Shown: positions 1 to 42,628 of the stretch, piece by piece
How positions within the stretch are numbered: position 1 is the first letter of the stretch
How the letters are laid out: each line of letters starts with the position of its first letter
IMG/VR virus record: IMGVR_UViG_3300045988_054691
Span: 1 to 42,628 of that record
Origin: a virus
DNA length: 42,628 nucleotides
Direction: 5' to 3' (one strand)
The notes under the pieces: generated by a model
Databases searched by the model: none
What the model saw: only the letters and a program-made list of their open reading frames with translations
What the model was told of the DNA's origin: nothing
Translations under genes and position numbers: made by a program

Positions 1-77
1 ACCATTTTATTTTTATTCATATTATTACAAATTTCAGGAGGAAAAGAAATGATGGCAATGTTATGGGCACAGCAGAT
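1..77. repeat. terminal overlap identical to 42552..42628 (circular contig closure)
   Basis: The first 77 nt are identical to the last 77 nt of the window. The unique sequence is therefore 42551 bp. Confidence 0.9.
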
Positions 78-186
78 CATGTTAGGAAAGAAAACTTATT
101 CACAGGTACCGAGACTTTTAAAGGACAAGGTAAAAGAGATCCTGATTGATTCCGGAACAGAAGAACTTGTAACAGAGGAGCAGTAG
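49..186 (+). CDS. tiny 45-aa phage protein, paralog 1 of 3 (XkdX/CD1375-like small protein)
   Basis: ATG at 49 follows AGGAGG at 36-41. The translation MMAMLWAQQIMLGKKTYSQVPRLLKDKVKEILIDSGTEELVTEEQ shares a core (I.G.KT...VP.R.K..VK..L) with the small ORFs at 5073..5180 and 5231..5356. It is below the ORF-track size cutoff. Confidence 0.6.
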   Translation: MMAMLWAQQIMLGKKTYSQVPRLLKDKVKEILIDSGTEELVTEEQ

Positions 187-300
187 TATGGACAATATGC
201 GTATCTGTAAAATTAGATTCCAGATACGCATATAAGGGAACTATCGGACAGGCACTATCTAAAATTGAAGCAATAAGCAATAATTAGGAGGAATCAACAT

Positions 301-813
301 ATGAAAAGAAAAAGAAGAAAATTAGCAGCTATCATCTGCGCACTTACACTGGCACTTTCCAGTGCTGTACCGGTATATGCTTGTACGCCACCGCTCAAAA
401 CACCGTCCGTAGAGATTCCAGACATCAATTTTCAGCCTGATGGTGCTTTAAAAGATGCTATTAGTAATGCAGCGAAAAACTGGATTTCGAAATGCATCCT
501 CGGTACTCCGACAGTGGAGTATGCATCGTATTACAAAAGTACATCGAGGTATTTTAACTACAGCTACGTGGCGGTCAAATGGTCAGAGGTCGAAAACGCA
601 ACATCTTATAAAGTGCGTATCACAAAAACTGACGGAACATGGGAAGAATACGATACGACTTATACAGCATTTTACTCTACCAATTACACAGATGTTTTTG
701 TGGCGAACGGGATGGACGGAGCAACCGTTAAAGTGAAAGCATATGGAGATGAGGATAAGTTTAGTTTGTGGTCAGAAGAATATACAATTACAAACAATGG
801 TTCATTTTATTAA
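301..813 (+). CDS. secreted or lipoprotein-like protein with an FN3-like beta-sandwich region
   Basis: AGGAGG lies at 286-291. The N-terminus MKRKRRKLAAIICALTLALSSAVPVYAC has a basic n-region, a hydrophobic core and a Cys at position 28, which fits a signal peptide or lipobox-like site. The C-terminal part (VAVKWSEVENATSYKVRITK...VKVKAYGDEDKFSLWSEEYTI) reads like a fibronectin-III-type domain. Confidence 0.6.
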   Translation: MKRKRRKLAAIICALTLALSSAVPVYACTPPLKTPSVEIPDINFQPDGALKDAISNAAKNWISKCILGTPTVEYASYYKSTSRYFNYSYVAVKWSEVENATSYKVRITKTDGTWEEYDTTYTAFYSTNYTDVFVANGMDGATVKVKAYGDEDKFSLWSEEYTITNNGSFY

Positions 814-830
814 AAGGGGTGTGAAGAATA

Positions 831-3251
831 ATGGCAAATATACAGTCATATCTTGATCAGATTGCCAATGCTGTATACGGTGAAGAAATCAGATCATCAA
901 TTATCAATAGTTTGCAGAAAGTCAATGATGATAATGATTCTTATGCTGATCTGAAAAAGGAAGTAATTGCTGCAAGAGATGACATCAATGATCAGGTAGA
1001 TCAGTTTGATAAGAAGATGGAAGTTGCATCTGAAATATCAAAGAAACTTGAAGAGGATACAGCATCAGGAAATCAGACTCATTCAGATCTGACAAATTCA
1101 ATTACCACAGCACAGAGTGAGAGAAGCAAGTTAGAATCTGCTTATGAGAATGTGGGAAAGGTTGTAGAATCGGCAAATGAGAAAAAGGATGCTCTTGACG
1201 TATCTTTATCCTCAGCTAATACAGCGAAGAAAAATCTTGATGGCTCTGTGACTACAGCAACCACAACAGAGAAGAGTCTTGATGAAACCATTCAGACAAG
1301 TGAACAGAGGAAGAAAAATCTTGATTCTTCTATAACATCCGCTAATAAGATTTTTTCTAACCTTAATGATGCAATCACAAGTGCTAATAATGCAAAAAGT
1401 AATCTGACTCAGGTAACTGATTCCGCAGATAGTGCTAAGACTGCTCTGAGTGAAGTTATAGACAGTGCAACAGCTACTAAGTCAATCATGGATGCATCGG
1501 TAAAATCTGCAACCACAGCTAATACAAACCTCAGTGAGAGTATTAAAAATGCGACTACAGCAAAAAATACGCTGCAAGGGGTAATAGATTCAGCGAGTGA
1601 AATTAAAGGACAGTTGGATAGTTCCAATACTACAGCAGTAACATCAAAGAAAAATCTTGATTCTGCAATTTCTGATGCAAGTACAGCAAAAAGTCAGCTT
1701 CAGGAAGTAATTAACAGTGCCGATTCAATAAAAAAGGCATTATCTGATGTAATTTTGACAGCAAATACAGCAAAGTCAAATCTTGACACATCTGTAAATA
1801 CAGCTAATGGTGTATTACAGTCACTAAGTGCAGAAAACGCAAGTGCTGCAAGTAATATTGATGAATTGAAAAGTGAAAACTTCAACAGTCAAGAAATTCT
1901 TTCAGGTGTGGCAGATATTCGTGCCTATTTGGGTATCACTGCTGATGATATTGTTGGTATTCAGGTCGATTACAAAAATAAAACATTCAAAAGACTTGCC
2001 GGAGCAGCCAACCTTACAAAAGGTTCTGATTTTGACAAGTTCACAATGTTTGGCGGTCGTAAACGCTGTAATGTGGCTGACGATGGTTCTATAGTAGCAT
2101 GGTATGGTGACGCAGATTACAAAGAAGATGGTTCAATGGGTCAGGTCATGGTGTATCAGCCAAAGTTCTATTACTTAGTGTGTCCGGTAGAGTATGACCC
2201 TATTGATACAGGCATTGGTTACCACTTAAGAAAGGCAAACTATTATGTGTCAGAAAAGCCACGTGCAGGTTTCAGACTTCACCCTGCATTCTATGATGCA
2301 GCAGGAAATGAACTGGAATTTATTCTTGATTCAGCGTTTGAAGGTAGTATTTATGATGCATCAGCAAGTGCATATTTGTTAAATGATGAACAGGTGATGA
2401 CAGTTGGTGAAGATAAGTTTTCATCAATTGCAGGTACTAAGCCTGCATCCGGTCTTACACAGAATCTTACAAGACCAAATATTGAAATCATGGCACAGAA
2501 TAGGGGTGCGAACTGGCACGGTGATTTCATAAAACCAACTTCTGCAAGACAATTGTTAATGATCATCGAAGGTGGAATAATGAACACACAGACAGCATAT
2601 GGTCAGGGTGTTGTGAGTATTCCTGACAACGGTTCATATAACTGTTCTTCAATTACTGGAAGTACATCAGAAATTGGTAATACTTCCGGTAGAGCATCAA
2701 AAACAATAAATACAAAAGGTGATGCAAGCACGACAGAAACAGTAGATGGAAAAACCGCAGTATCTTGGAGAGGTACAGAAAACCCTTGGGGTAACATTTG
2801 GAAATTTGTTTATGGTATCAATTTTTATTGTACTGTAGATAAACCATTTGAAGGATATGTTTGTACTGATCTGAACTTTGCAGAATCAAAGAACAGTGGA
2901 AATTATGAAAATATTGGTTTCACGCTTCCATCAGCAAACGGTTACATTTCAGCAATAGGATATTCCACAAAGTATGATTGGTTATTCTTACCATCAGAGG
3001 TAACCGGGAACAGCTCACTCCCTGTCGGTGATTATTACTATCAGAATAATACTTGGAATGGTTACCGTATTGCTCAGTTGGGCGGTTGTTGGAGTAATTG
3101 GGCTAATGCGGGCGGTTTCTATTGGGCTCTGAATAGCGGTGTTGGTTATCGTGGTCGGAATGTCGGGGGTCGCTTGGTATATATTCCAACACGTGATTCT
3201 GCTACTTATACCGCTGCAATCGAAGCATGGAAGCAGAAAATGGCAGCTTAA
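831..3251 (+). CDS. tail fibre / receptor-binding protein, DGR variable (target) protein
   Basis: 806 aa. The N-terminal ~350 aa are a Ser/Thr/Ala/Asn-rich periodic coiled-coil-like stalk. The C-terminal globular part ends in ...YRIAQLGGCWSNWANAGGFYWALNSGVGYRGRNVGGRLVYI, which is the VR and is typical of C-type-lectin-fold DGR targets. The gene sits after the baseplate genes across the circular junction. Confidence 0.85.
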   Translation: MANIQSYLDQIANAVYGEEIRSSIINSLQKVNDDNDSYADLKKEVIAARDDINDQVDQFDKKMEVASEISKKLEEDTASGNQTHSDLTNSITTAQSERSKLESAYENVGKVVESANEKKDALDVSLSSANTAKKNLDGSVTTATTTEKSLDETIQTSEQRKKNLDSSITSANKIFSNLNDAITSANNAKSNLTQVTDSADSAKTALSEVIDSATATKSIMDASVKSATTANTNLSESIKNATTAKNTLQGVIDSASEIKGQLDSSNTTAVTSKKNLDSAISDASTAKSQLQEVINSADSIKKALSDVILTANTAKSNLDTSVNTANGVLQSLSAENASAASNIDELKSENFNSQEILSGVADIRAYLGITADDIVGIQVDYKNKTFKRLAGAANLTKGSDFDKFTMFGGRKRCNVADDGSIVAWYGDADYKEDGSMGQVMVYQPKFYYLVCPVEYDPIDTGIGYHLRKANYYVSEKPRAGFRLHPAFYDAAGNELEFILDSAFEGSIYDASASAYLLNDEQVMTVGEDKFSSIAGTKPASGLTQNLTRPNIEIMAQNRGANWHGDFIKPTSARQLLMIIEGGIMNTQTAYGQGVVSIPDNGSYNCSSITGSTSEIGNTSGRASKTINTKGDASTTETVDGKTAVSWRGTENPWGNIWKFVYGINFYCTVDKPFEGYVCTDLNFAESKNSGNYENIGFTLPSANGYISAIGYSTKYDWLFLPSEVTGNSSLPVGDYYYQNNTWNGYRIAQLGGCWSNWANAGGFYWALNSGVGYRGRNVGGRLVYIPTRDSATYTAAIEAWKQKMAA
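3068..3180 (+). repeat. DGR variable repeat (VR)
   Basis: Aligns without gaps to 3339..3451 (offset 271). There are 22 mismatches, all at positions that are A in the TR. The VR ends 23 codons before the stop of the target gene. Confidence 0.9.
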
Positions 3252-3276
3252 AATGTAACTTAAAAATCAAATATAA

Positions 3277-3580
3277 GGTTGAAAGAATCTCTGATATTGT
3301 TTGTTATTACCTGTAATGAACACCATGAAAAACAAATATATTGCTCAATTAGGCAGTAATTGGAATAATTGGGATAATGCAGGCAGTTTCTATTGGAATC
3401 TGAATAACAGTGTTGGTAATCGTAATCGGAATATCAGGGGTCACTTAATAATTGCAAAATATAGCCGGATGGAAACATCCGGCTATTTCTATAAATTGTG
3501 TGTATTCTTTCAACCGTGCCACTTGGCAAAACATATAAATAAGCGGTGCAAGACAACCCTTTAAGGGAATACCGCTTTAC
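3277..3580 (+). ncRNA. putative DGR RNA (TR plus structured spacer)
   Basis: A 12-bp perfect inverted repeat, GGTTGAAAGAAT (3277-3288) and ATTCTTTCAACC (3504-3515), encloses the TR. A 9-bp hairpin, ATAGCCGGA/TCCGGCTAT (3461-3486), lies 10 nt after the TR. A nested hairpin, AAGCGGT...ACCGCTT, spans 3541-3577. The transcript ends are not determined. Confidence 0.5.
3339..3451 (+). repeat. DGR template repeat (TR)
   Basis: This is the A-rich copy of the VR, with 37 adenines by my count, 22 of which differ in the VR. In the VR reading frame it is rich in AAT/AAC/AGT codons (...SNWNNWDNAGSFYWNLNNSVGNRNRNIRGH...). Confidence 0.9.
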
Positions 3581-3661
3581 TTATCACAAAATAAGGAAAG
3601 GTCAACCGTATTTACCGGGCAGTAATGCCGACTGAAATTCGGATAATGCAAATACCAAGGA

Positions 3662-4792
3662 ATGAAACGCTATGATCACTTATATGAAAAGATTTATGAC
3701 CTTGAAAATTTAAGAAAAGCACACCAACACGCAAAGAAAGGAAAAGGTTGGTACAGAGAGGTTCAGGAGATTGACAAAGATCCTGACAAGTACCTGAAAC
3801 AGATTCAGGAAATGCTTATCAACCACACTTACAAAACATCTGACTATGAGGTGTTTTATAAACAGGACGGTAAGAAGTTAAGGAAAATTTACAAACTGCC
3901 TTATTTCCCTGACAGAATTTGTCAGTGGGCTATCTTACAGGTTATTGAACCTTGTATCATCAATAACTTAACTGCTGACACCTATTCAGCAATACCAAAC
4001 AGAGGTATACACAAGGGTCTGACAAAATTACAATCTGCAATGTGGAATGACCCGGAAGAATGCAGATATTGCTTAAAATTGGACGCAAGACACTATTATC
4101 AGTCAATCAACCACGATCTTCTGAAAGAGAAGTATTCAAGAATGTTCAATGATAATGAACTATTGTGGTTGTTAAATGAAATCATTGACAGTATTGAAAC
4201 AGCAGAGATTGAGGACTTAACAGCAATCTATCTGTTGGAAGAAGATATTGACCCTGAAACTGGTATACCGATAGGCAACTACTTGTCACAGTATTCAGGT
4301 AACTATTATTTTTCAAGTTTTGATCACTGGATAAAAGAACAGAAGCACGTTAAATACTACTTCCGTTATATGGATGATATGGTTATCTTTGGCAAGACAA
4401 AAGAAGAACTGTTTGCCTTGAAGAAAGAGATTGATATTTATTTCAGGAATGAATTGAAATTGAACATAAAAGAAAACTGGCAGGTGTTCCCATCGTATGT
4501 AAGAGGTGTTGACTTCTTAGGTTACAGAACATTTTACAAGTATACATTACTTAGAAAAAGCACCTGTTTGGAAATGGAAAAGAAAATGACCGCTATCAGG
4601 AACAAAGTGGAAGCCGGGAACATGATGAACTATTCAGAGTGGTGTTCAATCAATTCTTACAAAGGTTGGTTGAAATATGCTGACACCTTCCGGCTATATC
4701 AAAAGTATGTTGTACCGCTGTTACCTTATGCGGATGATTATTATATACGCAACATAAAACCAAACACAAAGAAAGGATTGAATGTAGCATGA
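3662..4792 (+). CDS. DGR reverse transcriptase
   Basis: 376 aa. The N-terminus MKRYDHLYEKIYDLENLRKAHQHAKKGKG is typical of DGR RTs. It has a YMDD catalytic box (FRYMDDMVIFG) and an IGNYLSQ motif (the I/LGxxxSQ signature of DGR RTs). It lies directly downstream of the TR. Confidence 0.9.
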   Translation: MKRYDHLYEKIYDLENLRKAHQHAKKGKGWYREVQEIDKDPDKYLKQIQEMLINHTYKTSDYEVFYKQDGKKLRKIYKLPYFPDRICQWAILQVIEPCIINNLTADTYSAIPNRGIHKGLTKLQSAMWNDPEECRYCLKLDARHYYQSINHDLLKEKYSRMFNDNELLWLLNEIIDSIETAEIEDLTAIYLLEEDIDPETGIPIGNYLSQYSGNYYFSSFDHWIKEQKHVKYYFRYMDDMVIFGKTKEELFALKKEIDIYFRNELKLNIKENWQVFPSYVRGVDFLGYRTFYKYTLLRKSTCLEMEKKMTAIRNKVEAGNMMNYSEWCSINSYKGWLKYADTFRLYQKYVVPLLPYADDYYIRNIKPNTKKGLNVA

Positions 4793-5055
4793 TTGATTAT
4801 GGAAAACAGAAAAGCACCGTCAGACCGGAAGAACTGGAACTGACGGAAACAAAAGTATTTGTCAGTTCCAATATCACGGAAGTGAATGAAGATGAAACTG
4901 ACGGACAGCCGGGATTTACTGGATATGAATTTGACCTTATCGAGTATGACAAGGACGAATACATTAAAATTCAGGCAGAGAAGAATGCTGATCTTGAAAA
5001 TGAAATTACACAGGCGCAGATTGCTATGTGTGAAATCTATGAAATGATGGGATAA
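4789..5055 (+). CDS. acidic 88-aa hypothetical protein, translationally coupled to the RT
   Basis: Its ATG overlaps the RT stop (ATGA). The C-terminal helix ...NADLENEITQAQIAMCEIYEMMG resembles the C-terminus of ORF 42164..42535 (...KNEMLEGCILEMSEMVYQ). It is acidic and not Avd-like. Confidence 0.55.
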   Translation: MIDYGKQKSTVRPEELELTETKVFVSSNITEVNEDETDGQPGFTGYEFDLIEYDKDEYIKIQAEKNADLENEITQAQIAMCEIYEMMG

Positions 5056-5072
5056 GAAAGAAGGTGTGAAGT

Positions 5073-5180
5073 ATGGCAAAGATTTATGCATCACTAATCA
5101 TTAAAGGTGTTAAAACACTGGACGATGTACCGGACAGACTGAAAGAAGCTGTCAAGGCTATTTTAGAGGGTGATAACTGA
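5073..5180 (+). CDS. tiny 35-aa phage protein, paralog 2 of 3
   Basis: MAKIYASLIIKGVKTLDDVPDRLKEAVKAILEGDN. An RBS-like GAAGGTG lies upstream. It is a paralog of 49..186 and 5231..5356. Confidence 0.55.
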   Translation: MAKIYASLIIKGVKTLDDVPDRLKEAVKAILEGDN

Positions 5181-5230
5181 TGATACGTCAGTTGATCATA
5201 AAAATTATATTCAGAAAGGATGTGCAGACT

Positions 5231-5356
5231 ATGGCAATTATCTATGCAACCCTGATCATTAAGGGTAAGAAAACATTTGCTGATGTTCCTGATCGTATCA
5301 AGGACAAAGTAAAGGAAGTTTTGGTTGATCTTGATTGTCCTGAATTAGCAGAATAA
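5231..5356 (+). CDS. tiny 41-aa phage protein, paralog 3 of 3
   Basis: MAIIYATLIIKGKKTFADVPDRIKDKVKEVLVDLDCPELAE. An RBS-like AAAGGATG lies upstream. It is followed by a terminator. Confidence 0.55.
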   Translation: MAIIYATLIIKGKKTFADVPDRIKDKVKEVLVDLDCPELAE

Positions 5357-5387
5357 TCAACAGACAAGGAAATTATCACATACACGA

Positions 5388-5436
5388 AAACAACCGCCAT
5401 ATGACGATTATATAACGTCAGAAGCGGTTGTTTTTG
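5388..5436 (+). terminator. rho-independent terminator
   Basis: The stem AAACAACCGC (5388-5397) pairs with GCGGTTGTTT (5424-5433) and is followed by a T-run. An inner GACG/CGTC hairpin sits in the loop. Confidence 0.6.
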
Positions 5437-5459
5437 CGTACAGAAAGGACAACAGACCA

Positions 5460-5774
5460 TTGGAACAATTTATTTATTCAACGTATACGATTGTTTTACC
5501 AATCATTGTCACTGCCCTTATGGGATATGTGGTTTGGTTGCTGAAAAATCAAAAGAAAGACAGGGATGCAAACAGTAAAGGTACAATGCTTTTACTTAGG
5601 GTTCAGCTTATCGAATATCACGATAAGTATATGAGACTTGGCTCAATCCCATCGTATGCTTACGAGAATTTCTGTGAAATGTATAATGCGTATCACAAAC
5701 TCGGTGGCAATGGAATGATTACAAAGATGATGCACGAAATTGAAGAATTGCACCTAAGAGGAAAAGGAGAATAG
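5460..5774 (+). CDS. membrane-anchored protein of the lysis cassette (function unknown)
   Basis: TTG start with GAAAGGA about 10 nt upstream. One N-terminal TM segment (IVLPIIVTALMGYVVWLL). It sits immediately upstream of the holin and endolysin. Confidence 0.5.
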   Translation: MEQFIYSTYTIVLPIIVTALMGYVVWLLKNQKKDRDANSKGTMLLLRVQLIEYHDKYMRLGSIPSYAYENFCEMYNAYHKLGGNGMITKMMHEIEELHLRGKGE

Positions 5775-5778
5775 AATC

Positions 5779-6072
5779 ATGGAACAGATTATGAATTATG
5801 TAAAACCAGAGCTTGTTGTCGTGGCAGTTGTCCTGTATTTTATCGGAATCGGACTAAAAAAATCTGAAACCGTAGCGGACAAATACATTCCGGCAATCCT
5901 TGGAGTTGTTGGAGTTGTAATTTGCGGAATCTATGTTGTTGCAACTTGCGACCTTAAAGGTACACAAAATATCGCAATGGCAATTTTCACAGCAATTGTT
6001 CAGGGCATTCTGGTTGCGGGACTTAGCAATTATGTAAACCAGGTGTTTAAACAGTTAAATAAAGCTGAGTAG
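5779..6072 (+). CDS. holin (Hol44 / phage_holin_5-like)
   Basis: 97 aa with multiple TM segments (VVVAVVLYFIGIGL, AILGVVGVVICGIYVV, AIFTAIVQGILVAGL). The N-terminus MNYVKPEL... and ..KYIP.ILGVV.. are typical of this holin family. It lies directly upstream of the endolysin. Confidence 0.75.
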   Translation: MEQIMNYVKPELVVVAVVLYFIGIGLKKSETVADKYIPAILGVVGVVICGIYVVATCDLKGTQNIAMAIFTAIVQGILVAGLSNYVNQVFKQLNKAE

Positions 6073-6106
6073 ATAGCGTAAAGACGGAAAGGAGAGATAC
6101 GATACT

Positions 6107-7444
6107 ATGGCACATTTATTTATTATCGCTGGTCATGGCGCCGGTGATTGCGGAGCAGTAGGATACGGATATACGGAGGCAGAGCGTGTACGTGCGCTCG
6201 CTTCCAGATTATCAGCATTAGGCGGTGGAAATGTCACGGTCGCTGATATGAACCGGAACTGGTACGCAGACAATGGAATCATGAGCCTTAATATTCCGAA
6301 AGATTGGCAGATATTAGAGTTGCACATGGACAGCGCAGGAGCTTCGGCAAAGGGCGGTCATGTTATTATCAATTCCGCTTACAGCGCAGACCAGTATGAC
6401 ACGGCACTGGCAAGCTTTATCGGCTCGTTCTTCCCGGGGCGTGCAAAAAATATCGTTCCGAGAAGTGACCTCGCCAACCCGAACAGGGCTGCCGCAAGAG
6501 GATATAGCTATCGACTTCTGGAAAACGGCTTCATTACCAATTCTGGCGATCTGAATAAATTCAACAGTCAGATGGATGATCTGGCAAGAGGTATCCTTAA
6601 TGCATTCGGCATCGCTACGGCATCTCCGGCAAAAGAGGATTCTGACGGCAAGGTAACATCTGGTGGAACATCTCAGGACTCCGTACAGCATTACGGTAAG
6701 GTATCTTACCAGTCACATATCCGTGACATCGGCTGGGCGTGCTGGCAGTCTGATGGTCGTATGTCAGGAACGACAGGACAGAACCGGAGAATCGAAGCGT
6801 TCCGTCTTGTTCCTGTCGGAGAAACAGACGTGGTAGTGCATATCAAGGATGTAGGCGACAAAGAGTTTAAAAACATTAACAAAGACACAATCCTTGGCAC
6901 TACAGGACAGAACAAACGTATCGAAGCAATCAAGATTACCGGTAAAGAAACAAACTATGCTTACAGAGTACACCAGAAAAATATCGGTTGGAGTGCATGG
7001 ACATTTAACGGTAATTGGTGTGGGGTAAAAGGAGAGAAACTACAGATTGAAGCAATCGAGATAACAAAAGCGAAATTCCTTGTAGCTCCATATGTACAAA
7101 ATAAAGGTTGGCTACAAGATTCTGTATGTAACAATGCTGTCGGAATAACAGGACATAATTTACGTTTAGAAGCATTTAAAATCAATCCTTTAGGCATGGA
7201 TATTGGTGTTAAAGCACATATACAGGATAAAGGTTGGGTTGATTATGGAACAATAAACAAAGATACTGTTATCGGCACAACAAATGAGAGCAAACGTATA
7301 GAATGCTTATGTTTTAAAGGTGACTTTGAATATAGAGTACATATTCAAAACAGTGGCTGGACTAATTGGACAAAAGCTGATGGAGTAGCAACACTCGGAA
7401 CTGTAGGACAGGCATTAAGAATTGAAGCTATTCAGTTTAGATAA
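6107..7444 (+). CDS. endolysin: N-acetylmuramoyl-L-alanine amidase (Amidase_3-like) plus six ChW repeats
   Basis: The N-terminal IIAGHGAGDCGAVG ... ELHMDSA ... LENGFITN fits the amidase_3 pattern. The C-terminal half carries six ~45-aa repeats with ..H.....GW......G...GTTGQ..RIEA..I, matching the clostridial hydrophobic-W repeat. Confidence 0.85.
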   Translation: MAHLFIIAGHGAGDCGAVGYGYTEAERVRALASRLSALGGGNVTVADMNRNWYADNGIMSLNIPKDWQILELHMDSAGASAKGGHVIINSAYSADQYDTALASFIGSFFPGRAKNIVPRSDLANPNRAAARGYSYRLLENGFITNSGDLNKFNSQMDDLARGILNAFGIATASPAKEDSDGKVTSGGTSQDSVQHYGKVSYQSHIRDIGWACWQSDGRMSGTTGQNRRIEAFRLVPVGETDVVVHIKDVGDKEFKNINKDTILGTTGQNKRIEAIKITGKETNYAYRVHQKNIGWSAWTFNGNWCGVKGEKLQIEAIEITKAKFLVAPYVQNKGWLQDSVCNNAVGITGHNLRLEAFKINPLGMDIGVKAHIQDKGWVDYGTINKDTVIGTTNESKRIECLCFKGDFEYRVHIQNSGWTNWTKADGVATLGTVGQALRIEAIQFR

Positions 7445-7456
7445 ACGGATAGTTGA

Positions 7457-7579
7457 GAAGCTATTGCAAAAGAAGTCATTCGGGGTGACTGGGGGAATGG
7501 TCAGGAACGAACTGACCGCCTGAAGGCTGTGGGTTACAGTCCTACAGCTGTACAGAAAAGGGTCAACGAATTAGTATAA
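7457..7579 (+). pseudogene. vestigial CW_7-like cell-wall-binding repeat, in frame behind two stop codons
   Basis: It is in the same frame as the endolysin, which reads ...FR* TDS* EAIAKEVIRGDWGNGQERTDRLKAVGYSPTAVQKRVNELV*. The pattern GxWGNGxxRxxxLxxxGYxxxxVQxxVNxL is the Cpl-7-type repeat as I remember it. Confidence 0.55.
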
Positions 7580-7592
7580 CAGATGGTTCAGT

Positions 7593-7618
7593 GGTGGCAT
7601 TGCCACCGACTTGCCACC
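7593..7618. repeat. TTGCCACC repeat cluster (putative integrase arm-type sites, left)
   Basis: GGTGGCA (7593-7599, inverted), TTGCCACC at 7600-7607 and at 7611-7618. The two direct copies are 11 bp apart. Confidence 0.5.
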
Positions 7619-7825
7619 ATTGCAGACATACAACACAAGAATGTGCAAGGCGGTAAAGTCTGAACTATTAAAAAATACTTGATTTTATAGGCTATTTGAG
7701 AATGTACAAAGCTGTACAAGGATTTAAAAACAGAACACTTAACAAAGTGTGCATGTTGAGACAGTCTGTTTATTATCACGTAAATAAGCGGTTTTACAGG
7801 CTTTTATAAGTGGAGTTCAGTCTAT

Positions 7826-7844
7826 TTGCCACCCATTTGCCACC
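7826..7844. repeat. TTGCCACC repeat cluster (putative integrase arm-type sites, right)
   Basis: TTGCCACC at 7826-7833 and 7837-7844, again 11 bp apart. It lies about 210 bp from the left cluster and next to the 3' end of int. Confidence 0.5.
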
Positions 7845-7877
7845 GTAATTTTTAAAATTATCACTGAACAAAGAAAA

Positions 7878-7915
7878 GGGAGTGAACACGCTGAACAATT
7901 ATCGGATTCACTCCC
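7878..7915. terminator. bidirectional hairpin terminator downstream of int
   Basis: GGGAGTGAA (7878-7886) pairs with TTCACTCCC (7907-7915). It is flanked by an A-run on the left and a T-rich run on the right, so a U-tract follows on either strand. Confidence 0.6.
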
Positions 7916-7926
7916 AATATTTTTAT

Positions 7927-9201
7927 TTATGACGTTTTTGCTTGTGTGATTTTTTCAAAGAGATCAACAGAACGTTCAGCCATCTTTTCAGTATCATGCA
8001 CGTAGGTCTGCAATGTGGTTTCTATGTTGGTGTGTCCTAATCGTGTCTGAACATTCTTAACATCAGCACCGGATTCAATCAACAGTGTTGCGTGTGTATG
8101 CCTTAAGCTGTGATAATCAAAAGCAAGATGCATTTCATGGTGTATAACCCTACTGCAATACTTAAATGAATCAGTGGAAGTATACTGACCGTTTTCATCA
8201 ATACACACCAACCTGATACGCTGTAGTGGACTTTCAACACATTTTTGAATTGGTACAACCCTGATCATGTCATTACCCTTTTCATCAGTTTCAATCTTTT
8301 TAACATGAATCGTGTAATATTCACCATACTTCATTTCATTCCTAAGCTGTTCAGCTTTTTCCTGTTTCAATGCCTGATATAGTGTTTCACCAAAAGGGAC
8401 TTCACGAATGGAAGTAAAGGTTTTTGGTGTAGTAAAGTACCAAGATGAACGCTGTTCTTTCTTACCTTTCTTTTCAACAACCTTTCTTACATCTGCACCA
8501 AAGTTACGTTTTACAATCTGCTTATTTACAGATATTTTTCTTTTATCAAAATCAATATCATCCCAAGTAAGACCAAAGGTTTCTGATATTCGTAAGCCTG
8601 TATAAAATCCAATCATTAAAGGTATATAGTACCGGGTGTTTTGAAATCTGTCACGAATTTTACACCATTCATCTAATGTCAGTACAATTCGTTCACGTGG
8701 TTTTCTTTCAACCTTTGGAAATTTCACATATTGCATGGGGTTAGACTGTAAATAGTGCATTGGTTCAACTGCATAATTCAGTGCAGCACTGAATACAGAC
8801 AAAATACCAACTAAATGACTTTTTGAATTACCGTTCATTTTAAGTTCAACTGCATATTCCTGTAATACTGCCGGAGTGATTGCTTTTAATCTATACATAC
8901 CAAATTTTGGAATTAGATGCCCTTGAATGATTCTTAAATACCCTACTTGGGTGTTATATTTAAGGTTGGTCTTACAGTACAGATCAAACCACTGATTCAG
9001 GTAATCAGCAACCGTTATTTCTGTCGGTTCAAATACAGTTCCGGCATTATTGTATTCATTCATAGCAGCAGTCAATGCCTGTTCAGCTTCTTTCTTGGTT
9101 CTGAATCCACCCTTTTCTTTTTTCTTTCTTTTACCGTCAATTTTTCCAAGGTCAAAATAATATGACCATGTTGTACCTCTTTTTCTTACTCCACCTTGCA
9201 T
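7927..9201 (-). CDS. int: tyrosine integrase (phage integrase family)
   Basis: The C-terminal catalytic region reads ...GLRISETFGLTWDDID...HSLRHTHATLLIESGADVKNVQTRLGHTNIETTLQTYVH (R..HxxR..Y pattern). I chose the ATG at 9201 with AAAGGAAG upstream rather than the GTG at 9210 used in the ORF track. Confidence 0.9.
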   Translation of the reverse strand: MQGGVRKRGTTWSYYFDLGKIDGKRKKKEKGGFRTKKEAEQALTAAMNEYNNAGTVFEPTEITVADYLNQWFDLYCKTNLKYNTQVGYLRIIQGHLIPKFGMYRLKAITPAVLQEYAVELKMNGNSKSHLVGILSVFSAALNYAVEPMHYLQSNPMQYVKFPKVERKPRERIVLTLDEWCKIRDRFQNTRYYIPLMIGFYTGLRISETFGLTWDDIDFDKRKISVNKQIVKRNFGADVRKVVEKKGKKEQRSSWYFTTPKTFTSIREVPFGETLYQALKQEKAEQLRNEMKYGEYYTIHVKKIETDEKGNDMIRVVPIQKCVESPLQRIRLVCIDENGQYTSTDSFKYCSRVIHHEMHLAFDYHSLRHTHATLLIESGADVKNVQTRLGHTNIETTLQTYVHDTEKMAERSVDLFEKITQAKTS

Positions 9202-9296
9202 AAATAGCACTTCCTTTCATTGAAACCATAAGGAATGAATGCTATAATGGTTTTTGCATAGTCCAAATCATTTCATTCCTTTGGTTTGGTTTTGCT

Positions 9297-9332
9297 GACC
9301 CTGACCGCTGCAACGGTTGGGGTCGTTTTTTT
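9297..9332 (+). terminator. plus-strand hairpin plus T7 tract upstream of (antisense to) int
   Basis: GACCCTGACCG...CGGTTGGGGTC followed by GTTTTTTT. No plus-strand gene ends here. Confidence 0.45.
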
Positions 9333-9335
9333 ACT

Positions 9336-9526
9336 GGTTACACTTGGTTACGCTTTAGTTACGGTTGAGGTTACAGTTATATTACCTTGATTTACAAGGT
9401 GGTTACACTTGTCTACGGTTCATCACAAGTTCTTTATATAACGCTTATATAAATAAAAAAAATAAAGTATAAAAAGTAAAATATATAAGATATAGATTTT
9501 AAGTGTAACCGTAACCAACCGTAACC
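9336..9526. promoter_or_regulatory. iteron / AT-rich module A (GGTTACNNTT repeats)
   Basis: Direct units lie at 9336, 9346, 9357, 9369, 9401 and 9411 (GGTTACACTT, GGTTACGCTT, AGTTACGGTT, GGTTACAGTT, GGTTACACTT, GTCTACGGTT). A palindrome ACCTTGATTTACAAGGT spans 9384-9400. An ~80-bp AT-rich core follows. Inverted units AAGTGTAACC, AACCGTAACC and AACCGTAACC lie at 9501-9526. The module is homologous to 25011..25275. Confidence 0.7.
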
Positions 9527-9533
9527 GCAAAAA

Positions 9534-10169
9534 CTACAATTGAACTGTTATTTTATACGATCTACCTGACTTTTCTCTGTTGATTTTCCCGGTTTCACCC
9601 CATTCATACAAAAGTGACTGAATTTCAAGTTTTGCAATAGGGTTAAAATGTTTATATACATCCGATTGTAGAATACCGTTGTTATCGTTAAGAAAATCCA
9701 TCAAATCACTTGGAAGTGTAGAAAGTAACTTTTGTTTGAGTTCATACTCTTTTTGCATTTCAACCCACTTTGTTGATAAATCTTCTAATTCTTCTTTACG
9801 TATGTTGAAATATTCATCCTTTATTAGTATCGTATTACACCAACATTCAAAATTTTTACCTTTAGATGAACACAGCCTTTTTACATCTTCCATATAACGA
9901 ACAAATGACTTTAAAGCAGAGTACAATTCTTTTGGTGACTTATTTCTTGCATCAATCCAGATGTCCATAAAGTATGAAAATTCTTTTTCTATCGGTTCTA
10001 TAAATTCTTTATTGTGTGTAACCCAACCGAAAGGAAGATCAGTATCATCCTCTGTGGTATCAGATTCAGGTGTGTCTCCTACCTCTTCCCATTCAATCTG
10101 TAGCGATGATGGTTGGTGTTCTGGTTTTTTCTTAGGTTTGTCTTTTTTGAATAAATTTAAAAATCCCAT
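9534..10169 (-). CDS. hypothetical 211-aa protein in the int-cI accessory slot
   Basis: I chose the ATG at 10169 (MGFLNLFKKDKPKKK...) with AGAGAGG upstream. The longer 270-aa ORF would overlap the plus-strand HTH gene. It has an acidic low-complexity N-terminal part, and the C-terminal ~60 aa look winged-helix-like. I recognise no family. Confidence 0.55.
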   Translation of the reverse strand: MGFLNLFKKDKPKKKPEHQPSSLQIEWEEVGDTPESDTTEDDTDLPFGWVTHNKEFIEPIEKEFSYFMDIWIDARNKSPKELYSALKSFVRYMEDVKRLCSSKGKNFECWCNTILIKDEYFNIRKEELEDLSTKWVEMQKEYELKQKLLSTLPSDLMDFLNDNNGILQSDVYKHFNPIAKLEIQSLLYEWGETGKINREKSGRSYKITVQL

Positions 10170-10218
10170 TTCAAAAACCTCTCTTATAATTTTCTTGATA
10201 TCCGGGAACAATAACCCT

Positions 10219-10416
10219 ATGAAGATATTATTGTCCAAAATCATATACGAAAGAAATTTGTCTGTTCGGCAGCTATCCATCATGTCCGGTGTTCCAAAAT
10301 CCACAATCCATGAAGACATGAATGAGGATTCAAATCCGAAAATCAAGACACTGGAACAACTCGCCTATGGTCTGAATTGTCGGATAACAGACTTGTTTGA
10401 GTCAAATGTAAAATAA
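10219..10416 (+). CDS. XRE-family helix-turn-helix protein (65 aa)
   Basis: MKILLSKIIYERNLSVRQLSIMSGVPKSTIHEDMNEDSNPKIKTLEQLAYGLNCRITDLFESNVK has the classic HTH_3 pattern. Only the last 65 codons of ORF 9961..10416 look coding. Confidence 0.7.
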   Translation: MKILLSKIIYERNLSVRQLSIMSGVPKSTIHEDMNEDSNPKIKTLEQLAYGLNCRITDLFESNVK

Positions 10417-10528
10417 ATGTCCGGCTAACCGGACGATTATCCTCTGACTGACCTTTTCACACATTAAAGCGTTATAATAAATATAACAAAAAAAACGCAC
10501 AGAAACAGAACAAACGTTCGAGAAAATA

Positions 10529-10557
10529 TTGATTTCCTGTGAATACTGATGTATCAT
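10529..10557 (+). promoter_or_regulatory. sigma70-like promoter
   Basis: TTGATT (10529-10534), a 17-nt spacer, then TATCAT (10552-10557). It lies upstream of the small ORF 10608..10709. Confidence 0.45.
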
Positions 10558-10607
10558 ATATTCAGGGTGAAGCGAACGGGTGTTCCGTTTCGGAAGGAGG
10601 TCTACAT

Positions 10608-10709
10608 ATGGATTACAAAAAACTTATAATTGATATGCTGAACGAAGTAAGTGAAACACAGTTAAGACATGTGTATTACTTCATCAGAGGGATGTTAGGA
10701 CTGAAATAA
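10608..10709 (+). CDS. 33-aa hypothetical peptide
   Basis: GGAAGGAGG lies at 10592-10600. The sequence is MDYKKLIIDMLNEVSETQLRHVYYFIRGMLGLK. A hairpin and T-run follow. Confidence 0.4.
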   Translation: MDYKKLIIDMLNEVSETQLRHVYYFIRGMLGLK

Positions 10710-10724
10710 ATCAGTCCTTTTTTG
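10697..10724 (+). terminator. rho-independent terminator (overlaps the 3' end of the repressor gene)
   Basis: AGGACTGA (10697-10704) pairs with TCAGTCCT (10711-10718), followed by TTTTTT. Confidence 0.55.
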
Positions 10725-11079
10725 TCTGTATGGAATCAAGAAAATCTTCCAATACTTTCCATCCGTTATCGTCCAGAGCTGCAAGTCCTGAAATTAACCT
10801 TTTTTTAAAAGAATCATCTTCCTCACCCATCACCTGACCGACAAACTGTGCAATCTCATCATCGTAAGACATTTCTACGAACATTTCACCCTCACCGGTT
10901 CTCAGCCAGTTTTCATTGACATTAAATTCCCTACATATTGATACGATAATTGCATCAATCGGTGTATTTCTGCCTGTTTCGTAATTTGCTAAAGAGTTTC
11001 GTTTTATTCCAATCCTGTCTGCAAATTCCTGTTGAGTCATATCTAATTCTTTTCTTAATTTCTTAAGACGTTCGTTCAT
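10711..11079 (-). CDS. CI-like repressor (XRE HTH, N-terminal DNA-binding domain)
   Basis: MNERLKKLRKELDMTQQEFADRIGIKRNSLANYETGRNTPIDAIIVSICREFNVNENWLRTGEG is a typical phage-repressor HTH_3. It is transcribed divergently from the early operon. Confidence 0.85.
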   Translation of the reverse strand: MNERLKKLRKELDMTQQEFADRIGIKRNSLANYETGRNTPIDAIIVSICREFNVNENWLRTGEGEMFVEMSYDDEIAQFVGQVMGEEDDSFKKRLISGLAALDDNGWKVLEDFLDSIQTKKD

Positions 11080-11104
11080 TTTCTCACCTCTCTTTCTGTT
11101 ACTA

Positions 11105-11133
11105 ATTATACCGCATTCTTATAAGAAATACAA
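11105..11133 (-). promoter_or_regulatory. repressor-maintenance-type promoter (minus strand)
   Basis: On the minus strand: TTGTAT (11133-11128), a 17-nt spacer, then TATAAT (11110-11105). It lies about 25 nt upstream of the repressor RBS GAGAGGTGAG. Confidence 0.6.
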
Positions 11134-11142
11134 TAGAAAAAT

Positions 11143-11180
11143 GTGCTAACAGCAACAAAAAGTGCTAAAAACAACAAAAA
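11143..11180. repeat. tandem 19-bp operator-like repeats (GTGCTAA-N-CAACAAAAA)
   Basis: GTGCTAACAGCAACAAAAA (11143-11161) and GTGCTAAAAACAACAAAAA (11162-11180) match at 17 of 19 positions. Inverted TAGCAC copies lie at 11202-11207, inside the early-promoter spacer, and at 11411-11417. Confidence 0.55.
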
Positions 11181-11185
11181 TATTG

Positions 11186-11214
11186 TTGACAAATGTCTGT
11201 ATAGCACATATAAT
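11186..11214 (+). promoter_or_regulatory. early lytic promoter (consensus sigma70)
   Basis: TTGACA (11186-11191), a 17-nt spacer, then TATAAT (11209-11214). It is divergent from the repressor promoter. Confidence 0.75.
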
Positions 11215-11620
11215 AGTCTCATAAGCAACAGAGCAAGCAGGAAAAACCGGGTGAAGCGATAGGGCTACACACAAGTAACATGGTAGTTATGCTGACAAAT
11301 GTATCAGACAGAGTGTGTGAAGAATAAACATGACCCGGCAAAACAGTTGAAGAAAGTAGGAACTGTAGGACAAGAAAGCAAAGTGAGCTGTACTAATTGA
11401 AGAAAACAGTTTAGCACTAGCCAATAGTGACTTTACTCCTTAACCAAGAAGCAGTTAAACGGAAGAATCAACGAGCGAGAGGACACAGTACTTTGTTGTT
11501 TATGTAACCAGCTTCCGGTCACTCAGACCATCCATTGCCTGACCGGAAGTATAAAAAAGAGAATGAAATGATAATTGGAAAAACCAAAGGAATGAAATTT
11601 ATATAAGTGAGGTGTGCGGA

Positions 11621-11812
11621 ATGAAGAAGTATTTGATTATTTTCACAGAACGGTTTCCTGAATGTTATGAAGGAACAAGACAATATTGCAAGACTGTTGA
11701 CACTAAAGCAGAGGTCAAAGAAGAAATCAGAAAGTTGGAAGAATCACCGTTTACAGTTTCTTTTACAGTGTATCAAATTGGAGAATATGGACTGATGACG
11801 GTTGTTGAATAA
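11621..11812 (+). CDS. hypothetical early protein (63 aa)
   Basis: ATG at 11621 with AGTGAGGTG upstream. It is the first ORF of the early operon. I recognise no family. Confidence 0.5.
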   Translation: MKKYLIIFTERFPECYEGTRQYCKTVDTKAEVKEEIRKLEESPFTVSFTVYQIGEYGLMTVVE

Positions 11813-11882
11813 GCCGAAACGGTCAGCAATGACCGTCTGCCGGGAATGACCACCCGGTACTGATGATGGCAGGTCAGAAAGG

Positions 11883-12137
11883 ATGGTGAAAAGAATGGAG
11901 AGGAATGATTATCTTGTGGAACTACTTGGGAAAAAGGAAGCCGCAAGACTGAAAGAAGCCTTGAGAAGTGGAAAAACAATCGTTGTCAAAGGAGAACAGA
12001 AATCAGGAAAAACAACATTGACAAAAGTGTTGAACAACGCTGGATATCATGCAGTAGAGGACTTTGCAGTACATGAAGTCATTTTAAAAGAACCCATTAA
12101 AAACATGATACCCAACATGTCAGGGACTATTTCCTAA
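11883..12137 (+). CDS. small protein with a Walker-A-like motif
   Basis: GEQKSGKTT fits GxxxxGK[ST]. At 84 aa it is too short for a complete ATPase domain. The start codon is uncertain (ATG 11883 or 11895). Confidence 0.45.
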   Translation: MVKRMERNDYLVELLGKKEAARLKEALRSGKTIVVKGEQKSGKTTLTKVLNNAGYHAVEDFAVHEVILKEPIKNMIPNMSGTIS

Positions 12138-12381
12138 AGGCTGGTGACCGGCTGGAAATATTGAAAATCCAATTAATATCGTTTGGATTTCTCACTTTAA
12201 AACCGTGTTCAACCATGACTTCTTTGAAATCGTCATTGGTGACATAGAAACCACATTCATCTGCTTCAAAGATATGTTTCAAACCGTAGGAAGTTTTTCT
12301 ATCGTTGAAGGATTTAATGGGAATCAGGTTAAAAGTAATCCAGTCATACAAAATGTCATGTTCTCTTTTGGTTAGTTCCAT
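12127..12381 (-). CDS. hypothetical protein, opposite strand to the early operon
   Basis: Strong RBS GAGGGGGTG upstream of the ATG at 12381. The translation (..SYGLKHIFEADECGFYVTNDDFKEVMVEHGF..) looks like a genuine globular protein. Confidence 0.6.
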   Translation of the reverse strand: MELTKREHDILYDWITFNLIPIKSFNDRKTSYGLKHIFEADECGFYVTNDDFKEVMVEHGFKVRNPNDINWIFNISSRSPAFRK

Positions 12382-12438
12382 AACAACACCCCCTCTCTAA
12401 CAGAGAGTATATCACAACAATGAAAGGAAGTGGAATAT

Positions 12439-12600
12439 ATGTCAGAAGAACAGAAGAAGATCATCAAAGACCTTGCAGATAAGTTACCATCCATGACAGA
12501 GCGTGAACGTGGTTATCTGGAAGGAACGATTGCAACAGCAGCCGCAATGAGTAAGAAAGATAAAGAAGGTGAAAAGAATGAATGTGTTGATCCCCATTAA
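12439..12600 (+). CDS. 53-aa hypothetical protein
   Basis: AAAGGAAGTGG lies at 12423-12433. The sequence is MSEEQKKIIKDLADKLPSMTERERGYLEGTIATAAAMSKKDKEGEKNECVDPH. It overlaps the start of the antirepressor gene. Confidence 0.45.
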   Translation: MSEEQKKIIKDLADKLPSMTERERGYLEGTIATAAAMSKKDKEGEKNECVDPH

Positions 12601-13303
12601 CTACGATGGCGAACAGCCAACCGTGTCAGCCAGAGCCTTACATACCGGTTTGGAAATCAGTAGAAGATTTTCAGTATGGTTTGAGACAAACTCACAAGGA
12701 TTCGTGGAAAATGAAGATTATACAAGTGTACTTTCGGGTACGGTTGTAAATAACGGTGCTCACAGAGAAATTCAGGACTATTCCTTATCGGTTGATATGG
12801 CGAAGCACATCTGTTTGATGAGTCGAACCGAAAAGGGTAAACAGATCCGTCAGTATTTCATTGATCTTGAGAAAGCATGGAACACACCGGAACAGATTTT
12901 TGCAAGAGCATTGAAGATGGCTGATAGAGAAATCGAAAAGTTGAAATCCAACAATGCATCCTTGATTGAAGATGTTCAGAGGATGAAACCTAAGGAAATC
13001 TTTGCAGATGCAGTTTCAGCAAGCAATACTTCTATCTTGATTGGAGAACTTGCAAAACTGTTGAAGCAGAACGGTATTGAAACCGGACAGCGTAGATTAT
13101 TCACTTGGATGCGTGACAACGGATATTTAATCAAAAGCGGTTCAAGTAAGAATATGCCAACGCAAAAATCTATGGAACTCGGTCTATTAGAAATCAAAGA
13201 AGGCTCTTATATCAATGGTGCAGGTGTAAATGTTACTACTAAAACACCAAAAGTTACCGGAAAGGGACAGCAGTATTTTATCAATAAGTTCCTTGCAGCA
13301 TAA
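12578..13303 (+). CDS. antirepressor (ORF6N/Rha-like N-terminal domain plus KilAC-like C-terminal domain)
   Basis: The N-terminal part reads ..PTVSARALHTGLEI.RRFSVWF......FVENEDY. The C-terminal part reads ..IFADAVSASNTSILIGELAKLLKQNGIETGQRRLFTWMRDNGYLIK, which is typical of the phage antirepressor KilAC domain. Confidence 0.75.
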   Translation: MNVLIPINYDGEQPTVSARALHTGLEISRRFSVWFETNSQGFVENEDYTSVLSGTVVNNGAHREIQDYSLSVDMAKHICLMSRTEKGKQIRQYFIDLEKAWNTPEQIFARALKMADREIEKLKSNNASLIEDVQRMKPKEIFADAVSASNTSILIGELAKLLKQNGIETGQRRLFTWMRDNGYLIKSGSSKNMPTQKSMELGLLEIKEGSYINGAGVNVTTKTPKVTGKGQQYFINKFLAA

Positions 13304-13388
13304 AAATAAACCCCATAAGAACTGGTACTTCTTACAGGGTATAGCAAATAACTCAGCTACATAGTAGCAGAAAGTGAGAAAAAATACA

Positions 13389-13592
13389 ATGAAAAAGATT
13401 TTAGAGGCTTGCATTGAGCAGATCTTACAGTTTGACAGTGAAATGGAATGGATTGCATTTCATCACAATCTGAAGACTGGAAGAAAGGCTTATGAGGTTT
13501 TAAGTGAGGAAAAGCAGATAGACGGTTCAGTCATCGTTCATATTAAAAAACAGTATAACAATAATAAATTTCCGGAGAGGAGTGTTTCTTGA
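13389..13592 (+). CDS. hypothetical protein (67 aa)
   Basis: ATG at 13389 with GAAAGTGAG upstream. The stop overlaps the next start (TGATG). Confidence 0.45.
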   Translation: MKKILEACIEQILQFDSEMEWIAFHHNLKTGRKAYEVLSEEKQIDGSVIVHIKKQYNNNKFPERSVS

Positions 13593-14017
13593 TGACATTC
13601 AGCGAGAAATTGAAACAGGCTATGCAAGAATTACACCTGAATCAGCGTCAGGTGTGCGGTATGACTGGAAAAAGTAAAGGTTCTGTCAGTCAGTACCTTT
13701 CAGGTAAACAGATACCGTCAGATGATGTTCAGAGTGCTATTGCAGTAGCACTTGGACTTGAATCAGATTACTTTTCAAAATCTGATGAACAGGTGGTTGT
13801 ACTTCCAACTGATGAATTAAGAAATGGGGTAATCCCCCGGTTAGATGTGGAAAAGGCTGCAAAGCTGTTACAGATGAATCACAACACAGTTCGCAAGGGT
13901 TTACAGCAAGGGGTTTTCCCTTGGGGTTACGGTATTCATACATCTGACAACAGATGGGTGTACTTCATCAACGCAAAACGTTTTGCAGAGATCGAAAGGG
14001 TGGTTGTTGATGACTAA
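13592..14017 (+). CDS. DNA-binding protein with an N-terminal XRE HTH and a C-terminal excisionase/MerR-like HTH
   Basis: GGAGAGGAG lies upstream. The N-terminal part reads LKQAMQELHLNQRQVCGMTGKSKGSVSQYLSGKQIP. The C-terminal part reads LDVEKAAKLLQMNHNTVRKGLQQGVFPWGY. Confidence 0.65.
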   Translation: MTFSEKLKQAMQELHLNQRQVCGMTGKSKGSVSQYLSGKQIPSDDVQSAIAVALGLESDYFSKSDEQVVVLPTDELRNGVIPRLDVEKAAKLLQMNHNTVRKGLQQGVFPWGYGIHTSDNRWVYFINAKRFAEIERVVVDD

Positions 14018-14384
14018 AGAACAAAAACTTCAAGCGTATGCAATGCGTCTTGATGGGTGTACTTATCAAGAAATTGCAAATAAATTTGGTGTCACTAGAC
14101 AGTGTATTCAACAAAATATTGGTACAGTTGGTGTCACGAGGGATAACAGACGTCAGGTATTGCGGTTGTCAGAAAATTGCATTTATACCGGATTGGCAAA
14201 ATTCATAAAAGAAAATGAGATTAGTTCTACAGTACTCGCTGATGTTATTGGAGTTTGTAGACTAGCTGCTTATCAGAGAATTGTTGGAGAAAGAAATTTT
14301 AACATATCGGATATATACAAAATTCTTAATTATACAGGTATGACGTTTGAAGAATGTTTTGAATTAAAAGAAAGTGAGGTTTAA
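14010..14384 (+). CDS. sigma-70 region-4-like HTH protein
   Basis: MTKEQKLQAYAMRLDGCTYQEIANKFGVTRQCIQQNI has the sigma/LuxR-type HTH pattern. The start overlaps the stop of the previous gene. Confidence 0.55.
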   Translation: MTKEQKLQAYAMRLDGCTYQEIANKFGVTRQCIQQNIGTVGVTRDNRRQVLRLSENCIYTGLAKFIKENEISSTVLADVIGVCRLAAYQRIVGERNFNISDIYKILNYTGMTFEECFELKESEV

Positions 14385-14388
14385 TAAC

Positions 14389-15222
14389 ATGAAAAAATTT
14401 GAATTTACAGGAGAAACCAAGACAATAAGTTTACTTTTTAGAACGGCTACACTTCACAGAATCAGAGCGGTAGCAGAATTTGGTCTTGTCAAAATCGGTG
14501 ATCTTGGCGGCTGGATTGAGAAAGAAGAAAATCTTTCCCATGAAGGAAAGGCTTGGGTTTGCGGTGATGCCAAGGTTTGCGGTGATGCCGAGGTTTGGGG
14601 CAATGCCAAGGTTTGGGGCAATGCCGAGGTTTGGGGCAATGCCAAGGTTTGCGGTGATGCCGAGGTTTGGGGCAATGCCAAGGTTTGGGGCAATGCCAAG
14701 GTTTGGGGCAATGCCAAGGTTTGGGGCAATGCCAAGGTTTGCGGTGATGCCGAGGTTTGGGGCAATGCCAAGGTTTGCGGTGATGCCGAGGTCTTTTCTG
14801 CAAGTCATGTGTTAGTGATCGGTGCTATTGGTAGCCGGGACGATTTCACAACATTCTTTAGAGATAAAGACAATGAGATCACCGTCAAATGCGGTTGTTT
14901 CCTCGGAAAGATTGATGAGTTCTTGAAAAAGGTTGCAAAAACACACAAAGATTCAAAATATGCATTTGTGTACAGAGCCGCCGTTGAAGTCGCAAAATTA
15001 CAAATTGATCTCAGTCTGGAGAAACCTTTAGAAGTGGGTGATAAGGTCAAAATTATTTCACCAGAAGAAAATGATCCGGAAAAGAACTGGAACACGGAAA
15101 TGAGTCAGTATCTCGGTACTATTATGACAATCAAGAAGGTTTGCAGAGGCGGCTACTACATGGAAGAAGATAATGAGAAATGGTACTGGAACAATTACCG
15201 GATTGCAGGAAAGGTCGAATAA
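14389..15222 (+). CDS. hexapeptide-repeat (beta-helix-like) protein of unknown function
   Basis: 13 consecutive 6-aa units ([CW]G[DN]A[KE]V) are flanked by non-repetitive N- and C-terminal domains. RBS AGTGAGG lies upstream of the ATG at 14389. Confidence 0.7.
   Translation: MKKFEFTGETKTISLLFRTATLHRIRAVAEFGLVKIGDLGGWIEKEENLSHEGKAWVCGDAKVCGDAEVWGNAKVWGNAEVWGNAKVCGDAEVWGNAKVWGNAKVWGNAKVWGNAKVCGDAEVWGNAKVCGDAEVFSASHVLVIGAIGSRDDFTTFFRDKDNEITVKCGCFLGKIDEFLKKVAKTHKDSKYAFVYRAAVEVAKLQIDLSLEKPLEVGDKVKIISPEENDPEKNWNTEMSQYLGTIMTIKKVCRGGYYMEEDNEKWYWNNYRIAGKVE
14560..14793 (+). repeat. 18-bp tandem repeat, 13 units
   Basis: Two unit types, TGCGGTGATGCC[A/G]AGGTT and TGGGGCAATGCC[A/G]AGGTT, are near-identical at the DNA level. 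The repeat keeps several frames open, which produces the spurious overlapping ORFs. Confidence 0.95.
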
Positions 15223-16571
15223 TGAGTGATCTTCACTTTATGCCCCATCAGGAAGAGGTGCTGAACTTGACTGATGATAAAAACAGGTGCGCCTACTATC
15301 TGGATATGGGGCTTGGTAAAACATTTGTCGGTGCTGAAAAAATGTATCTCCTGAATAACAATGTGAACCTGATCGTATGCCAGAAGTCAAAGATTGAGGA
15401 CTGGGTTGACCATATTAGAACATTTTATCCGGAATATTGGGTGATGGACCTGACCAATAAAAACGATAGTTCGGTATTCCGGAAGATCATGGAAAGCAAG
15501 GGAATTTATGAATTTACGAGTCAGATTGTCGGTGTGATCAACTATGATTTGATATTCAGGCGTTCATATATTGCCCATATAACAGATTTTACATTGATGC
15601 TTGACGAGAGTTCGCTGATCTGTAACGAGAACGCAAAACGGTCAAAATTCATTCTGAAACTGCATCCGGAAAGCGTGATCCTGTTATCCGGCACACCAAC
15701 AGCCGGGAAGTATGAAAGACTATGGTCACAGCTCCGTCTACTCGGTTGGGATATTACAAAAAAAGCTTTTTATGCTTCCTATGTTCAGACTGAGTGGGTG
15801 GAACAGGGTGATTTTAAACGGGAAGTGATTACAGGATATAAGCACGTTGAACACCTGAAGAAAAGACTGGCACAATTCGGTGCAGTGTTTATGAAAACGG
15901 AAGAAGTGCTTGAACTTCCTGAACAGACCGAACAAAAGATTTTCCTGAATGTTACCAATGAATATAAGTTTTTTATCAAGCATGACTATCTGGAACTGGA
16001 TACCAAAAATTTAGTCAGATTTAAAGATGATTCGGACTATTACGGTGAAGATGTAACGCCAAGGGTTGAGCTGATCGGTGATAACAGCCTGACGAAAACA
16101 CTGTATTGCAGACAGTTGTGCGGACAGTGGCATAAAAGTAAGCAGGACGCTTTCCGGGATTTGCTGGAATCTACGGAAGACCGAGTTATTGTGTTCTACA
16201 ACTTTAATGAAGAATTAAGCAGACTGACCAAAATCTGTGATGCACTGGAAAGACCATATTGTGCAGTAAACGGTCAGTGCCGAGACCTTAGAGCGTATGA
16301 AAAATACGACAATTCAGTAACGTTTGTGCAGTACCAGGCTGGTGCAATGGGGTTGAATTTACAGAGAGCAAACAAAATCATATATTTCACGCTGCCACTC
16401 GGAAAGGGATCTTGTGACTTGTGGGAACAGTCAAAGAAACGTATACACCGTATAGGTCAGAGTAGACCATGTTTCTACTATTACCTACTGGTAAAGGGAA
16501 GTTTTGAAGAAAGGAATCTTGCAGCATTACGGGAAGGGAAGGAATTAACCGATGACTTATTTGAAAAATAA
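15222..16571 (+). CDS. SNF2-family DEAD/H helicase
   Basis: PHQ...LDMGLGKT (motif I), LMLDESS (motif II), LLSGTP (motif III), and C-terminal QAGAMGLNLQRANKIIYF...RIHRIGQ (motifs V and VI). The ATG at 15222 overlaps the previous stop. Confidence 0.85.
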   Translation: MSDLHFMPHQEEVLNLTDDKNRCAYYLDMGLGKTFVGAEKMYLLNNNVNLIVCQKSKIEDWVDHIRTFYPEYWVMDLTNKNDSSVFRKIMESKGIYEFTSQIVGVINYDLIFRRSYIAHITDFTLMLDESSLICNENAKRSKFILKLHPESVILLSGTPTAGKYERLWSQLRLLGWDITKKAFYASYVQTEWVEQGDFKREVITGYKHVEHLKKRLAQFGAVFMKTEEVLELPEQTEQKIFLNVTNEYKFFIKHDYLELDTKNLVRFKDDSDYYGEDVTPRVELIGDNSLTKTLYCRQLCGQWHKSKQDAFRDLLESTEDRVIVFYNFNEELSRLTKICDALERPYCAVNGQCRDLRAYEKYDNSVTFVQYQAGAMGLNLQRANKIIYFTLPLGKGSCDLWEQSKKRIHRIGQSRPCFYYYLLVKGSFEERNLAALREGKELTDDLFEK

Positions 16572-16733
16572 AGTGCTTTTAGGTATGGCAAAGCTGAATA
16601 TTTTATCATTTCTGATTTCAGCGTGCTTTGTAGATGGACAATCATGGATCCCCTTTTATATCTGTTGCGTAAATACAACCTGGCTGACATTATTCGGTTA
16701 TGCAAACAATTGGTTTGAAAGTGGTGATGAATT

Positions 16734-16859
16734 ATGACGTGTGGTGATTGTGTAGAAAAGAACCGGTGTATGGAGCGATCACGGGATTACTGTTGTACAT
16801 CATTTAAAAAGAAGAAGGTGAGTGAATGGCAGCAGAAAAAAACTTTGAAAACAAAGTAA
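16734..16859 (+). CDS. possible 41-aa Cys-rich peptide
   Basis: MTCGDCVEKNRCMERSRDYCCTSFKKKKVSEW... The ATG overlaps the previous stop (ATGA). It overlaps the next gene by 34 nt. Support is weak. Confidence 0.25.
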   Translation: MTCGDCVEKNRCMERSRDYCCTSFKKKKVSEWQQKKTLKTK

Positions 16860-17188
16860 AAAGATACCTGGATGATTATGGTTGCTGGTGGCTAAAATAC
16901 TGGGGTGGTGCAGCTTACACAAAAAGCGGTATTCCTGACATACTGTGTTGTTCTGATGGTATGTTCCTCGGTATAGAGGTAAAAGCTCCAAACGGTAAGC
17001 CGAGCCTATTACAGTTGTATAATCTGCAAGAAATAAGGGCGTCCGGCGGTTATGGGATTTTACTATATCCAAAGGATTTTGAAAAGTTCAGAGAGTTCAA
17101 TGAACACAAAGAACAGGATAATGCTTGGTATCTCGAAAATATAAAATACCAGTCAGACTGGAAAAAGAAGTTAGAAAAGGAGAGTTAA
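16826..17188 (+). CDS. VRR-NUC / PD-(D/E)xK nuclease
   Basis: GIPDILCC..G.FLGIEVKAPNGKPSLLQ matches the D...E.K nuclease core of VRR-NUC proteins. RBS GAAGGTGAG lies upstream. Confidence 0.7.
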   Translation: MAAEKNFENKVKRYLDDYGCWWLKYWGGAAYTKSGIPDILCCSDGMFLGIEVKAPNGKPSLLQLYNLQEIRASGGYGILLYPKDFEKFREFNEHKEQDNAWYLENIKYQSDWKKKLEKES

Positions 17189-17189
17189 A

Positions 17190-17861
17190 ATGGCAAGAAC
17201 AGAACAGATTAAATATTTCCGTAAAGTGATGCTTTCCACGGAAAGAGAGGGAATGGAAGATCTACTGGGTTTCATGCAGGAGCTTGGATTTTATGACGCT
17301 CCGGCGTCTGGTGGGAATCATTGCTGCAAAGACGGCGGCCTTCTGGAGCATACAGTAAATGTTATGCAGTATGCAGAAAAAATCGGTGTGACATTACTCG
17401 GAGGTGAGGCATACAACAAAATTCATGATAGTGTGATCATTGCGGCCGGATTGCATGATCTCGGTAAATGCGGTAGATATGGAAGTCCGTATTATGTGGA
17501 GAACATGATCCAGGACGGAAGACCAACCAAAAAAAATCCGGAACAGAAGTATAAGAGATCTGAAGCAAAACCTTTTAAAGTCAGCCCGGATTTATGCCAC
17601 ATTGACCACCCGCTCAGATCAGTAGAGCTGGCAGCACGTTACATAGATCTTACTGAGGAAGAGGAACATGCTATTTTCTACCATGACGGGGCATATGGCA
17701 GTCTGGCATATGATCTGAAAGGTCATGAAGAACCGCTACAGATTATTGTACACTTTGCAGATTTCTGGGCGGCTCAGTTCCTTGAACCAGGAAAACTCGA
17801 CAGATTCAATGAAACAGGTGTACCGGAAGAATCAGGTACTGTGAAAGAAGGTGATGAATAA
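17190..17861 (+). CDS. HD-domain phosphohydrolase
   Basis: ..GGLLEHT..., ..AAGLHDLGK... and ..IFYHDG.. give the H...HD...D pattern of the HD superfamily. Confidence 0.75.
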   Translation: MARTEQIKYFRKVMLSTEREGMEDLLGFMQELGFYDAPASGGNHCCKDGGLLEHTVNVMQYAEKIGVTLLGGEAYNKIHDSVIIAAGLHDLGKCGRYGSPYYVENMIQDGRPTKKNPEQKYKRSEAKPFKVSPDLCHIDHPLRSVELAARYIDLTEEEEHAIFYHDGAYGSLAYDLKGHEEPLQIIVHFADFWAAQFLEPGKLDRFNETGVPEESGTVKEGDE

Positions 17862-18010
17862 TGCAGTATCAGGTATACAAAGAAGATACCGGAGAAATGG
17901 TTGCATGGATTGATCCAGAGAGCATAGTGCAGATTGTCAAAAATGGGTATGCAATCAAATGTGGTGAAAATTTAAAAGCTAATGAAAGTGAGGATGAAGA
18001 AAATGAGTAG
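17861..18010 (+). CDS. 49-aa hypothetical protein
   Basis: The ATG overlaps the previous stop (TAATG). The sequence is MQYQVYKEDTGEMVAWIDPESIVQIVKNGYAIKCGENLKANESEDEENE. Confidence 0.4.
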   Translation: MQYQVYKEDTGEMVAWIDPESIVQIVKNGYAIKCGENLKANESEDEENE

Positions 18011-18179
18011 TGCAAAGAAACACAAACAGAGAAGTCACAGAAGTTACAGAAACAATGTCACAATCGCTGAACATTTTCATAACAGACAGATCCTGAAGGT
18101 GTCACAGCAGAATGTGATGAAAGAAAAGGGTAATCTTTTCACGAAGTTAATGGGATTATTTAAGAAAGGGGAAAAATAA
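17982..18179 (+). CDS. small basic hypothetical protein
   Basis: Lys/Arg-rich 65-aa ORF with an uncertain start. It fills the gap before the ATPase gene. Confidence 0.35.
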   Translation: MKVRMKKMSSAKKHKQRSHRSYRNNVTIAEHFHNRQILKVSQQNVMKEKGNLFTKLMGLFKKGEK

Positions 18180-18181
18180 TC

Positions 18182-19471
18182 ATGGCACAGAAAGTTTTAA
18201 TTATGGGTGAATCAGGTACAGGTAAAAGTACAAGCCTTAGAAATTGTGACCCGGCAACAACAGCGGTTATAAATCCAGTAGGTAAACCGTTACCGTTCAA
18301 GAACCACTTTGAAATGCTGAACAATGAAACAGATGCAAGAAAAATTGTGAAGTACATGAAAGAACAGTGTACAGCAGGTAAGAAGCTGTTGGTGGTTGAT
18401 GACTTCCAGTACATTCTTGCAGTACCGTACATGAACCGTATCAAAGAAACAGGGTGGGACAAGTACAATGATTTTGGTGCGAACTATTTTGAAATCATAG
18501 ATTGTTGCAAAGACCTGCCTGATGATGTTGTAGTCGTTTATATGACCCATTTGGAAACTTTGGATAATGGTCTTACAACTGTTAAGCTGATCGGTAAGCT
18601 GTTGCGTGAGAAGATCACCATTGAAGGACTGTTTACCGTTGTACTTAGAACAGGGGTAAATGAAGCAAAGTATTACTTTTACACACAGAACAGCGGAAAA
18701 GATACCGTAAAATCACCGCTTGGAATGTTCACTACATATGCTATTGACAATGATCTGAATTATGTTGTTGACAAGATCAGAAATTATTATGAACTTGGTG
18801 ATTACAAGTCAGATGATGAAATGAATGCTGCTGATCAGGCGGTTGCATCTGATCTTGAAAAACCTGACAGCAAAGGCAGAAGAACAAGAGGTAAAAAAGC
18901 TGAATCTGCAACACCAACCGATGCACCGGAAGAAAAGACTGGAAGAACACGTAAGAGTAGGGCAGAAGTTCAGGCAGAAAATGAACAGAAGATTGCTGAT
19001 CACATGGATGAAGTTGACAAGGCTATTGATCAGGCTTTTCCGGGACAGGAAGAAGTACCGTTTGATGAAGCAATGGATGTTGCCGATAAAGTACCGAAAC
19101 CGGATTTACAGAAACCACCAAGAAGAACACGTAAGGAAAGAAATGCTGAAAAGTCTGAACCTGTTCAGGACGGTACAACGAACACTGATTCTGAATCTGT
19201 CACACTGGAAGCAGATGCATATTTCTATGTTCCGGCTGATGATAACTATGTAATGAAGCATAAGGGTGATACGGTTGACCTGATTGTTGATGGTGTTGAG
19301 GTTATGAAGGTAATCACAAGAGAAGAATTTAATGCAGGAATCAAAAGACTTGCACAGGAAAACAACCCTGTACCTGTTGACGCACAGACCCCGGCTGAAC
19401 CTTTAGACGGTGCTATGAACCCACCTGAACAGCACGTCAGAGGTCAAAGACGAAGAAGAACAAGATCATAA
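18182..19471 (+). CDS. Sak4-like / AAA P-loop ATPase with a long low-complexity C-terminal extension
   Basis: Walker A GESGTGKST and Walker B LLVVDDF lie in the first ~200 aa. The remaining ~220 aa are charged and Pro-rich, ending in RGQRRRRTRS. Confidence 0.7.
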   Translation: MAQKVLIMGESGTGKSTSLRNCDPATTAVINPVGKPLPFKNHFEMLNNETDARKIVKYMKEQCTAGKKLLVVDDFQYILAVPYMNRIKETGWDKYNDFGANYFEIIDCCKDLPDDVVVVYMTHLETLDNGLTTVKLIGKLLREKITIEGLFTVVLRTGVNEAKYYFYTQNSGKDTVKSPLGMFTTYAIDNDLNYVVDKIRNYYELGDYKSDDEMNAADQAVASDLEKPDSKGRRTRGKKAESATPTDAPEEKTGRTRKSRAEVQAENEQKIADHMDEVDKAIDQAFPGQEEVPFDEAMDVADKVPKPDLQKPPRRTRKERNAEKSEPVQDGTTNTDSESVTLEADAYFYVPADDNYVMKHKGDTVDLIVDGVEVMKVITREEFNAGIKRLAQENNPVPVDAQTPAEPLDGAMNPPEQHVRGQRRRRTRS

Positions 19472-19611
19472 TGGAATTAACACAGTTTCTTTCAACCATG
19501 GCAGCAATAACTTCTGTTTGCGTAGTGGGTGCAGACAGTAAGAATAAGGCAAAATACACAGTAATGTTTGTTATCTGCATTATTGCAGTTACAATAATAA
19601 ATTTATTTTAA
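19471..19611 (+). CDS. 46-aa membrane peptide
   Basis: The ATG overlaps the previous stop (TAATG). It has hydrophobic segments AAITSVCVV and VMFVICIIAVTIINLF. Confidence 0.4.
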   Translation: MELTQFLSTMAAITSVCVVGADSKNKAKYTVMFVICIIAVTIINLF

Positions 19612-19634
19612 GAAAGGTTAAATGGTGAAAAATT

Positions 19635-20099
19635 ATGGCAGTAGATTTTAGTGCATTCGATGAACAGGTTGATCTTAACGCATTACAGAAAGAGGTTCAG
19701 GAAGCAGACGATTCACAGTTTGAAGATGTACCGGATGGGGATTATGATGTAAGTTTTGATAAAATGGAGATCAAGCCAACAAAGAAAGGAGACAAGCTGA
19801 TGTTTTCCGTACAGTGTAGCATCTTGGAAGGTAATCAGAAAGGTAGAAAAATTTTCTTCAACCGTACTATTTCCGGAAACACTTCACAGAAGTGGACTAA
19901 TGGCATGGCAATCAAATCTGTTTGCACATGGCTTGATAAACTGGAAACAGATACAGTACCGGAATTTGTCAACTACGGTGATTTTGCTGATTGTGTTCTT
20001 GATATTTTTCAGGAAGTACAGGGTAAAGTTGGTGCAGCAGTTACTTATAAAGCTGATGATTTCAACCCAATCACAATCAACGAAGCGTTTGATATGTAA
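19635..20099 (+). CDS. DUF669-like protein (putative ssDNA-binding partner of the Sak4-like ATPase)
   Basis: The acidic N-terminus and ..VPDGDYDVSFDKMEIKPTKKGDKLMFSVQCSILEG...GRKIF are typical of DUF669 proteins, which are encoded next to Sak4-type ATPases. Confidence 0.6.
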   Translation: MAVDFSAFDEQVDLNALQKEVQEADDSQFEDVPDGDYDVSFDKMEIKPTKKGDKLMFSVQCSILEGNQKGRKIFFNRTISGNTSQKWTNGMAIKSVCTWLDKLETDTVPEFVNYGDFADCVLDIFQEVQGKVGAAVTYKADDFNPITINEAFDM

Positions 20100-20132
20100 A
20101 AATTTTTAGTTTAAAAGTAGATAACACTTAAG

Positions 20133-20162
20133 GCGGTGTGTAAAACGCACACCGCTTTTTCA
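20133..20162 (+). terminator. rho-independent terminator
   Basis: GCGGTGTG...CACACCGC followed by TTTTT. Confidence 0.65.
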
Positions 20163-20185
20163 AAAAAAAGTGGGTGATTTAGTAA

Positions 20186-22093
20186 ATGATATTCTACGAT
20201 TTTGAGGTTTTTGAAAAGGATTGGCTTGCTGTATTCATTGATGTGACGAAGCAGAAAGAACACGTGATAATCAATAGCCCTGATAAACTAAAAGCCTTAT
20301 ATGAAGCAAATAGAAAAGATATATGGGTAGGATTTAATAACCGTCACTATGATCAGTACATCATGAAAGGTATTCTGCTTGGTATGAATCCTAAAAAAAT
20401 CAACGATTGGATTATCGTTGATAATAAAGAAGGTTGGCAATATTCAAGAGCATTCAATAAATTACCCATGATCAACTATGATGTAATGCCAAGTAATGAT
20501 GAAACCATGAAAACGGTCGGACTGAAAACAATGGAAGGTTTTCTTGGTTCAAATATTAAGGAAACAGATGTTGATTTCCGTATCAAAAGGAAACTGACAC
20601 AGGAAGAAATAGAACAGACGGTTAAATACTGTAGGCATGACGTAGAACAGACTATCAAGGTATTTCTTGAAAAAGTCAGTGAGTTCAATGCAGTTCATGG
20701 AATTATACAGGCATTCCCAAAGGAAACGTCACTGTATGACATTGGTGACAGTGAAGCCCGGATAACAGCAAAGGTTCTTGGGTGTTCAAAAACTCATTTT
20801 GGTGATGAATTTGATTTCTTTTTTCTTCCATGCCTGAAACTGAAAAAATACAAATACGTTCAGGAATGGTTTGCAGAGAAAAGAAAAGAAGCCCTTGAAA
20901 TGGGGTTACAGGATTTTGACAAGAAAGATAAAAAGACTTGGTATAAGTCACAGAACTTTGAAACGATTGTTGCAGGAATACCGCACACATTTGGTTTTGG
21001 CGGTCTGCATGGTGCATCTGATAAGCCGATACATCGGAAAGGTCAGATTCTTCATGTAGACGTAAATAATTACTATCCGTCAATGCTGATTGCATGGGGA
21101 CTTGTAACAAGGGCAGCAACCAATAATAACTTCAAACTGGTGTATGACACAAGAAAAGCTATGAAAAAGAAACAGGTTGCAGCAGCTAAAGCCGGAAGAA
21201 AGGCAGAAGCAAAGCAATGGAAAAAAGCACAGTTGCCATATAAGAAGATGCTGAATGCACTTTCAGGGGCAATGAAAGATGAAACCAATGCTGCATACGA
21301 TCCACGTAATAACAACTGTATGTGTATCAATGGTCAGTTGATGTTGCTTGATCTGATTGAGCATTTGGAAGTAGTGCCGGGACTTGAACTAATTCAGTCA
21401 AATACCGATGGTCTGATCATTTGGATTCCTGACACTGATGAAGCCTTTGAAATGGTTGATGATATTTGTTGGGAGTGGGAACAGCGTTGTTCTACTGAAC
21501 AATGTTCAATCTTGCTTGAACTTGACAATATATCAGAAATCTATCAGAAGGACGTAAACAATTATCTTTGGATTGGTACTGATGGTGGTGTTGAAAGAAT
21601 TGGTGCTTACGTCAAAGAACTTTCTGCTATTGATAATGACTTACCAATACTGAATAAAGCGTTGGTTGACTACATGGTGAAAAAGATACCTGTTGAACAG
21701 ACAATCAATCAGTGTGATGACTTGATTATGTTCCAAAAAATAGTGAAGCTGTCAAACAATTATAACTGGGTTGAGCATGAACAGGGAACTGGTCAGATCA
21801 TTAAGACAACAAAACACCGGGACGGTACACGAACAGAAGTGTGGTCATATCCTACCACACAAAAATATACTTATAAATCTTATCGTGTGTTTGCTTCCAA
21901 TCGTGTTACAGACGGTAGGTTGTTAAGACGTAAGGTTGTAAAACCAAAGGGTGAAAAATTTGGAAACACACCTGATCACAGTTTCATTTATAACGATTCT
22001 GTAATTGGGGTTAAAGTACCACCGGAATTAGATAAGCAGTGGTACATAGATTTAGCAAGAAAAAGACTGAAACAATTTGGTATTGCAGCATAA
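20186..22093 (+). CDS. DNA polymerase with a 3'-5' exonuclease domain (family-B-like motifs)
   Basis: ExoI FYDFEVF, ExoII GFNNRHYD and ExoIII YCRHDVEQ. Polymerase motifs are DVNNYYPSM (A-like), KKMLNALSGAM (B-like) and SNTDGLI (C-like). Confidence 0.75.
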   Translation: MIFYDFEVFEKDWLAVFIDVTKQKEHVIINSPDKLKALYEANRKDIWVGFNNRHYDQYIMKGILLGMNPKKINDWIIVDNKEGWQYSRAFNKLPMINYDVMPSNDETMKTVGLKTMEGFLGSNIKETDVDFRIKRKLTQEEIEQTVKYCRHDVEQTIKVFLEKVSEFNAVHGIIQAFPKETSLYDIGDSEARITAKVLGCSKTHFGDEFDFFFLPCLKLKKYKYVQEWFAEKRKEALEMGLQDFDKKDKKTWYKSQNFETIVAGIPHTFGFGGLHGASDKPIHRKGQILHVDVNNYYPSMLIAWGLVTRAATNNNFKLVYDTRKAMKKKQVAAAKAGRKAEAKQWKKAQLPYKKMLNALSGAMKDETNAAYDPRNNNCMCINGQLMLLDLIEHLEVVPGLELIQSNTDGLIIWIPDTDEAFEMVDDICWEWEQRCSTEQCSILLELDNISEIYQKDVNNYLWIGTDGGVERIGAYVKELSAIDNDLPILNKALVDYMVKKIPVEQTINQCDDLIMFQKIVKLSNNYNWVEHEQGTGQIIKTTKHRDGTRTEVWSYPTTQKYTYKSYRVFASNRVTDGRLLRRKVVKPKGEKFGNTPDHSFIYNDSVIGVKVPPELDKQWYIDLARKRLKQFGIAA

Positions 22094-22111
22094 TACCGGA
22101 AAGGTGGGAAC

Positions 22112-22576
22112 ATGACAGACATTACAATCAAATATGATCATGGTCAGATGCTTATTCACTTAGATAATTTTTTATCTGATGGAAAAATTGCAAAGGTTAG
22201 AAAACTGTTGAAGCTGATCAGACAGAGTTATACACCTGAATGTGAAGAACAAATAAAAGAATATTTACAGTGTGTAACAGATAAAGACAAATTTCATAAC
22301 AATCAGGTAGCACTTGCAGGTAAGATTACAAACATTGAAAGTAATATTTATATTTTAGAAAATCGCTTAAAAGCTGCAACGTTTAACCGTAATATGTTAA
22401 AAAAATCCACACCTGTTCATAAAAATGAAGATTGGGAAAAGTGGAATGAACAGGTTAAGGATTGTAGGGAATCATTAAAAGAATCAAAGAAACTTCTTAC
22501 AGCGGTGAACCGGGAATACAAGCAGAATATTAAGAACAGGGTATTTTACCAAAAGGTGATGCAAGAATTTAGTTAA
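22112..22576 (+). CDS. hypothetical protein (helical / coiled-coil)
   Basis: 154-aa ORF with an RBS (GAAAGGTGGG) in the replication module. I recognise no family. Confidence 0.5.
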   Translation: MTDITIKYDHGQMLIHLDNFLSDGKIAKVRKLLKLIRQSYTPECEEQIKEYLQCVTDKDKFHNNQVALAGKITNIESNIYILENRLKAATFNRNMLKKSTPVHKNEDWEKWNEQVKDCRESLKESKKLLTAVNREYKQNIKNRVFYQKVMQEFS

Positions 22577-22592
22577 AGGATGGTGAAACAGG

Positions 22593-24491
22593 ATGTTGTA
22601 CAAAGGGTACATAAAGACAAAAGGCAAGAAAGCAATCGAAGCATTCAAAGACCGGACAAAATACCGCACTTATGACGAAGTGAAGAATCTTGAAGGGTTC
22701 GGTGGTGTTCTTGCTGATGATACCATCCTGATAGATATTGACGATGCTGAACAGTCTGAAATTTTAATGAACATTGTGGAAGAATATCAGCTTGATTGCC
22801 GGGTGTATTGTACAAGCCGGGGCAGACATTTTTTATTTAAGAATCATAGTATTACAAGGAACAGGACACACGTACCGCTTGCGGTTGGTCTGACTGCAGA
22901 TATAAAACTTGGTACACGTTCATCATATGAAGTAATCAAGATTGACGGTGAAGAACGCTTTATTGAGTGGGACATTGAAGAAGGTGGAACATATCAGGAA
23001 GTTCCAAAATGGTTGTTCCCGGTTCGTACAGCGGTTGACTTTCTTGATATGGATGCAGGTGACGGACGCAATCAGGCATTATTCAATTATATCCTGACAC
23101 TTACATCAAATGATTTTAGTGTTGATGATACAAGAGAATGTATCAGGATTCTGAACAGATTTGTTCTGAAAGAGCCGTTATCTGATGATGAACTGGAAGT
23201 GATTCTTAGGGATGAAGCATTTCAAAAACCTGTATTCTTTTGTGATAAGACATTCCTGTTTGACCGTTTTGCAACATGGCTTAAGAACAATGAAAATGTA
23301 GTCAGTATAAGTAATCAGTTACATATCTATCAAGATGGGATTTATCAGGTTGGGTACAAGGCTATTGAAACAGCTATGATCAATCAGATACCTAACCTGA
23401 AAAAGACACAGCGAAGAGAAGTATTAGAGTATATGGAACTTATAGCTGATGAAAAAGCACAGGCAGATGCACGTTATATAGCATTCAGGAACGGTGTGTT
23501 GGATATTGTGACCGGACAGATGCAACCATTCAGCCCTGATTTGGTTATTACCAATCAAATACCTTGGGACTACAACCCGGAAGCCTACAGTGAACTTGCT
23601 GATGATACACTGAACAAATTAGCTTGCGGTGATCAACCGATCAGGGCATTATTGGAAGAATGTATTGGCTATTGCTTTTATCGCAGGAATGAACTTGGTA
23701 AGGCATTCATCCTGACAGGTGACAAGTCCAATGGTAAGAGTACATTCCTTGATTGTGTCAAAGCAATTCTTGGTAATGGGAATATATCAGCACTTGACCT
23801 TAAGGAATTAGGGGACAGGTTCAGCACATCAATGATGTTCGGAAAACTGGCAAATATCGGTGATGACATTGGTGATGACTTCCTGCAAGGTTCACAGGTA
23901 GCAACATTCAAGAAAGTAGTTACAGGTAACAGAATCAAAGCAGAAAGAAAAGGGCAAGACCCTTTTGAGTTCAACCCTTATGTGAAGCTGCTGTTTTCAG
24001 CAAATGACATACCAAGAATGAAAGATAAGACCGGGGCAGTTCTTAGACGTTTGGTAATTATTCCATTCAATGCAAGGTTTACAAAGTATTTACCAAGTGG
24101 TGAGATTGACCCGGATTACAACCCTTATATCAAGTATCAGTTGGTTGAACAAAGTTCAGTCGAATACCTGATCAGAGTTGGTGTGGAAGGACTGAAAAGA
24201 ATCATTGAAAATAATGAGTTCACCAAGTCTGAAAAAGTGGCTGAACAGATTGATGAATATGAAAATGAAAATAACCCAATCAAGGCATTTATTGATGAAT
24301 GCGGTGTTGAAATGATTGAGGATGAACCAACAGGTGACGTATACAGCAGGTATCAGGTGTTTTGTGCTGATTGCGGTATGCAGCCAATGTCAAACATCGT
24401 GTTCAGTAAGCAGATTAATAAGCGGTTGGGGTTTGAAACAGTAGTAACTAAGGTAGGTGGTAAATCTATCAGGATATTTAGAAAGGTGTGA
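22593..24491 (+). CDS. primase-polymerase / SF3 helicase (P4/D5-type primase-helicase)
   Basis: The N-terminal prim-pol-like region contains ILIDIDD. The C-terminal part has Walker A GDKSNGKST and Walker B ..IGDDIGDD.., with the layout of phage/plasmid primase P4-family proteins. Confidence 0.8.
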   Translation: MLYKGYIKTKGKKAIEAFKDRTKYRTYDEVKNLEGFGGVLADDTILIDIDDAEQSEILMNIVEEYQLDCRVYCTSRGRHFLFKNHSITRNRTHVPLAVGLTADIKLGTRSSYEVIKIDGEERFIEWDIEEGGTYQEVPKWLFPVRTAVDFLDMDAGDGRNQALFNYILTLTSNDFSVDDTRECIRILNRFVLKEPLSDDELEVILRDEAFQKPVFFCDKTFLFDRFATWLKNNENVVSISNQLHIYQDGIYQVGYKAIETAMINQIPNLKKTQRREVLEYMELIADEKAQADARYIAFRNGVLDIVTGQMQPFSPDLVITNQIPWDYNPEAYSELADDTLNKLACGDQPIRALLEECIGYCFYRRNELGKAFILTGDKSNGKSTFLDCVKAILGNGNISALDLKELGDRFSTSMMFGKLANIGDDIGDDFLQGSQVATFKKVVTGNRIKAERKGQDPFEFNPYVKLLFSANDIPRMKDKTGAVLRRLVIIPFNARFTKYLPSGEIDPDYNPYIKYQLVEQSSVEYLIRVGVEGLKRIIENNEFTKSEKVAEQIDEYENENNPIKAFIDECGVEMIEDEPTGDVYSRYQVFCADCGMQPMSNIVFSKQINKRLGFETVVTKVGGKSIRIFRKV

Positions 24492-24495
24492 CAGT

Positions 24496-24768
24496 ATGGA
24501 AAAGTTAGTATTAACAGGTACAGTTTGTTTTTTCGTTGGTCTTACGGTTGGGTTAATCCTTGGTGCTGTAGTGATGGCATTAGCTGCAACAGCTAAGAAG
24601 TATAAACCAAAGACAAAAGAAATTTATAATTGTTGGGGTTGTTTCGGTGCTACAAATGGTGATTGTGATTACTGCCCGGTAAAGGACGGTGATGATGTAC
24701 AAAAACAGGGTTCACTACATTTGAACTTTGCTGAACACATAATGAACAGATTCATGGAAAGGATATAA
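24496..24768 (+). CDS. membrane-anchored Cys-rich protein
   Basis: GAAAGGTG lies upstream of the ATG at 24496. It has a TM segment (VCFFVGLTVGLILGAVVMALAA) followed by CWGC...CDYC. Confidence 0.5.
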   Translation: MEKLVLTGTVCFFVGLTVGLILGAVVMALAATAKKYKPKTKEIYNCWGCFGATNGDCDYCPVKDGDDVQKQGSLHLNFAEHIMNRFMERI

Positions 24769-24774
24769 AAGATT

Positions 24775-24978
24775 ATGACCTATAGAAATAGTGAAGGATA
24801 TGTCGATCCAACAGCAGGTGCAGCAATGGCAACAGTTAAAAGGGAAGAAAATGCAGAACTGAATGACCGTAACCACAGACTGATTCAAGTGATCAGGAAC
24901 ATTGTTGACATTGCAGGGTTTGAAATTGTTGGAAGGGTGACATTGAAACATAAAAAATCAGGTAAGGTGTTTCATTAG
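24775..24978 (+). CDS. hypothetical protein (67 aa)
   Basis: MTYRNSEGYVDPTAGAAMATVKREE... This is the last ORF of the early/replication block. Confidence 0.5.
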   Translation: MTYRNSEGYVDPTAGAAMATVKREENAELNDRNHRLIQVIRNIVDIAGFEIVGRVTLKHKKSGKVFH

Positions 24979-25010
24979 TTCGATGCACCAATCAGTGCTG
25001 TTGTGGTAGT

Positions 25011-25275
25011 GGTTACGGTAAAGTTACAGTTGGTTACGGTTAAGGGTTACGGTTGAAACCCTTGTAAATACTGGCGGTTACGGTTGTCTACGGTTAAAAG
25101 TACATTCTTTAATAATTAGTATTTTATGATAGTATAGAACTTAGTAAAAATAAGAATATATAGAGAATAGAGTTTTAACCGTAACCGTAGAAACCGTAAC
25201 TTCCTTGATTTATAAGGGTTTGAAGCACTTTTTATGCTATTTTTAACCGTAACCGAAGTGTAACCAACCGTAGAA
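25011..25275. promoter_or_regulatory. iteron / AT-rich module B (homolog of 9336..9526)
   Basis: Direct units lie at 25011, 25022, 25032, 25045, 25076 and 25086, the last being GTCTACGGTT as in module A. An ~80-bp AT-rich core follows. Inverted units lie at 25177, 25192, 25245, 25256 and 25266. TCCTTGATTTATAAGGG (25202-25218) parallels ACCTTGATTTACAAGGT of module A. Confidence 0.7.
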
Positions 25276-25287
25276 AGTGAGGTAAAA

Positions 25288-25737
25288 ATGAGTGATCAGA
25301 AGAAATTAAGTGCAAGGGAATATTTGAAACAGCTTGAAGTGTTAGATATGCAGATAAATGATGATATTGCCACGCTGTCAGATATGAAAATGAATGTATG
25401 CAGTGCAGGAGGTATTGATTACAGCCGGGACAAAGTGCAGACTTCACCTGTAGGTGATAAGTTATGTAAGGACGTAGTGAGGTATACCATGTTTGACCAA
25501 CACATCAATGAAGAAATAGATCAGTTTGTTGATGCAAAGAAGCAGATCATTAAGGAAATCCGGGGATTGCGTGACAAGAATATGATTCAGATTCTTACAA
25601 AAGTGTATGTGCAGTTTAAAACAGTCAAGGTTGCTTCACAGGAAATGAAAAAATCTTATTCATATACCGTAGAACTGCATAATAAGGCACTTTCAGCGTT
25701 TGAAGATACCTATAAAAACCTTACATATCTGACATAA
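25288..25737 (+). CDS. DUF1492-like (sigma region-4-like) late-gene regulator
   Basis: ..AREYLKQLEVLDMQINDDIATLSDMK......SPVGDK....V......INEEIDQFVDAKKQIIKEIRGL.D..MIQILTKVY follows the pattern of DUF1492/RinA-like regulators encoded just upstream of terminase genes in Firmicute phages. Confidence 0.6.
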   Translation: MSDQKKLSAREYLKQLEVLDMQINDDIATLSDMKMNVCSAGGIDYSRDKVQTSPVGDKLCKDVVRYTMFDQHINEEIDQFVDAKKQIIKEIRGLRDKNMIQILTKVYVQFKTVKVASQEMKKSYSYTVELHNKALSAFEDTYKNLTYLT

Positions 25738-25754
25738 AACCAATTATTTCATAT

Positions 25755-25783
25755 TTGACAAATACAAGCTGACCTTTTATAGT
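25755..25783 (+). promoter_or_regulatory. candidate late promoter
   Basis: TTGACA (25755-25760), a 17-nt spacer, then TATAGT (25778-25783). Confidence 0.55.
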
Positions 25784-25803
25784 GTATGCTGTATAAAAAT
25801 TTT

Positions 25804-25832
25804 TGCAGGTAATTTATTACCTGCAATTTTTT
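25804..25832 (+). terminator. rho-independent terminator 1 between the late promoter and the terminase genes
   Basis: TGCAGGTAA...TTACCTGCA (9-10 bp stem) followed by A-TTTTTT. Confidence 0.65.
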
Positions 25833-25861
25833 ATGCAAAATTATATTGCTTATTGTCTTAT

Positions 25862-25907
25862 GTGCTGCAAGGTGGGAGGTTTTAGCACCCTTGCAGCACT
25901 TTTTGTT
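25862..25907 (+). terminator. rho-independent terminator 2 between the late promoter and the terminase genes
   Basis: GTGCTGCAAGG (25862-25872) pairs with CCTTGCAGCAC (25889-25899), followed by TTTTTGTT. Confidence 0.65.
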
Positions 25908-25935
25908 ATAAAAATGATAGAAAGGCGGTGTTGTT

Positions 25936-26442
25936 ATGGCAAAAAAAGGCAAATTAACTGAAAAGCAGCAACGTTTTGTTGATGAATACCTGATTGACCT
26001 GAATGCAACACAGGCAGCTATTAGGGCAGGTTATTCAGTAAAAACAGCGGATGCAATCGGATGTGAAAACCTCACGAAACCTAATATTCAACAGGCTATT
26101 GCTGAACACATGGCAGAACGCTCACGAAGAACCGGAGTAAATCAGGATAGGGTTGTATTAGAGCTTGCTAAGATTGCATTTGTCAGAATGACAGACGTTG
26201 TTGACAGTAACGGAAGAATCAAACAGGATGCATCTGCTGATGATCTGTCTTGTATTGAATCAATCAAATATAAGGAATCTGATAATGAATTTGGTGGAAG
26301 TGTTGAAAGAGAAGTCAAGGTTGCATCAAAACTGAAAGCCCTTGAATTGCTTGGTAAACATTTAGGTATGTGGAATGATAAGTTAGATGTGAATGTGACA
26401 GCCCCTATTGTTATTTCAGGAGCAGACGCACTTGAGGACTAA
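25936..26442 (+). CDS. terS: terminase small subunit (Terminase_2 / P27 family)
   Basis: LTEKQQRFVDEYLIDLNATQAAIRAGYSVKTADAIGCENLTKPNIQQAI is the hallmark N-terminal HTH of this family. Confidence 0.85.
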   Translation: MAKKGKLTEKQQRFVDEYLIDLNATQAAIRAGYSVKTADAIGCENLTKPNIQQAIAEHMAERSRRTGVNQDRVVLELAKIAFVRMTDVVDSNGRIKQDASADDLSCIESIKYKESDNEFGGSVEREVKVASKLKALELLGKHLGMWNDKLDVNVTAPIVISGADALED

Positions 26443-26494
26443 ATACAGGCAGCCATCAAGTCAATATGTATTTGGTTATCAGAAGTTCATTCTG

Positions 26495-27769
26495 ATGCCG
26501 GAAGATTATAAGCCTACAAAGTCCGGTAAGGTTAATGTGAAATTACCGGAAGTAGTCGGTAAGGGTTACGGTACATTTTGGCGGTGGAAAGGTAGATACC
26601 GGGCAGTCAAAGGTTCACGTGCATCTAAGAAGTCAAAGACTACAGCATTATGGTACATCACCAATATGATGAAGTACCCTGATGCGAATACCTTAGTTGT
26701 CCGAAAAACTTACAGAACATTAAAGGATTCCTGTTTTACTGAATTGAAATGGGCTATACATCGACTTGGTGTTGATGCTTTTTGGGATATAAAAGAATCA
26801 CCACTTGAAATGACGTATAAGCCAACAGGTCAAAAGATTTATTTCAGAGGACTGGATGACCCACTGAAAGTAACATCAATCACTGTTGATCAGGGTGTAT
26901 TGTGTTGGATGTGGATTGAAGAAGCATATGAAATTAGTTCAGAGGATGATTTCAATATGCTTGATGAATCTATTCGTGGTGCAATCCCGGAAGGTTCAGA
27001 CCTGTTCAAGCAGATCACCGTTACTTTCAACCCTTGGAATGAACACCATTGGTTGAAGAAGCGGTTTTTTGATAACCCGGATGATGAAACCCTTGCACTT
27101 ACAACCAATTACAAATGCAACGAATGGTTAGATAAAGCCGATCTTAAGGTTTTTGAAACCATGAAAAAACAGAATCCACGCAGATATGCAGTTGCCGGAC
27201 TTGGTAACTGGGGTATTGTTGACGGTCTTGTTTATGAGAATTGGCACGAAGAAGCCTTTACACTGGAACAGATCAGACAGCAATACAAGATTGATTCAGC
27301 ATTTGGTCTTGACTTTGGTTATACAAATGACCCATCTGCATTGTTTTGTGGATTCATTGATACGAAGAACAAAAAGATATTCGTGTGGGATGAAATGTAT
27401 AGTGCAGGTCTTTCCAATGAGCGAATATATCAGAATATCACTGACATGGGCTATGCAAAGGAAAGAATCACAGCGGATTCAGCAGAACCAAAGTCTATTG
27501 ATCAGTTAAAGGGTTATGGTCTTAGAGTCAAAGGTGCTGAAAAAGGCAAGGACAGTATCAACAATGGTATTCAGTTCATTCAGGACTATGAGATCATCAT
27601 ACATCCGAGGTGTGTGAATTTCCTGACCGAGATATCTAACTACACGTGGGACAAGGACAAATTCGGAAACAAGCTGAATCGTCCGATTGATGACTTCAAT
27701 CATTTGATGGACGCAATGCGATACGCATTGGAAAAATATATCAAGAAAGGTAACGGCTGGTTATTCTAG
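26495..27769 (+). CDS. terL: terminase large subunit (PBSX/XtmB-like)
   Basis: It has a Walker-A-like RYRAVKGSRASKKSKT, a Walker B CWMWIEEAYE and a C-terminal nuclease part with ..DDFNHLMDAMRYAL. The start is uncertain: I chose the ATG at 26495, while the ORF track opens at 26408. Confidence 0.8.
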   Translation: MPEDYKPTKSGKVNVKLPEVVGKGYGTFWRWKGRYRAVKGSRASKKSKTTALWYITNMMKYPDANTLVVRKTYRTLKDSCFTELKWAIHRLGVDAFWDIKESPLEMTYKPTGQKIYFRGLDDPLKVTSITVDQGVLCWMWIEEAYEISSEDDFNMLDESIRGAIPEGSDLFKQITVTFNPWNEHHWLKKRFFDNPDDETLALTTNYKCNEWLDKADLKVFETMKKQNPRRYAVAGLGNWGIVDGLVYENWHEEAFTLEQIRQQYKIDSAFGLDFGYTNDPSALFCGFIDTKNKKIFVWDEMYSAGLSNERIYQNITDMGYAKERITADSAEPKSIDQLKGYGLRVKGAEKGKDSINNGIQFIQDYEIIIHPRCVNFLTEISNYTWDKDKFGNKLNRPIDDFNHLMDAMRYALEKYIKKGNGWLF

Positions 27770-27785
27770 CCGGGAGGTATACAAA

Positions 27786-28100
27786 ATGTTAATTTTAGGT
27801 ACAGAATATGATCTGATCAGAGATGATGAGACACTGGAAGAGACATTGCATGACGGTGAGTGTGCAATCTACACGAAGCTGATAAAGATTAGAGCAATGG
27901 AGAAAATGCTGGAACCGTCAGCATCAGAAGAAGATAAGAGAACCAGATACAATGAAGTGTTAAGGCATGAAGTGATTCATGCTTTTTTTAATGAGTATGG
28001 ACTTGCGGAATACTGTAATGATGAACAGCTGGTACAGTGGATTGCGGTACAGTTCCCGAAAATCCTGAAAGTATTCCAGGGACTTAACTGTATAGATTAA
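27786..28100 (+). CDS. small protein with an HExxH motif
   Basis: GGGAGG RBS. It contains LRHEVIHAFFNEYGL (HEVIH). It lies between terL and the portal gene. Confidence 0.55.
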   Translation: MLILGTEYDLIRDDETLEETLHDGECAIYTKLIKIRAMEKMLEPSASEEDKRTRYNEVLRHEVIHAFFNEYGLAEYCNDEQLVQWIAVQFPKILKVFQGLNCID

Positions 28101-28118
28101 CAGGAAAGAGGTGATAAG

Positions 28119-29621
28119 GTGCTTACAGTTGATGAAATCAAGATGTTCATTGATGAAGATGCTGCATCAGTGAAAAAGCATTTTGCAAGAATAGGTGAAC
28201 GTTACTATGATGGCGATCATGATATTAAAAATTACAGAATGTTTTATTTCAATCAGGACGGTCAGCTTGTGGAAGATACAAGCCGGGCAAATGTGAGAAT
28301 ACCACACCCATTCTTTAAGGAACTGACAGAACAGGGTACACAGTACACCCTTTCAGGTTCAGATGGTTTTGTATTCAGTGATGTGCCTGAACTACAGAGT
28401 GAACTTGATGCAAGATTCAATAATAACGATGATTTTATTGATGAACTGTCAGAAACACTTACAGACTGTCAGACAAAAGGTTTTGCTTATATGTACGCTA
28501 TGAAAGACAGCACGGATAAGCTGAAATTCACGTGTGCTGACAGTATCGGTGTTGTAGAAGTAGAAGCACGATTTGCAGAGGACGGAAAAGACCATGTAAT
28601 TTATTGGTACGTTGACCGGTGTGACAAGGAAGGCCACAGAATTAAGAAAATCATGGACTGGGATGATGAACAGGTTGTTTATTATGTTCAGACAGATGAA
28701 GGGGAAATACAGCTTGACGATAAACCAAAGGTGAACCCAAGACCTCATATACTGTATCAGGTTGATGGTGATGATAATACGTATATTGATTCACTTGGTT
28801 TCTTGCCATTCTTCCGGTTGGATAATAACAAGAAACAGTTCAGCAACCTGAAAGCAGTAAAAGACCTGATTGATGATTATGACCTTATGGCATCCAGTCT
28901 TTCCAATAACCTGATTGACTTTGATCATCCATTATATGCGGTCAAAGGGTTTGAAGGTGATAACCTTGATGAGTTGCAGCAGAATCTTAAGACAAAAAAG
29001 ATTGTTGGTGTTGGTTCAGATGGCGGTATTGAAGTACATACAGTAGATGTACCGTATGAAGCCCGGAAGGTTAAGTTGGAACTGGATGAAAAGAACATAT
29101 ATCGTTTCGGTATGGGGCTGAACTTGTCAGGTCTGAAAGATACATCAGCAACAACCAATATTGCAATCAAGGCAGCCTATTCACTGCTTGATCTTAGATG
29201 TAAACACCTTGAAAGGAATATCAAGCGGTTCTTGCGTAAGATTGTGGCGGTATGCATTGATGAAATCAATCAGCAGAACGGTACAGATTATCAGATCACA
29301 GATGTTTATTTTGAGTTCACCCACGAAGTAATGAGTAATGAACAGGAAAATGAACAGAATGAACTTACAGAAGCACAGAAACAACAGGTACAAATCAACA
29401 CCCTGTTATCACTGGCACAGATTTTTGGTGATGATCTGACGATTCAGTATATTTGTGATGTTCTTGATATTGATTATGAGGATGTGAAGGACAAGTTGCC
29501 GGATAATGAAGCTGATAAGGTGCAGCAGGTGCAGGATGATCTTGATTCTATTATACCGGATGACGAAGGTGGTGGAATAGGTGAACAAAGCACAGAAGGA
29601 AGTGCAGCAAGCACAGCTTGA
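28119..29621 (+). CDS. portal protein (SPP1 gp6-like)
   Basis: 500 aa with an acidic C-terminus, positioned directly after the terminase genes and before the MuF gene. GTG start with AAAGAGGTG upstream. Confidence 0.75.
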   Translation: MLTVDEIKMFIDEDAASVKKHFARIGERYYDGDHDIKNYRMFYFNQDGQLVEDTSRANVRIPHPFFKELTEQGTQYTLSGSDGFVFSDVPELQSELDARFNNNDDFIDELSETLTDCQTKGFAYMYAMKDSTDKLKFTCADSIGVVEVEARFAEDGKDHVIYWYVDRCDKEGHRIKKIMDWDDEQVVYYVQTDEGEIQLDDKPKVNPRPHILYQVDGDDNTYIDSLGFLPFFRLDNNKKQFSNLKAVKDLIDDYDLMASSLSNNLIDFDHPLYAVKGFEGDNLDELQQNLKTKKIVGVGSDGGIEVHTVDVPYEARKVKLELDEKNIYRFGMGLNLSGLKDTSATTNIAIKAAYSLLDLRCKHLERNIKRFLRKIVAVCIDEINQQNGTDYQITDVYFEFTHEVMSNEQENEQNELTEAQKQQVQINTLLSLAQIFGDDLTIQYICDVLDIDYEDVKDKLPDNEADKVQQVQDDLDSIIPDDEGGGIGEQSTEGSAASTA

Positions 29622-31209
29622 TGAAGAAAAGAAAGTTATCAAACTATTAGAAGTTGTATATGAGAGGGCAAAAAAGGACTGTGAACAGAAAATCAGGGAA
29701 CTGTCTGCAAGGACAGACCTTGAAAATCTGCAAAGTATAGTATACCAAAAGGAATATCAGCAAATGATGGTTGATCAACTTGAAGCAATGCTTTATGACC
29801 TACATGAAGGTCAATTTATAACCATTGCTGATTACTTGGAACAGTCATATATCAACGGTTATGTTGGTATGTTCTATGATTTGCAAAGTACAGGTATACC
29901 GCTTGTAATACCAATTCAGCAAGATCAGGTTGTCAAGGCAGTTCGTACAGACAGTAAATTGTCAAGCGGTCTGTACACCAAACTTGGTGAAGATGTTGGT
30001 TACCTTAAGCGGTCAATTCGTGCTGAACTTTCAAGAGGGATTGCAAGCGGTTCAACATGGAATGAAATGGCATTAAGAATTGCTAAGGGTATGAACAGCC
30101 CTTTTCGTAAAGCATATAACAATGCGATACGGATTGCCCGGACAGAAGGACATAGAATACAGAATGAAGCAGCCCTTGACGGTCAGCATGGGGCTAAGAA
30201 AAAGGGTGCTGATATAGTCAAACAGTGGGATTCCACACTTGACGGACGGACAAGGGATGAACACCGGGAATGTGACGGACAGATCAGGGAAATTGATGAA
30301 CCGTTTGATGTTGGCGGTGAGAAAATGCAAGCACCGGGTGTTGGCGGTTCTGCAAAGAACGTTTGTAACTGTCGGTGCTGTCTGCTGCAACGTGCAAAAT
30401 GGGCTTTAGATGAGGATGAGCTGGAAGAACTGAAAGAACGTGCTGCATTTTTCGGACTGGATAAATCAAAGGATTTTGAAGAATTTAAGCAGAAATATTG
30501 TCAGTTGCCGGAAGATGCTGATACAATGGAAGTACCAAAAGGACATTCAGAGGCATATGAGTCACTGATGGAAGGACTGAAAGTGAATAAAGTAACTTGC
30601 CGTGAAGTTAAGGATTTAGAAAAGCCATTAACGCCGGATGAGATTATTGACAGATTGGCAGGTGGTGATAAGACAAGAGGTTCGTGTTCTTCACTCGGTT
30701 TTGCATATATAGGCAATAAAGCAGGATTGGATGTATTGGATTTCAGAGGTGGTAGCTCACAGTCTTTCTTTTCAATGAACACTAATATCAAAAAAATGTT
30801 AGATTTGCCGAATGTAAAGGGTGAAATACTCAAGGTGAAAAAAGAGGCATCCGACACAGCAAAAATTCTCCGTGACTTAGAATTAAACAAAGAGTATTAC
30901 ATGAGCGTTGGTAGGCACGCTTCAATCGTCCGGAATACGGAAGATGGTTTACAATACCTTGAACTTCAGTCTGCAATAAAGAATGGGTGGATGCCGTTTG
31001 AAAGGTACGGTTCCATTGTGACCACTTTGCAGAAAAGATTCGGGTGTAGAAAGACTGTTGATAGATTTGCCGGAAAAGTATGGGAGAAAGAAGTGGTTCT
31101 CATGGAAGTAGATTCATTTAAGGCGAATAGCGAATTTAAAGAACTTTTGGGGTATATAAATACTGCGACCAATAAACAAAAGAAAGGAGTGACAGGGAAT
31201 GTCAAGTGA
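29581..31209 (+). CDS. minor head protein (Phage_Mu_F / SPP1 gp7-like) with a ~250-aa C-terminal extension
   Basis: The MuF core reads ..AIRIARTEGHRIQNEAALDG...WDSTLDGRTRDEHRECDGQI...NCRCCLL. The C-terminal ~250 aa are unrelated to it and contain ..RGSCSSLGFAYIG.. and ..VGRHASIV.. Confidence 0.75.
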   Translation: MNKAQKEVQQAQLDEEKKVIKLLEVVYERAKKDCEQKIRELSARTDLENLQSIVYQKEYQQMMVDQLEAMLYDLHEGQFITIADYLEQSYINGYVGMFYDLQSTGIPLVIPIQQDQVVKAVRTDSKLSSGLYTKLGEDVGYLKRSIRAELSRGIASGSTWNEMALRIAKGMNSPFRKAYNNAIRIARTEGHRIQNEAALDGQHGAKKKGADIVKQWDSTLDGRTRDEHRECDGQIREIDEPFDVGGEKMQAPGVGGSAKNVCNCRCCLLQRAKWALDEDELEELKERAAFFGLDKSKDFEEFKQKYCQLPEDADTMEVPKGHSEAYESLMEGLKVNKVTCREVKDLEKPLTPDEIIDRLAGGDKTRGSCSSLGFAYIGNKAGLDVLDFRGGSSQSFFSMNTNIKKMLDLPNVKGEILKVKKEASDTAKILRDLELNKEYYMSVGRHASIVRNTEDGLQYLELQSAIKNGWMPFERYGSIVTTLQKRFGCRKTVDRFAGKVWEKEVVLMEVDSFKANSEFKELLGYINTATNKQKKGVTGNVK

Positions 31210-31411
31210 TGATAGATGGTATAAAAACAATACAGACGATAAGATTTGGTGGAAAGATACCGATTCAGTAGGCGAATGGTTGTTCAGCTTTGACAAAAAG
31301 CAGGTGTTTAACATGTTTGCTGATTATCCACACAACCTGACACCAGAACAGAAAAAAATCTTTGATGAAGAGAATCCTGAATGGGTTGATTTCTTCAAAG
31401 ACAGGCAATAA
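31199..31411 (+). CDS. Trp-rich hypothetical protein (70 aa)
   Basis: MSSDDRWYKNNTDDKIWWKDTDSVGEWLFSF... It overlaps the end of the MuF gene and is followed by a terminator. Confidence 0.5.
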   Translation: MSSDDRWYKNNTDDKIWWKDTDSVGEWLFSFDKKQVFNMFADYPHNLTPEQKKIFDEENPEWVDFFKDRQ

Positions 31412-31450
31412 AAAAGCAAAGGTAAAGAAGTGTACACCTTTGCTTTTTTA
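31411..31450. terminator. hairpin terminator inside the head module
   Basis: AGCAAAGGT (31415-31423) pairs with ACCTTTGCT (31436-31444). It is flanked by an A-run and a T-run, which gives it bidirectional potential. Confidence 0.65.
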
Positions 31451-31677
31451 TTACCTATATGACCGTTATATAAGGTCAGAAAGGGGGATAAAAGGAACAT
31501 GAAAGCGTTACACACTCACTTGGTATTGTAGAAAGGTTTGGTGATCCTGATTATCTCCCAACTATGGGTTAAATAGTATTTTAAGGCATCCGCAAGGGTG
31601 TTTTTATTTTGTCCGAAAAAGGCTTATGACGTTTAAACTGCTGCTGAAATGACCCCTGCAACATGGGATATAAACTG

Positions 31678-31707
31678 TTGACCGTTCCCGGTGACACCGG
31701 ATATAAA
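31678..31707 (+). promoter_or_regulatory. candidate promoter for the scaffold and capsid genes
   Basis: TTGACC (31678-31683), an 18-nt spacer containing the palindrome CCGGTGACACCGG, then TATAAA (31702-31707). Confidence 0.4.
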
Positions 31708-31733
31708 AACATGACGGAGAAAGGAAGAAGAAC

Positions 31734-32402
31734 ATGGAATTTTTAAAAGCATTTTTTGGTGATAAAGCTATTACCTATGATGAACTGGTACAGGCAATCA
31801 ATGCCTATAACGGTGATGAAAAGAACAAAGAGAAGCTGATCAAGATGGTCAATCTTACTGATGGCGGTTATGTGTCTAAGGACAAATACACCAATCTTGA
31901 AACTGACCTTTCCGGTAAGACTACAGAACTGACCAAGGCAAACAACCTGATTGAAGAACTGAAAAAGTCAGCCGGGAAAGACGAAGAAACACAGCAGAAA
32001 ATCACTGCATATGAAACAGAGATTGCAGACCTTAAGAAAGAGAATGCAGAACTGAAAACAGAAAATGCATTGAAATTTGCGTTGGTTGCAGCAGGTGCGG
32101 TTGATGTTGATTATCTTGTATTCAAGGCAAAGGAAAAAGGTGAAATCAAACTTGGTGATGATGGAAAAATCAAAGGTGAAGATGATCTGATTTCAGGTCT
32201 TAAAACACAGCATCCTACCATGTTTGAAGCATCCAATGGTAATCAGCAGAGTGGTAGCAGAAAGATTCTTGAAAACAACCTGCCGGGTGGAGATAAAGAC
32301 AAGACAGTTACCAAAGAACAGTTCCTTAAGATGGGTTACAACGAAAGAATGAAACTCAAAGAGGAAAACCCGGAGTTATTCAAACAGTTAAATGTACACT
32401 AA
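31734..32402 (+). CDS. scaffolding protein (Phage_GP20-like)
   Basis: A helical, charged 222-aa protein located directly upstream of the capsid gene. N-terminal ..ITYDELVQAINA........VNLTDGGYVSKDKY is typical of GP20-type scaffold proteins. Confidence 0.7.
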   Translation: MEFLKAFFGDKAITYDELVQAINAYNGDEKNKEKLIKMVNLTDGGYVSKDKYTNLETDLSGKTTELTKANNLIEELKKSAGKDEETQQKITAYETEIADLKKENAELKTENALKFALVAAGAVDVDYLVFKAKEKGEIKLGDDGKIKGEDDLISGLKTQHPTMFEASNGNQQSGSRKILENNLPGGDKDKTVTKEQFLKMGYNERMKLKEENPELFKQLNVH

Positions 32403-32425
32403 GAAAGGTTAAAATGGTGAATTAA

Positions 32426-33448
32426 ATGGCAAGAACAGGAAATTTTGGCGGTTTTGCTTTTGATGAAGAAGTATTTACCGGGATGATGCAGGAAGCCGAC
32501 TATTGGACTACACCAATCATTGCTTCCGGTATCGTGCAGCAGGACAGTTCTATTATGGACTTAATCGGTGAGCATGGAAACGTGGCAACAATTCCAATTT
32601 ATAAACCGATTGACGCAAATGAAAGCGGTATGGAAGCACTGAACAACGATGGTGAAACAAACAACACACCTATTGAAATCAGCGGTGACAAACAGACTTG
32701 TATGCTTATTCAGAGAATGAAAGCATTCAAGGCTAAAGACTTCACAAAGGAATTAACTGGTGCTGACCCTATGACACTGATCAGAAATAAGATTGCAGGT
32801 TATTATGGTCAGGTTTGGGAAAAAGAACTGATGAACATTGCACAGGCAGTATTAGCGGTTGCAGCACTTAGTGATCATGTACTTGATCTTACTAAAGGTA
32901 CTAAGACAAACATTGAAGCAGGTACTATTTACGATGCAGAACAGGCAGCACTTGGTGATATGGCAGGTGGTCTTGGTCTGATGGTTATGCATTCCATGAT
33001 ATTCAAAGAGTACAAGAAAATGGAAATGGTTGACTATGATAAGTATGTTGTCAACGGTGTAATTCAGAAAGAAATTACATTGCCAACTATCGCAGGTAAA
33101 CACGTACTTGTAACTGATAGATTTACAGCTACAGGAACAGGTACAGATGCGGTTTACAGCACATACCTGTTTGGTGAGGGTGCATTTTTATCTTGTGATA
33201 AGAACAACTATGAAAATCAGTATACAACCAATTATGACCCGGAAGCATCCGCAGGTATTGACAAGTTCTATACTAAGCAGGGTAAGGTACTGCATCCGAA
33301 CGGTCTTTCTTTAGCAGTTGATCAGATTGCAAAAGAATCACCGACTTATGCAGAACTTGGTAAGTCTGCAAACTACAGCCTTAAGTTCAATACAAAGAAC
33401 GTTAAGATGGGTCTTATCAAGTCCAAGGTTGGTACAGCAGTTGTCTAA
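32426..33448 (+). CDS. major capsid protein
   Basis: 340 aa, located directly after the scaffold gene. The call rests on position and size; I did not identify the family from the sequence alone. Confidence 0.7.
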   Translation: MARTGNFGGFAFDEEVFTGMMQEADYWTTPIIASGIVQQDSSIMDLIGEHGNVATIPIYKPIDANESGMEALNNDGETNNTPIEISGDKQTCMLIQRMKAFKAKDFTKELTGADPMTLIRNKIAGYYGQVWEKELMNIAQAVLAVAALSDHVLDLTKGTKTNIEAGTIYDAEQAALGDMAGGLGLMVMHSMIFKEYKKMEMVDYDKYVVNGVIQKEITLPTIAGKHVLVTDRFTATGTGTDAVYSTYLFGEGAFLSCDKNNYENQYTTNYDPEASAGIDKFYTKQGKVLHPNGLSLAVDQIAKESPTYAELGKSANYSLKFNTKNVKMGLIKSKVGTAVV

Positions 33449-33462
33449 GAAAGGGTGATCTG

Positions 33463-33987
33463 ATGATATTAGCAGTTGATGATGTAATGAAATTGCCTGA
33501 ATTTGCAATGCAAAATGAAAAGGTAATTGAAGAAAAACTGAACGCTGCTGAACTTATGATCAGAGCATACACAAACAACAATTTTCAGAATCGGTTTGTT
33601 CGGTTCACCGCTGACAGTTTGGGTAACAGACTGCTTGGAACGTCAGATTTTTTGAAAGTAGGTGATACAGTTCAGATTTCTCAGTCAATGGTGAATGATG
33701 GATTGTATAAGATCACTGAACTTGGTGATGATTTCATCAGAGTTGATCAGGAGTTGTACAAAAGTACAAACCTGATCACTAAGGTGGAATACCCTGCTGA
33801 TGTTCGTGCAGGTGTACTTGAATTACTTAAGTGGGACATTAAGAACAGACCGAAAACAGGGGTCAAGTCTGAAACACTGTCAAGATACAGTGTGACTTAC
33901 TTTGATCAAGACGCTAACAATCAAGTTATGGGCTATCCTGTTGCCTTACTTGGATTCTTAAAGCCTTATATAAAGGCTAGATTCTGA
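33463..33987 (+). CDS. head-tail connector protein (gp6/gp15-like)
   Basis: Assigned by its position after the capsid gene and by its N-terminal helical region (..EEKLNAAELMIRAYTNNNF..). Confidence 0.55.
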   Translation: MILAVDDVMKLPEFAMQNEKVIEEKLNAAELMIRAYTNNNFQNRFVRFTADSLGNRLLGTSDFLKVGDTVQISQSMVNDGLYKITELGDDFIRVDQELYKSTNLITKVEYPADVRAGVLELLKWDIKNRPKTGVKSETLSRYSVTYFDQDANNQVMGYPVALLGFLKPYIKARF

Positions 33988-33991
33988 TTAT

Positions 33992-34408
33992 ATGAGCGTT
34001 GGCGGTAACATTCAAGCATTGTTACAGGTAAAAAAGAATGGTGCTAAAAATGCCATAGGTGAGCGTATAAACACATGGGTTGATTGTACGTCAATTTTAG
34101 GGTGGTTGGATTTATCAACAGGTGATTCAAAGCATACAACTTTTTATGCCAAGGTTCAGGAAAGTACACACATTTTCTTGTGTGACTTTACCAATCTGAA
34201 AAACCTGTCAATTGATTGGGTTTGGAATCCATTCAGTTTTCTGACAGGTGTAATCAGTAAGACGGATGAACAGGAAACCGTTGATGTGACAAGTGACAAT
34301 GCAAGAATGGTTGTGAATGGTAAAGTGTATGAAATCCTTCTGATTGATGACCCTATGAATATGCATGATCATTTAGAAATCTATTTAAGATTTATAGGGG
34401 GTCAGTAG
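33992..34408 (+). CDS. head closure / head-tail adaptor protein
   Basis: Assigned by position and size (138 aa) in the connector gene series. Confidence 0.5.
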   Translation: MSVGGNIQALLQVKKNGAKNAIGERINTWVDCTSILGWLDLSTGDSKHTTFYAKVQESTHIFLCDFTNLKNLSIDWVWNPFSFLTGVISKTDEQETVDVTSDNARMVVNGKVYEILLIDDPMNMHDHLEIYLRFIGGQ

Positions 34409-34409
34409 T

Positions 34410-34832
34410 ATGTCAGTTGAATTTACAGATAACACAGCAAAAATTAAAGCTGCATTATCGGAAGGGGTTATTGGATTCCTTCACGAAGCAGGTGGTGAAA
34501 TACAGACACAGACCCAAAGAAACAGCAGGGTTGATACCGGACAAACAAAGGGGTCTTACAAATATATGGTTGATGAAGGAAAAGATGAATCAACTGTTGC
34601 TGTAGGTTCAGACCTTGAAAATGCGATTTGGGAAGAATTTGGTACTGGTGAATATGCACTGCATGGTGATGGAAGAAAAGGCGGTTGGGTTTATAAGAGT
34701 AAGAAAGACGGTAAATTTTACCATACTTACGGAAAAACACCACGACAACCACTCACGAAAGCATTTCAGAGTGTAGCCCCAAAGATAAAGAAACAGCTTG
34801 TAAATGTCATTAAACAGAATTTAGGGGGTTAA
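34410..34832 (+). CDS. HK97 gp10-family tail-component protein
   Basis: ..QTQTQRNSRVDTGQTKGSYKY.. matches the VDTG motif region of the gp10 family. Its position in the connector series fits. Confidence 0.6.
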   Translation: MSVEFTDNTAKIKAALSEGVIGFLHEAGGEIQTQTQRNSRVDTGQTKGSYKYMVDEGKDESTVAVGSDLENAIWEEFGTGEYALHGDGRKGGWVYKSKKDGKFYHTYGKTPRQPLTKAFQSVAPKIKKQLVNVIKQNLGG

Positions 34833-34834
34833 TT

Positions 34835-35200
34835 ATGGTTGATATGCTTGGTTTTATTTCTGATCAGCTTGATCAACTTGGTATTCCCTATGAATTTGGT
34901 GAATGGACAGGTGAAATTAGCTATCCTTACTTTGTCGGTTCGTTCAATGAAACTGAACACAGATTAGAGGACGGATATACAGGCGGTGTGTTTACACTTG
35001 ACGGTTGGTCAAGGGGGTCAAAATTACCGCTTGCAGAAATAAATGACAAATTAAAAAAAGTATTTGAAGATTTAAGGGCAGTTCAGGAAGGAACTGCTTT
35101 TTTTATTACCTATTGGAACGGTTTAATGATTCCAACAGGTGAAGAAGATCTTTTTAGAATTACGATAACACTTAATACAAATGAGTGGAAAGGAGCATAA
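34835..35200 (+). CDS. tail completion / tail terminator-like protein
   Basis: Assigned by its position immediately upstream of the major tail gene. 121 aa. Confidence 0.45.
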   Translation: MVDMLGFISDQLDQLGIPYEFGEWTGEISYPYFVGSFNETEHRLEDGYTGGVFTLDGWSRGSKLPLAEINDKLKKVFEDLRAVQEGTAFFITYWNGLMIPTGEEDLFRITITLNTNEWKGA

Positions 35201-35204
35201 AAGA

Positions 35205-35789
35205 ATGGGCTTAAAAAAGCATGGTATTACATCTGAAACTATCAAGAATATGATCTTGGGTGCAGGTGTCATTTACAAAAATCTTAAGTATGAGAAACCA
35301 AGCAATGGTTGGACTGGTACACCACTTGGTGCAACTTCCGGGGGTCTTAAGTTCAACTATGAGGTACAGTGGCTTGATGTTGAGGTGGACGGTGCAACGG
35401 TGCTGATCAAAGGTGTCAGTAAACAGAAGGTTGGTGAATCTGCCACACTTGAAGGTCAGATGACAGAACTTACAGAAGATATTCTTGTAAGTGCATTACA
35501 CCTTGTAAAATCCACTTCCGAAGATACAACCTATGTCAAATATGTATCTAAGGAAAACATCACAGAAGCAGATTATCTTGAAAATGTTGCATATGTTGGA
35601 ACACTTTCAAGCGGTAAAAATGTAATTATTATTTTACCGAACGCACTCTGTACAGAAGCATTTGAACTGGAAACAAAGAACGCTGAACAGACAACATTTG
35701 CTGTCAAATTTGAGTGTACAGCTGATCTTGAAAATGACAGCTTAAACAAGTTGGATATTGCTATTTACTATCCAAACGCTGTTGTGTAG
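35205..35789 (+). CDS. major tail protein
   Basis: I chose the ATG at 35205 with AAAGGAG at 35190-35196. The 194-aa protein precedes the chaperone and tape-measure genes. Confidence 0.65.
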   Translation: MGLKKHGITSETIKNMILGAGVIYKNLKYEKPSNGWTGTPLGATSGGLKFNYEVQWLDVEVDGATVLIKGVSKQKVGESATLEGQMTELTEDILVSALHLVKSTSEDTTYVKYVSKENITEADYLENVAYVGTLSSGKNVIIILPNALCTEAFELETKNAEQTTFAVKFECTADLENDSLNKLDIAIYYPNAVV

Positions 35790-35800
35790 GGGGGTGAATT

Positions 35801-36118
35801 ATGCGAGTTGTAGTAGTAAGAGAATATACAGACAAGTACACAGGTGAAGGTCATGTGATTGGTGAAAAACTGGATATGACAGAAGAAAGATTTGCAGAAA
35901 TTCAGGACAAAGGAATGTTTGTGGTTGATATTTCTGATGAAGTAGTGCAGCAGGAAACACCTGCTGTATCTGCTGAACAGGTAGAAGATCAGGAACAAGA
36001 AACAGTAAGTGAACAGACTGAACCTGTTGAACATGAAGAAACACCTACACCAAAACAGGATAAACCTGCAAGGGGTGGTAGAAGAAACAGAGCGAAAAAA
36101 GAAAGTGAGGATAAATAA
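35801..36118 (+). CDS. hypothetical acidic protein with a basic tail
   Basis: GGGGGGTG RBS. It has a Glu/Gln-rich middle and a C-terminal ..KPARGGRRNRAKKESEDK. Function unknown. Confidence 0.5.
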   Translation: MRVVVVREYTDKYTGEGHVIGEKLDMTEERFAEIQDKGMFVVDISDEVVQQETPAVSAEQVEDQEQETVSEQTEPVEHEETPTPKQDKPARGGRRNRAKKESEDK

Positions 36119-36120
36119 TC

Positions 36121-36567
36121 ATGGCAGATTTCAGATTTAAGGATTTAACAGTTGATAACGCATTTGACTTTTGTGAGGTTCTTGCAGTTATCGGAGTAGA
36201 ACAGGTTATTGGTGCATTTGACAAAGACGAAATTCAGCAGTTGCGGGAATCCGGTACAGATATGAAAGAAGTTGGTATTGTCATTGCCATGAAGGTATGT
36301 GGCATTCTGATCAAGAACATTTCCAAGGCAAGAAATGAAATCTGTAAGTTTTTTGCTAACTGTATGGAGTGGGACAACGGTACAGCGGTTACTGCTGATG
36401 ACGTGAAGAAATTCAAGCTGAAACAGTTTGTTGTCATGGTAAAAGATTTTGCTAAGAAAGATGATCTTATGGATTTTTTCGAGGGTGTTGCCGAATTAGT
36501 GGGTACGGAACAGAACGATTCGATGAGTGCTGCAACCGTAGATACGGTAACCCCTACAGCTATTTAA
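36121..36567 (+). CDS. tail assembly chaperone (gpG analog)
   Basis: 148-aa acidic protein directly upstream of the tape-measure gene. It contains a slippery heptamer, and an ORF in the -1 frame overlaps its end. Confidence 0.65.
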   Translation: MADFRFKDLTVDNAFDFCEVLAVIGVEQVIGAFDKDEIQQLRESGTDMKEVGIVIAMKVCGILIKNISKARNEICKFFANCMEWDNGTAVTADDVKKFKLKQFVVMVKDFAKKDDLMDFFEGVAELVGTEQNDSMSAATVDTVTPTAI

Positions 36568-36854
36568 ATAAAGCAATCAGCCGGGGAAAATTAGACGATA
36601 CTGTTAGAACAGTTCTGAAACAGGACAATGAAGATAAACAGTGGGACTTATACTGTGCAATCACAGCAAACCCACTTGCTGATGATGTTGGAAATTTTGA
36701 AGAATTTAAACAGCGGTTTATGAGTACAGCACCGAAAGTTGAAAAGATTGAACAAACTGAACCGACAATGAACAATGCACAGATTAAGTTACAGGTGGAA
36801 AAAGCAAATAAAATTCTGAATGGATTCGTGCCACCGTTGAAAGGGGGTGGCTAA
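36121..36854 (+). CDS. tail assembly chaperone, -1 frameshift product (gpGT analog)
   Basis: T TTT TTC lies at 36474-36480 in the X XXY YYZ register. The -1 frame is open from 36465 to the TAA at 36852-36854 and has no plausible start of its own. It ends 3 nt before the tape-measure start. Confidence 0.5.
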
Positions 36855-36857
36855 TCG

Positions 36858-39395
36858 TTGGATATTTTTTCGTTGGTCGGAAAAATAACGATCAATTACG
36901 CTGATGCAGTGAACAACATTGAAAAGGTTTCAAAGTCTGCAAAGGACACCGCTGAAACACTGGAAAATGTTGACAAAAAGGCAGATAGTGCAGGTGACTC
37001 AGTAGAAGATGCCGGACAAGCTGCCAAGAATGCAGACAGTGGATTTACGACATGGAAAGCCACGCTTGCTAATTTAGCATCTACAGCAATCACAAAAGTA
37101 ATTTCAGGATGTACACAGTTAGCTGAAAAAATGGCAGATGTGACAAAATCAGCGGTTGGTCACTATGCTGAATATGAACAGTTGGTTGGTGGGGTTGAAA
37201 CACTATTCAAAGACAGTTCCGGTAAACTGATTGATTATGCTGAAAAGGCATATAAGACAGCAGGAATGAGTTCAAATCAGTACATGAATACAGCAACGTC
37301 ATTTGCTGCTTCACTGATTCAGGGTCTTGGTGGTGATACTGCAAAAGCGGTTGAACTGACCAACCTTGCTATCACAGATATGTCAGATAACGCTAACAAG
37401 ATGGGTACTGACATAGGTTCTATACAGGACGCTTATCAGGGTTTTGCGAAGCAGAATTATACCATGCTGGATAACCTCAAGTTAGGATATGGTGGTACAC
37501 AATCGGAGATGATTCGACTAATCAATGACTCCGGTGTACTTGGTGAAAAGATTGAAAGTTTGGATAACGTAACGTTTGACCAAATGATTGAAGCTATTCA
37601 CAAGATTCAGGACAACTTAGGTATAACCGGAACAACAGCACTTGAAGCAGGTACGACAATATCAGGTTCATGGAGTTCAGTACAGGCATTGTTTGAAAAT
37701 ATCATGACAAAAGTAGGCTCGAAACTTGCACCTACTGTTATGGGATTTTTACAGCAATTGTCAGACTGGATGGAAACAATAGATTGGAATGCGTTTGCAA
37801 CATCTGTCGGTGATGCCCTACAAAGGGTATTTGACTGGATTCAAAAAATTGATTTTACAACATTCTTTGAAAAAGGAATGGACGGTGTTGAAAACTTCCT
37901 TGAAAAACTAGGTGGTCTTATTGAAGATGTGCCTAAGATTATTCAAACGTTCAAGGATTGGTCACCACTGATAGCCGGAGTTGCTGCCGGGTTCGTAACC
38001 TTAAAGGTTGCAATGGCAATATCATCATTGATTAGTGCCATGACAACAGCATGGACAGCATACAAAACAGCAAACGAAGGTGCTACTATTGCACAGTGGC
38101 TTTTCAATGCTGCATTAAATGCTAACCCTATAGTTCTTATAGTCACGCTTGTGGCAGGGCTTGTGGTTGCACTGATCACATTATGGAATACCAATGATGG
38201 ATTCAGAGAAGCAGTCACAAATGCTTGGGAAAAAATAAAGGAAGTCTTTGGTACGGTTATTGACGCTATCAAAGGCTTTTTTAGTGGATTGGTGGAGAAA
38301 GTACAGACTGCATGGGAATCTGTAAAAGAAACAGTAACCAATGTGTTTACTGCAATAGCTGATACTGTAAGTGCAGTGTGGGAAATAATCAAGAATGTGA
38401 TCACAGTCGGTATCATGCTGATTGGAAGTATTATTGATGCAGCATTCCAGATCATAACACTCCCGTGGCGGTTTATTTGGGAGAATTGCAAGGAATACAT
38501 CATATCGGCATGGAATTACATCAAAGATACAGTATCGTCGGCACTTAACATTATATCAAGTGTGATTAGTGACGCATGGAATACGGTATCAAGTTTCCTG
38601 ACTTATATTTTGAGTAATATCAAGAATAAATTTGTCAGTGATTGGAATGCAATAAAATCTGTTGTATCCAATGTTTTGCTCATGATCAGCTTGACAGTTA
38701 CCAGTGTGATGAACAGTATCTGGTCAGTTGTTTCATCAATACTCAATGTGATTAAATCTGTATTCAGCAGCGCGTGGAATGGAATCAAGTCTGTAGTATC
38801 TAGTGCTGTAAATAACATCAAGTCCGTAGTATCCAGCGGTCTTAATGGTGCAAAATCGACAGTAACTGGTGTATTGAACAGTATCAGGTCCGCATTTTCT
38901 TCTGTGTGGGATGGCTGCAAAAATATAGTTGGTAATGCAATTGGTCATATTAAGTCACTCATGAATTTCTCATGGAGCTTGCCGAGTTTGAAATTACCAC
39001 ATTTCAGTATTTCTGGAAAATTCAGTCTGAATCCTCCGTCTGTACCGAAGCTTGGAATCGAATGGTACAAAAAGGCAATGGACGATGGTATGATCATGAA
39101 TCAGCCGACTATTTTCGGTTATAACGCTAAGTCTAACCAGTTCCTTGCAGGTGGTGAAGCTGGATCTGAAACAGTAGTTGGTACACAGAATCTGATGGAC
39201 ATGATTCAGGAAGCTGTGAATAATGCCGGAAGTGGAGACGGAGATAGTGAAGCAACCCGTGCATTACTGGAAGCAATCTTTAACTGGATGCGAAACGGTG
39301 GATTGTACAAACTGCTGATTGATGTTCTGACGAACGGTGTAGAATTTGAATTTGACAATAGAGAAATTGCAAGGTTGGTGAAAAAGTATGCTTGA
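36858..39395 (+). CDS. tape measure protein
   Basis: 845 aa. TTG start with AAGGGGGTGG upstream. It has a hydrophobic central segment and a C-terminal series of repeats of the type SxxWNxIKSVVSS. Confidence 0.85.
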   Translation: MDIFSLVGKITINYADAVNNIEKVSKSAKDTAETLENVDKKADSAGDSVEDAGQAAKNADSGFTTWKATLANLASTAITKVISGCTQLAEKMADVTKSAVGHYAEYEQLVGGVETLFKDSSGKLIDYAEKAYKTAGMSSNQYMNTATSFAASLIQGLGGDTAKAVELTNLAITDMSDNANKMGTDIGSIQDAYQGFAKQNYTMLDNLKLGYGGTQSEMIRLINDSGVLGEKIESLDNVTFDQMIEAIHKIQDNLGITGTTALEAGTTISGSWSSVQALFENIMTKVGSKLAPTVMGFLQQLSDWMETIDWNAFATSVGDALQRVFDWIQKIDFTTFFEKGMDGVENFLEKLGGLIEDVPKIIQTFKDWSPLIAGVAAGFVTLKVAMAISSLISAMTTAWTAYKTANEGATIAQWLFNAALNANPIVLIVTLVAGLVVALITLWNTNDGFREAVTNAWEKIKEVFGTVIDAIKGFFSGLVEKVQTAWESVKETVTNVFTAIADTVSAVWEIIKNVITVGIMLIGSIIDAAFQIITLPWRFIWENCKEYIISAWNYIKDTVSSALNIISSVISDAWNTVSSFLTYILSNIKNKFVSDWNAIKSVVSNVLLMISLTVTSVMNSIWSVVSSILNVIKSVFSSAWNGIKSVVSSAVNNIKSVVSSGLNGAKSTVTGVLNSIRSAFSSVWDGCKNIVGNAIGHIKSLMNFSWSLPSLKLPHFSISGKFSLNPPSVPKLGIEWYKKAMDDGMIMNQPTIFGYNAKSNQFLAGGEAGSETVVGTQNLMDMIQEAVNNAGSGDGDSEATRALLEAIFNWMRNGGLYKLLIDVLTNGVEFEFDNREIARLVKKYA

Positions 39396-40218
39396 TGTAG
39401 CAAGATACGTGAACCATCTGAACCAAAGTATTGGCTTTGGTTTGGGTGGTATTTTTATTACAGATTCCGAACTTAGGAATTATGAATGGGAATATGATAC
39501 TGATTATGACGAGATTACCAACTTTCATAAAGGTGTCAAAGAGAAAAAAATGAAGATCATTATTTCTGCCGCCACTGAGGAAGAGGGGATTGCAAAAAGA
39601 AATGCTATCTTCCAGATCTTTGAATCTGATATTCTTGCGGAACAGTCAGGAAGATTGTATCAAGATGGCTATTACCTTAATTGCTATATCGTAGCATCGA
39701 AGAAAGCAAAGTGGTATTTGACAAAACGGTATCTGGAGATTGAAGTCACCATTGCAACAGATCAGCCGGACTGGGTACAGGAAAGAGAGTACAATTTCCT
39801 GAAGACAGAAGGCGCGACGATTGAAATGGATAATCTGAAGAAATATCCATACAAATACGGATATTATTATCTGAATCAGGTATCATCTTCCTCGATCAAT
39901 AATGTTAGTATCACGGAATCAGATTTTGTGCTGCGGATATATGGTTCCGTATCAAAACCGCTTGTGAAGATTGGAGACAATACCTATCAGGTTAATATTT
40001 CTTTAAATGCAGGTGAGAGATTGGAGATTGATTCCCGGAGAAAAACGGTTAGATTGGTGCACGCTGACGGGTATACAGAAAATGTTCTCTGGTCAGCCGG
40101 AAAAGAACACTACATCTTTGAGAAAATTGCGTCCGGTACACAGATTATTGCGTGGGACGGTAGCTTTTCATTTGACTTGATCCTCGTTGATAAAAGGAGT
40201 GAACCATTGTGGAAGTAA
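39388..40218 (+). CDS. distal tail protein (Dit-like)
   Basis: 276 aa, directly after and overlapping the tape-measure gene. Confidence 0.6.
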   Translation: MLDVARYVNHLNQSIGFGLGGIFITDSELRNYEWEYDTDYDEITNFHKGVKEKKMKIIISAATEEEGIAKRNAIFQIFESDILAEQSGRLYQDGYYLNCYIVASKKAKWYLTKRYLEIEVTIATDQPDWVQEREYNFLKTEGATIEMDNLKKYPYKYGYYYLNQVSSSSINNVSITESDFVLRIYGSVSKPLVKIGDNTYQVNISLNAGERLEIDSRRKTVRLVHADGYTENVLWSAGKEHYIFEKIASGTQIIAWDGSFSFDLILVDKRSEPLWK

Positions 40219-41177
40219 TGTATACAGACGTAAACAGGCTTCCACAAGGGAGCCTTGAAAAGTATTCGATTGATTTAGAACTCGGAGGTGACAATGACTT
40301 TGAGCTTCAGATGAACGTAAAAAATCATTGCATGAGTGCCGGATGCATCTGGTATGTAAAAGATGAGGAATATGGCGGGATTGTGGATGATGTAAAAGTC
40401 GACACAGAAAAATCCAAAGTATATTATTCCGGAAGAAGTTGGCGTGGCGTTCTGGAAAAGAAAGTGATCAGACCGGACACCGGAAAGGATTACCTTGTGG
40501 TATCCGGAGATGCAAATGATATCCTTGCGTTGCTGATAAAGCGGTGTGATCTGGTAGATCTGTTTGCTGTTCCTGGAACATCTTCCGGAATACAGATAAG
40601 CAGCTATCAATTTCCGAGGTACATTGATGCCTATTCCGGCATTGTAAAAATGTTGACCTCGGTGAGTGCAAAGCTGAAAATTGTCTACAACGACAAGGAT
40701 TCTTGTGTGAATATATCAGCTGTCCCGATCGAAGATCTGTCAGAGAAATATGAGTATTCCGATGACTACGGAATGAAGATCATAATCGAAAAGAAAACCG
40801 GAGGGGTAAATCATCTGATCTGTCTTGGAGCTGGCGAATTGGCAGCCAGAACAGTGATTGATTTGTATGTAGATAAGACAGGAGAGATCAGTGAAAAACA
40901 GTCATATTTTGGAGAATATGAGATTGCAGAAACATATGATTATGGAAATTCTGAATCTGCTGCAGAGCTGAAAGAAAAAGGAATTGAACATCTGAAGGAA
41001 CTGAAAAGTTCGGATTCTGTCTCAGCATCATTCGGTAAATTGGATGTAGATATCGGTGATATTGTTGGTGGAAGAAACCGGGCGACAGGAATTGTTCTGA
41101 AAGAACCGGTTACGCAGGAAATTGTAAAAATAAAAAATGGCATAGAAACTATAACATATAAGGTTGGTGAGGAATAA
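40218..41177 (+). CDS. tail-associated / baseplate protein (Sipho_Gp37-like, Tal position)
   Basis: The ATG overlaps the Dit stop (TAATG). The sequence style (..YYSGRSWRGVLEKKVI.., ..GGVNHLICLGAGELAARTVIDLY..) resembles siphovirus Gp37-like minor structural proteins. Confidence 0.55.
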   Translation: MYTDVNRLPQGSLEKYSIDLELGGDNDFELQMNVKNHCMSAGCIWYVKDEEYGGIVDDVKVDTEKSKVYYSGRSWRGVLEKKVIRPDTGKDYLVVSGDANDILALLIKRCDLVDLFAVPGTSSGIQISSYQFPRYIDAYSGIVKMLTSVSAKLKIVYNDKDSCVNISAVPIEDLSEKYEYSDDYGMKIIIEKKTGGVNHLICLGAGELAARTVIDLYVDKTGEISEKQSYFGEYEIAETYDYGNSESAAELKEKGIEHLKELKSSDSVSASFGKLDVDIGDIVGGRNRATGIVLKEPVTQEIVKIKNGIETITYKVGEE

Positions 41178-41179
41178 CA

Positions 41180-42046
41180 ATGGCAACAAATTATTTAGAT
41201 ACAGGAGATACAGGACGTGCAGTTAGTGCAGAATCTGACGGTGCACTATTTGCCGGGATTTTTGGAAGTGCAAAATATGTATTAGAAAACGGCAGCCAGT
41301 TCAAGGCAGAGGTACAGTCCAATAACATTGTAAAAATCTCCGATGGTGATGCAGTCATGTACGGACGACACGTAAGGATCCCGGCGAATGATAGCGCACT
41401 GGTGACTATTAACAATGGACATTCTGGAACGAACAGGATTGATCTGATCGTGTTCCGGTACACAAAGGATAGCACCGGAAAAGAAACGGTTGATCTGGTT
41501 GTGATCCATGGAGAAGATTCTACCGGAACAGCTACAGCACCGACGGCGGTGGATGGAAATATACTGACCGGTGCAATGCAGTCAGACTTTCCTCTGTATA
41601 CCGTGGAACTGAATGGAATCAACATTGTAAAGGTGAATCCACTGTTCAATGTGATCGGTAATATCAGCAAGTTAAAAGAAGAGCTTACTGAATTAAATAG
41701 CAATTTAACCAAAACTAACACTGTTTTAGAGAACAGGAAACCAATAATCGTTGATTCAACTGCGCAAGGAACAGTAAATTTGGATACCAATAGCTTTTTG
41801 AAAGTTGGCATTACATATGCCTTTATCGTTACAGTTTCCTCCAATATCAGCAGTGAAAGCTATAAACAGGAAATCAATTGTGCATTAAACAATGTAAATA
41901 TGGGAAATAACGGAAACTATTACAGACTTACCTCTACATTTGCAGGTAAATGCACTAAAGGCGATAAGATTCAAATTACATCATATAAAAATGGTGGATC
42001 TTGGAACGGTTTTGCGACAAGAGCTATTTTTATACCAGTTAGCTAA
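41180..42046 (+). CDS. tail / baseplate fibre-like structural protein
   Basis: 288 aa and beta-rich, following the Tal-position gene. A coiled-coil segment (NISKLKEELTELNSNLTKTNTVLE) separates two globular parts. Confidence 0.5.
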   Translation: MATNYLDTGDTGRAVSAESDGALFAGIFGSAKYVLENGSQFKAEVQSNNIVKISDGDAVMYGRHVRIPANDSALVTINNGHSGTNRIDLIVFRYTKDSTGKETVDLVVIHGEDSTGTATAPTAVDGNILTGAMQSDFPLYTVELNGINIVKVNPLFNVIGNISKLKEELTELNSNLTKTNTVLENRKPIIVDSTAQGTVNLDTNSFLKVGITYAFIVTVSSNISSESYKQEINCALNNVNMGNNGNYYRLTSTFAGKCTKGDKIQITSYKNGGSWNGFATRAIFIPVS

Positions 42047-42071
42047 AATAAGTAAATAAACTTATTTATTT

Positions 42072-42100
42072 ACACTCGGCATTAGTCGGGTGTTTTTGTT
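42072..42100 (+). terminator. hairpin plus T-run
   Basis: ACACTCGG pairs with TCGGGTGT (8 bp including two G-U pairs), followed by TTTTT. Confidence 0.45.
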
Positions 42101-42163
42101 ATGCGCTTTTATATATGTAACTTTATCAATCCCTCTAAAAAGAAGAAAGGGGCAAACAGAAAA

Positions 42164-42535
42164 ATGAAAATCACATTCAATGATGGTCAGGAACTGCAGA
42201 TCCAGCAGGTCACTGAGCAGACGGATGGCGCACTTCTGATCAAGACCATTTCAGCACACGAGGATCAGCTGAAGATTTTATTCTCTGATCCGACCACAAC
42301 TAAGAGAATGTCTGTGAGCGAGCGGGATGCAGATACCGTTGTGTATGAAAATTACACGAAGCTTGATGCAATCGTGAAGTACACAGCCGGCATCCTTGGT
42401 GTGCTGATGTACCGGGAAGGAGAAGATCCGGACAGCCGGATAGCAGCTATGGAGACACGACTTAAAAAAGCGGAGGAGAAAAATGAAATGCTCGAAGGAT
42501 GCATTTTGGAAATGTCTGAAATGGTATATCAGTAA
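42164..42535 (+). CDS. hypothetical tail-module protein (123 aa)
   Basis: I chose the ATG at 42164 with AAAGGGG upstream. The C-terminal helix ..KKAEEKNEMLEGCILEMSEMVYQ resembles the C-terminus of ORF 4789..5055. The next gene across the circular junction is the tiny paralog at 49..186. Confidence 0.55.
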   Translation: MKITFNDGQELQIQQVTEQTDGALLIKTISAHEDQLKILFSDPTTTKRMSVSERDADTVVYENYTKLDAIVKYTAGILGVLMYREGEDPDSRIAAMETRLKKAEEKNEMLEGCILEMSEMVYQ

Positions 42536-42551
42536 AACGATAATTGTATTA

Positions 42552-42628
42552 ACCATTTTATTTTTATTCATATTATTACAAATTTCAGGAGGAAAAGAAA
42601 TGATGGCAATGTTATGGGCACAGCAGAT
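42552..42628. repeat. terminal overlap identical to 1..77
   Basis: Identical copy of the first 77 nt, including the RBS and the first 29 nt of the small gene at 49..186. Confidence 0.9.

Follow-up and report, generated by a model that had tools for sequence, protein, structure and literature searches.

A diversity-generating retroelement with no detectable Avd gene in the tail module of a temperate siphovirus-like prophage of human-gut Lachnospiraceae

Can a temperate gut phage rewrite part of a tail fibre with nothing more than a reverse transcriptase (RT), a template repeat (TR) and a variable repeat (VR)? The question is raised by the window analysed here, a 42,628-nucleotide stretch of viral DNA in which a preliminary description had placed a diversity-generating retroelement (DGR) consisting of a target gene with a C-terminal VR, a TR and an RT. 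All three parts are present, and the coordinates given for the target open reading frame (ORF), VR, TR and RT ORF check out. We put the probability that the locus is a functional accessory-free DGR (target-TR-RT, no Avd) in a temperate siphovirus-like prophage of human-gut Lachnospiraceae at roughly 0.93. The carrier's identity is read from its genes: the circular, 42.55-kb genome encodes an integrase, a CI-like repressor, a major tail protein, a tape measure and Dit, with no sheath gene among the tail genes identified, which bears out the earlier description of a temperate siphovirus. Prophages near-identical to the window are found in Lachnospiraceae and Coprococcus comes genomes, and one isolate, Coprococcus comes MSK.16.63, is a lysogen with a sequenced genome. 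The features on which the argument turns are the following.

831-3251, plus strand: target gene, 806 aa (ORF; phrog_5302 match)
3068-3163 (about 3068-3162), plus strand: diversified part of VR, codons 746-778; mismatches only at TR adenines, and 65 distinct VRs in 65 loci
3164-3180, plus strand: IMH-like 3' end of VR, GGGGGTCGCTTGGTAT, richer in G/C than its TR counterpart; VR-TR differences constant across related loci
3277-3288, plus strand: 5' arm of a predicted duplex, GGTTGAAAGAAT, perfect complement of 3504-3515
3339-3451, plus strand: TR, non-coding, 37 A, 35% GC; aligned to VR without gaps
3435-3451, plus strand: IMH*-like 3' end of TR, counterpart of VR 3164-3180
3461-3486, plus strand: predicted 11-bp stem-loop with a GAAA tetraloop, starting 10 nt 3' of TR; compensatory stem changes between subfamilies
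3504-3515, plus strand: 3' arm of the predicted duplex, ATTCTTTCAACC, pairing with 3277-3288
3517-3533, plus strand: predicted hairpin UGCC-ACUU-GGCA, then AAAAC; nearly invariant, with two compensatory pairs
3541-3642, plus strand: further covarying spacer helices predicted by RNAalifold (3541-3546/3572-3577 with an inner hairpin; helices in about 3606-3642)
3662-4792, plus strand: RT gene, 376 aa (ORF; Pfam RVT_1, phrog_1423)
4789-5055, plus strand: 88-aa acidic ORF, pI 4.05, overlapping the RT stop codon; homologous to an ORF of phage FP_Epona
41180-42535, together with XkdX at 49-186: second fibre-like module

The target gene lies in the tail module, just 5' of the lysis genes; across the circular junction it directly follows those for the tape measure, Dit and minor tail proteins. 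Its product combines an N-terminal coiled-coil repeat region of ~370 aa with a C-terminal tail-fibre-like domain that holds VR. It matches PHROG phrog_5302, 'tail protein' (2.6e-94), and an AF2 model of residues 371-806 (pLDDT 76.7, with the VR part <50) matches a 'tail collar fiber protein' (2e-38) and a crAss-like 'tail fiber protein' (2e-13) in BFVD. By homology, predicted-structure similarity and position, the target is a tail-fibre-like protein, much as had been proposed, and receptor binding is its putative function. The C-type-lectin or FGE-sulfatase-like fold of other DGR variable proteins (Mtd, TvpA, TaqVP, FGE-like), which might be sought in the VR domain, is not confirmed by that low-confidence part of the model, and a Foldseek search of the PDB with the model of residues 371-806 returned no match at E <1. 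BFVD adds weak matches of the same model to an FGE-like protein (2e-3) and a TvpA-like protein (4e-3); a profile search against the PDB gives a non-significant match, on GNxW and GGxW...GxR motifs, to 5vf4, which we take to be a Thermus DGR variable protein; one of 67 target homologues matches Pfam FGE-sulfatase (0.045); and a model of the C-terminal 272 aa alone reaches a pLDDT of 54. With the poorly modelled VR domain and its lack of a significant PDB fold match, and with a second fibre-like module and XkdX that could form the primary receptor binder, one can conceive of a working DGR whose target is a decoration or adhesin, or whose tip binds, for example, mucus glycans, with no switch of tropism. 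We regard this as unlikely, given the phrog_5302 and BFVD tail-fibre matches, the location just before the lysis genes, and the annotation of homologous modules in BPP-1, crAss-like and Faecalibacterium phages as tropism determinant or tail fibre.

Offset by 271 nt, VR (3068-3180) and TR (3339-3451) form a gapless 113-nt alignment. They differ at 22 of these 113 positions, and all 22 are TR adenines (hypergeometric P = 6e-14 for a TR with 37 A); the adenine-only pattern anticipated for an exact alignment is what is found. No third copy of the repeat is present on either strand of the window. VR specifies residues 746-784 of the target protein, ending 71 nt 5' of the stop codon, and TR lies in the 410-nt gap between target gene and RT. 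The AAY codons of TR can produce no stop codon, and the number of possible protein variants is computed as ~7e14.

Whether these parts still work can be judged from related loci. The set comprises 80 IMG/VR loci with RTs 63-99% identical, 65 of which gave an ungapped TR/VR pair; among these 65, TR takes 25 forms and every VR is distinct (65 in all), and non-adenine mismatch cells total only ~18. The window's exact TR is common to 13 loci, each with a VR of its own, and 27 of the 29 columns at which these 13 VRs vary are at TR adenines. Three of these 13 loci (L001, L002 and L018) are 100% identical to the window in the 176 nt that follow the variable part on its 3' side, and 99.6-99.8% identical in the spacer and RT 5' end. 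Among 36 close loci the nucleotide diversity of TR is 0.040 vs 0.207 for VR, and in the 50 closest homologues of the target protein the 38 VR residues account for 59% of the amino-acid differences, the hypervariable ones being exactly the AAY-templated codons. VR polymorphism confined to TR-adenine positions, as earlier predicted for population data, is thus already evident in public assemblies, and the differences between assemblies indicate that the element is active in nature. The missing avd gene and the missing hairpin 3' of VR might suggest instead a fossil, its parts intact, its homing lost and its VR/TR differences frozen relics. That reading is very improbable: an identical TR with, in several loci, near-identical flanks nevertheless accompanies 13 VRs that differ from each other essentially only at TR-adenine columns, no two of the 65 VRs are the same, and the RT ORF with its catalytic motifs is intact in every related locus.

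The RT carries IGNYLSQ, the DGR signature of motif 4, at residues 204-210 (nt 4271-4291) and YMDD at residues 236-239 (nt 4367-4378), the two motifs with which it had first been described. It matches Pfam RVT_1 (3e-16) and phrog_1423 (3.6e-118). Among PDB chains its best solved relative is the Bordetella phage bRT (8ub7, E 2e-26 over the full length, 28% identity to the BPP-1 protein), with a group II intron RT at 1e-11; no retron, Abi, DRT (defence-RT) or group II family cut-off is reached. Homologues down to ~26% identity adjoin adenine-specific TR/VR pairs in other phages. On these comparisons the RT is assigned to the DGR clade and set apart from the RTs of group II introns, retrons and Abi systems. 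The notion that it derives from a group II intron, retron or Abi/DRT element next to an unrelated partial gene duplication, to which a top NCBIfam match to a group II intron RT/maturase model and weak PADLOC matches to UG17 and other DRT models might lend some colour, is effectively refuted, since those scores lie far below the cut-offs (98 vs 300 bits for NCBIfam), the match to bRT is much better, adenine-only differences would not arise from a chance duplication, and the RT-TR-VR association, adenine-only mismatches included, is kept across loci from 99% to ~26% RT identity.

Not all of the repeat is diversified. The VR-TR differences at repeat positions 97, 104, 108, 109 and 112 are constant in nearly all of the 65 related loci, and because of this constancy the last ~17 nt behave like an IMH/IMH* pair rather than like diversified sequence. 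Nucleotide diversity is 0.023 in the IMH-like end vs 0.207 in the variable part. By analogy with BPP-1, 3164-3180 would serve as the IMH. No stable hairpin or cruciform is found 3' of VR: the DNA fold of 3155-3330 comes to -9.8 kcal/mol (z = +1.2), and no inverted repeat is reported there.

The covariation described next indicates that TR sits in a structured RNA. A long-range duplex, 3277-3288/3504-3515, brackets it. Across 19 divergent loci, both partners are changed in 10 of the duplex's 12 pairs, and 93% of cells are paired, a result that none of 500 shuffles reached (the upstream arm being chosen in each locus as the best complement). RNAalifold, applied to 15 loci, predicts 31 pairs, of which 16 show compensatory changes, and the single-sequence fold of the spacer RNA has z = -2.75. 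The motif CCNUGCCNCUUGGCAAAA, between TR and RT, also occurs in DGRs of Bacteroidota, Cloacimonas and Christensenella, the RTs of which are only 38-48% identical to that of the window.

Avd, the product of avd, is a basic four-helix-bundle protein (PF05635) that is essential in BPP-1. A Pfam scan of 28 ORFs gave no PF05635 match (PHROGs alone being used for another ten ORFs of the structural module), and the interval between target gene and TR is too small for an avd gene. The preliminary description had called the gene order canonical; because avd is absent, it is not the order of BPP-1. The 88-aa ORF follows the RT directly in 90 loci, and always does so in Firmicutes relatives. It is homologous (E 2e-6) to the ORF that follows the RT in phage FP_Epona, where XkdX likewise comes next, and it has no similarity to six Avd proteins, the pI of Avd being 9.1-10. 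It probably belongs to the fibre module, as a gene of the XkdW/XkdX type, rather than being a DGR accessory; its membership in the DGR is uncertain. The absence of Avd is in keeping with the accessory-free 'Architecture A' already described. Wu et al. 2018 (PMC5758913) report that an accessory gene is lacking from 29% of DGRs and that one RT lineage is without avd.

The adenines of TR do not all behave alike. In the window's family VR has G in 330 of 344 cells (96%) at TR adenines that precede G; C and T do not occur there at all, and synonymous third-codon sites split into 121 G and 3 A. DGRs with RTs 38-48% identical follow suit (G at 102 of 115 such adenines, and at 32 of 33 in synonymous sites). 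In the more distant phage DGRs sampled, adenines preceding G are rare and mostly kept, 11 as A to 1 as G (a count over five DGRs with annotated Avd together with BalMu-1, Arawn and a Helicobacter prophage, Perkons and fEV-1 being exceptions). From these sequence counts the pattern appears to be specific to this RT lineage. The proposal that the Avd-less lineage copies a template A before G (mostly 5'-CAG-3') almost always as G is a tentative one, with the odds somewhat against it. With BPP-1 bRT, adenines that have a G on their 3' side are reported to show errors biased to A-to-G but a lower error rate (10.1101/2025.03.24.644984), and for that reason near-complete A-to-G conversion would be a new property. 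If it holds, a TR would contain two classes of adenine, randomised (in AAY-type contexts) and hard-wired A-to-G; invariant G positions of VR would be spelled as A in TR; the cDNA would be closer to VR than to its own template; and A/G drift of TR at these positions would be silent. Were the rule intrinsic to the RT, it would change how TRs are read and how DGR diversity is estimated, and engineers could protect chosen adenines.

The observed anatomy, adenine specificity, RNA covariation and natural hypervariability of VR suggest the following scheme, in which BPP-1 serves as the model for self-priming, cDNA start and stop points, homing and any change of host range. An RNA transcribed from at least 3277 to the start of the RT gene would fold so that the 3277-3288/3504-3515 duplex brackets TR, with the GAAA stem-loop and the hairpin with its A-run just 3'. 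Reverse transcription of TR into cDNA would begin near its IMH*-like 3' end (~3434), the RT inserting any base at the adenines of AAY, CAA, TAT, GAT and ATY codons. The cDNA would then replace VR 3068-~3163 of the tail-fibre gene, and the fixed IMH-like stretch 3164-3180 would give transfer its direction. Recoding would affect about 15 surface codons at the fibre's C-terminal tip, with the ~7e14 proteins and no accessible stop codon noted above, and the recoded tip would presumably alter receptor specificity.

What commends the locus is that it appears to be a clean natural case of a cassette for tail-fibre hypermutation, carried by a prophage whose Lachnospiraceae hosts are abundant in the gut. 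It is widespread enough for its activity to show in public assemblies alone, and since the genome of a lysogenic isolate exists, host-range switching is experimentally testable. As a compact Avd-independent system, one RT and ~385 nt of RNA with clearly delimited covarying elements, it should be useful for studies of mechanism and for engineering targeted mutagenesis.

DGRs have already been catalogued in the tens of thousands, and the window element is a real, ordinary DGR of a well-known kind. It shares with the prototype, the BPP-1 DGR (mtd-avd-TR-brt), a phage tail-fibre target with a C-terminal VR, a TR just 5' of the RT, a full-length homologous RT in which both I/LGxxxSQ and YMDD are present, VR/TR mismatches that hit only adenines and lie in AAY codons, an IMH/IMH*-like 3' repeat end whose differences are fixed, and a structured TR-RT spacer RNA with GGCAAAAC. 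Unlike BPP-1, it has neither avd nor a GC-rich hairpin after VR; its TR is AT-rich and uses AAT where BPP-1 uses AAC, and has 5-6 internal adenines preceding G where the BPP-1 TR has none; and its host is a Gram-positive gut anaerobe. The RNA elements defined for BPP-1 are a tetraloop stem-loop of ~9-11 bp just 3' of TR, a duplex of ~12-13 bp that joins sequences 5' and 3' of TR, and an adjacent small stem-loop followed by adenosines (Handa et al., 10.1101/2023.10.23.563531). That survey covers only DGRs with Avd homologues and names the first stem-loop 'Avd-binding'; the predicted RNA layout of the window element resembles these elements, yet no Avd is detectable.

The accessory-free DGRs ('Architecture A1' and the avd-less RT lineage of PMC5758913) have the same target-TR-RT cassette and no accessory gene; the RT may be assigned to 'lineage 3' of Wu et al. 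2018, a paper that does not describe the RNA elements and the A-to-G pattern seen here. The same accessory-free layout recurs in crAss-like cr55_1, Psychrobacillus phage Perkons, Butyrivibrio phage Arawn and Yersinia phage fEV-1, and archaeal virus vir215 repeats it with a phrog_5302 tail protein and a phrog_1423 RT. Faecalibacterium phage FP_Epona differs in its RT, only 26% identical, and in the family of its host, Oscillospiraceae, but presents the same order: a 'Mtd-like' target, TR, RT, a small acidic ORF (87 aa, the homologue of the 88-aa ORF of the window), XkdX, holin and endolysin.

The element is a complete, naturally active diversity-generating retroelement (DGR), devoid of Avd (the accessory protein of BPP-1-type DGRs), that diversifies the tip of a tail fibre in a gut Lachnospiraceae prophage. 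The target ORF (831..3251, 806 aa) and the reverse transcriptase (RT) ORF (3662..4792, 376 aa) are both confirmed. Exact alignment of the variable repeat (VR, 3068-3180) with the template repeat (TR, 3339-3451) is ungapped over 113 nt at an offset of 271, with 22 mismatches; all 22 lie at TR adenines, of which there are 37 (chance probability, 6e-14), and there is no third copy of the repeat in the window. The TR has a coding capacity of ~7e14 proteins, none of them interrupted by a stop codon. At the 3' end of the repeat (positions 97-112) the VR/TR differences are identical across all, or nearly all, of 65 related loci, and by virtue of this constancy the segment appears, at the level of sequence, to behave as an IMH/IMH* pair. 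No hairpin was found 3' of the VR, and a promoter and terminator scan of 3100-5500 yielded sites no more numerous than in shuffled sequence.

The RT carries IGNYLSQ at residues 204-210 and YMDD at 236-239. Pfam recognizes only a generic RVT_1 domain, while PHROGs assigns phrog_1423 (3.6e-118). The closest of all PDB chains is the Bordetella phage BPP-1 RT (bRT; 8ub7, E 2e-26), in an alignment that covers residues 2 to 346 and places IGNYLSQ on the bRT motif IGSLTSQ. The matches of group II intron and retron-type RTs in the PDB are at least ten orders of magnitude weaker than that of bRT, and the group II, retron, Drt and UG RT models of NCBIfam and PADLOC all score far under cut-off. A tblastn search of deposited phages with the RT returns 103 records, all at <50% identity and including crAss-like phages, Psychrobacillus phage Perkons, and Faecalibacterium, Butyrivibrio, Bacteroides and Bordetella phages; no cultured relative with >50% RT identity is found among them. 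Near-identical DNA in deposited phage genomes is confined to tiny fragments in Clostridium phages CS266P1-4. An adenine-specific TR/VR pair adjoins the RT in 14 of 16 phage DGRs (15 retrieved, plus BPP-1). A module with a phrog_5302 tail protein and a phrog_1423 RT (36% identity) also occupies 1895-5029 of Caudoviricetes sp. vir215, an archaeal gut virus with a Methanomassiliicoccales host, with a ~400-nt gap that contains the TR and no Avd; the presence of this module in an archaeal virus implies that the cassette crosses domains.

Evidence of natural activity comes from related loci recovered with back-translated RT peptides: 80 from IMG/VR (RT identity 63-99%) and 44 from genomes. The 65 loci with an ungapped TR/VR pair have 25 different TRs, and no two of them share a VR; mismatches lie almost exclusively at TR adenines. 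Thirteen loci share the exact TR of the window and have 13 different VRs, in which 27 of the 29 variable columns are TR adenines. Among 36 close loci, the variable VR segment has a nucleotide diversity of 0.207, against 0.040 for the TR and 0.023 for the final 17 nt of the VR. The target bodies of the IMG/VR loci are mosaic and ~72% identical (ungapped flank and MAFFT regional comparisons), so the near-isogenic comparison was made on target-protein matches: among the 50 closest (91-98% identity over 436 aa), the 38 VR residues hold 59% of the differences, and at least four residue types occur at precisely those positions for which the TR has an AAY, TAT, GAT or ATC codon. The population test suggested in the preliminary description is thereby answered with assemblies in place of reads: VR variation lies almost wholly at TR adenines. 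The preliminary description, which had read this region as a DGR acting on a tail fibre, was correct.

Recurrence of window 1-78 at 42551-42628 shows the contig to be circularly closed, with 42,550 bp of unique sequence; the tail module (36858-42535) runs directly into the DGR region across the junction, placing the target gene after the tail genes. Genes for an integrase, a CI-like repressor and an antirepressor are accompanied by TerS, TerL, an SPP1-type portal and a major head protein, a 202-aa major tail protein, tape measure and Dit, and a holin and ChW-amidase endolysin; there is no sheath gene among the annotated genes of the window. Integrase, repressor and a structural gene set without sheath specify a temperate, siphovirus-like phage. 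Lachnospiraceae genomes, and that of Coprococcus comes MSK.16.63, harbour copies with 98-99% RT identity. Two small paralogous ORFs resembling XkdX (phrog_1382; 49..186 and 5180..5356) each form the end of a fibre-like module, suggesting two tail-fibre modules, only one of them DGR-targeted. The early/lysogeny region also contains a full-length RAGATH-8 RNA (11224-11500, + strand, 280 bits) and, ~300 nt away, a type II hammerhead ribozyme (11812-11878, + strand, 52.5 bits).

Identification of the target as a tail fibre is supported by its match to phrog_5302 ('tail protein') and by the AlphaFold2 model of residues 371-806 (pLDDT 76.7, pTM 0.82, with the VR itself at low confidence), whose strong Foldseek matches are to predicted proteins annotated as 'tail collar fiber' in phages or as tail fibre in crAss-like phages. 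A C-type-lectin fold is at most plausible: TvpA-like and FGE-like viral proteins match weakly (E ~1e-3), Foldseek against the PDB gives no match, and a profile search of PDB sequences aligns 5vf4, non-significantly, on the GNxW and GGxW...GxR motifs. Residues 1-370 (window 831-1940) form a coiled-coil of degenerate repeats, whose copies lie 42, 84, 126, 168, 252, 336 or 378 nt apart, all multiples of 42; the 628-806-aa length range of target homologues suggests that fibre length varies. Directly upstream, a 170-aa ORF (301..813) with a lipoprotein-like signal peptide (...LSSAVPVYAC) has no family match in Pfam, PHROGs or NCBIfam and has homologues in only 2 related loci.

No Avd (PF05635) is detected by Pfam in 28 ORFs, with ten more structural-module ORFs scanned by PHROGs alone, and the gap between target stop (3251) and TR (3339) is too short for avd. 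The 88-aa ORF overlapping the RT stop was considered as an Avd homologue and rejected: it is acidic (pI 4.05, against 9.1-10 for the six Avds compared), has no similarity to those six, and belongs to an XkdX-type module. In every Firmicutes relative it lies directly after the RT, and it is homologous to the post-RT ORF of phage FP_Epona, where XkdX also comes next; the simplest reading is that it is a gene of the fibre module. Among the phage DGRs sampled, small acidic ORFs that overlap the stop codon of the RT are common. An ORF annotated 'Avd' downstream of the RT in the hankyphage (Bacteroides phage jmh43_hp, 5302-5787) is likewise acidic (pI 5.0), with no BLAST similarity to the six bona fide Avds. 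Accessory-free cassettes constitute 29% of DGRs, and one RT lineage lacks avd (Wu et al. 2018, PMC5758913); absence of Avd is therefore known and not new.

The 210-nt spacer between TR and RT is structured (z = -2.75). Its elements are the following:

3461-3486: 11-bp stem with a GAAA loop, starting ten nt past the TR
3504-3515 with 3277-3288 (upstream of the TR): long-range duplex, perfectly complementary
3517-3533: hairpin UGCC-ACUU-GGCA followed by AAAAC, nearly invariant

Comparison of 19 divergent loci shows 10 of 12 duplex pairs altered on both sides and 93% of cells paired, compared with 28-53% in slid controls; the 93% is inflated by picking the upstream arm at each locus as the best complement; the position of that arm and its GG...CC anchors are constant among loci. 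The CCNUGCCNCUUGGCAAAA motif (4-bp hairpin plus A-run) 3' of the TR is kept across phyla (window 3514-3533; spacers of related loci L084-L121), including Bacteroidota, Cloacimonas and Christensenella DGRs with 38-48% RT identity. It is absent from Rfam 15, and an Rfam scan of the DGR region gave no match. RNAalifold on a 27-sequence MAFFT alignment recovered the small hairpin alone, since indels misalign the other parts; a 15-sequence set, in which other spacer helices also covary, and an anchored alignment of the arms recovered further structure.

Two classes of TR adenine can be told apart. Where the context is of AAY type, each of the four bases occurs in the VR, and A accounts for 35-60%. 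Adenines with G directly 3' (AG adenines) behave otherwise; their positions are:

3351, 3355, 3381, 3385, 3409: AG adenines of the window TR, with equivalents in related loci L001-L121

Of 344 such cells in related loci, 330 (~96%) have G in the VR and the other 14 have A; C and T do not occur. The most economical reading, which we infer, is a lineage-specific property of the RT, to which template A and G before G would be equivalent; TRs that are A/G-polymorphic where the VR is always G are consistent with such equivalence. The pattern persists in DGRs with 38-48% RT identity (G in 102/115 cells, and in 32/33 at synonymous sites). Most of the more distant phage DGRs in the sample behave differently: in five with annotated Avd, and in BalMu-1, Arawn and a Helicobacter prophage, AG adenines are scarce and generally remain A (11 A vs 1 G); in Perkons and fEV-1, also distant, they are mostly G. 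A host-specific repair context is unlikely, as the pattern is found in DGRs of Firmicutes and of Bacteroidota hosts alike. G.T mismatch repair or GC-biased conversion is rejected: G would then absorb the AAY sites, where A stays commonest. Re-copying of the previous template base fails for AT and AC contexts, and protein-level selection is excluded by persistence of the pattern at synonymous third-codon sites (TTA->TTG, GCA->GCG, GTA->GTG; 121 G vs 3 A).

Systems of this kind are well known, so that the DGR as a whole is of moderate to low interest; what merits further study is its RNA architecture and its AG-context pattern. The DGR literature searched yielded no description of a near-complete AG-to-G rule. 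The BPP-1 TR contains no AG adenine. According to two 2025 preprints, bRT is context dependent; with G 3' of adenine it reportedly makes A-to-G errors only, at a lowered error rate (10.1101/2025.03.24.644984), which agrees with the present pattern in the kind of substitution and not in its near-completeness. The BPP-1 spacer also contains GGCAAAAC. More generally, the RNA elements of the window resemble those described for Avd-containing DGRs (10.1101/2023.10.23.563531); their occurrence in an Avd-less DGR is a modest extension.

Follow-up and report, generated by a model that had tools for sequence, protein, structure and literature searches.

Does the adenine-biased repeat pair at the 3' end of this phage tail gene belong to a working diversity-generating retroelement (DGR), and, if so, which of its adenines are diversified? 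The window (the whole stretch of 42,628 nt analysed here) represents a complete, circularly assembled genome (42.5 kb, 77-nt terminal overlap), which has an integrase and a lysis cassette as well. The phage is a temperate siphovirus whose hosts are Lachnospiraceae of the human gut (Coprococcus comes and its relatives); these were identified by genome scan, with Coprococcus comes MSK.16.63 as a cultured example, and no near-identical phage was found in GenBank at the DNA level. We consider it almost certain that this temperate gut phage carries an intact DGR with the accessory-free architecture target-TR-RT, composed as follows.

831..3251, + strand: DGR target gene, tail fibre or tail protein of 806 aa (ORF; PHROG phrog_5302 'tail protein', E=2.6e-94)
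1971..3248, + strand: C-terminal domain of the target, predicted C-type-lectin / FGE-like fold, VR inside (AlphaFold2 and Foldseek)
3068..3180, + strand: VR (variable repeat), ungapped alignment to TR, hypervariable in 49 near-identical proteins and 73 loci
3339..3451, + strand: TR (template repeat), non-coding, 37 adenines, 10 AAY codons in the target frame
3662..4792, + strand: predicted DGR reverse transcriptase (RT), 376 aa, YMDD catalytic motif and IGNYLSQ motif (Pfam RVT_1, E=3e-16)
4789..5055, + strand: acidic 88-aa ORF, its start overlapping the RT stop (ATGA); phrog_18126, unknown function

Aligned without gaps at an offset of 271, VR and TR differ at 22 of 113 positions. The original prediction had counted 37 TR adenines, 22 of them substituted and mostly to G, and a script recount reproduced these figures (17 A>G, 3 A>T and 2 A>C; 37 adenines in TR, 15 in VR) as well as both peptides quoted there. 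All 22 mismatches fall on TR adenines, and exact realignment of 3068-3180 with 3339-3451 found none at a non-adenine position; the chance that 22 mismatches all fall on 37 adenines among 113 positions is 6.4e-14 (hypergeometric). The repeat edges also agree with those given before, non-A mismatches being indeed found at 3066 (C/T) and 3181 (A/T), while 3067 (G/A) and 3180 (T/A), at the edges, are of the A type and ambiguous. The end of VR is separated from the stop of the target gene by 23 codons, and TR lies in the 410-nt intergenic region between this gene and the RT, its end 211 nt from the RT start. A scan of both strands of the window found no second VR. The span of 3068-3451 first proposed for the element covers the repeats correctly, but the functional DGR element is far larger and extends over at least 831-4792.

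Across the circular junction, the tape-measure, Dit and minor-tail genes precede the target gene, which is itself followed by holin and endolysin. The N-terminal half of its product is a coiled coil with 42-aa (126-nt) repeats, and the C-terminal 426 aa are the variable-protein domain. This C-terminus had no Pfam, NCBIfam or PDB match by sequence, even with an 18-sequence profile. An AlphaFold2 model of the domain, built from an alignment of 102 representatives at 43-68% identity, reached a pLDDT of 96.8 and a pTM of 0.95; a shallow alignment (41 sequences, 77-98% identical) gave a pLDDT of only 28.5. Foldseek searches of the PDB placed TaqVP (5vf4) at the top (E=1e-10), followed by Mtd (1yu0-1yu4, E~1e-2) and then by TvpA (2y3c) and FGE, and structure comparison with BFVD gave TM values of 0.87-0.89 to tail collar fibres of gut phages. 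According to this model, the variable residues of the target are carried by the C-type-lectin fold of DGR variable proteins.

RNA architecture around the template repeat

RNA elements were detected by per-sequence folds and anchored duplex searches and were compared with those described by Handa et al. (bioRxiv 10.1101/2023.10.23.563531). RNAalifold, applied to a MAFFT alignment of the spacer, called only a 4-bp stem-loop and missed the other elements because the variable hairpins were misaligned.

3171-3180, + strand: VR 3' end, IMH-like, CGCTTGGTAT; the rewritten part of VR would be ~3068-3170
3277..3288, + strand: upstream strand of a long-range duplex, GGTTGAAAGAAT, perfect 12-bp complement of 3504-3515
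3442..3451, + strand: TR 3' end, IMH*-like, CACTTAATAA, proposed template strand of a primer:template duplex
3461..3486, + strand: hairpin of 11 bp with a GAAA (GNRA) tetraloop, 10 nt past TR (folds)
3495..3502, + strand: candidate cis-primer strand ATTGTGTG in the spacer, pairs with the TR 3' end (analogy to BPP-1)
3504..3515, + strand: downstream strand of the long-range duplex, ATTCTTTCAACC, pairs with 3277-3288, TR between
3517..3533, + strand: stem-loop TGCC-ACTT-GGCA, then AAACA, the most conserved spacer motif
3541..3577 (approximate), + strand: further spacer hairpin AAGCGGT...ACCGCTT (MFE fold)

The long-range duplex has 17 distinct variants, their compensatory changes lying at positions 4-11; it pairs at a mean of 11.1 of 12 positions as opposed to 7.6 in shuffles, and is recovered by a single-sequence MFE fold (z=-3.7). 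By analogy, it would correspond to the 'cPRT Stop' duplex of the Bordetella DGR RNA. The GNRA hairpin has stems that are wholly unlike between subfamilies, yet always of 9-11 bp and in the same place; in position and shape it resembles the 'Avd-binding' stem-loop of known DGR RNAs. The TGCC-ACTT-GGCA motif, found in 75 of 78 related loci with one compensatory GC>AU pair, matches the 'stem-loop plus adenosines' part of cPRT Stop. Distant DGRs with RTs 40-46% identical (Christensenella, Chryseobacterium, Bacteroidales, Ferruginibacter and others) also have it, 80-150 nt upstream of the RT. The stems of the hairpin at 3541-3577 vary by subfamily with complementarity kept (GACGG/CCGTC, GGCGG/CCGCC, AACGG/CCGTT), and this hairpin is a possible analogue of the RT-binding stem-loop.

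IMH and IMH* form an imperfect terminal repeat past the mutagenised zone, with a GC-rich start, that separates recipient from donor. A comparable zone is found here, where VR GGGGGTCGCTTGGTAT stands against TR AGGGGTCACTTAATAA. At indices 104, 108 and 109, TR has A and VR has G in every locus compared (47-65 of 47-65), and the last four mismatches of the present pair (3172, 3176, 3177 and 3180) are fixed VR/TR differences in this zone. In two loci with eroded TRs, L003 and L045, changes extend up to index 97 and the adenines of the IMH*-like zone are kept. The TR end CACTTAATAA is probably not copied into cDNA, the IMH/IMH*-like zone lying beyond the cDNA start, and the last four mismatches would therefore not stem from ongoing mutagenesis. 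With moderate confidence, and by analogy with Sp53-56:TR118-121 of BPP-1, we take the spacer sequence ATTGTGTG to be the cis-primer strand. TR CAC pairs with Sp GUG, and covariation is seen as CGC:GCG in L070 and as CAG:CUG in L079, L080 and L088; the pairing does not fit three subfamilies (L019, L040 and L056). No GC-rich inverted repeat, hairpin or cruciform was found 3' of VR, the DNA fold of 3160-3300 scoring z=+0.77 relative to shuffles.

Related loci and alternative explanations

The comparison of VR alleles suggested together with the original prediction was carried out on related genomes, and these carry conserved TRs and differing VRs. Across 73 related loci, 1821 of 1839 VR/TR mismatches lie at TR adenines; VRs are distinct in 70 of 70 loci, with 30 distinct TRs. 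One identical TR, with all 37 adenines kept, is shared by 15 loci (this one and 14 others) whose VRs are all different, and these differ pairwise at 10-25 positions, 97% of them at TR adenines. The ungapped count of 27 differences in the 300 nt upstream of VR in these same-TR loci was set aside because indels have probably raised it. Among 48 proteins at >=91% identity, only VR codons show sequence entropy. At non-A TR polymorphisms, VR follows its own TR at 99.6% and the TR of another locus at 0.1%. Information flow is thus unidirectional from TR to VR, with hypervariability at the population level.

Past diversification could also have left a fossil, that is, a copy that no longer homes and whose VR/TR pattern is frozen. 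Decayed relatives are known: many TR adenines have been lost in 5 of 78 loci, and in L125 nearly the whole RT has been deleted between 11-nt direct repeats, TR and a mutagenised VR being kept. Moreover, Pfam searches of the 47 window ORFs gave no Avd family among the matches listed (which leave aside six weak families at E>1e-4), and a screen by charge and size found no basic ORF of 100-130 aa near the cassette. Here, however, the RT ORF is unbroken and retains its catalytic and SQ motifs, the RNA elements are all intact, TR has kept 37/37 adenines in a form common to the 14 other loci, and the VR allele of this genome is unique among 70. We consider a fossil very unlikely; the present copy would probably still be active.

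In every locus of the Lachnospiraceae type, down to 39% identity, the 88-aa ORF comes directly after the RT. An IMG/VR scan with this ORF yielded 61 new loci, all with an upstream RT match, and the ORF is retained in the RT-deleted L125; no homologue was found in GenBank phages. As it is not basic, it is not Avd-like, and whether it forms part of the DGR is uncertain. An Avd profile from the ORFs between VR and TR of distant Bacteroidota loci was dropped, since those ORFs are not Avd-like.

An ordinary partial duplication, in which a pseudo-copy of the tail-fibre 3' end was altered by a strand-biased A>G process such as deamination, would require no RT. It could account for the 17 A>G transitions among the 22 changes, about 10 of which recur as the same A>G in nearly all relatives, but not for the five transversions seen here or for the share of T and C at AAY sites in relatives, which is 10-30% of outcomes. 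It is always the coding copy that has changed relative to the adenine-rich non-coding one, non-A TR polymorphisms reappear in the VR of their own genome with the above concordance of 99.6%, and VRs differ among genomes with identical TRs. As the repeat also lies within a conserved structured RNA that adjoins a bRT-like RT, the probability of this explanation is practically negligible.

The RT itself is, on its sequence, predicted to be of the DGR type and bRT-like. Its best solved relative is the Bordetella bRT (8ub7, E=2e-26, residues 2-346), with I181, G182, S186 and Q187 conserved, PIGNYLSQ aligned to PIGSLTSQ and YMDD kept, and in PHROG it matches reverse transcriptase at E=4e-118. DGR RTs carry [I/L]GxxxSQ, whereas group II and retron RTs carry QGxxxSP. 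That the RT stems from another retroelement or defence system (retron, group II intron, DRT or Abi-type) and merely lies beside the repeat is hardly conceivable, for its matches to group II intron, Drt3a, Drt2, retron and UG/DRT models are weak and, where compared with curated NCBIfam cut-offs, far below them (98 against 300 bits for group II, 55 against 200 for Drt3a, 38 against 390 for Drt2 and 32 against 235 for retron St85), its closest solved structure is a DGR enzyme, it contains no maturase or endonuclease domain, Rfam detected no retron or intron RNA in the window, and the RNA around TR has a DGR-specific architecture.

The DGR interpretation first given to this locus is therefore borne out by the intact RT, the tail-fibre VR with its predicted C-type-lectin fold, the conserved TRs with differing VRs and the lack of any reachable stop codon. 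For such an intact DGR, we propose that an RNA of ~3277-3660 is made, in which the 12-bp duplex (3277-3288 with 3504-3515) would bracket TR, and the GNRA hairpin, the short stem-loop with its adenosines and the further spacer hairpins would position the RT. The cDNA would start near TR index 102 (~3441), probably cis-primed from the spacer, and proceed 5'-ward through TR, the RT being faithful at C, G and U and misincorporating opposite A. This cDNA would then replace ~3068-3170 of the tail-fibre gene. The IMH-like VR end CGCTTGGTAT is supposed to mark the recipient, so that TR, with CACTTAATAA, would be no recipient. The outcome would be a C-type-lectin receptor-binding tip with ~13 re-randomised codons (ten AAY plus CAA, TAT and ATC), which presumably lets the phage track changes of host surface receptors.

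Adenines that vary and adenines that do not

The mismatches had been described as concentrated in AAY and AGT codons, which holds for 9 in AAY and 3 in AGT; the other 10 lie elsewhere, namely in CAA, TTA (two), GAT, GCA, ATC, AGG, CAC and ATA and at an edge position. Similarly, the placement of variable residues on AAT, AAC and AGT codons is right for AAY and wrong for AGT, which yields Gly in >=92% of VRs. The notion of an invariant scaffold of W, F, Y and G encoded without adenines fails for Tyr, as its codon TAT (3391-3393) contains an adenine and 22 of 49 close relatives have C, D, G or S in its place. The codon design indeed avoids stops, since A>N turns no TR codon into a stop. Accessible variants, computed as had been proposed, number a theoretical 15^10 = 5.8e11 if only the AAY codons are counted; for the copied part, the figures are 2.8e17 at the protein level and 1.8e19 at the DNA level.

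The adenines of AGT, AGG, GCA and TTA are G in 92-100% of natural VRs and are not diversified. Of the 22 mismatches, about 10 are A-to-G changes that are nearly fixed (six 'AG' sites and four IMH-like terminal positions), and truly hypervariable sites hold only 12. Because of these near-fixed changes, the picture of 'A to random N' is incomplete.

Conversion of AG to GG is near-complete, silent sites included. Hitch-hiking of the 'snowball' kind is unsupported as a source of G at silent AG sites, as all 6 loci that kept A at index 16 have G at index 12, and both loci that kept A at index 46 have G at index 42. A slippage model ('copy previous base again') is rejected, as it predicts A>C in NAC contexts, where G is seen instead.

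We speculate that in an Avd-less RT lineage AG adenines might nearly always be read as G, independently of protein selection ('masked guanines'), with only the AAY, TAT and ATC adenines being randomised, and that a full BPP-1-type RNA architecture might work without Avd or with an unrecognised partner. This proposal is tentative and on the whole doubtful. Invariant Gly, Leu and Ala scaffold codons may then be written as AGT, TTA-G and GCA-G. If this were true, TR and VR would stay ~20% divergent, a divergence that would limit VR-to-TR gene conversion, which erodes TRs in ~6% of related contigs, and the mutational programme would be much more deterministic than 'A to N'.

Comparison with known systems

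DGRs on phage tail fibres, gut phages included, have been known since 2002, and tens of thousands are catalogued. The present element is a clean example of this well-known system rather than a system of a new kind, and, taken as a DGR, contributes nothing categorically new. Its value is that of a natural data set: an abundant Lachnospiraceae prophage family with cultured hosts (Coprococcus comes MSK.16.63) offers dozens of independent VR alleles on one identical TR, and decay intermediates (eroded TRs, RT deletion) are visible. The cassette is apparently Avd-free, yet it keeps the cryo-EM-defined RNA architecture of the Avd-dependent prototype. This makes Avd-independent retrohoming and the context rules of adenine mutagenesis testable in a tractable gut setting, which would aid the prediction of truly varying residues in gut-phage receptor-binding proteins.

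The prototype, the BPP-1 DGR (mtd-avd-TR-brt), is likewise phage-encoded and acts on a receptor-binding protein of the tail fibre whose VR lies in a C-terminal CLec fold. Both systems share adenine-specific mismatches, AAY codons in TR, a homologous RT and IMH/IMH*-like 3' ends, and their RNAs share a duplex bracketing TR, a stem-loop right after TR and a short stem-loop with adenosines behind it. The Bordetella prototype cannot do without Avd, whereas here no avd was found in the searches described above, nor a GC-rich inverted repeat after VR. The upstream duplex strand lies inside avd in BPP-1 and in the target-TR intergenic region here; codons are AAC-rich there and AAT-rich here, and the present host is a Gram-positive gut anaerobe. 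Target and Mtd have the fold in common but differ in architecture, as their identity is 11-12% and their TM ~0.3.

Gene order and the lack of a detectable accessory gene are those of Architecture A1 (target-TR-RT), which comprises 75 of 372 curated DGRs (Wu et al. 2018, NAR 46:11, PMC5758913). In the same survey, 26% of catalogued DGRs are without Avd, one RT lineage ('Lineage 3') is entirely without avd, and a GC-rich inverted repeat downstream of VR is present in only 34% of DGRs (PMC5758913).

The Thermus aquaticus TaqVP (5vf4) is also a CLec-fold DGR variable protein (Foldseek probability 1.0, TM 0.43-0.49, the match covering part of the fold), but it is a cellular and not a phage tail protein and is only 16-17% identical. 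DGR modules of gut phages (crAss-like cr6_1, cr7_1, cr55_1 and others; 'tail collar fiber' proteins of uncultured gut Siphoviridae) differ in phage lineages and hosts, which are Bacteroidota there and Lachnospiraceae here, but share the human-gut habitat, RTs that are 38-43% identical and tail-fibre C-terminal domains at TM 0.67-0.89.

The repeat pair and its phage

The variable repeat (VR, 3068-3180) and the template repeat (TR, 3339-3451) align without gaps over 113 nt at an offset of 271 in a scripted recount, and, as the original prediction had claimed, each of the 22 mismatches falls on a TR adenine after exact realignment, with none elsewhere. The TR contains 37 adenines and the VR 15; substitutions comprise A>G (17), A>T (three) and A>C (two), and the probability that all 22 land on the 37 adenines of 113 nt is 6.4e-14 (hypergeometric). 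The repeat edges lie where they had been placed, with the first non-A mismatches at 3066 and 3181 and ambiguous A-type edge positions at 3067 and 3180, and both quoted peptide strings (TR and VR) were reproduced exactly. Neither strand of the window holds a further repeat copy. The VR is located 23 codons ahead of the stop of its target gene, and the non-coding TR sits in the 410-nt gap between this gene and the reverse transcriptase (RT) ORF. The element is a complete diversity-generating retroelement (DGR) of known architecture; the DGR interpretation is upheld, with details corrected concerning the tyrosine codon, the AGT codons and the mismatch classes.

Features of the cassette and its surroundings (window coordinates; strand where assigned)
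831-3251: tail protein ORF (target), 806 aa, phrog_5302 (E=3e-94)
3461-3486: hairpin of 11 bp with GAAA loop, ten nt 3' of the TR
3517-3533: TGCC-ACTT-GGCA-AAACA, after the duplex strand, most conserved spacer element
3662-4792: RT, 376 aa, Pfam RVT_1 (E=3e-16), PHROG reverse transcriptase (E=4e-118)
4789-5055, plus: 88-aa ORF, strongly acidic (net charge -15), phrog_18126, its ATG overlapping the RT stop codon
5779-6072: holin, downstream of the DGR
6107-7444: amidase/ChW endolysin, downstream of the DGR
7927-9210, minus: integrase
36858-42535: tape-measure, Dit and minor-tail genes, a series that the target gene continues on the other side of the junction

The first 77 nt of the window (1-77) are identical to its last 77 nt (42552-42628); the window is therefore a complete phage genome of about 42.5 kb, circular or terminally redundant, permuted such that the tail module is split over its two ends. 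It also encodes terminase, portal and scaffold proteins. RTs with 98-99% identity in the Lachnospiraceae isolates MGYG-HGUT-00092 and MGYG-HGUT-00137 and in Coprococcus comes MSK.16.63 identify the host group as Lachnospiraceae; the phage, abundant though uncultured, is not found in GenBank phage records. Elsewhere in the window, Rfam matches at gathering level are a full-length RAGATH-8 RNA (280 bits, 11224-11500, plus) and, 300 nt further on, a hammerhead ribozyme of type II (52.5 bits, 11812-11878, plus); both belong to the early/lysogeny region and are flanked by an HTH repressor-like gene on one side and the replication genes on the other. At 14374-15222 (region 14430-14815), a short tandem repeat is crossed by ORFs of either strand in more than one frame; their repeating peptides ('NLGIAP...', 'LALPQT...', 'PRFGAM...') indicate tandemly repeated DNA (about 18-21 nt) within or beside gene 14374-15222.

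Natural alleles and mismatch classes

Related loci were gathered through the RT (80 IMG/VR loci and 44 genome loci). Across related contigs of the IMG/VR set all VRs are distinct (70/70), as opposed to 30 distinct TRs. Once the genome loci were added, a VR/TR pair was available in 78 loci, 73 of them with an intact TR, and in these 73 loci 1821 of 1839 VR/TR mismatches lie on TR adenines. The exact TR of the window is common to 15 loci; any two of their VRs differ at 10-25 positions, and TR adenines account for 97% of these differences. At the 28 non-A polymorphic TR columns, the VR agrees with its own TR in 99.6% and with the TR of another locus in 0.1% of comparisons. This concordance, together with the varied VRs on one TR, constitutes direct evidence of TR-to-VR flow and of recurrent natural diversification. 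Homologues of the target C-terminal domain number in the thousands; in the 48 with 91% identity or more, hardly any column entropy lies outside the VR. Judging from sequence, the DGR is probably active in the window phage.

The 22 mismatches are not all equivalent and fall into three classes. Twelve occupy sites truly varying among relatives (3077, 3087, 3088, 3094, 3103, 3126, 3127, 3136, 3147, 3153, 3154 and 3162); a further six coincide with TR adenines preceding G (VR 3080, 3084, 3110, 3114, 3138 and 3165; TR 3351, 3355, 3381, 3385, 3409 and 3436) and are G in 92-100% of VRs; and four, within the final ten bases (3172, 3176, 3177 and 3180), are shared by practically all loci. AGT codons had been described as variable, but they are almost always Gly in the VR, and since their adenines precede G and become G at this frequency, they are not diversified. 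Likewise, the tyrosine scaffold codon, reported to be devoid of adenine, is TAT, and Cys, Asp, Gly or Ser replaces it in 22/49 relatives. The proposed codon design without stops does hold, as no stop is reachable from any TR codon by A>N. In theory, the ten AAT/AAC codons alone give access to 15^10 = 5.8e11 proteins, and the 32 adenines of the copied part to 1.8e19 DNA or 2.8e17 protein sequences.

In 68 related intact-TR loci, TR adenines preceding G appear in the VR as G in 96% and as A in 4% of cases, never as T or C (n=410); AAT adenines are kept in 50%, and all four bases are seen. Synonymous changes follow the same context, namely GCA>GCG at TR position (index) 42 in 54/55 and TTA>TTG at index 12 in 63/65, whereas the third position of CAA (index 9, AAT context) stays A in 39/54. 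Conversion of AG is independent of mutation at the next downstream selected site. It also extends to 31 distant loci, mostly clean adenine-only VR/TR pairs with six exceptions, in which AG adenines become G in 79% (n=72) as compared with 20-31% in other contexts. For the BPP-1 enzyme bRT, a template G just read favors A>G but lowers the error rate (bioRxiv 10.1101/2025.03.24.644984), and a context map of adenine mutagenesis is available (PMC12875486); the bias described here agrees in direction, but not in magnitude. Its near completeness could reflect a stronger context effect in the RT lineage of the window, or it could reflect nucleotide-level selection.

As a separate observation, five of the 78 loci (L003, L034, L045, L068 and L070) carry, as assembled, 'eroded' TRs with 14-29 adenines versus 36-40, in whole-length, 5'-only, 3'-only or sparse patterns, and with intact RT ORFs. 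The first 25 nt of the L068 TR equal its own VR, and in L034 rare substitutions are common to TR and VR. Such patterns point to gene conversion from VR to TR, or to homing mis-targeted at the TR, as putative sources.

Reverse transcriptase, accessory genes and target fold

The closest solved structure to the RT is the Bordetella DGR enzyme bRT (8ub7, E=2e-26, residues 2-346), with which it has YMDD and PIGxxxSQ motifs in common; against group II intron, retron and DRT models it scores far under the curated thresholds. No homologue of Avd, the accessory protein of the Bordetella prototype, is among the Pfam matches listed for the 47 window ORFs, and neither a small basic ORF near the cassette nor an inverted repeat 3' of the VR was found. 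Among curated DGRs, 26% lack avd, 75/372 are bare target-TR-RT cassettes and the inverted repeat occurs in just 34% (PMC5758913); the missing Avd and inverted repeat are both inside known DGR variation. Distant Bacteroidota loci (L095, L098-L100, L103, L105, L117 and L121) encode an ORF of 124-156 aa between VR and TR, with motifs such as 'YKYYPWFDME' and 'VGSRL.FK', unlike the basic four-helix Avd; these ORFs may belong to a different accessory family.

Every Lachnospiraceae-type locus has the 88-aa ORF directly after its RT, at identities as low as 39%, and GenBank phages contain no homologue of this ORF. We do not claim it as a DGR part because it is kept in the RT-deleted variant L125. There, nearly the entire RT gene is missing (aa 28-368; L125:2880-3010, equivalent to window ~3733-4778), the deletion being bounded by two 11-nt direct repeats CAAAGAAAGGA, while the TR, an adenine-mutagenised VR and the downstream ORF persist, which makes this locus a frozen DGR.

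The N-terminal half of the target is a coiled coil made of 126-nt repeats, and its C-terminal 426 aa have no sequence match in Pfam, NCBIfam or PDB. AlphaFold with a shallow alignment was not usable (pLDDT 28.5); deeper input of 102 representatives at 43-68% identity yielded a model with pLDDT 96.8 and pTM 0.95. Its top Foldseek matches in the PDB are the DGR variable proteins TaqVP (5vf4, E=1e-10), Mtd (1yu0-1yu4, E about 1e-2) and TvpA (2y3c), followed by formylglycine-generating enzymes (FGEs). As modelled, the domain is of the C-type-lectin/FGE fold, as in DGR targets. It belongs to a large family (2344 clusters at 50% identity), and in BFVD the model reaches TM 0.87-0.89 to 'tail collar fiber' proteins of uncultured gut phages and about 0.7 to crAss-like tail fibres; the crAss-like genomes with matching fibres encode their own RTs, 38-43% identical to that of the window.

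RNA structure and a probable start of cDNA synthesis

The TR-RT spacer is structured. Positions 3504-3515 are perfectly complementary to a 12-nt segment (GGTTGAAAGAAT, 3277-3288) that lies 62 nt 5' of the TR; this duplex exists in 17 versions among relatives, with compensatory changes at positions 4-11 and a mean pairing of 11.1/12 versus 7.6 in shuffled controls (95th percentile 9). The GAAA hairpin is present in all subfamilies, its stem sequences being unrelated between them. TGCC-ACTT-GGCA-AAACA occurs in 75/78 loci, and the same TGCC-ACTT-GGCA element is found upstream of RTs only 40-46% identical in Christensenella, Chryseobacterium, Bacteroidales and others. The minimum free energy fold of 3265-3665 recovers all three elements (z=-3.7), for which Rfam holds no family.

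The 3' ends (VR ...GGGGGTCGCTTGGTAT, TR ...AGGGGTCACTTAATAA) form an imperfect repeat with a GC-rich run at its start and fixed differences, which by its sequence behaves like IMH/IMH* as defined previously (PMC5758913). Three observations suggest that cDNA synthesis starts just 5' of TR index 103 (about 3441), in which case the 3'-end bases would never be copied: these bases are invariant across loci; the eroded TRs of L003 and L045 are altered up to index 97 and keep A at 104, 108 and 109; and TR CAC (3442-3444) is able to pair with a GUG that the spacer carries shortly before the duplex strand. This candidate pairing covaries as CGC:GCG in L070 and as CAG:CUG in L079, L080 and L088, while three subfamilies do not fit; by analogy, its BPP-1 counterpart would be Sp53-56:TR118-121, between spacer (Sp) and TR (bioRxiv 10.1101/2023.10.23.563531). 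Altogether, the RNA elements of the window match one-to-one the 'cPRT Stop' duplex, the stem-loop plus adenosines and the 'Avd-binding' stem-loop of BPP-1, which were resolved by cryo-EM of the RNP and predicted in 207 other DGRs (bioRxiv 10.1101/2023.10.23.563531).
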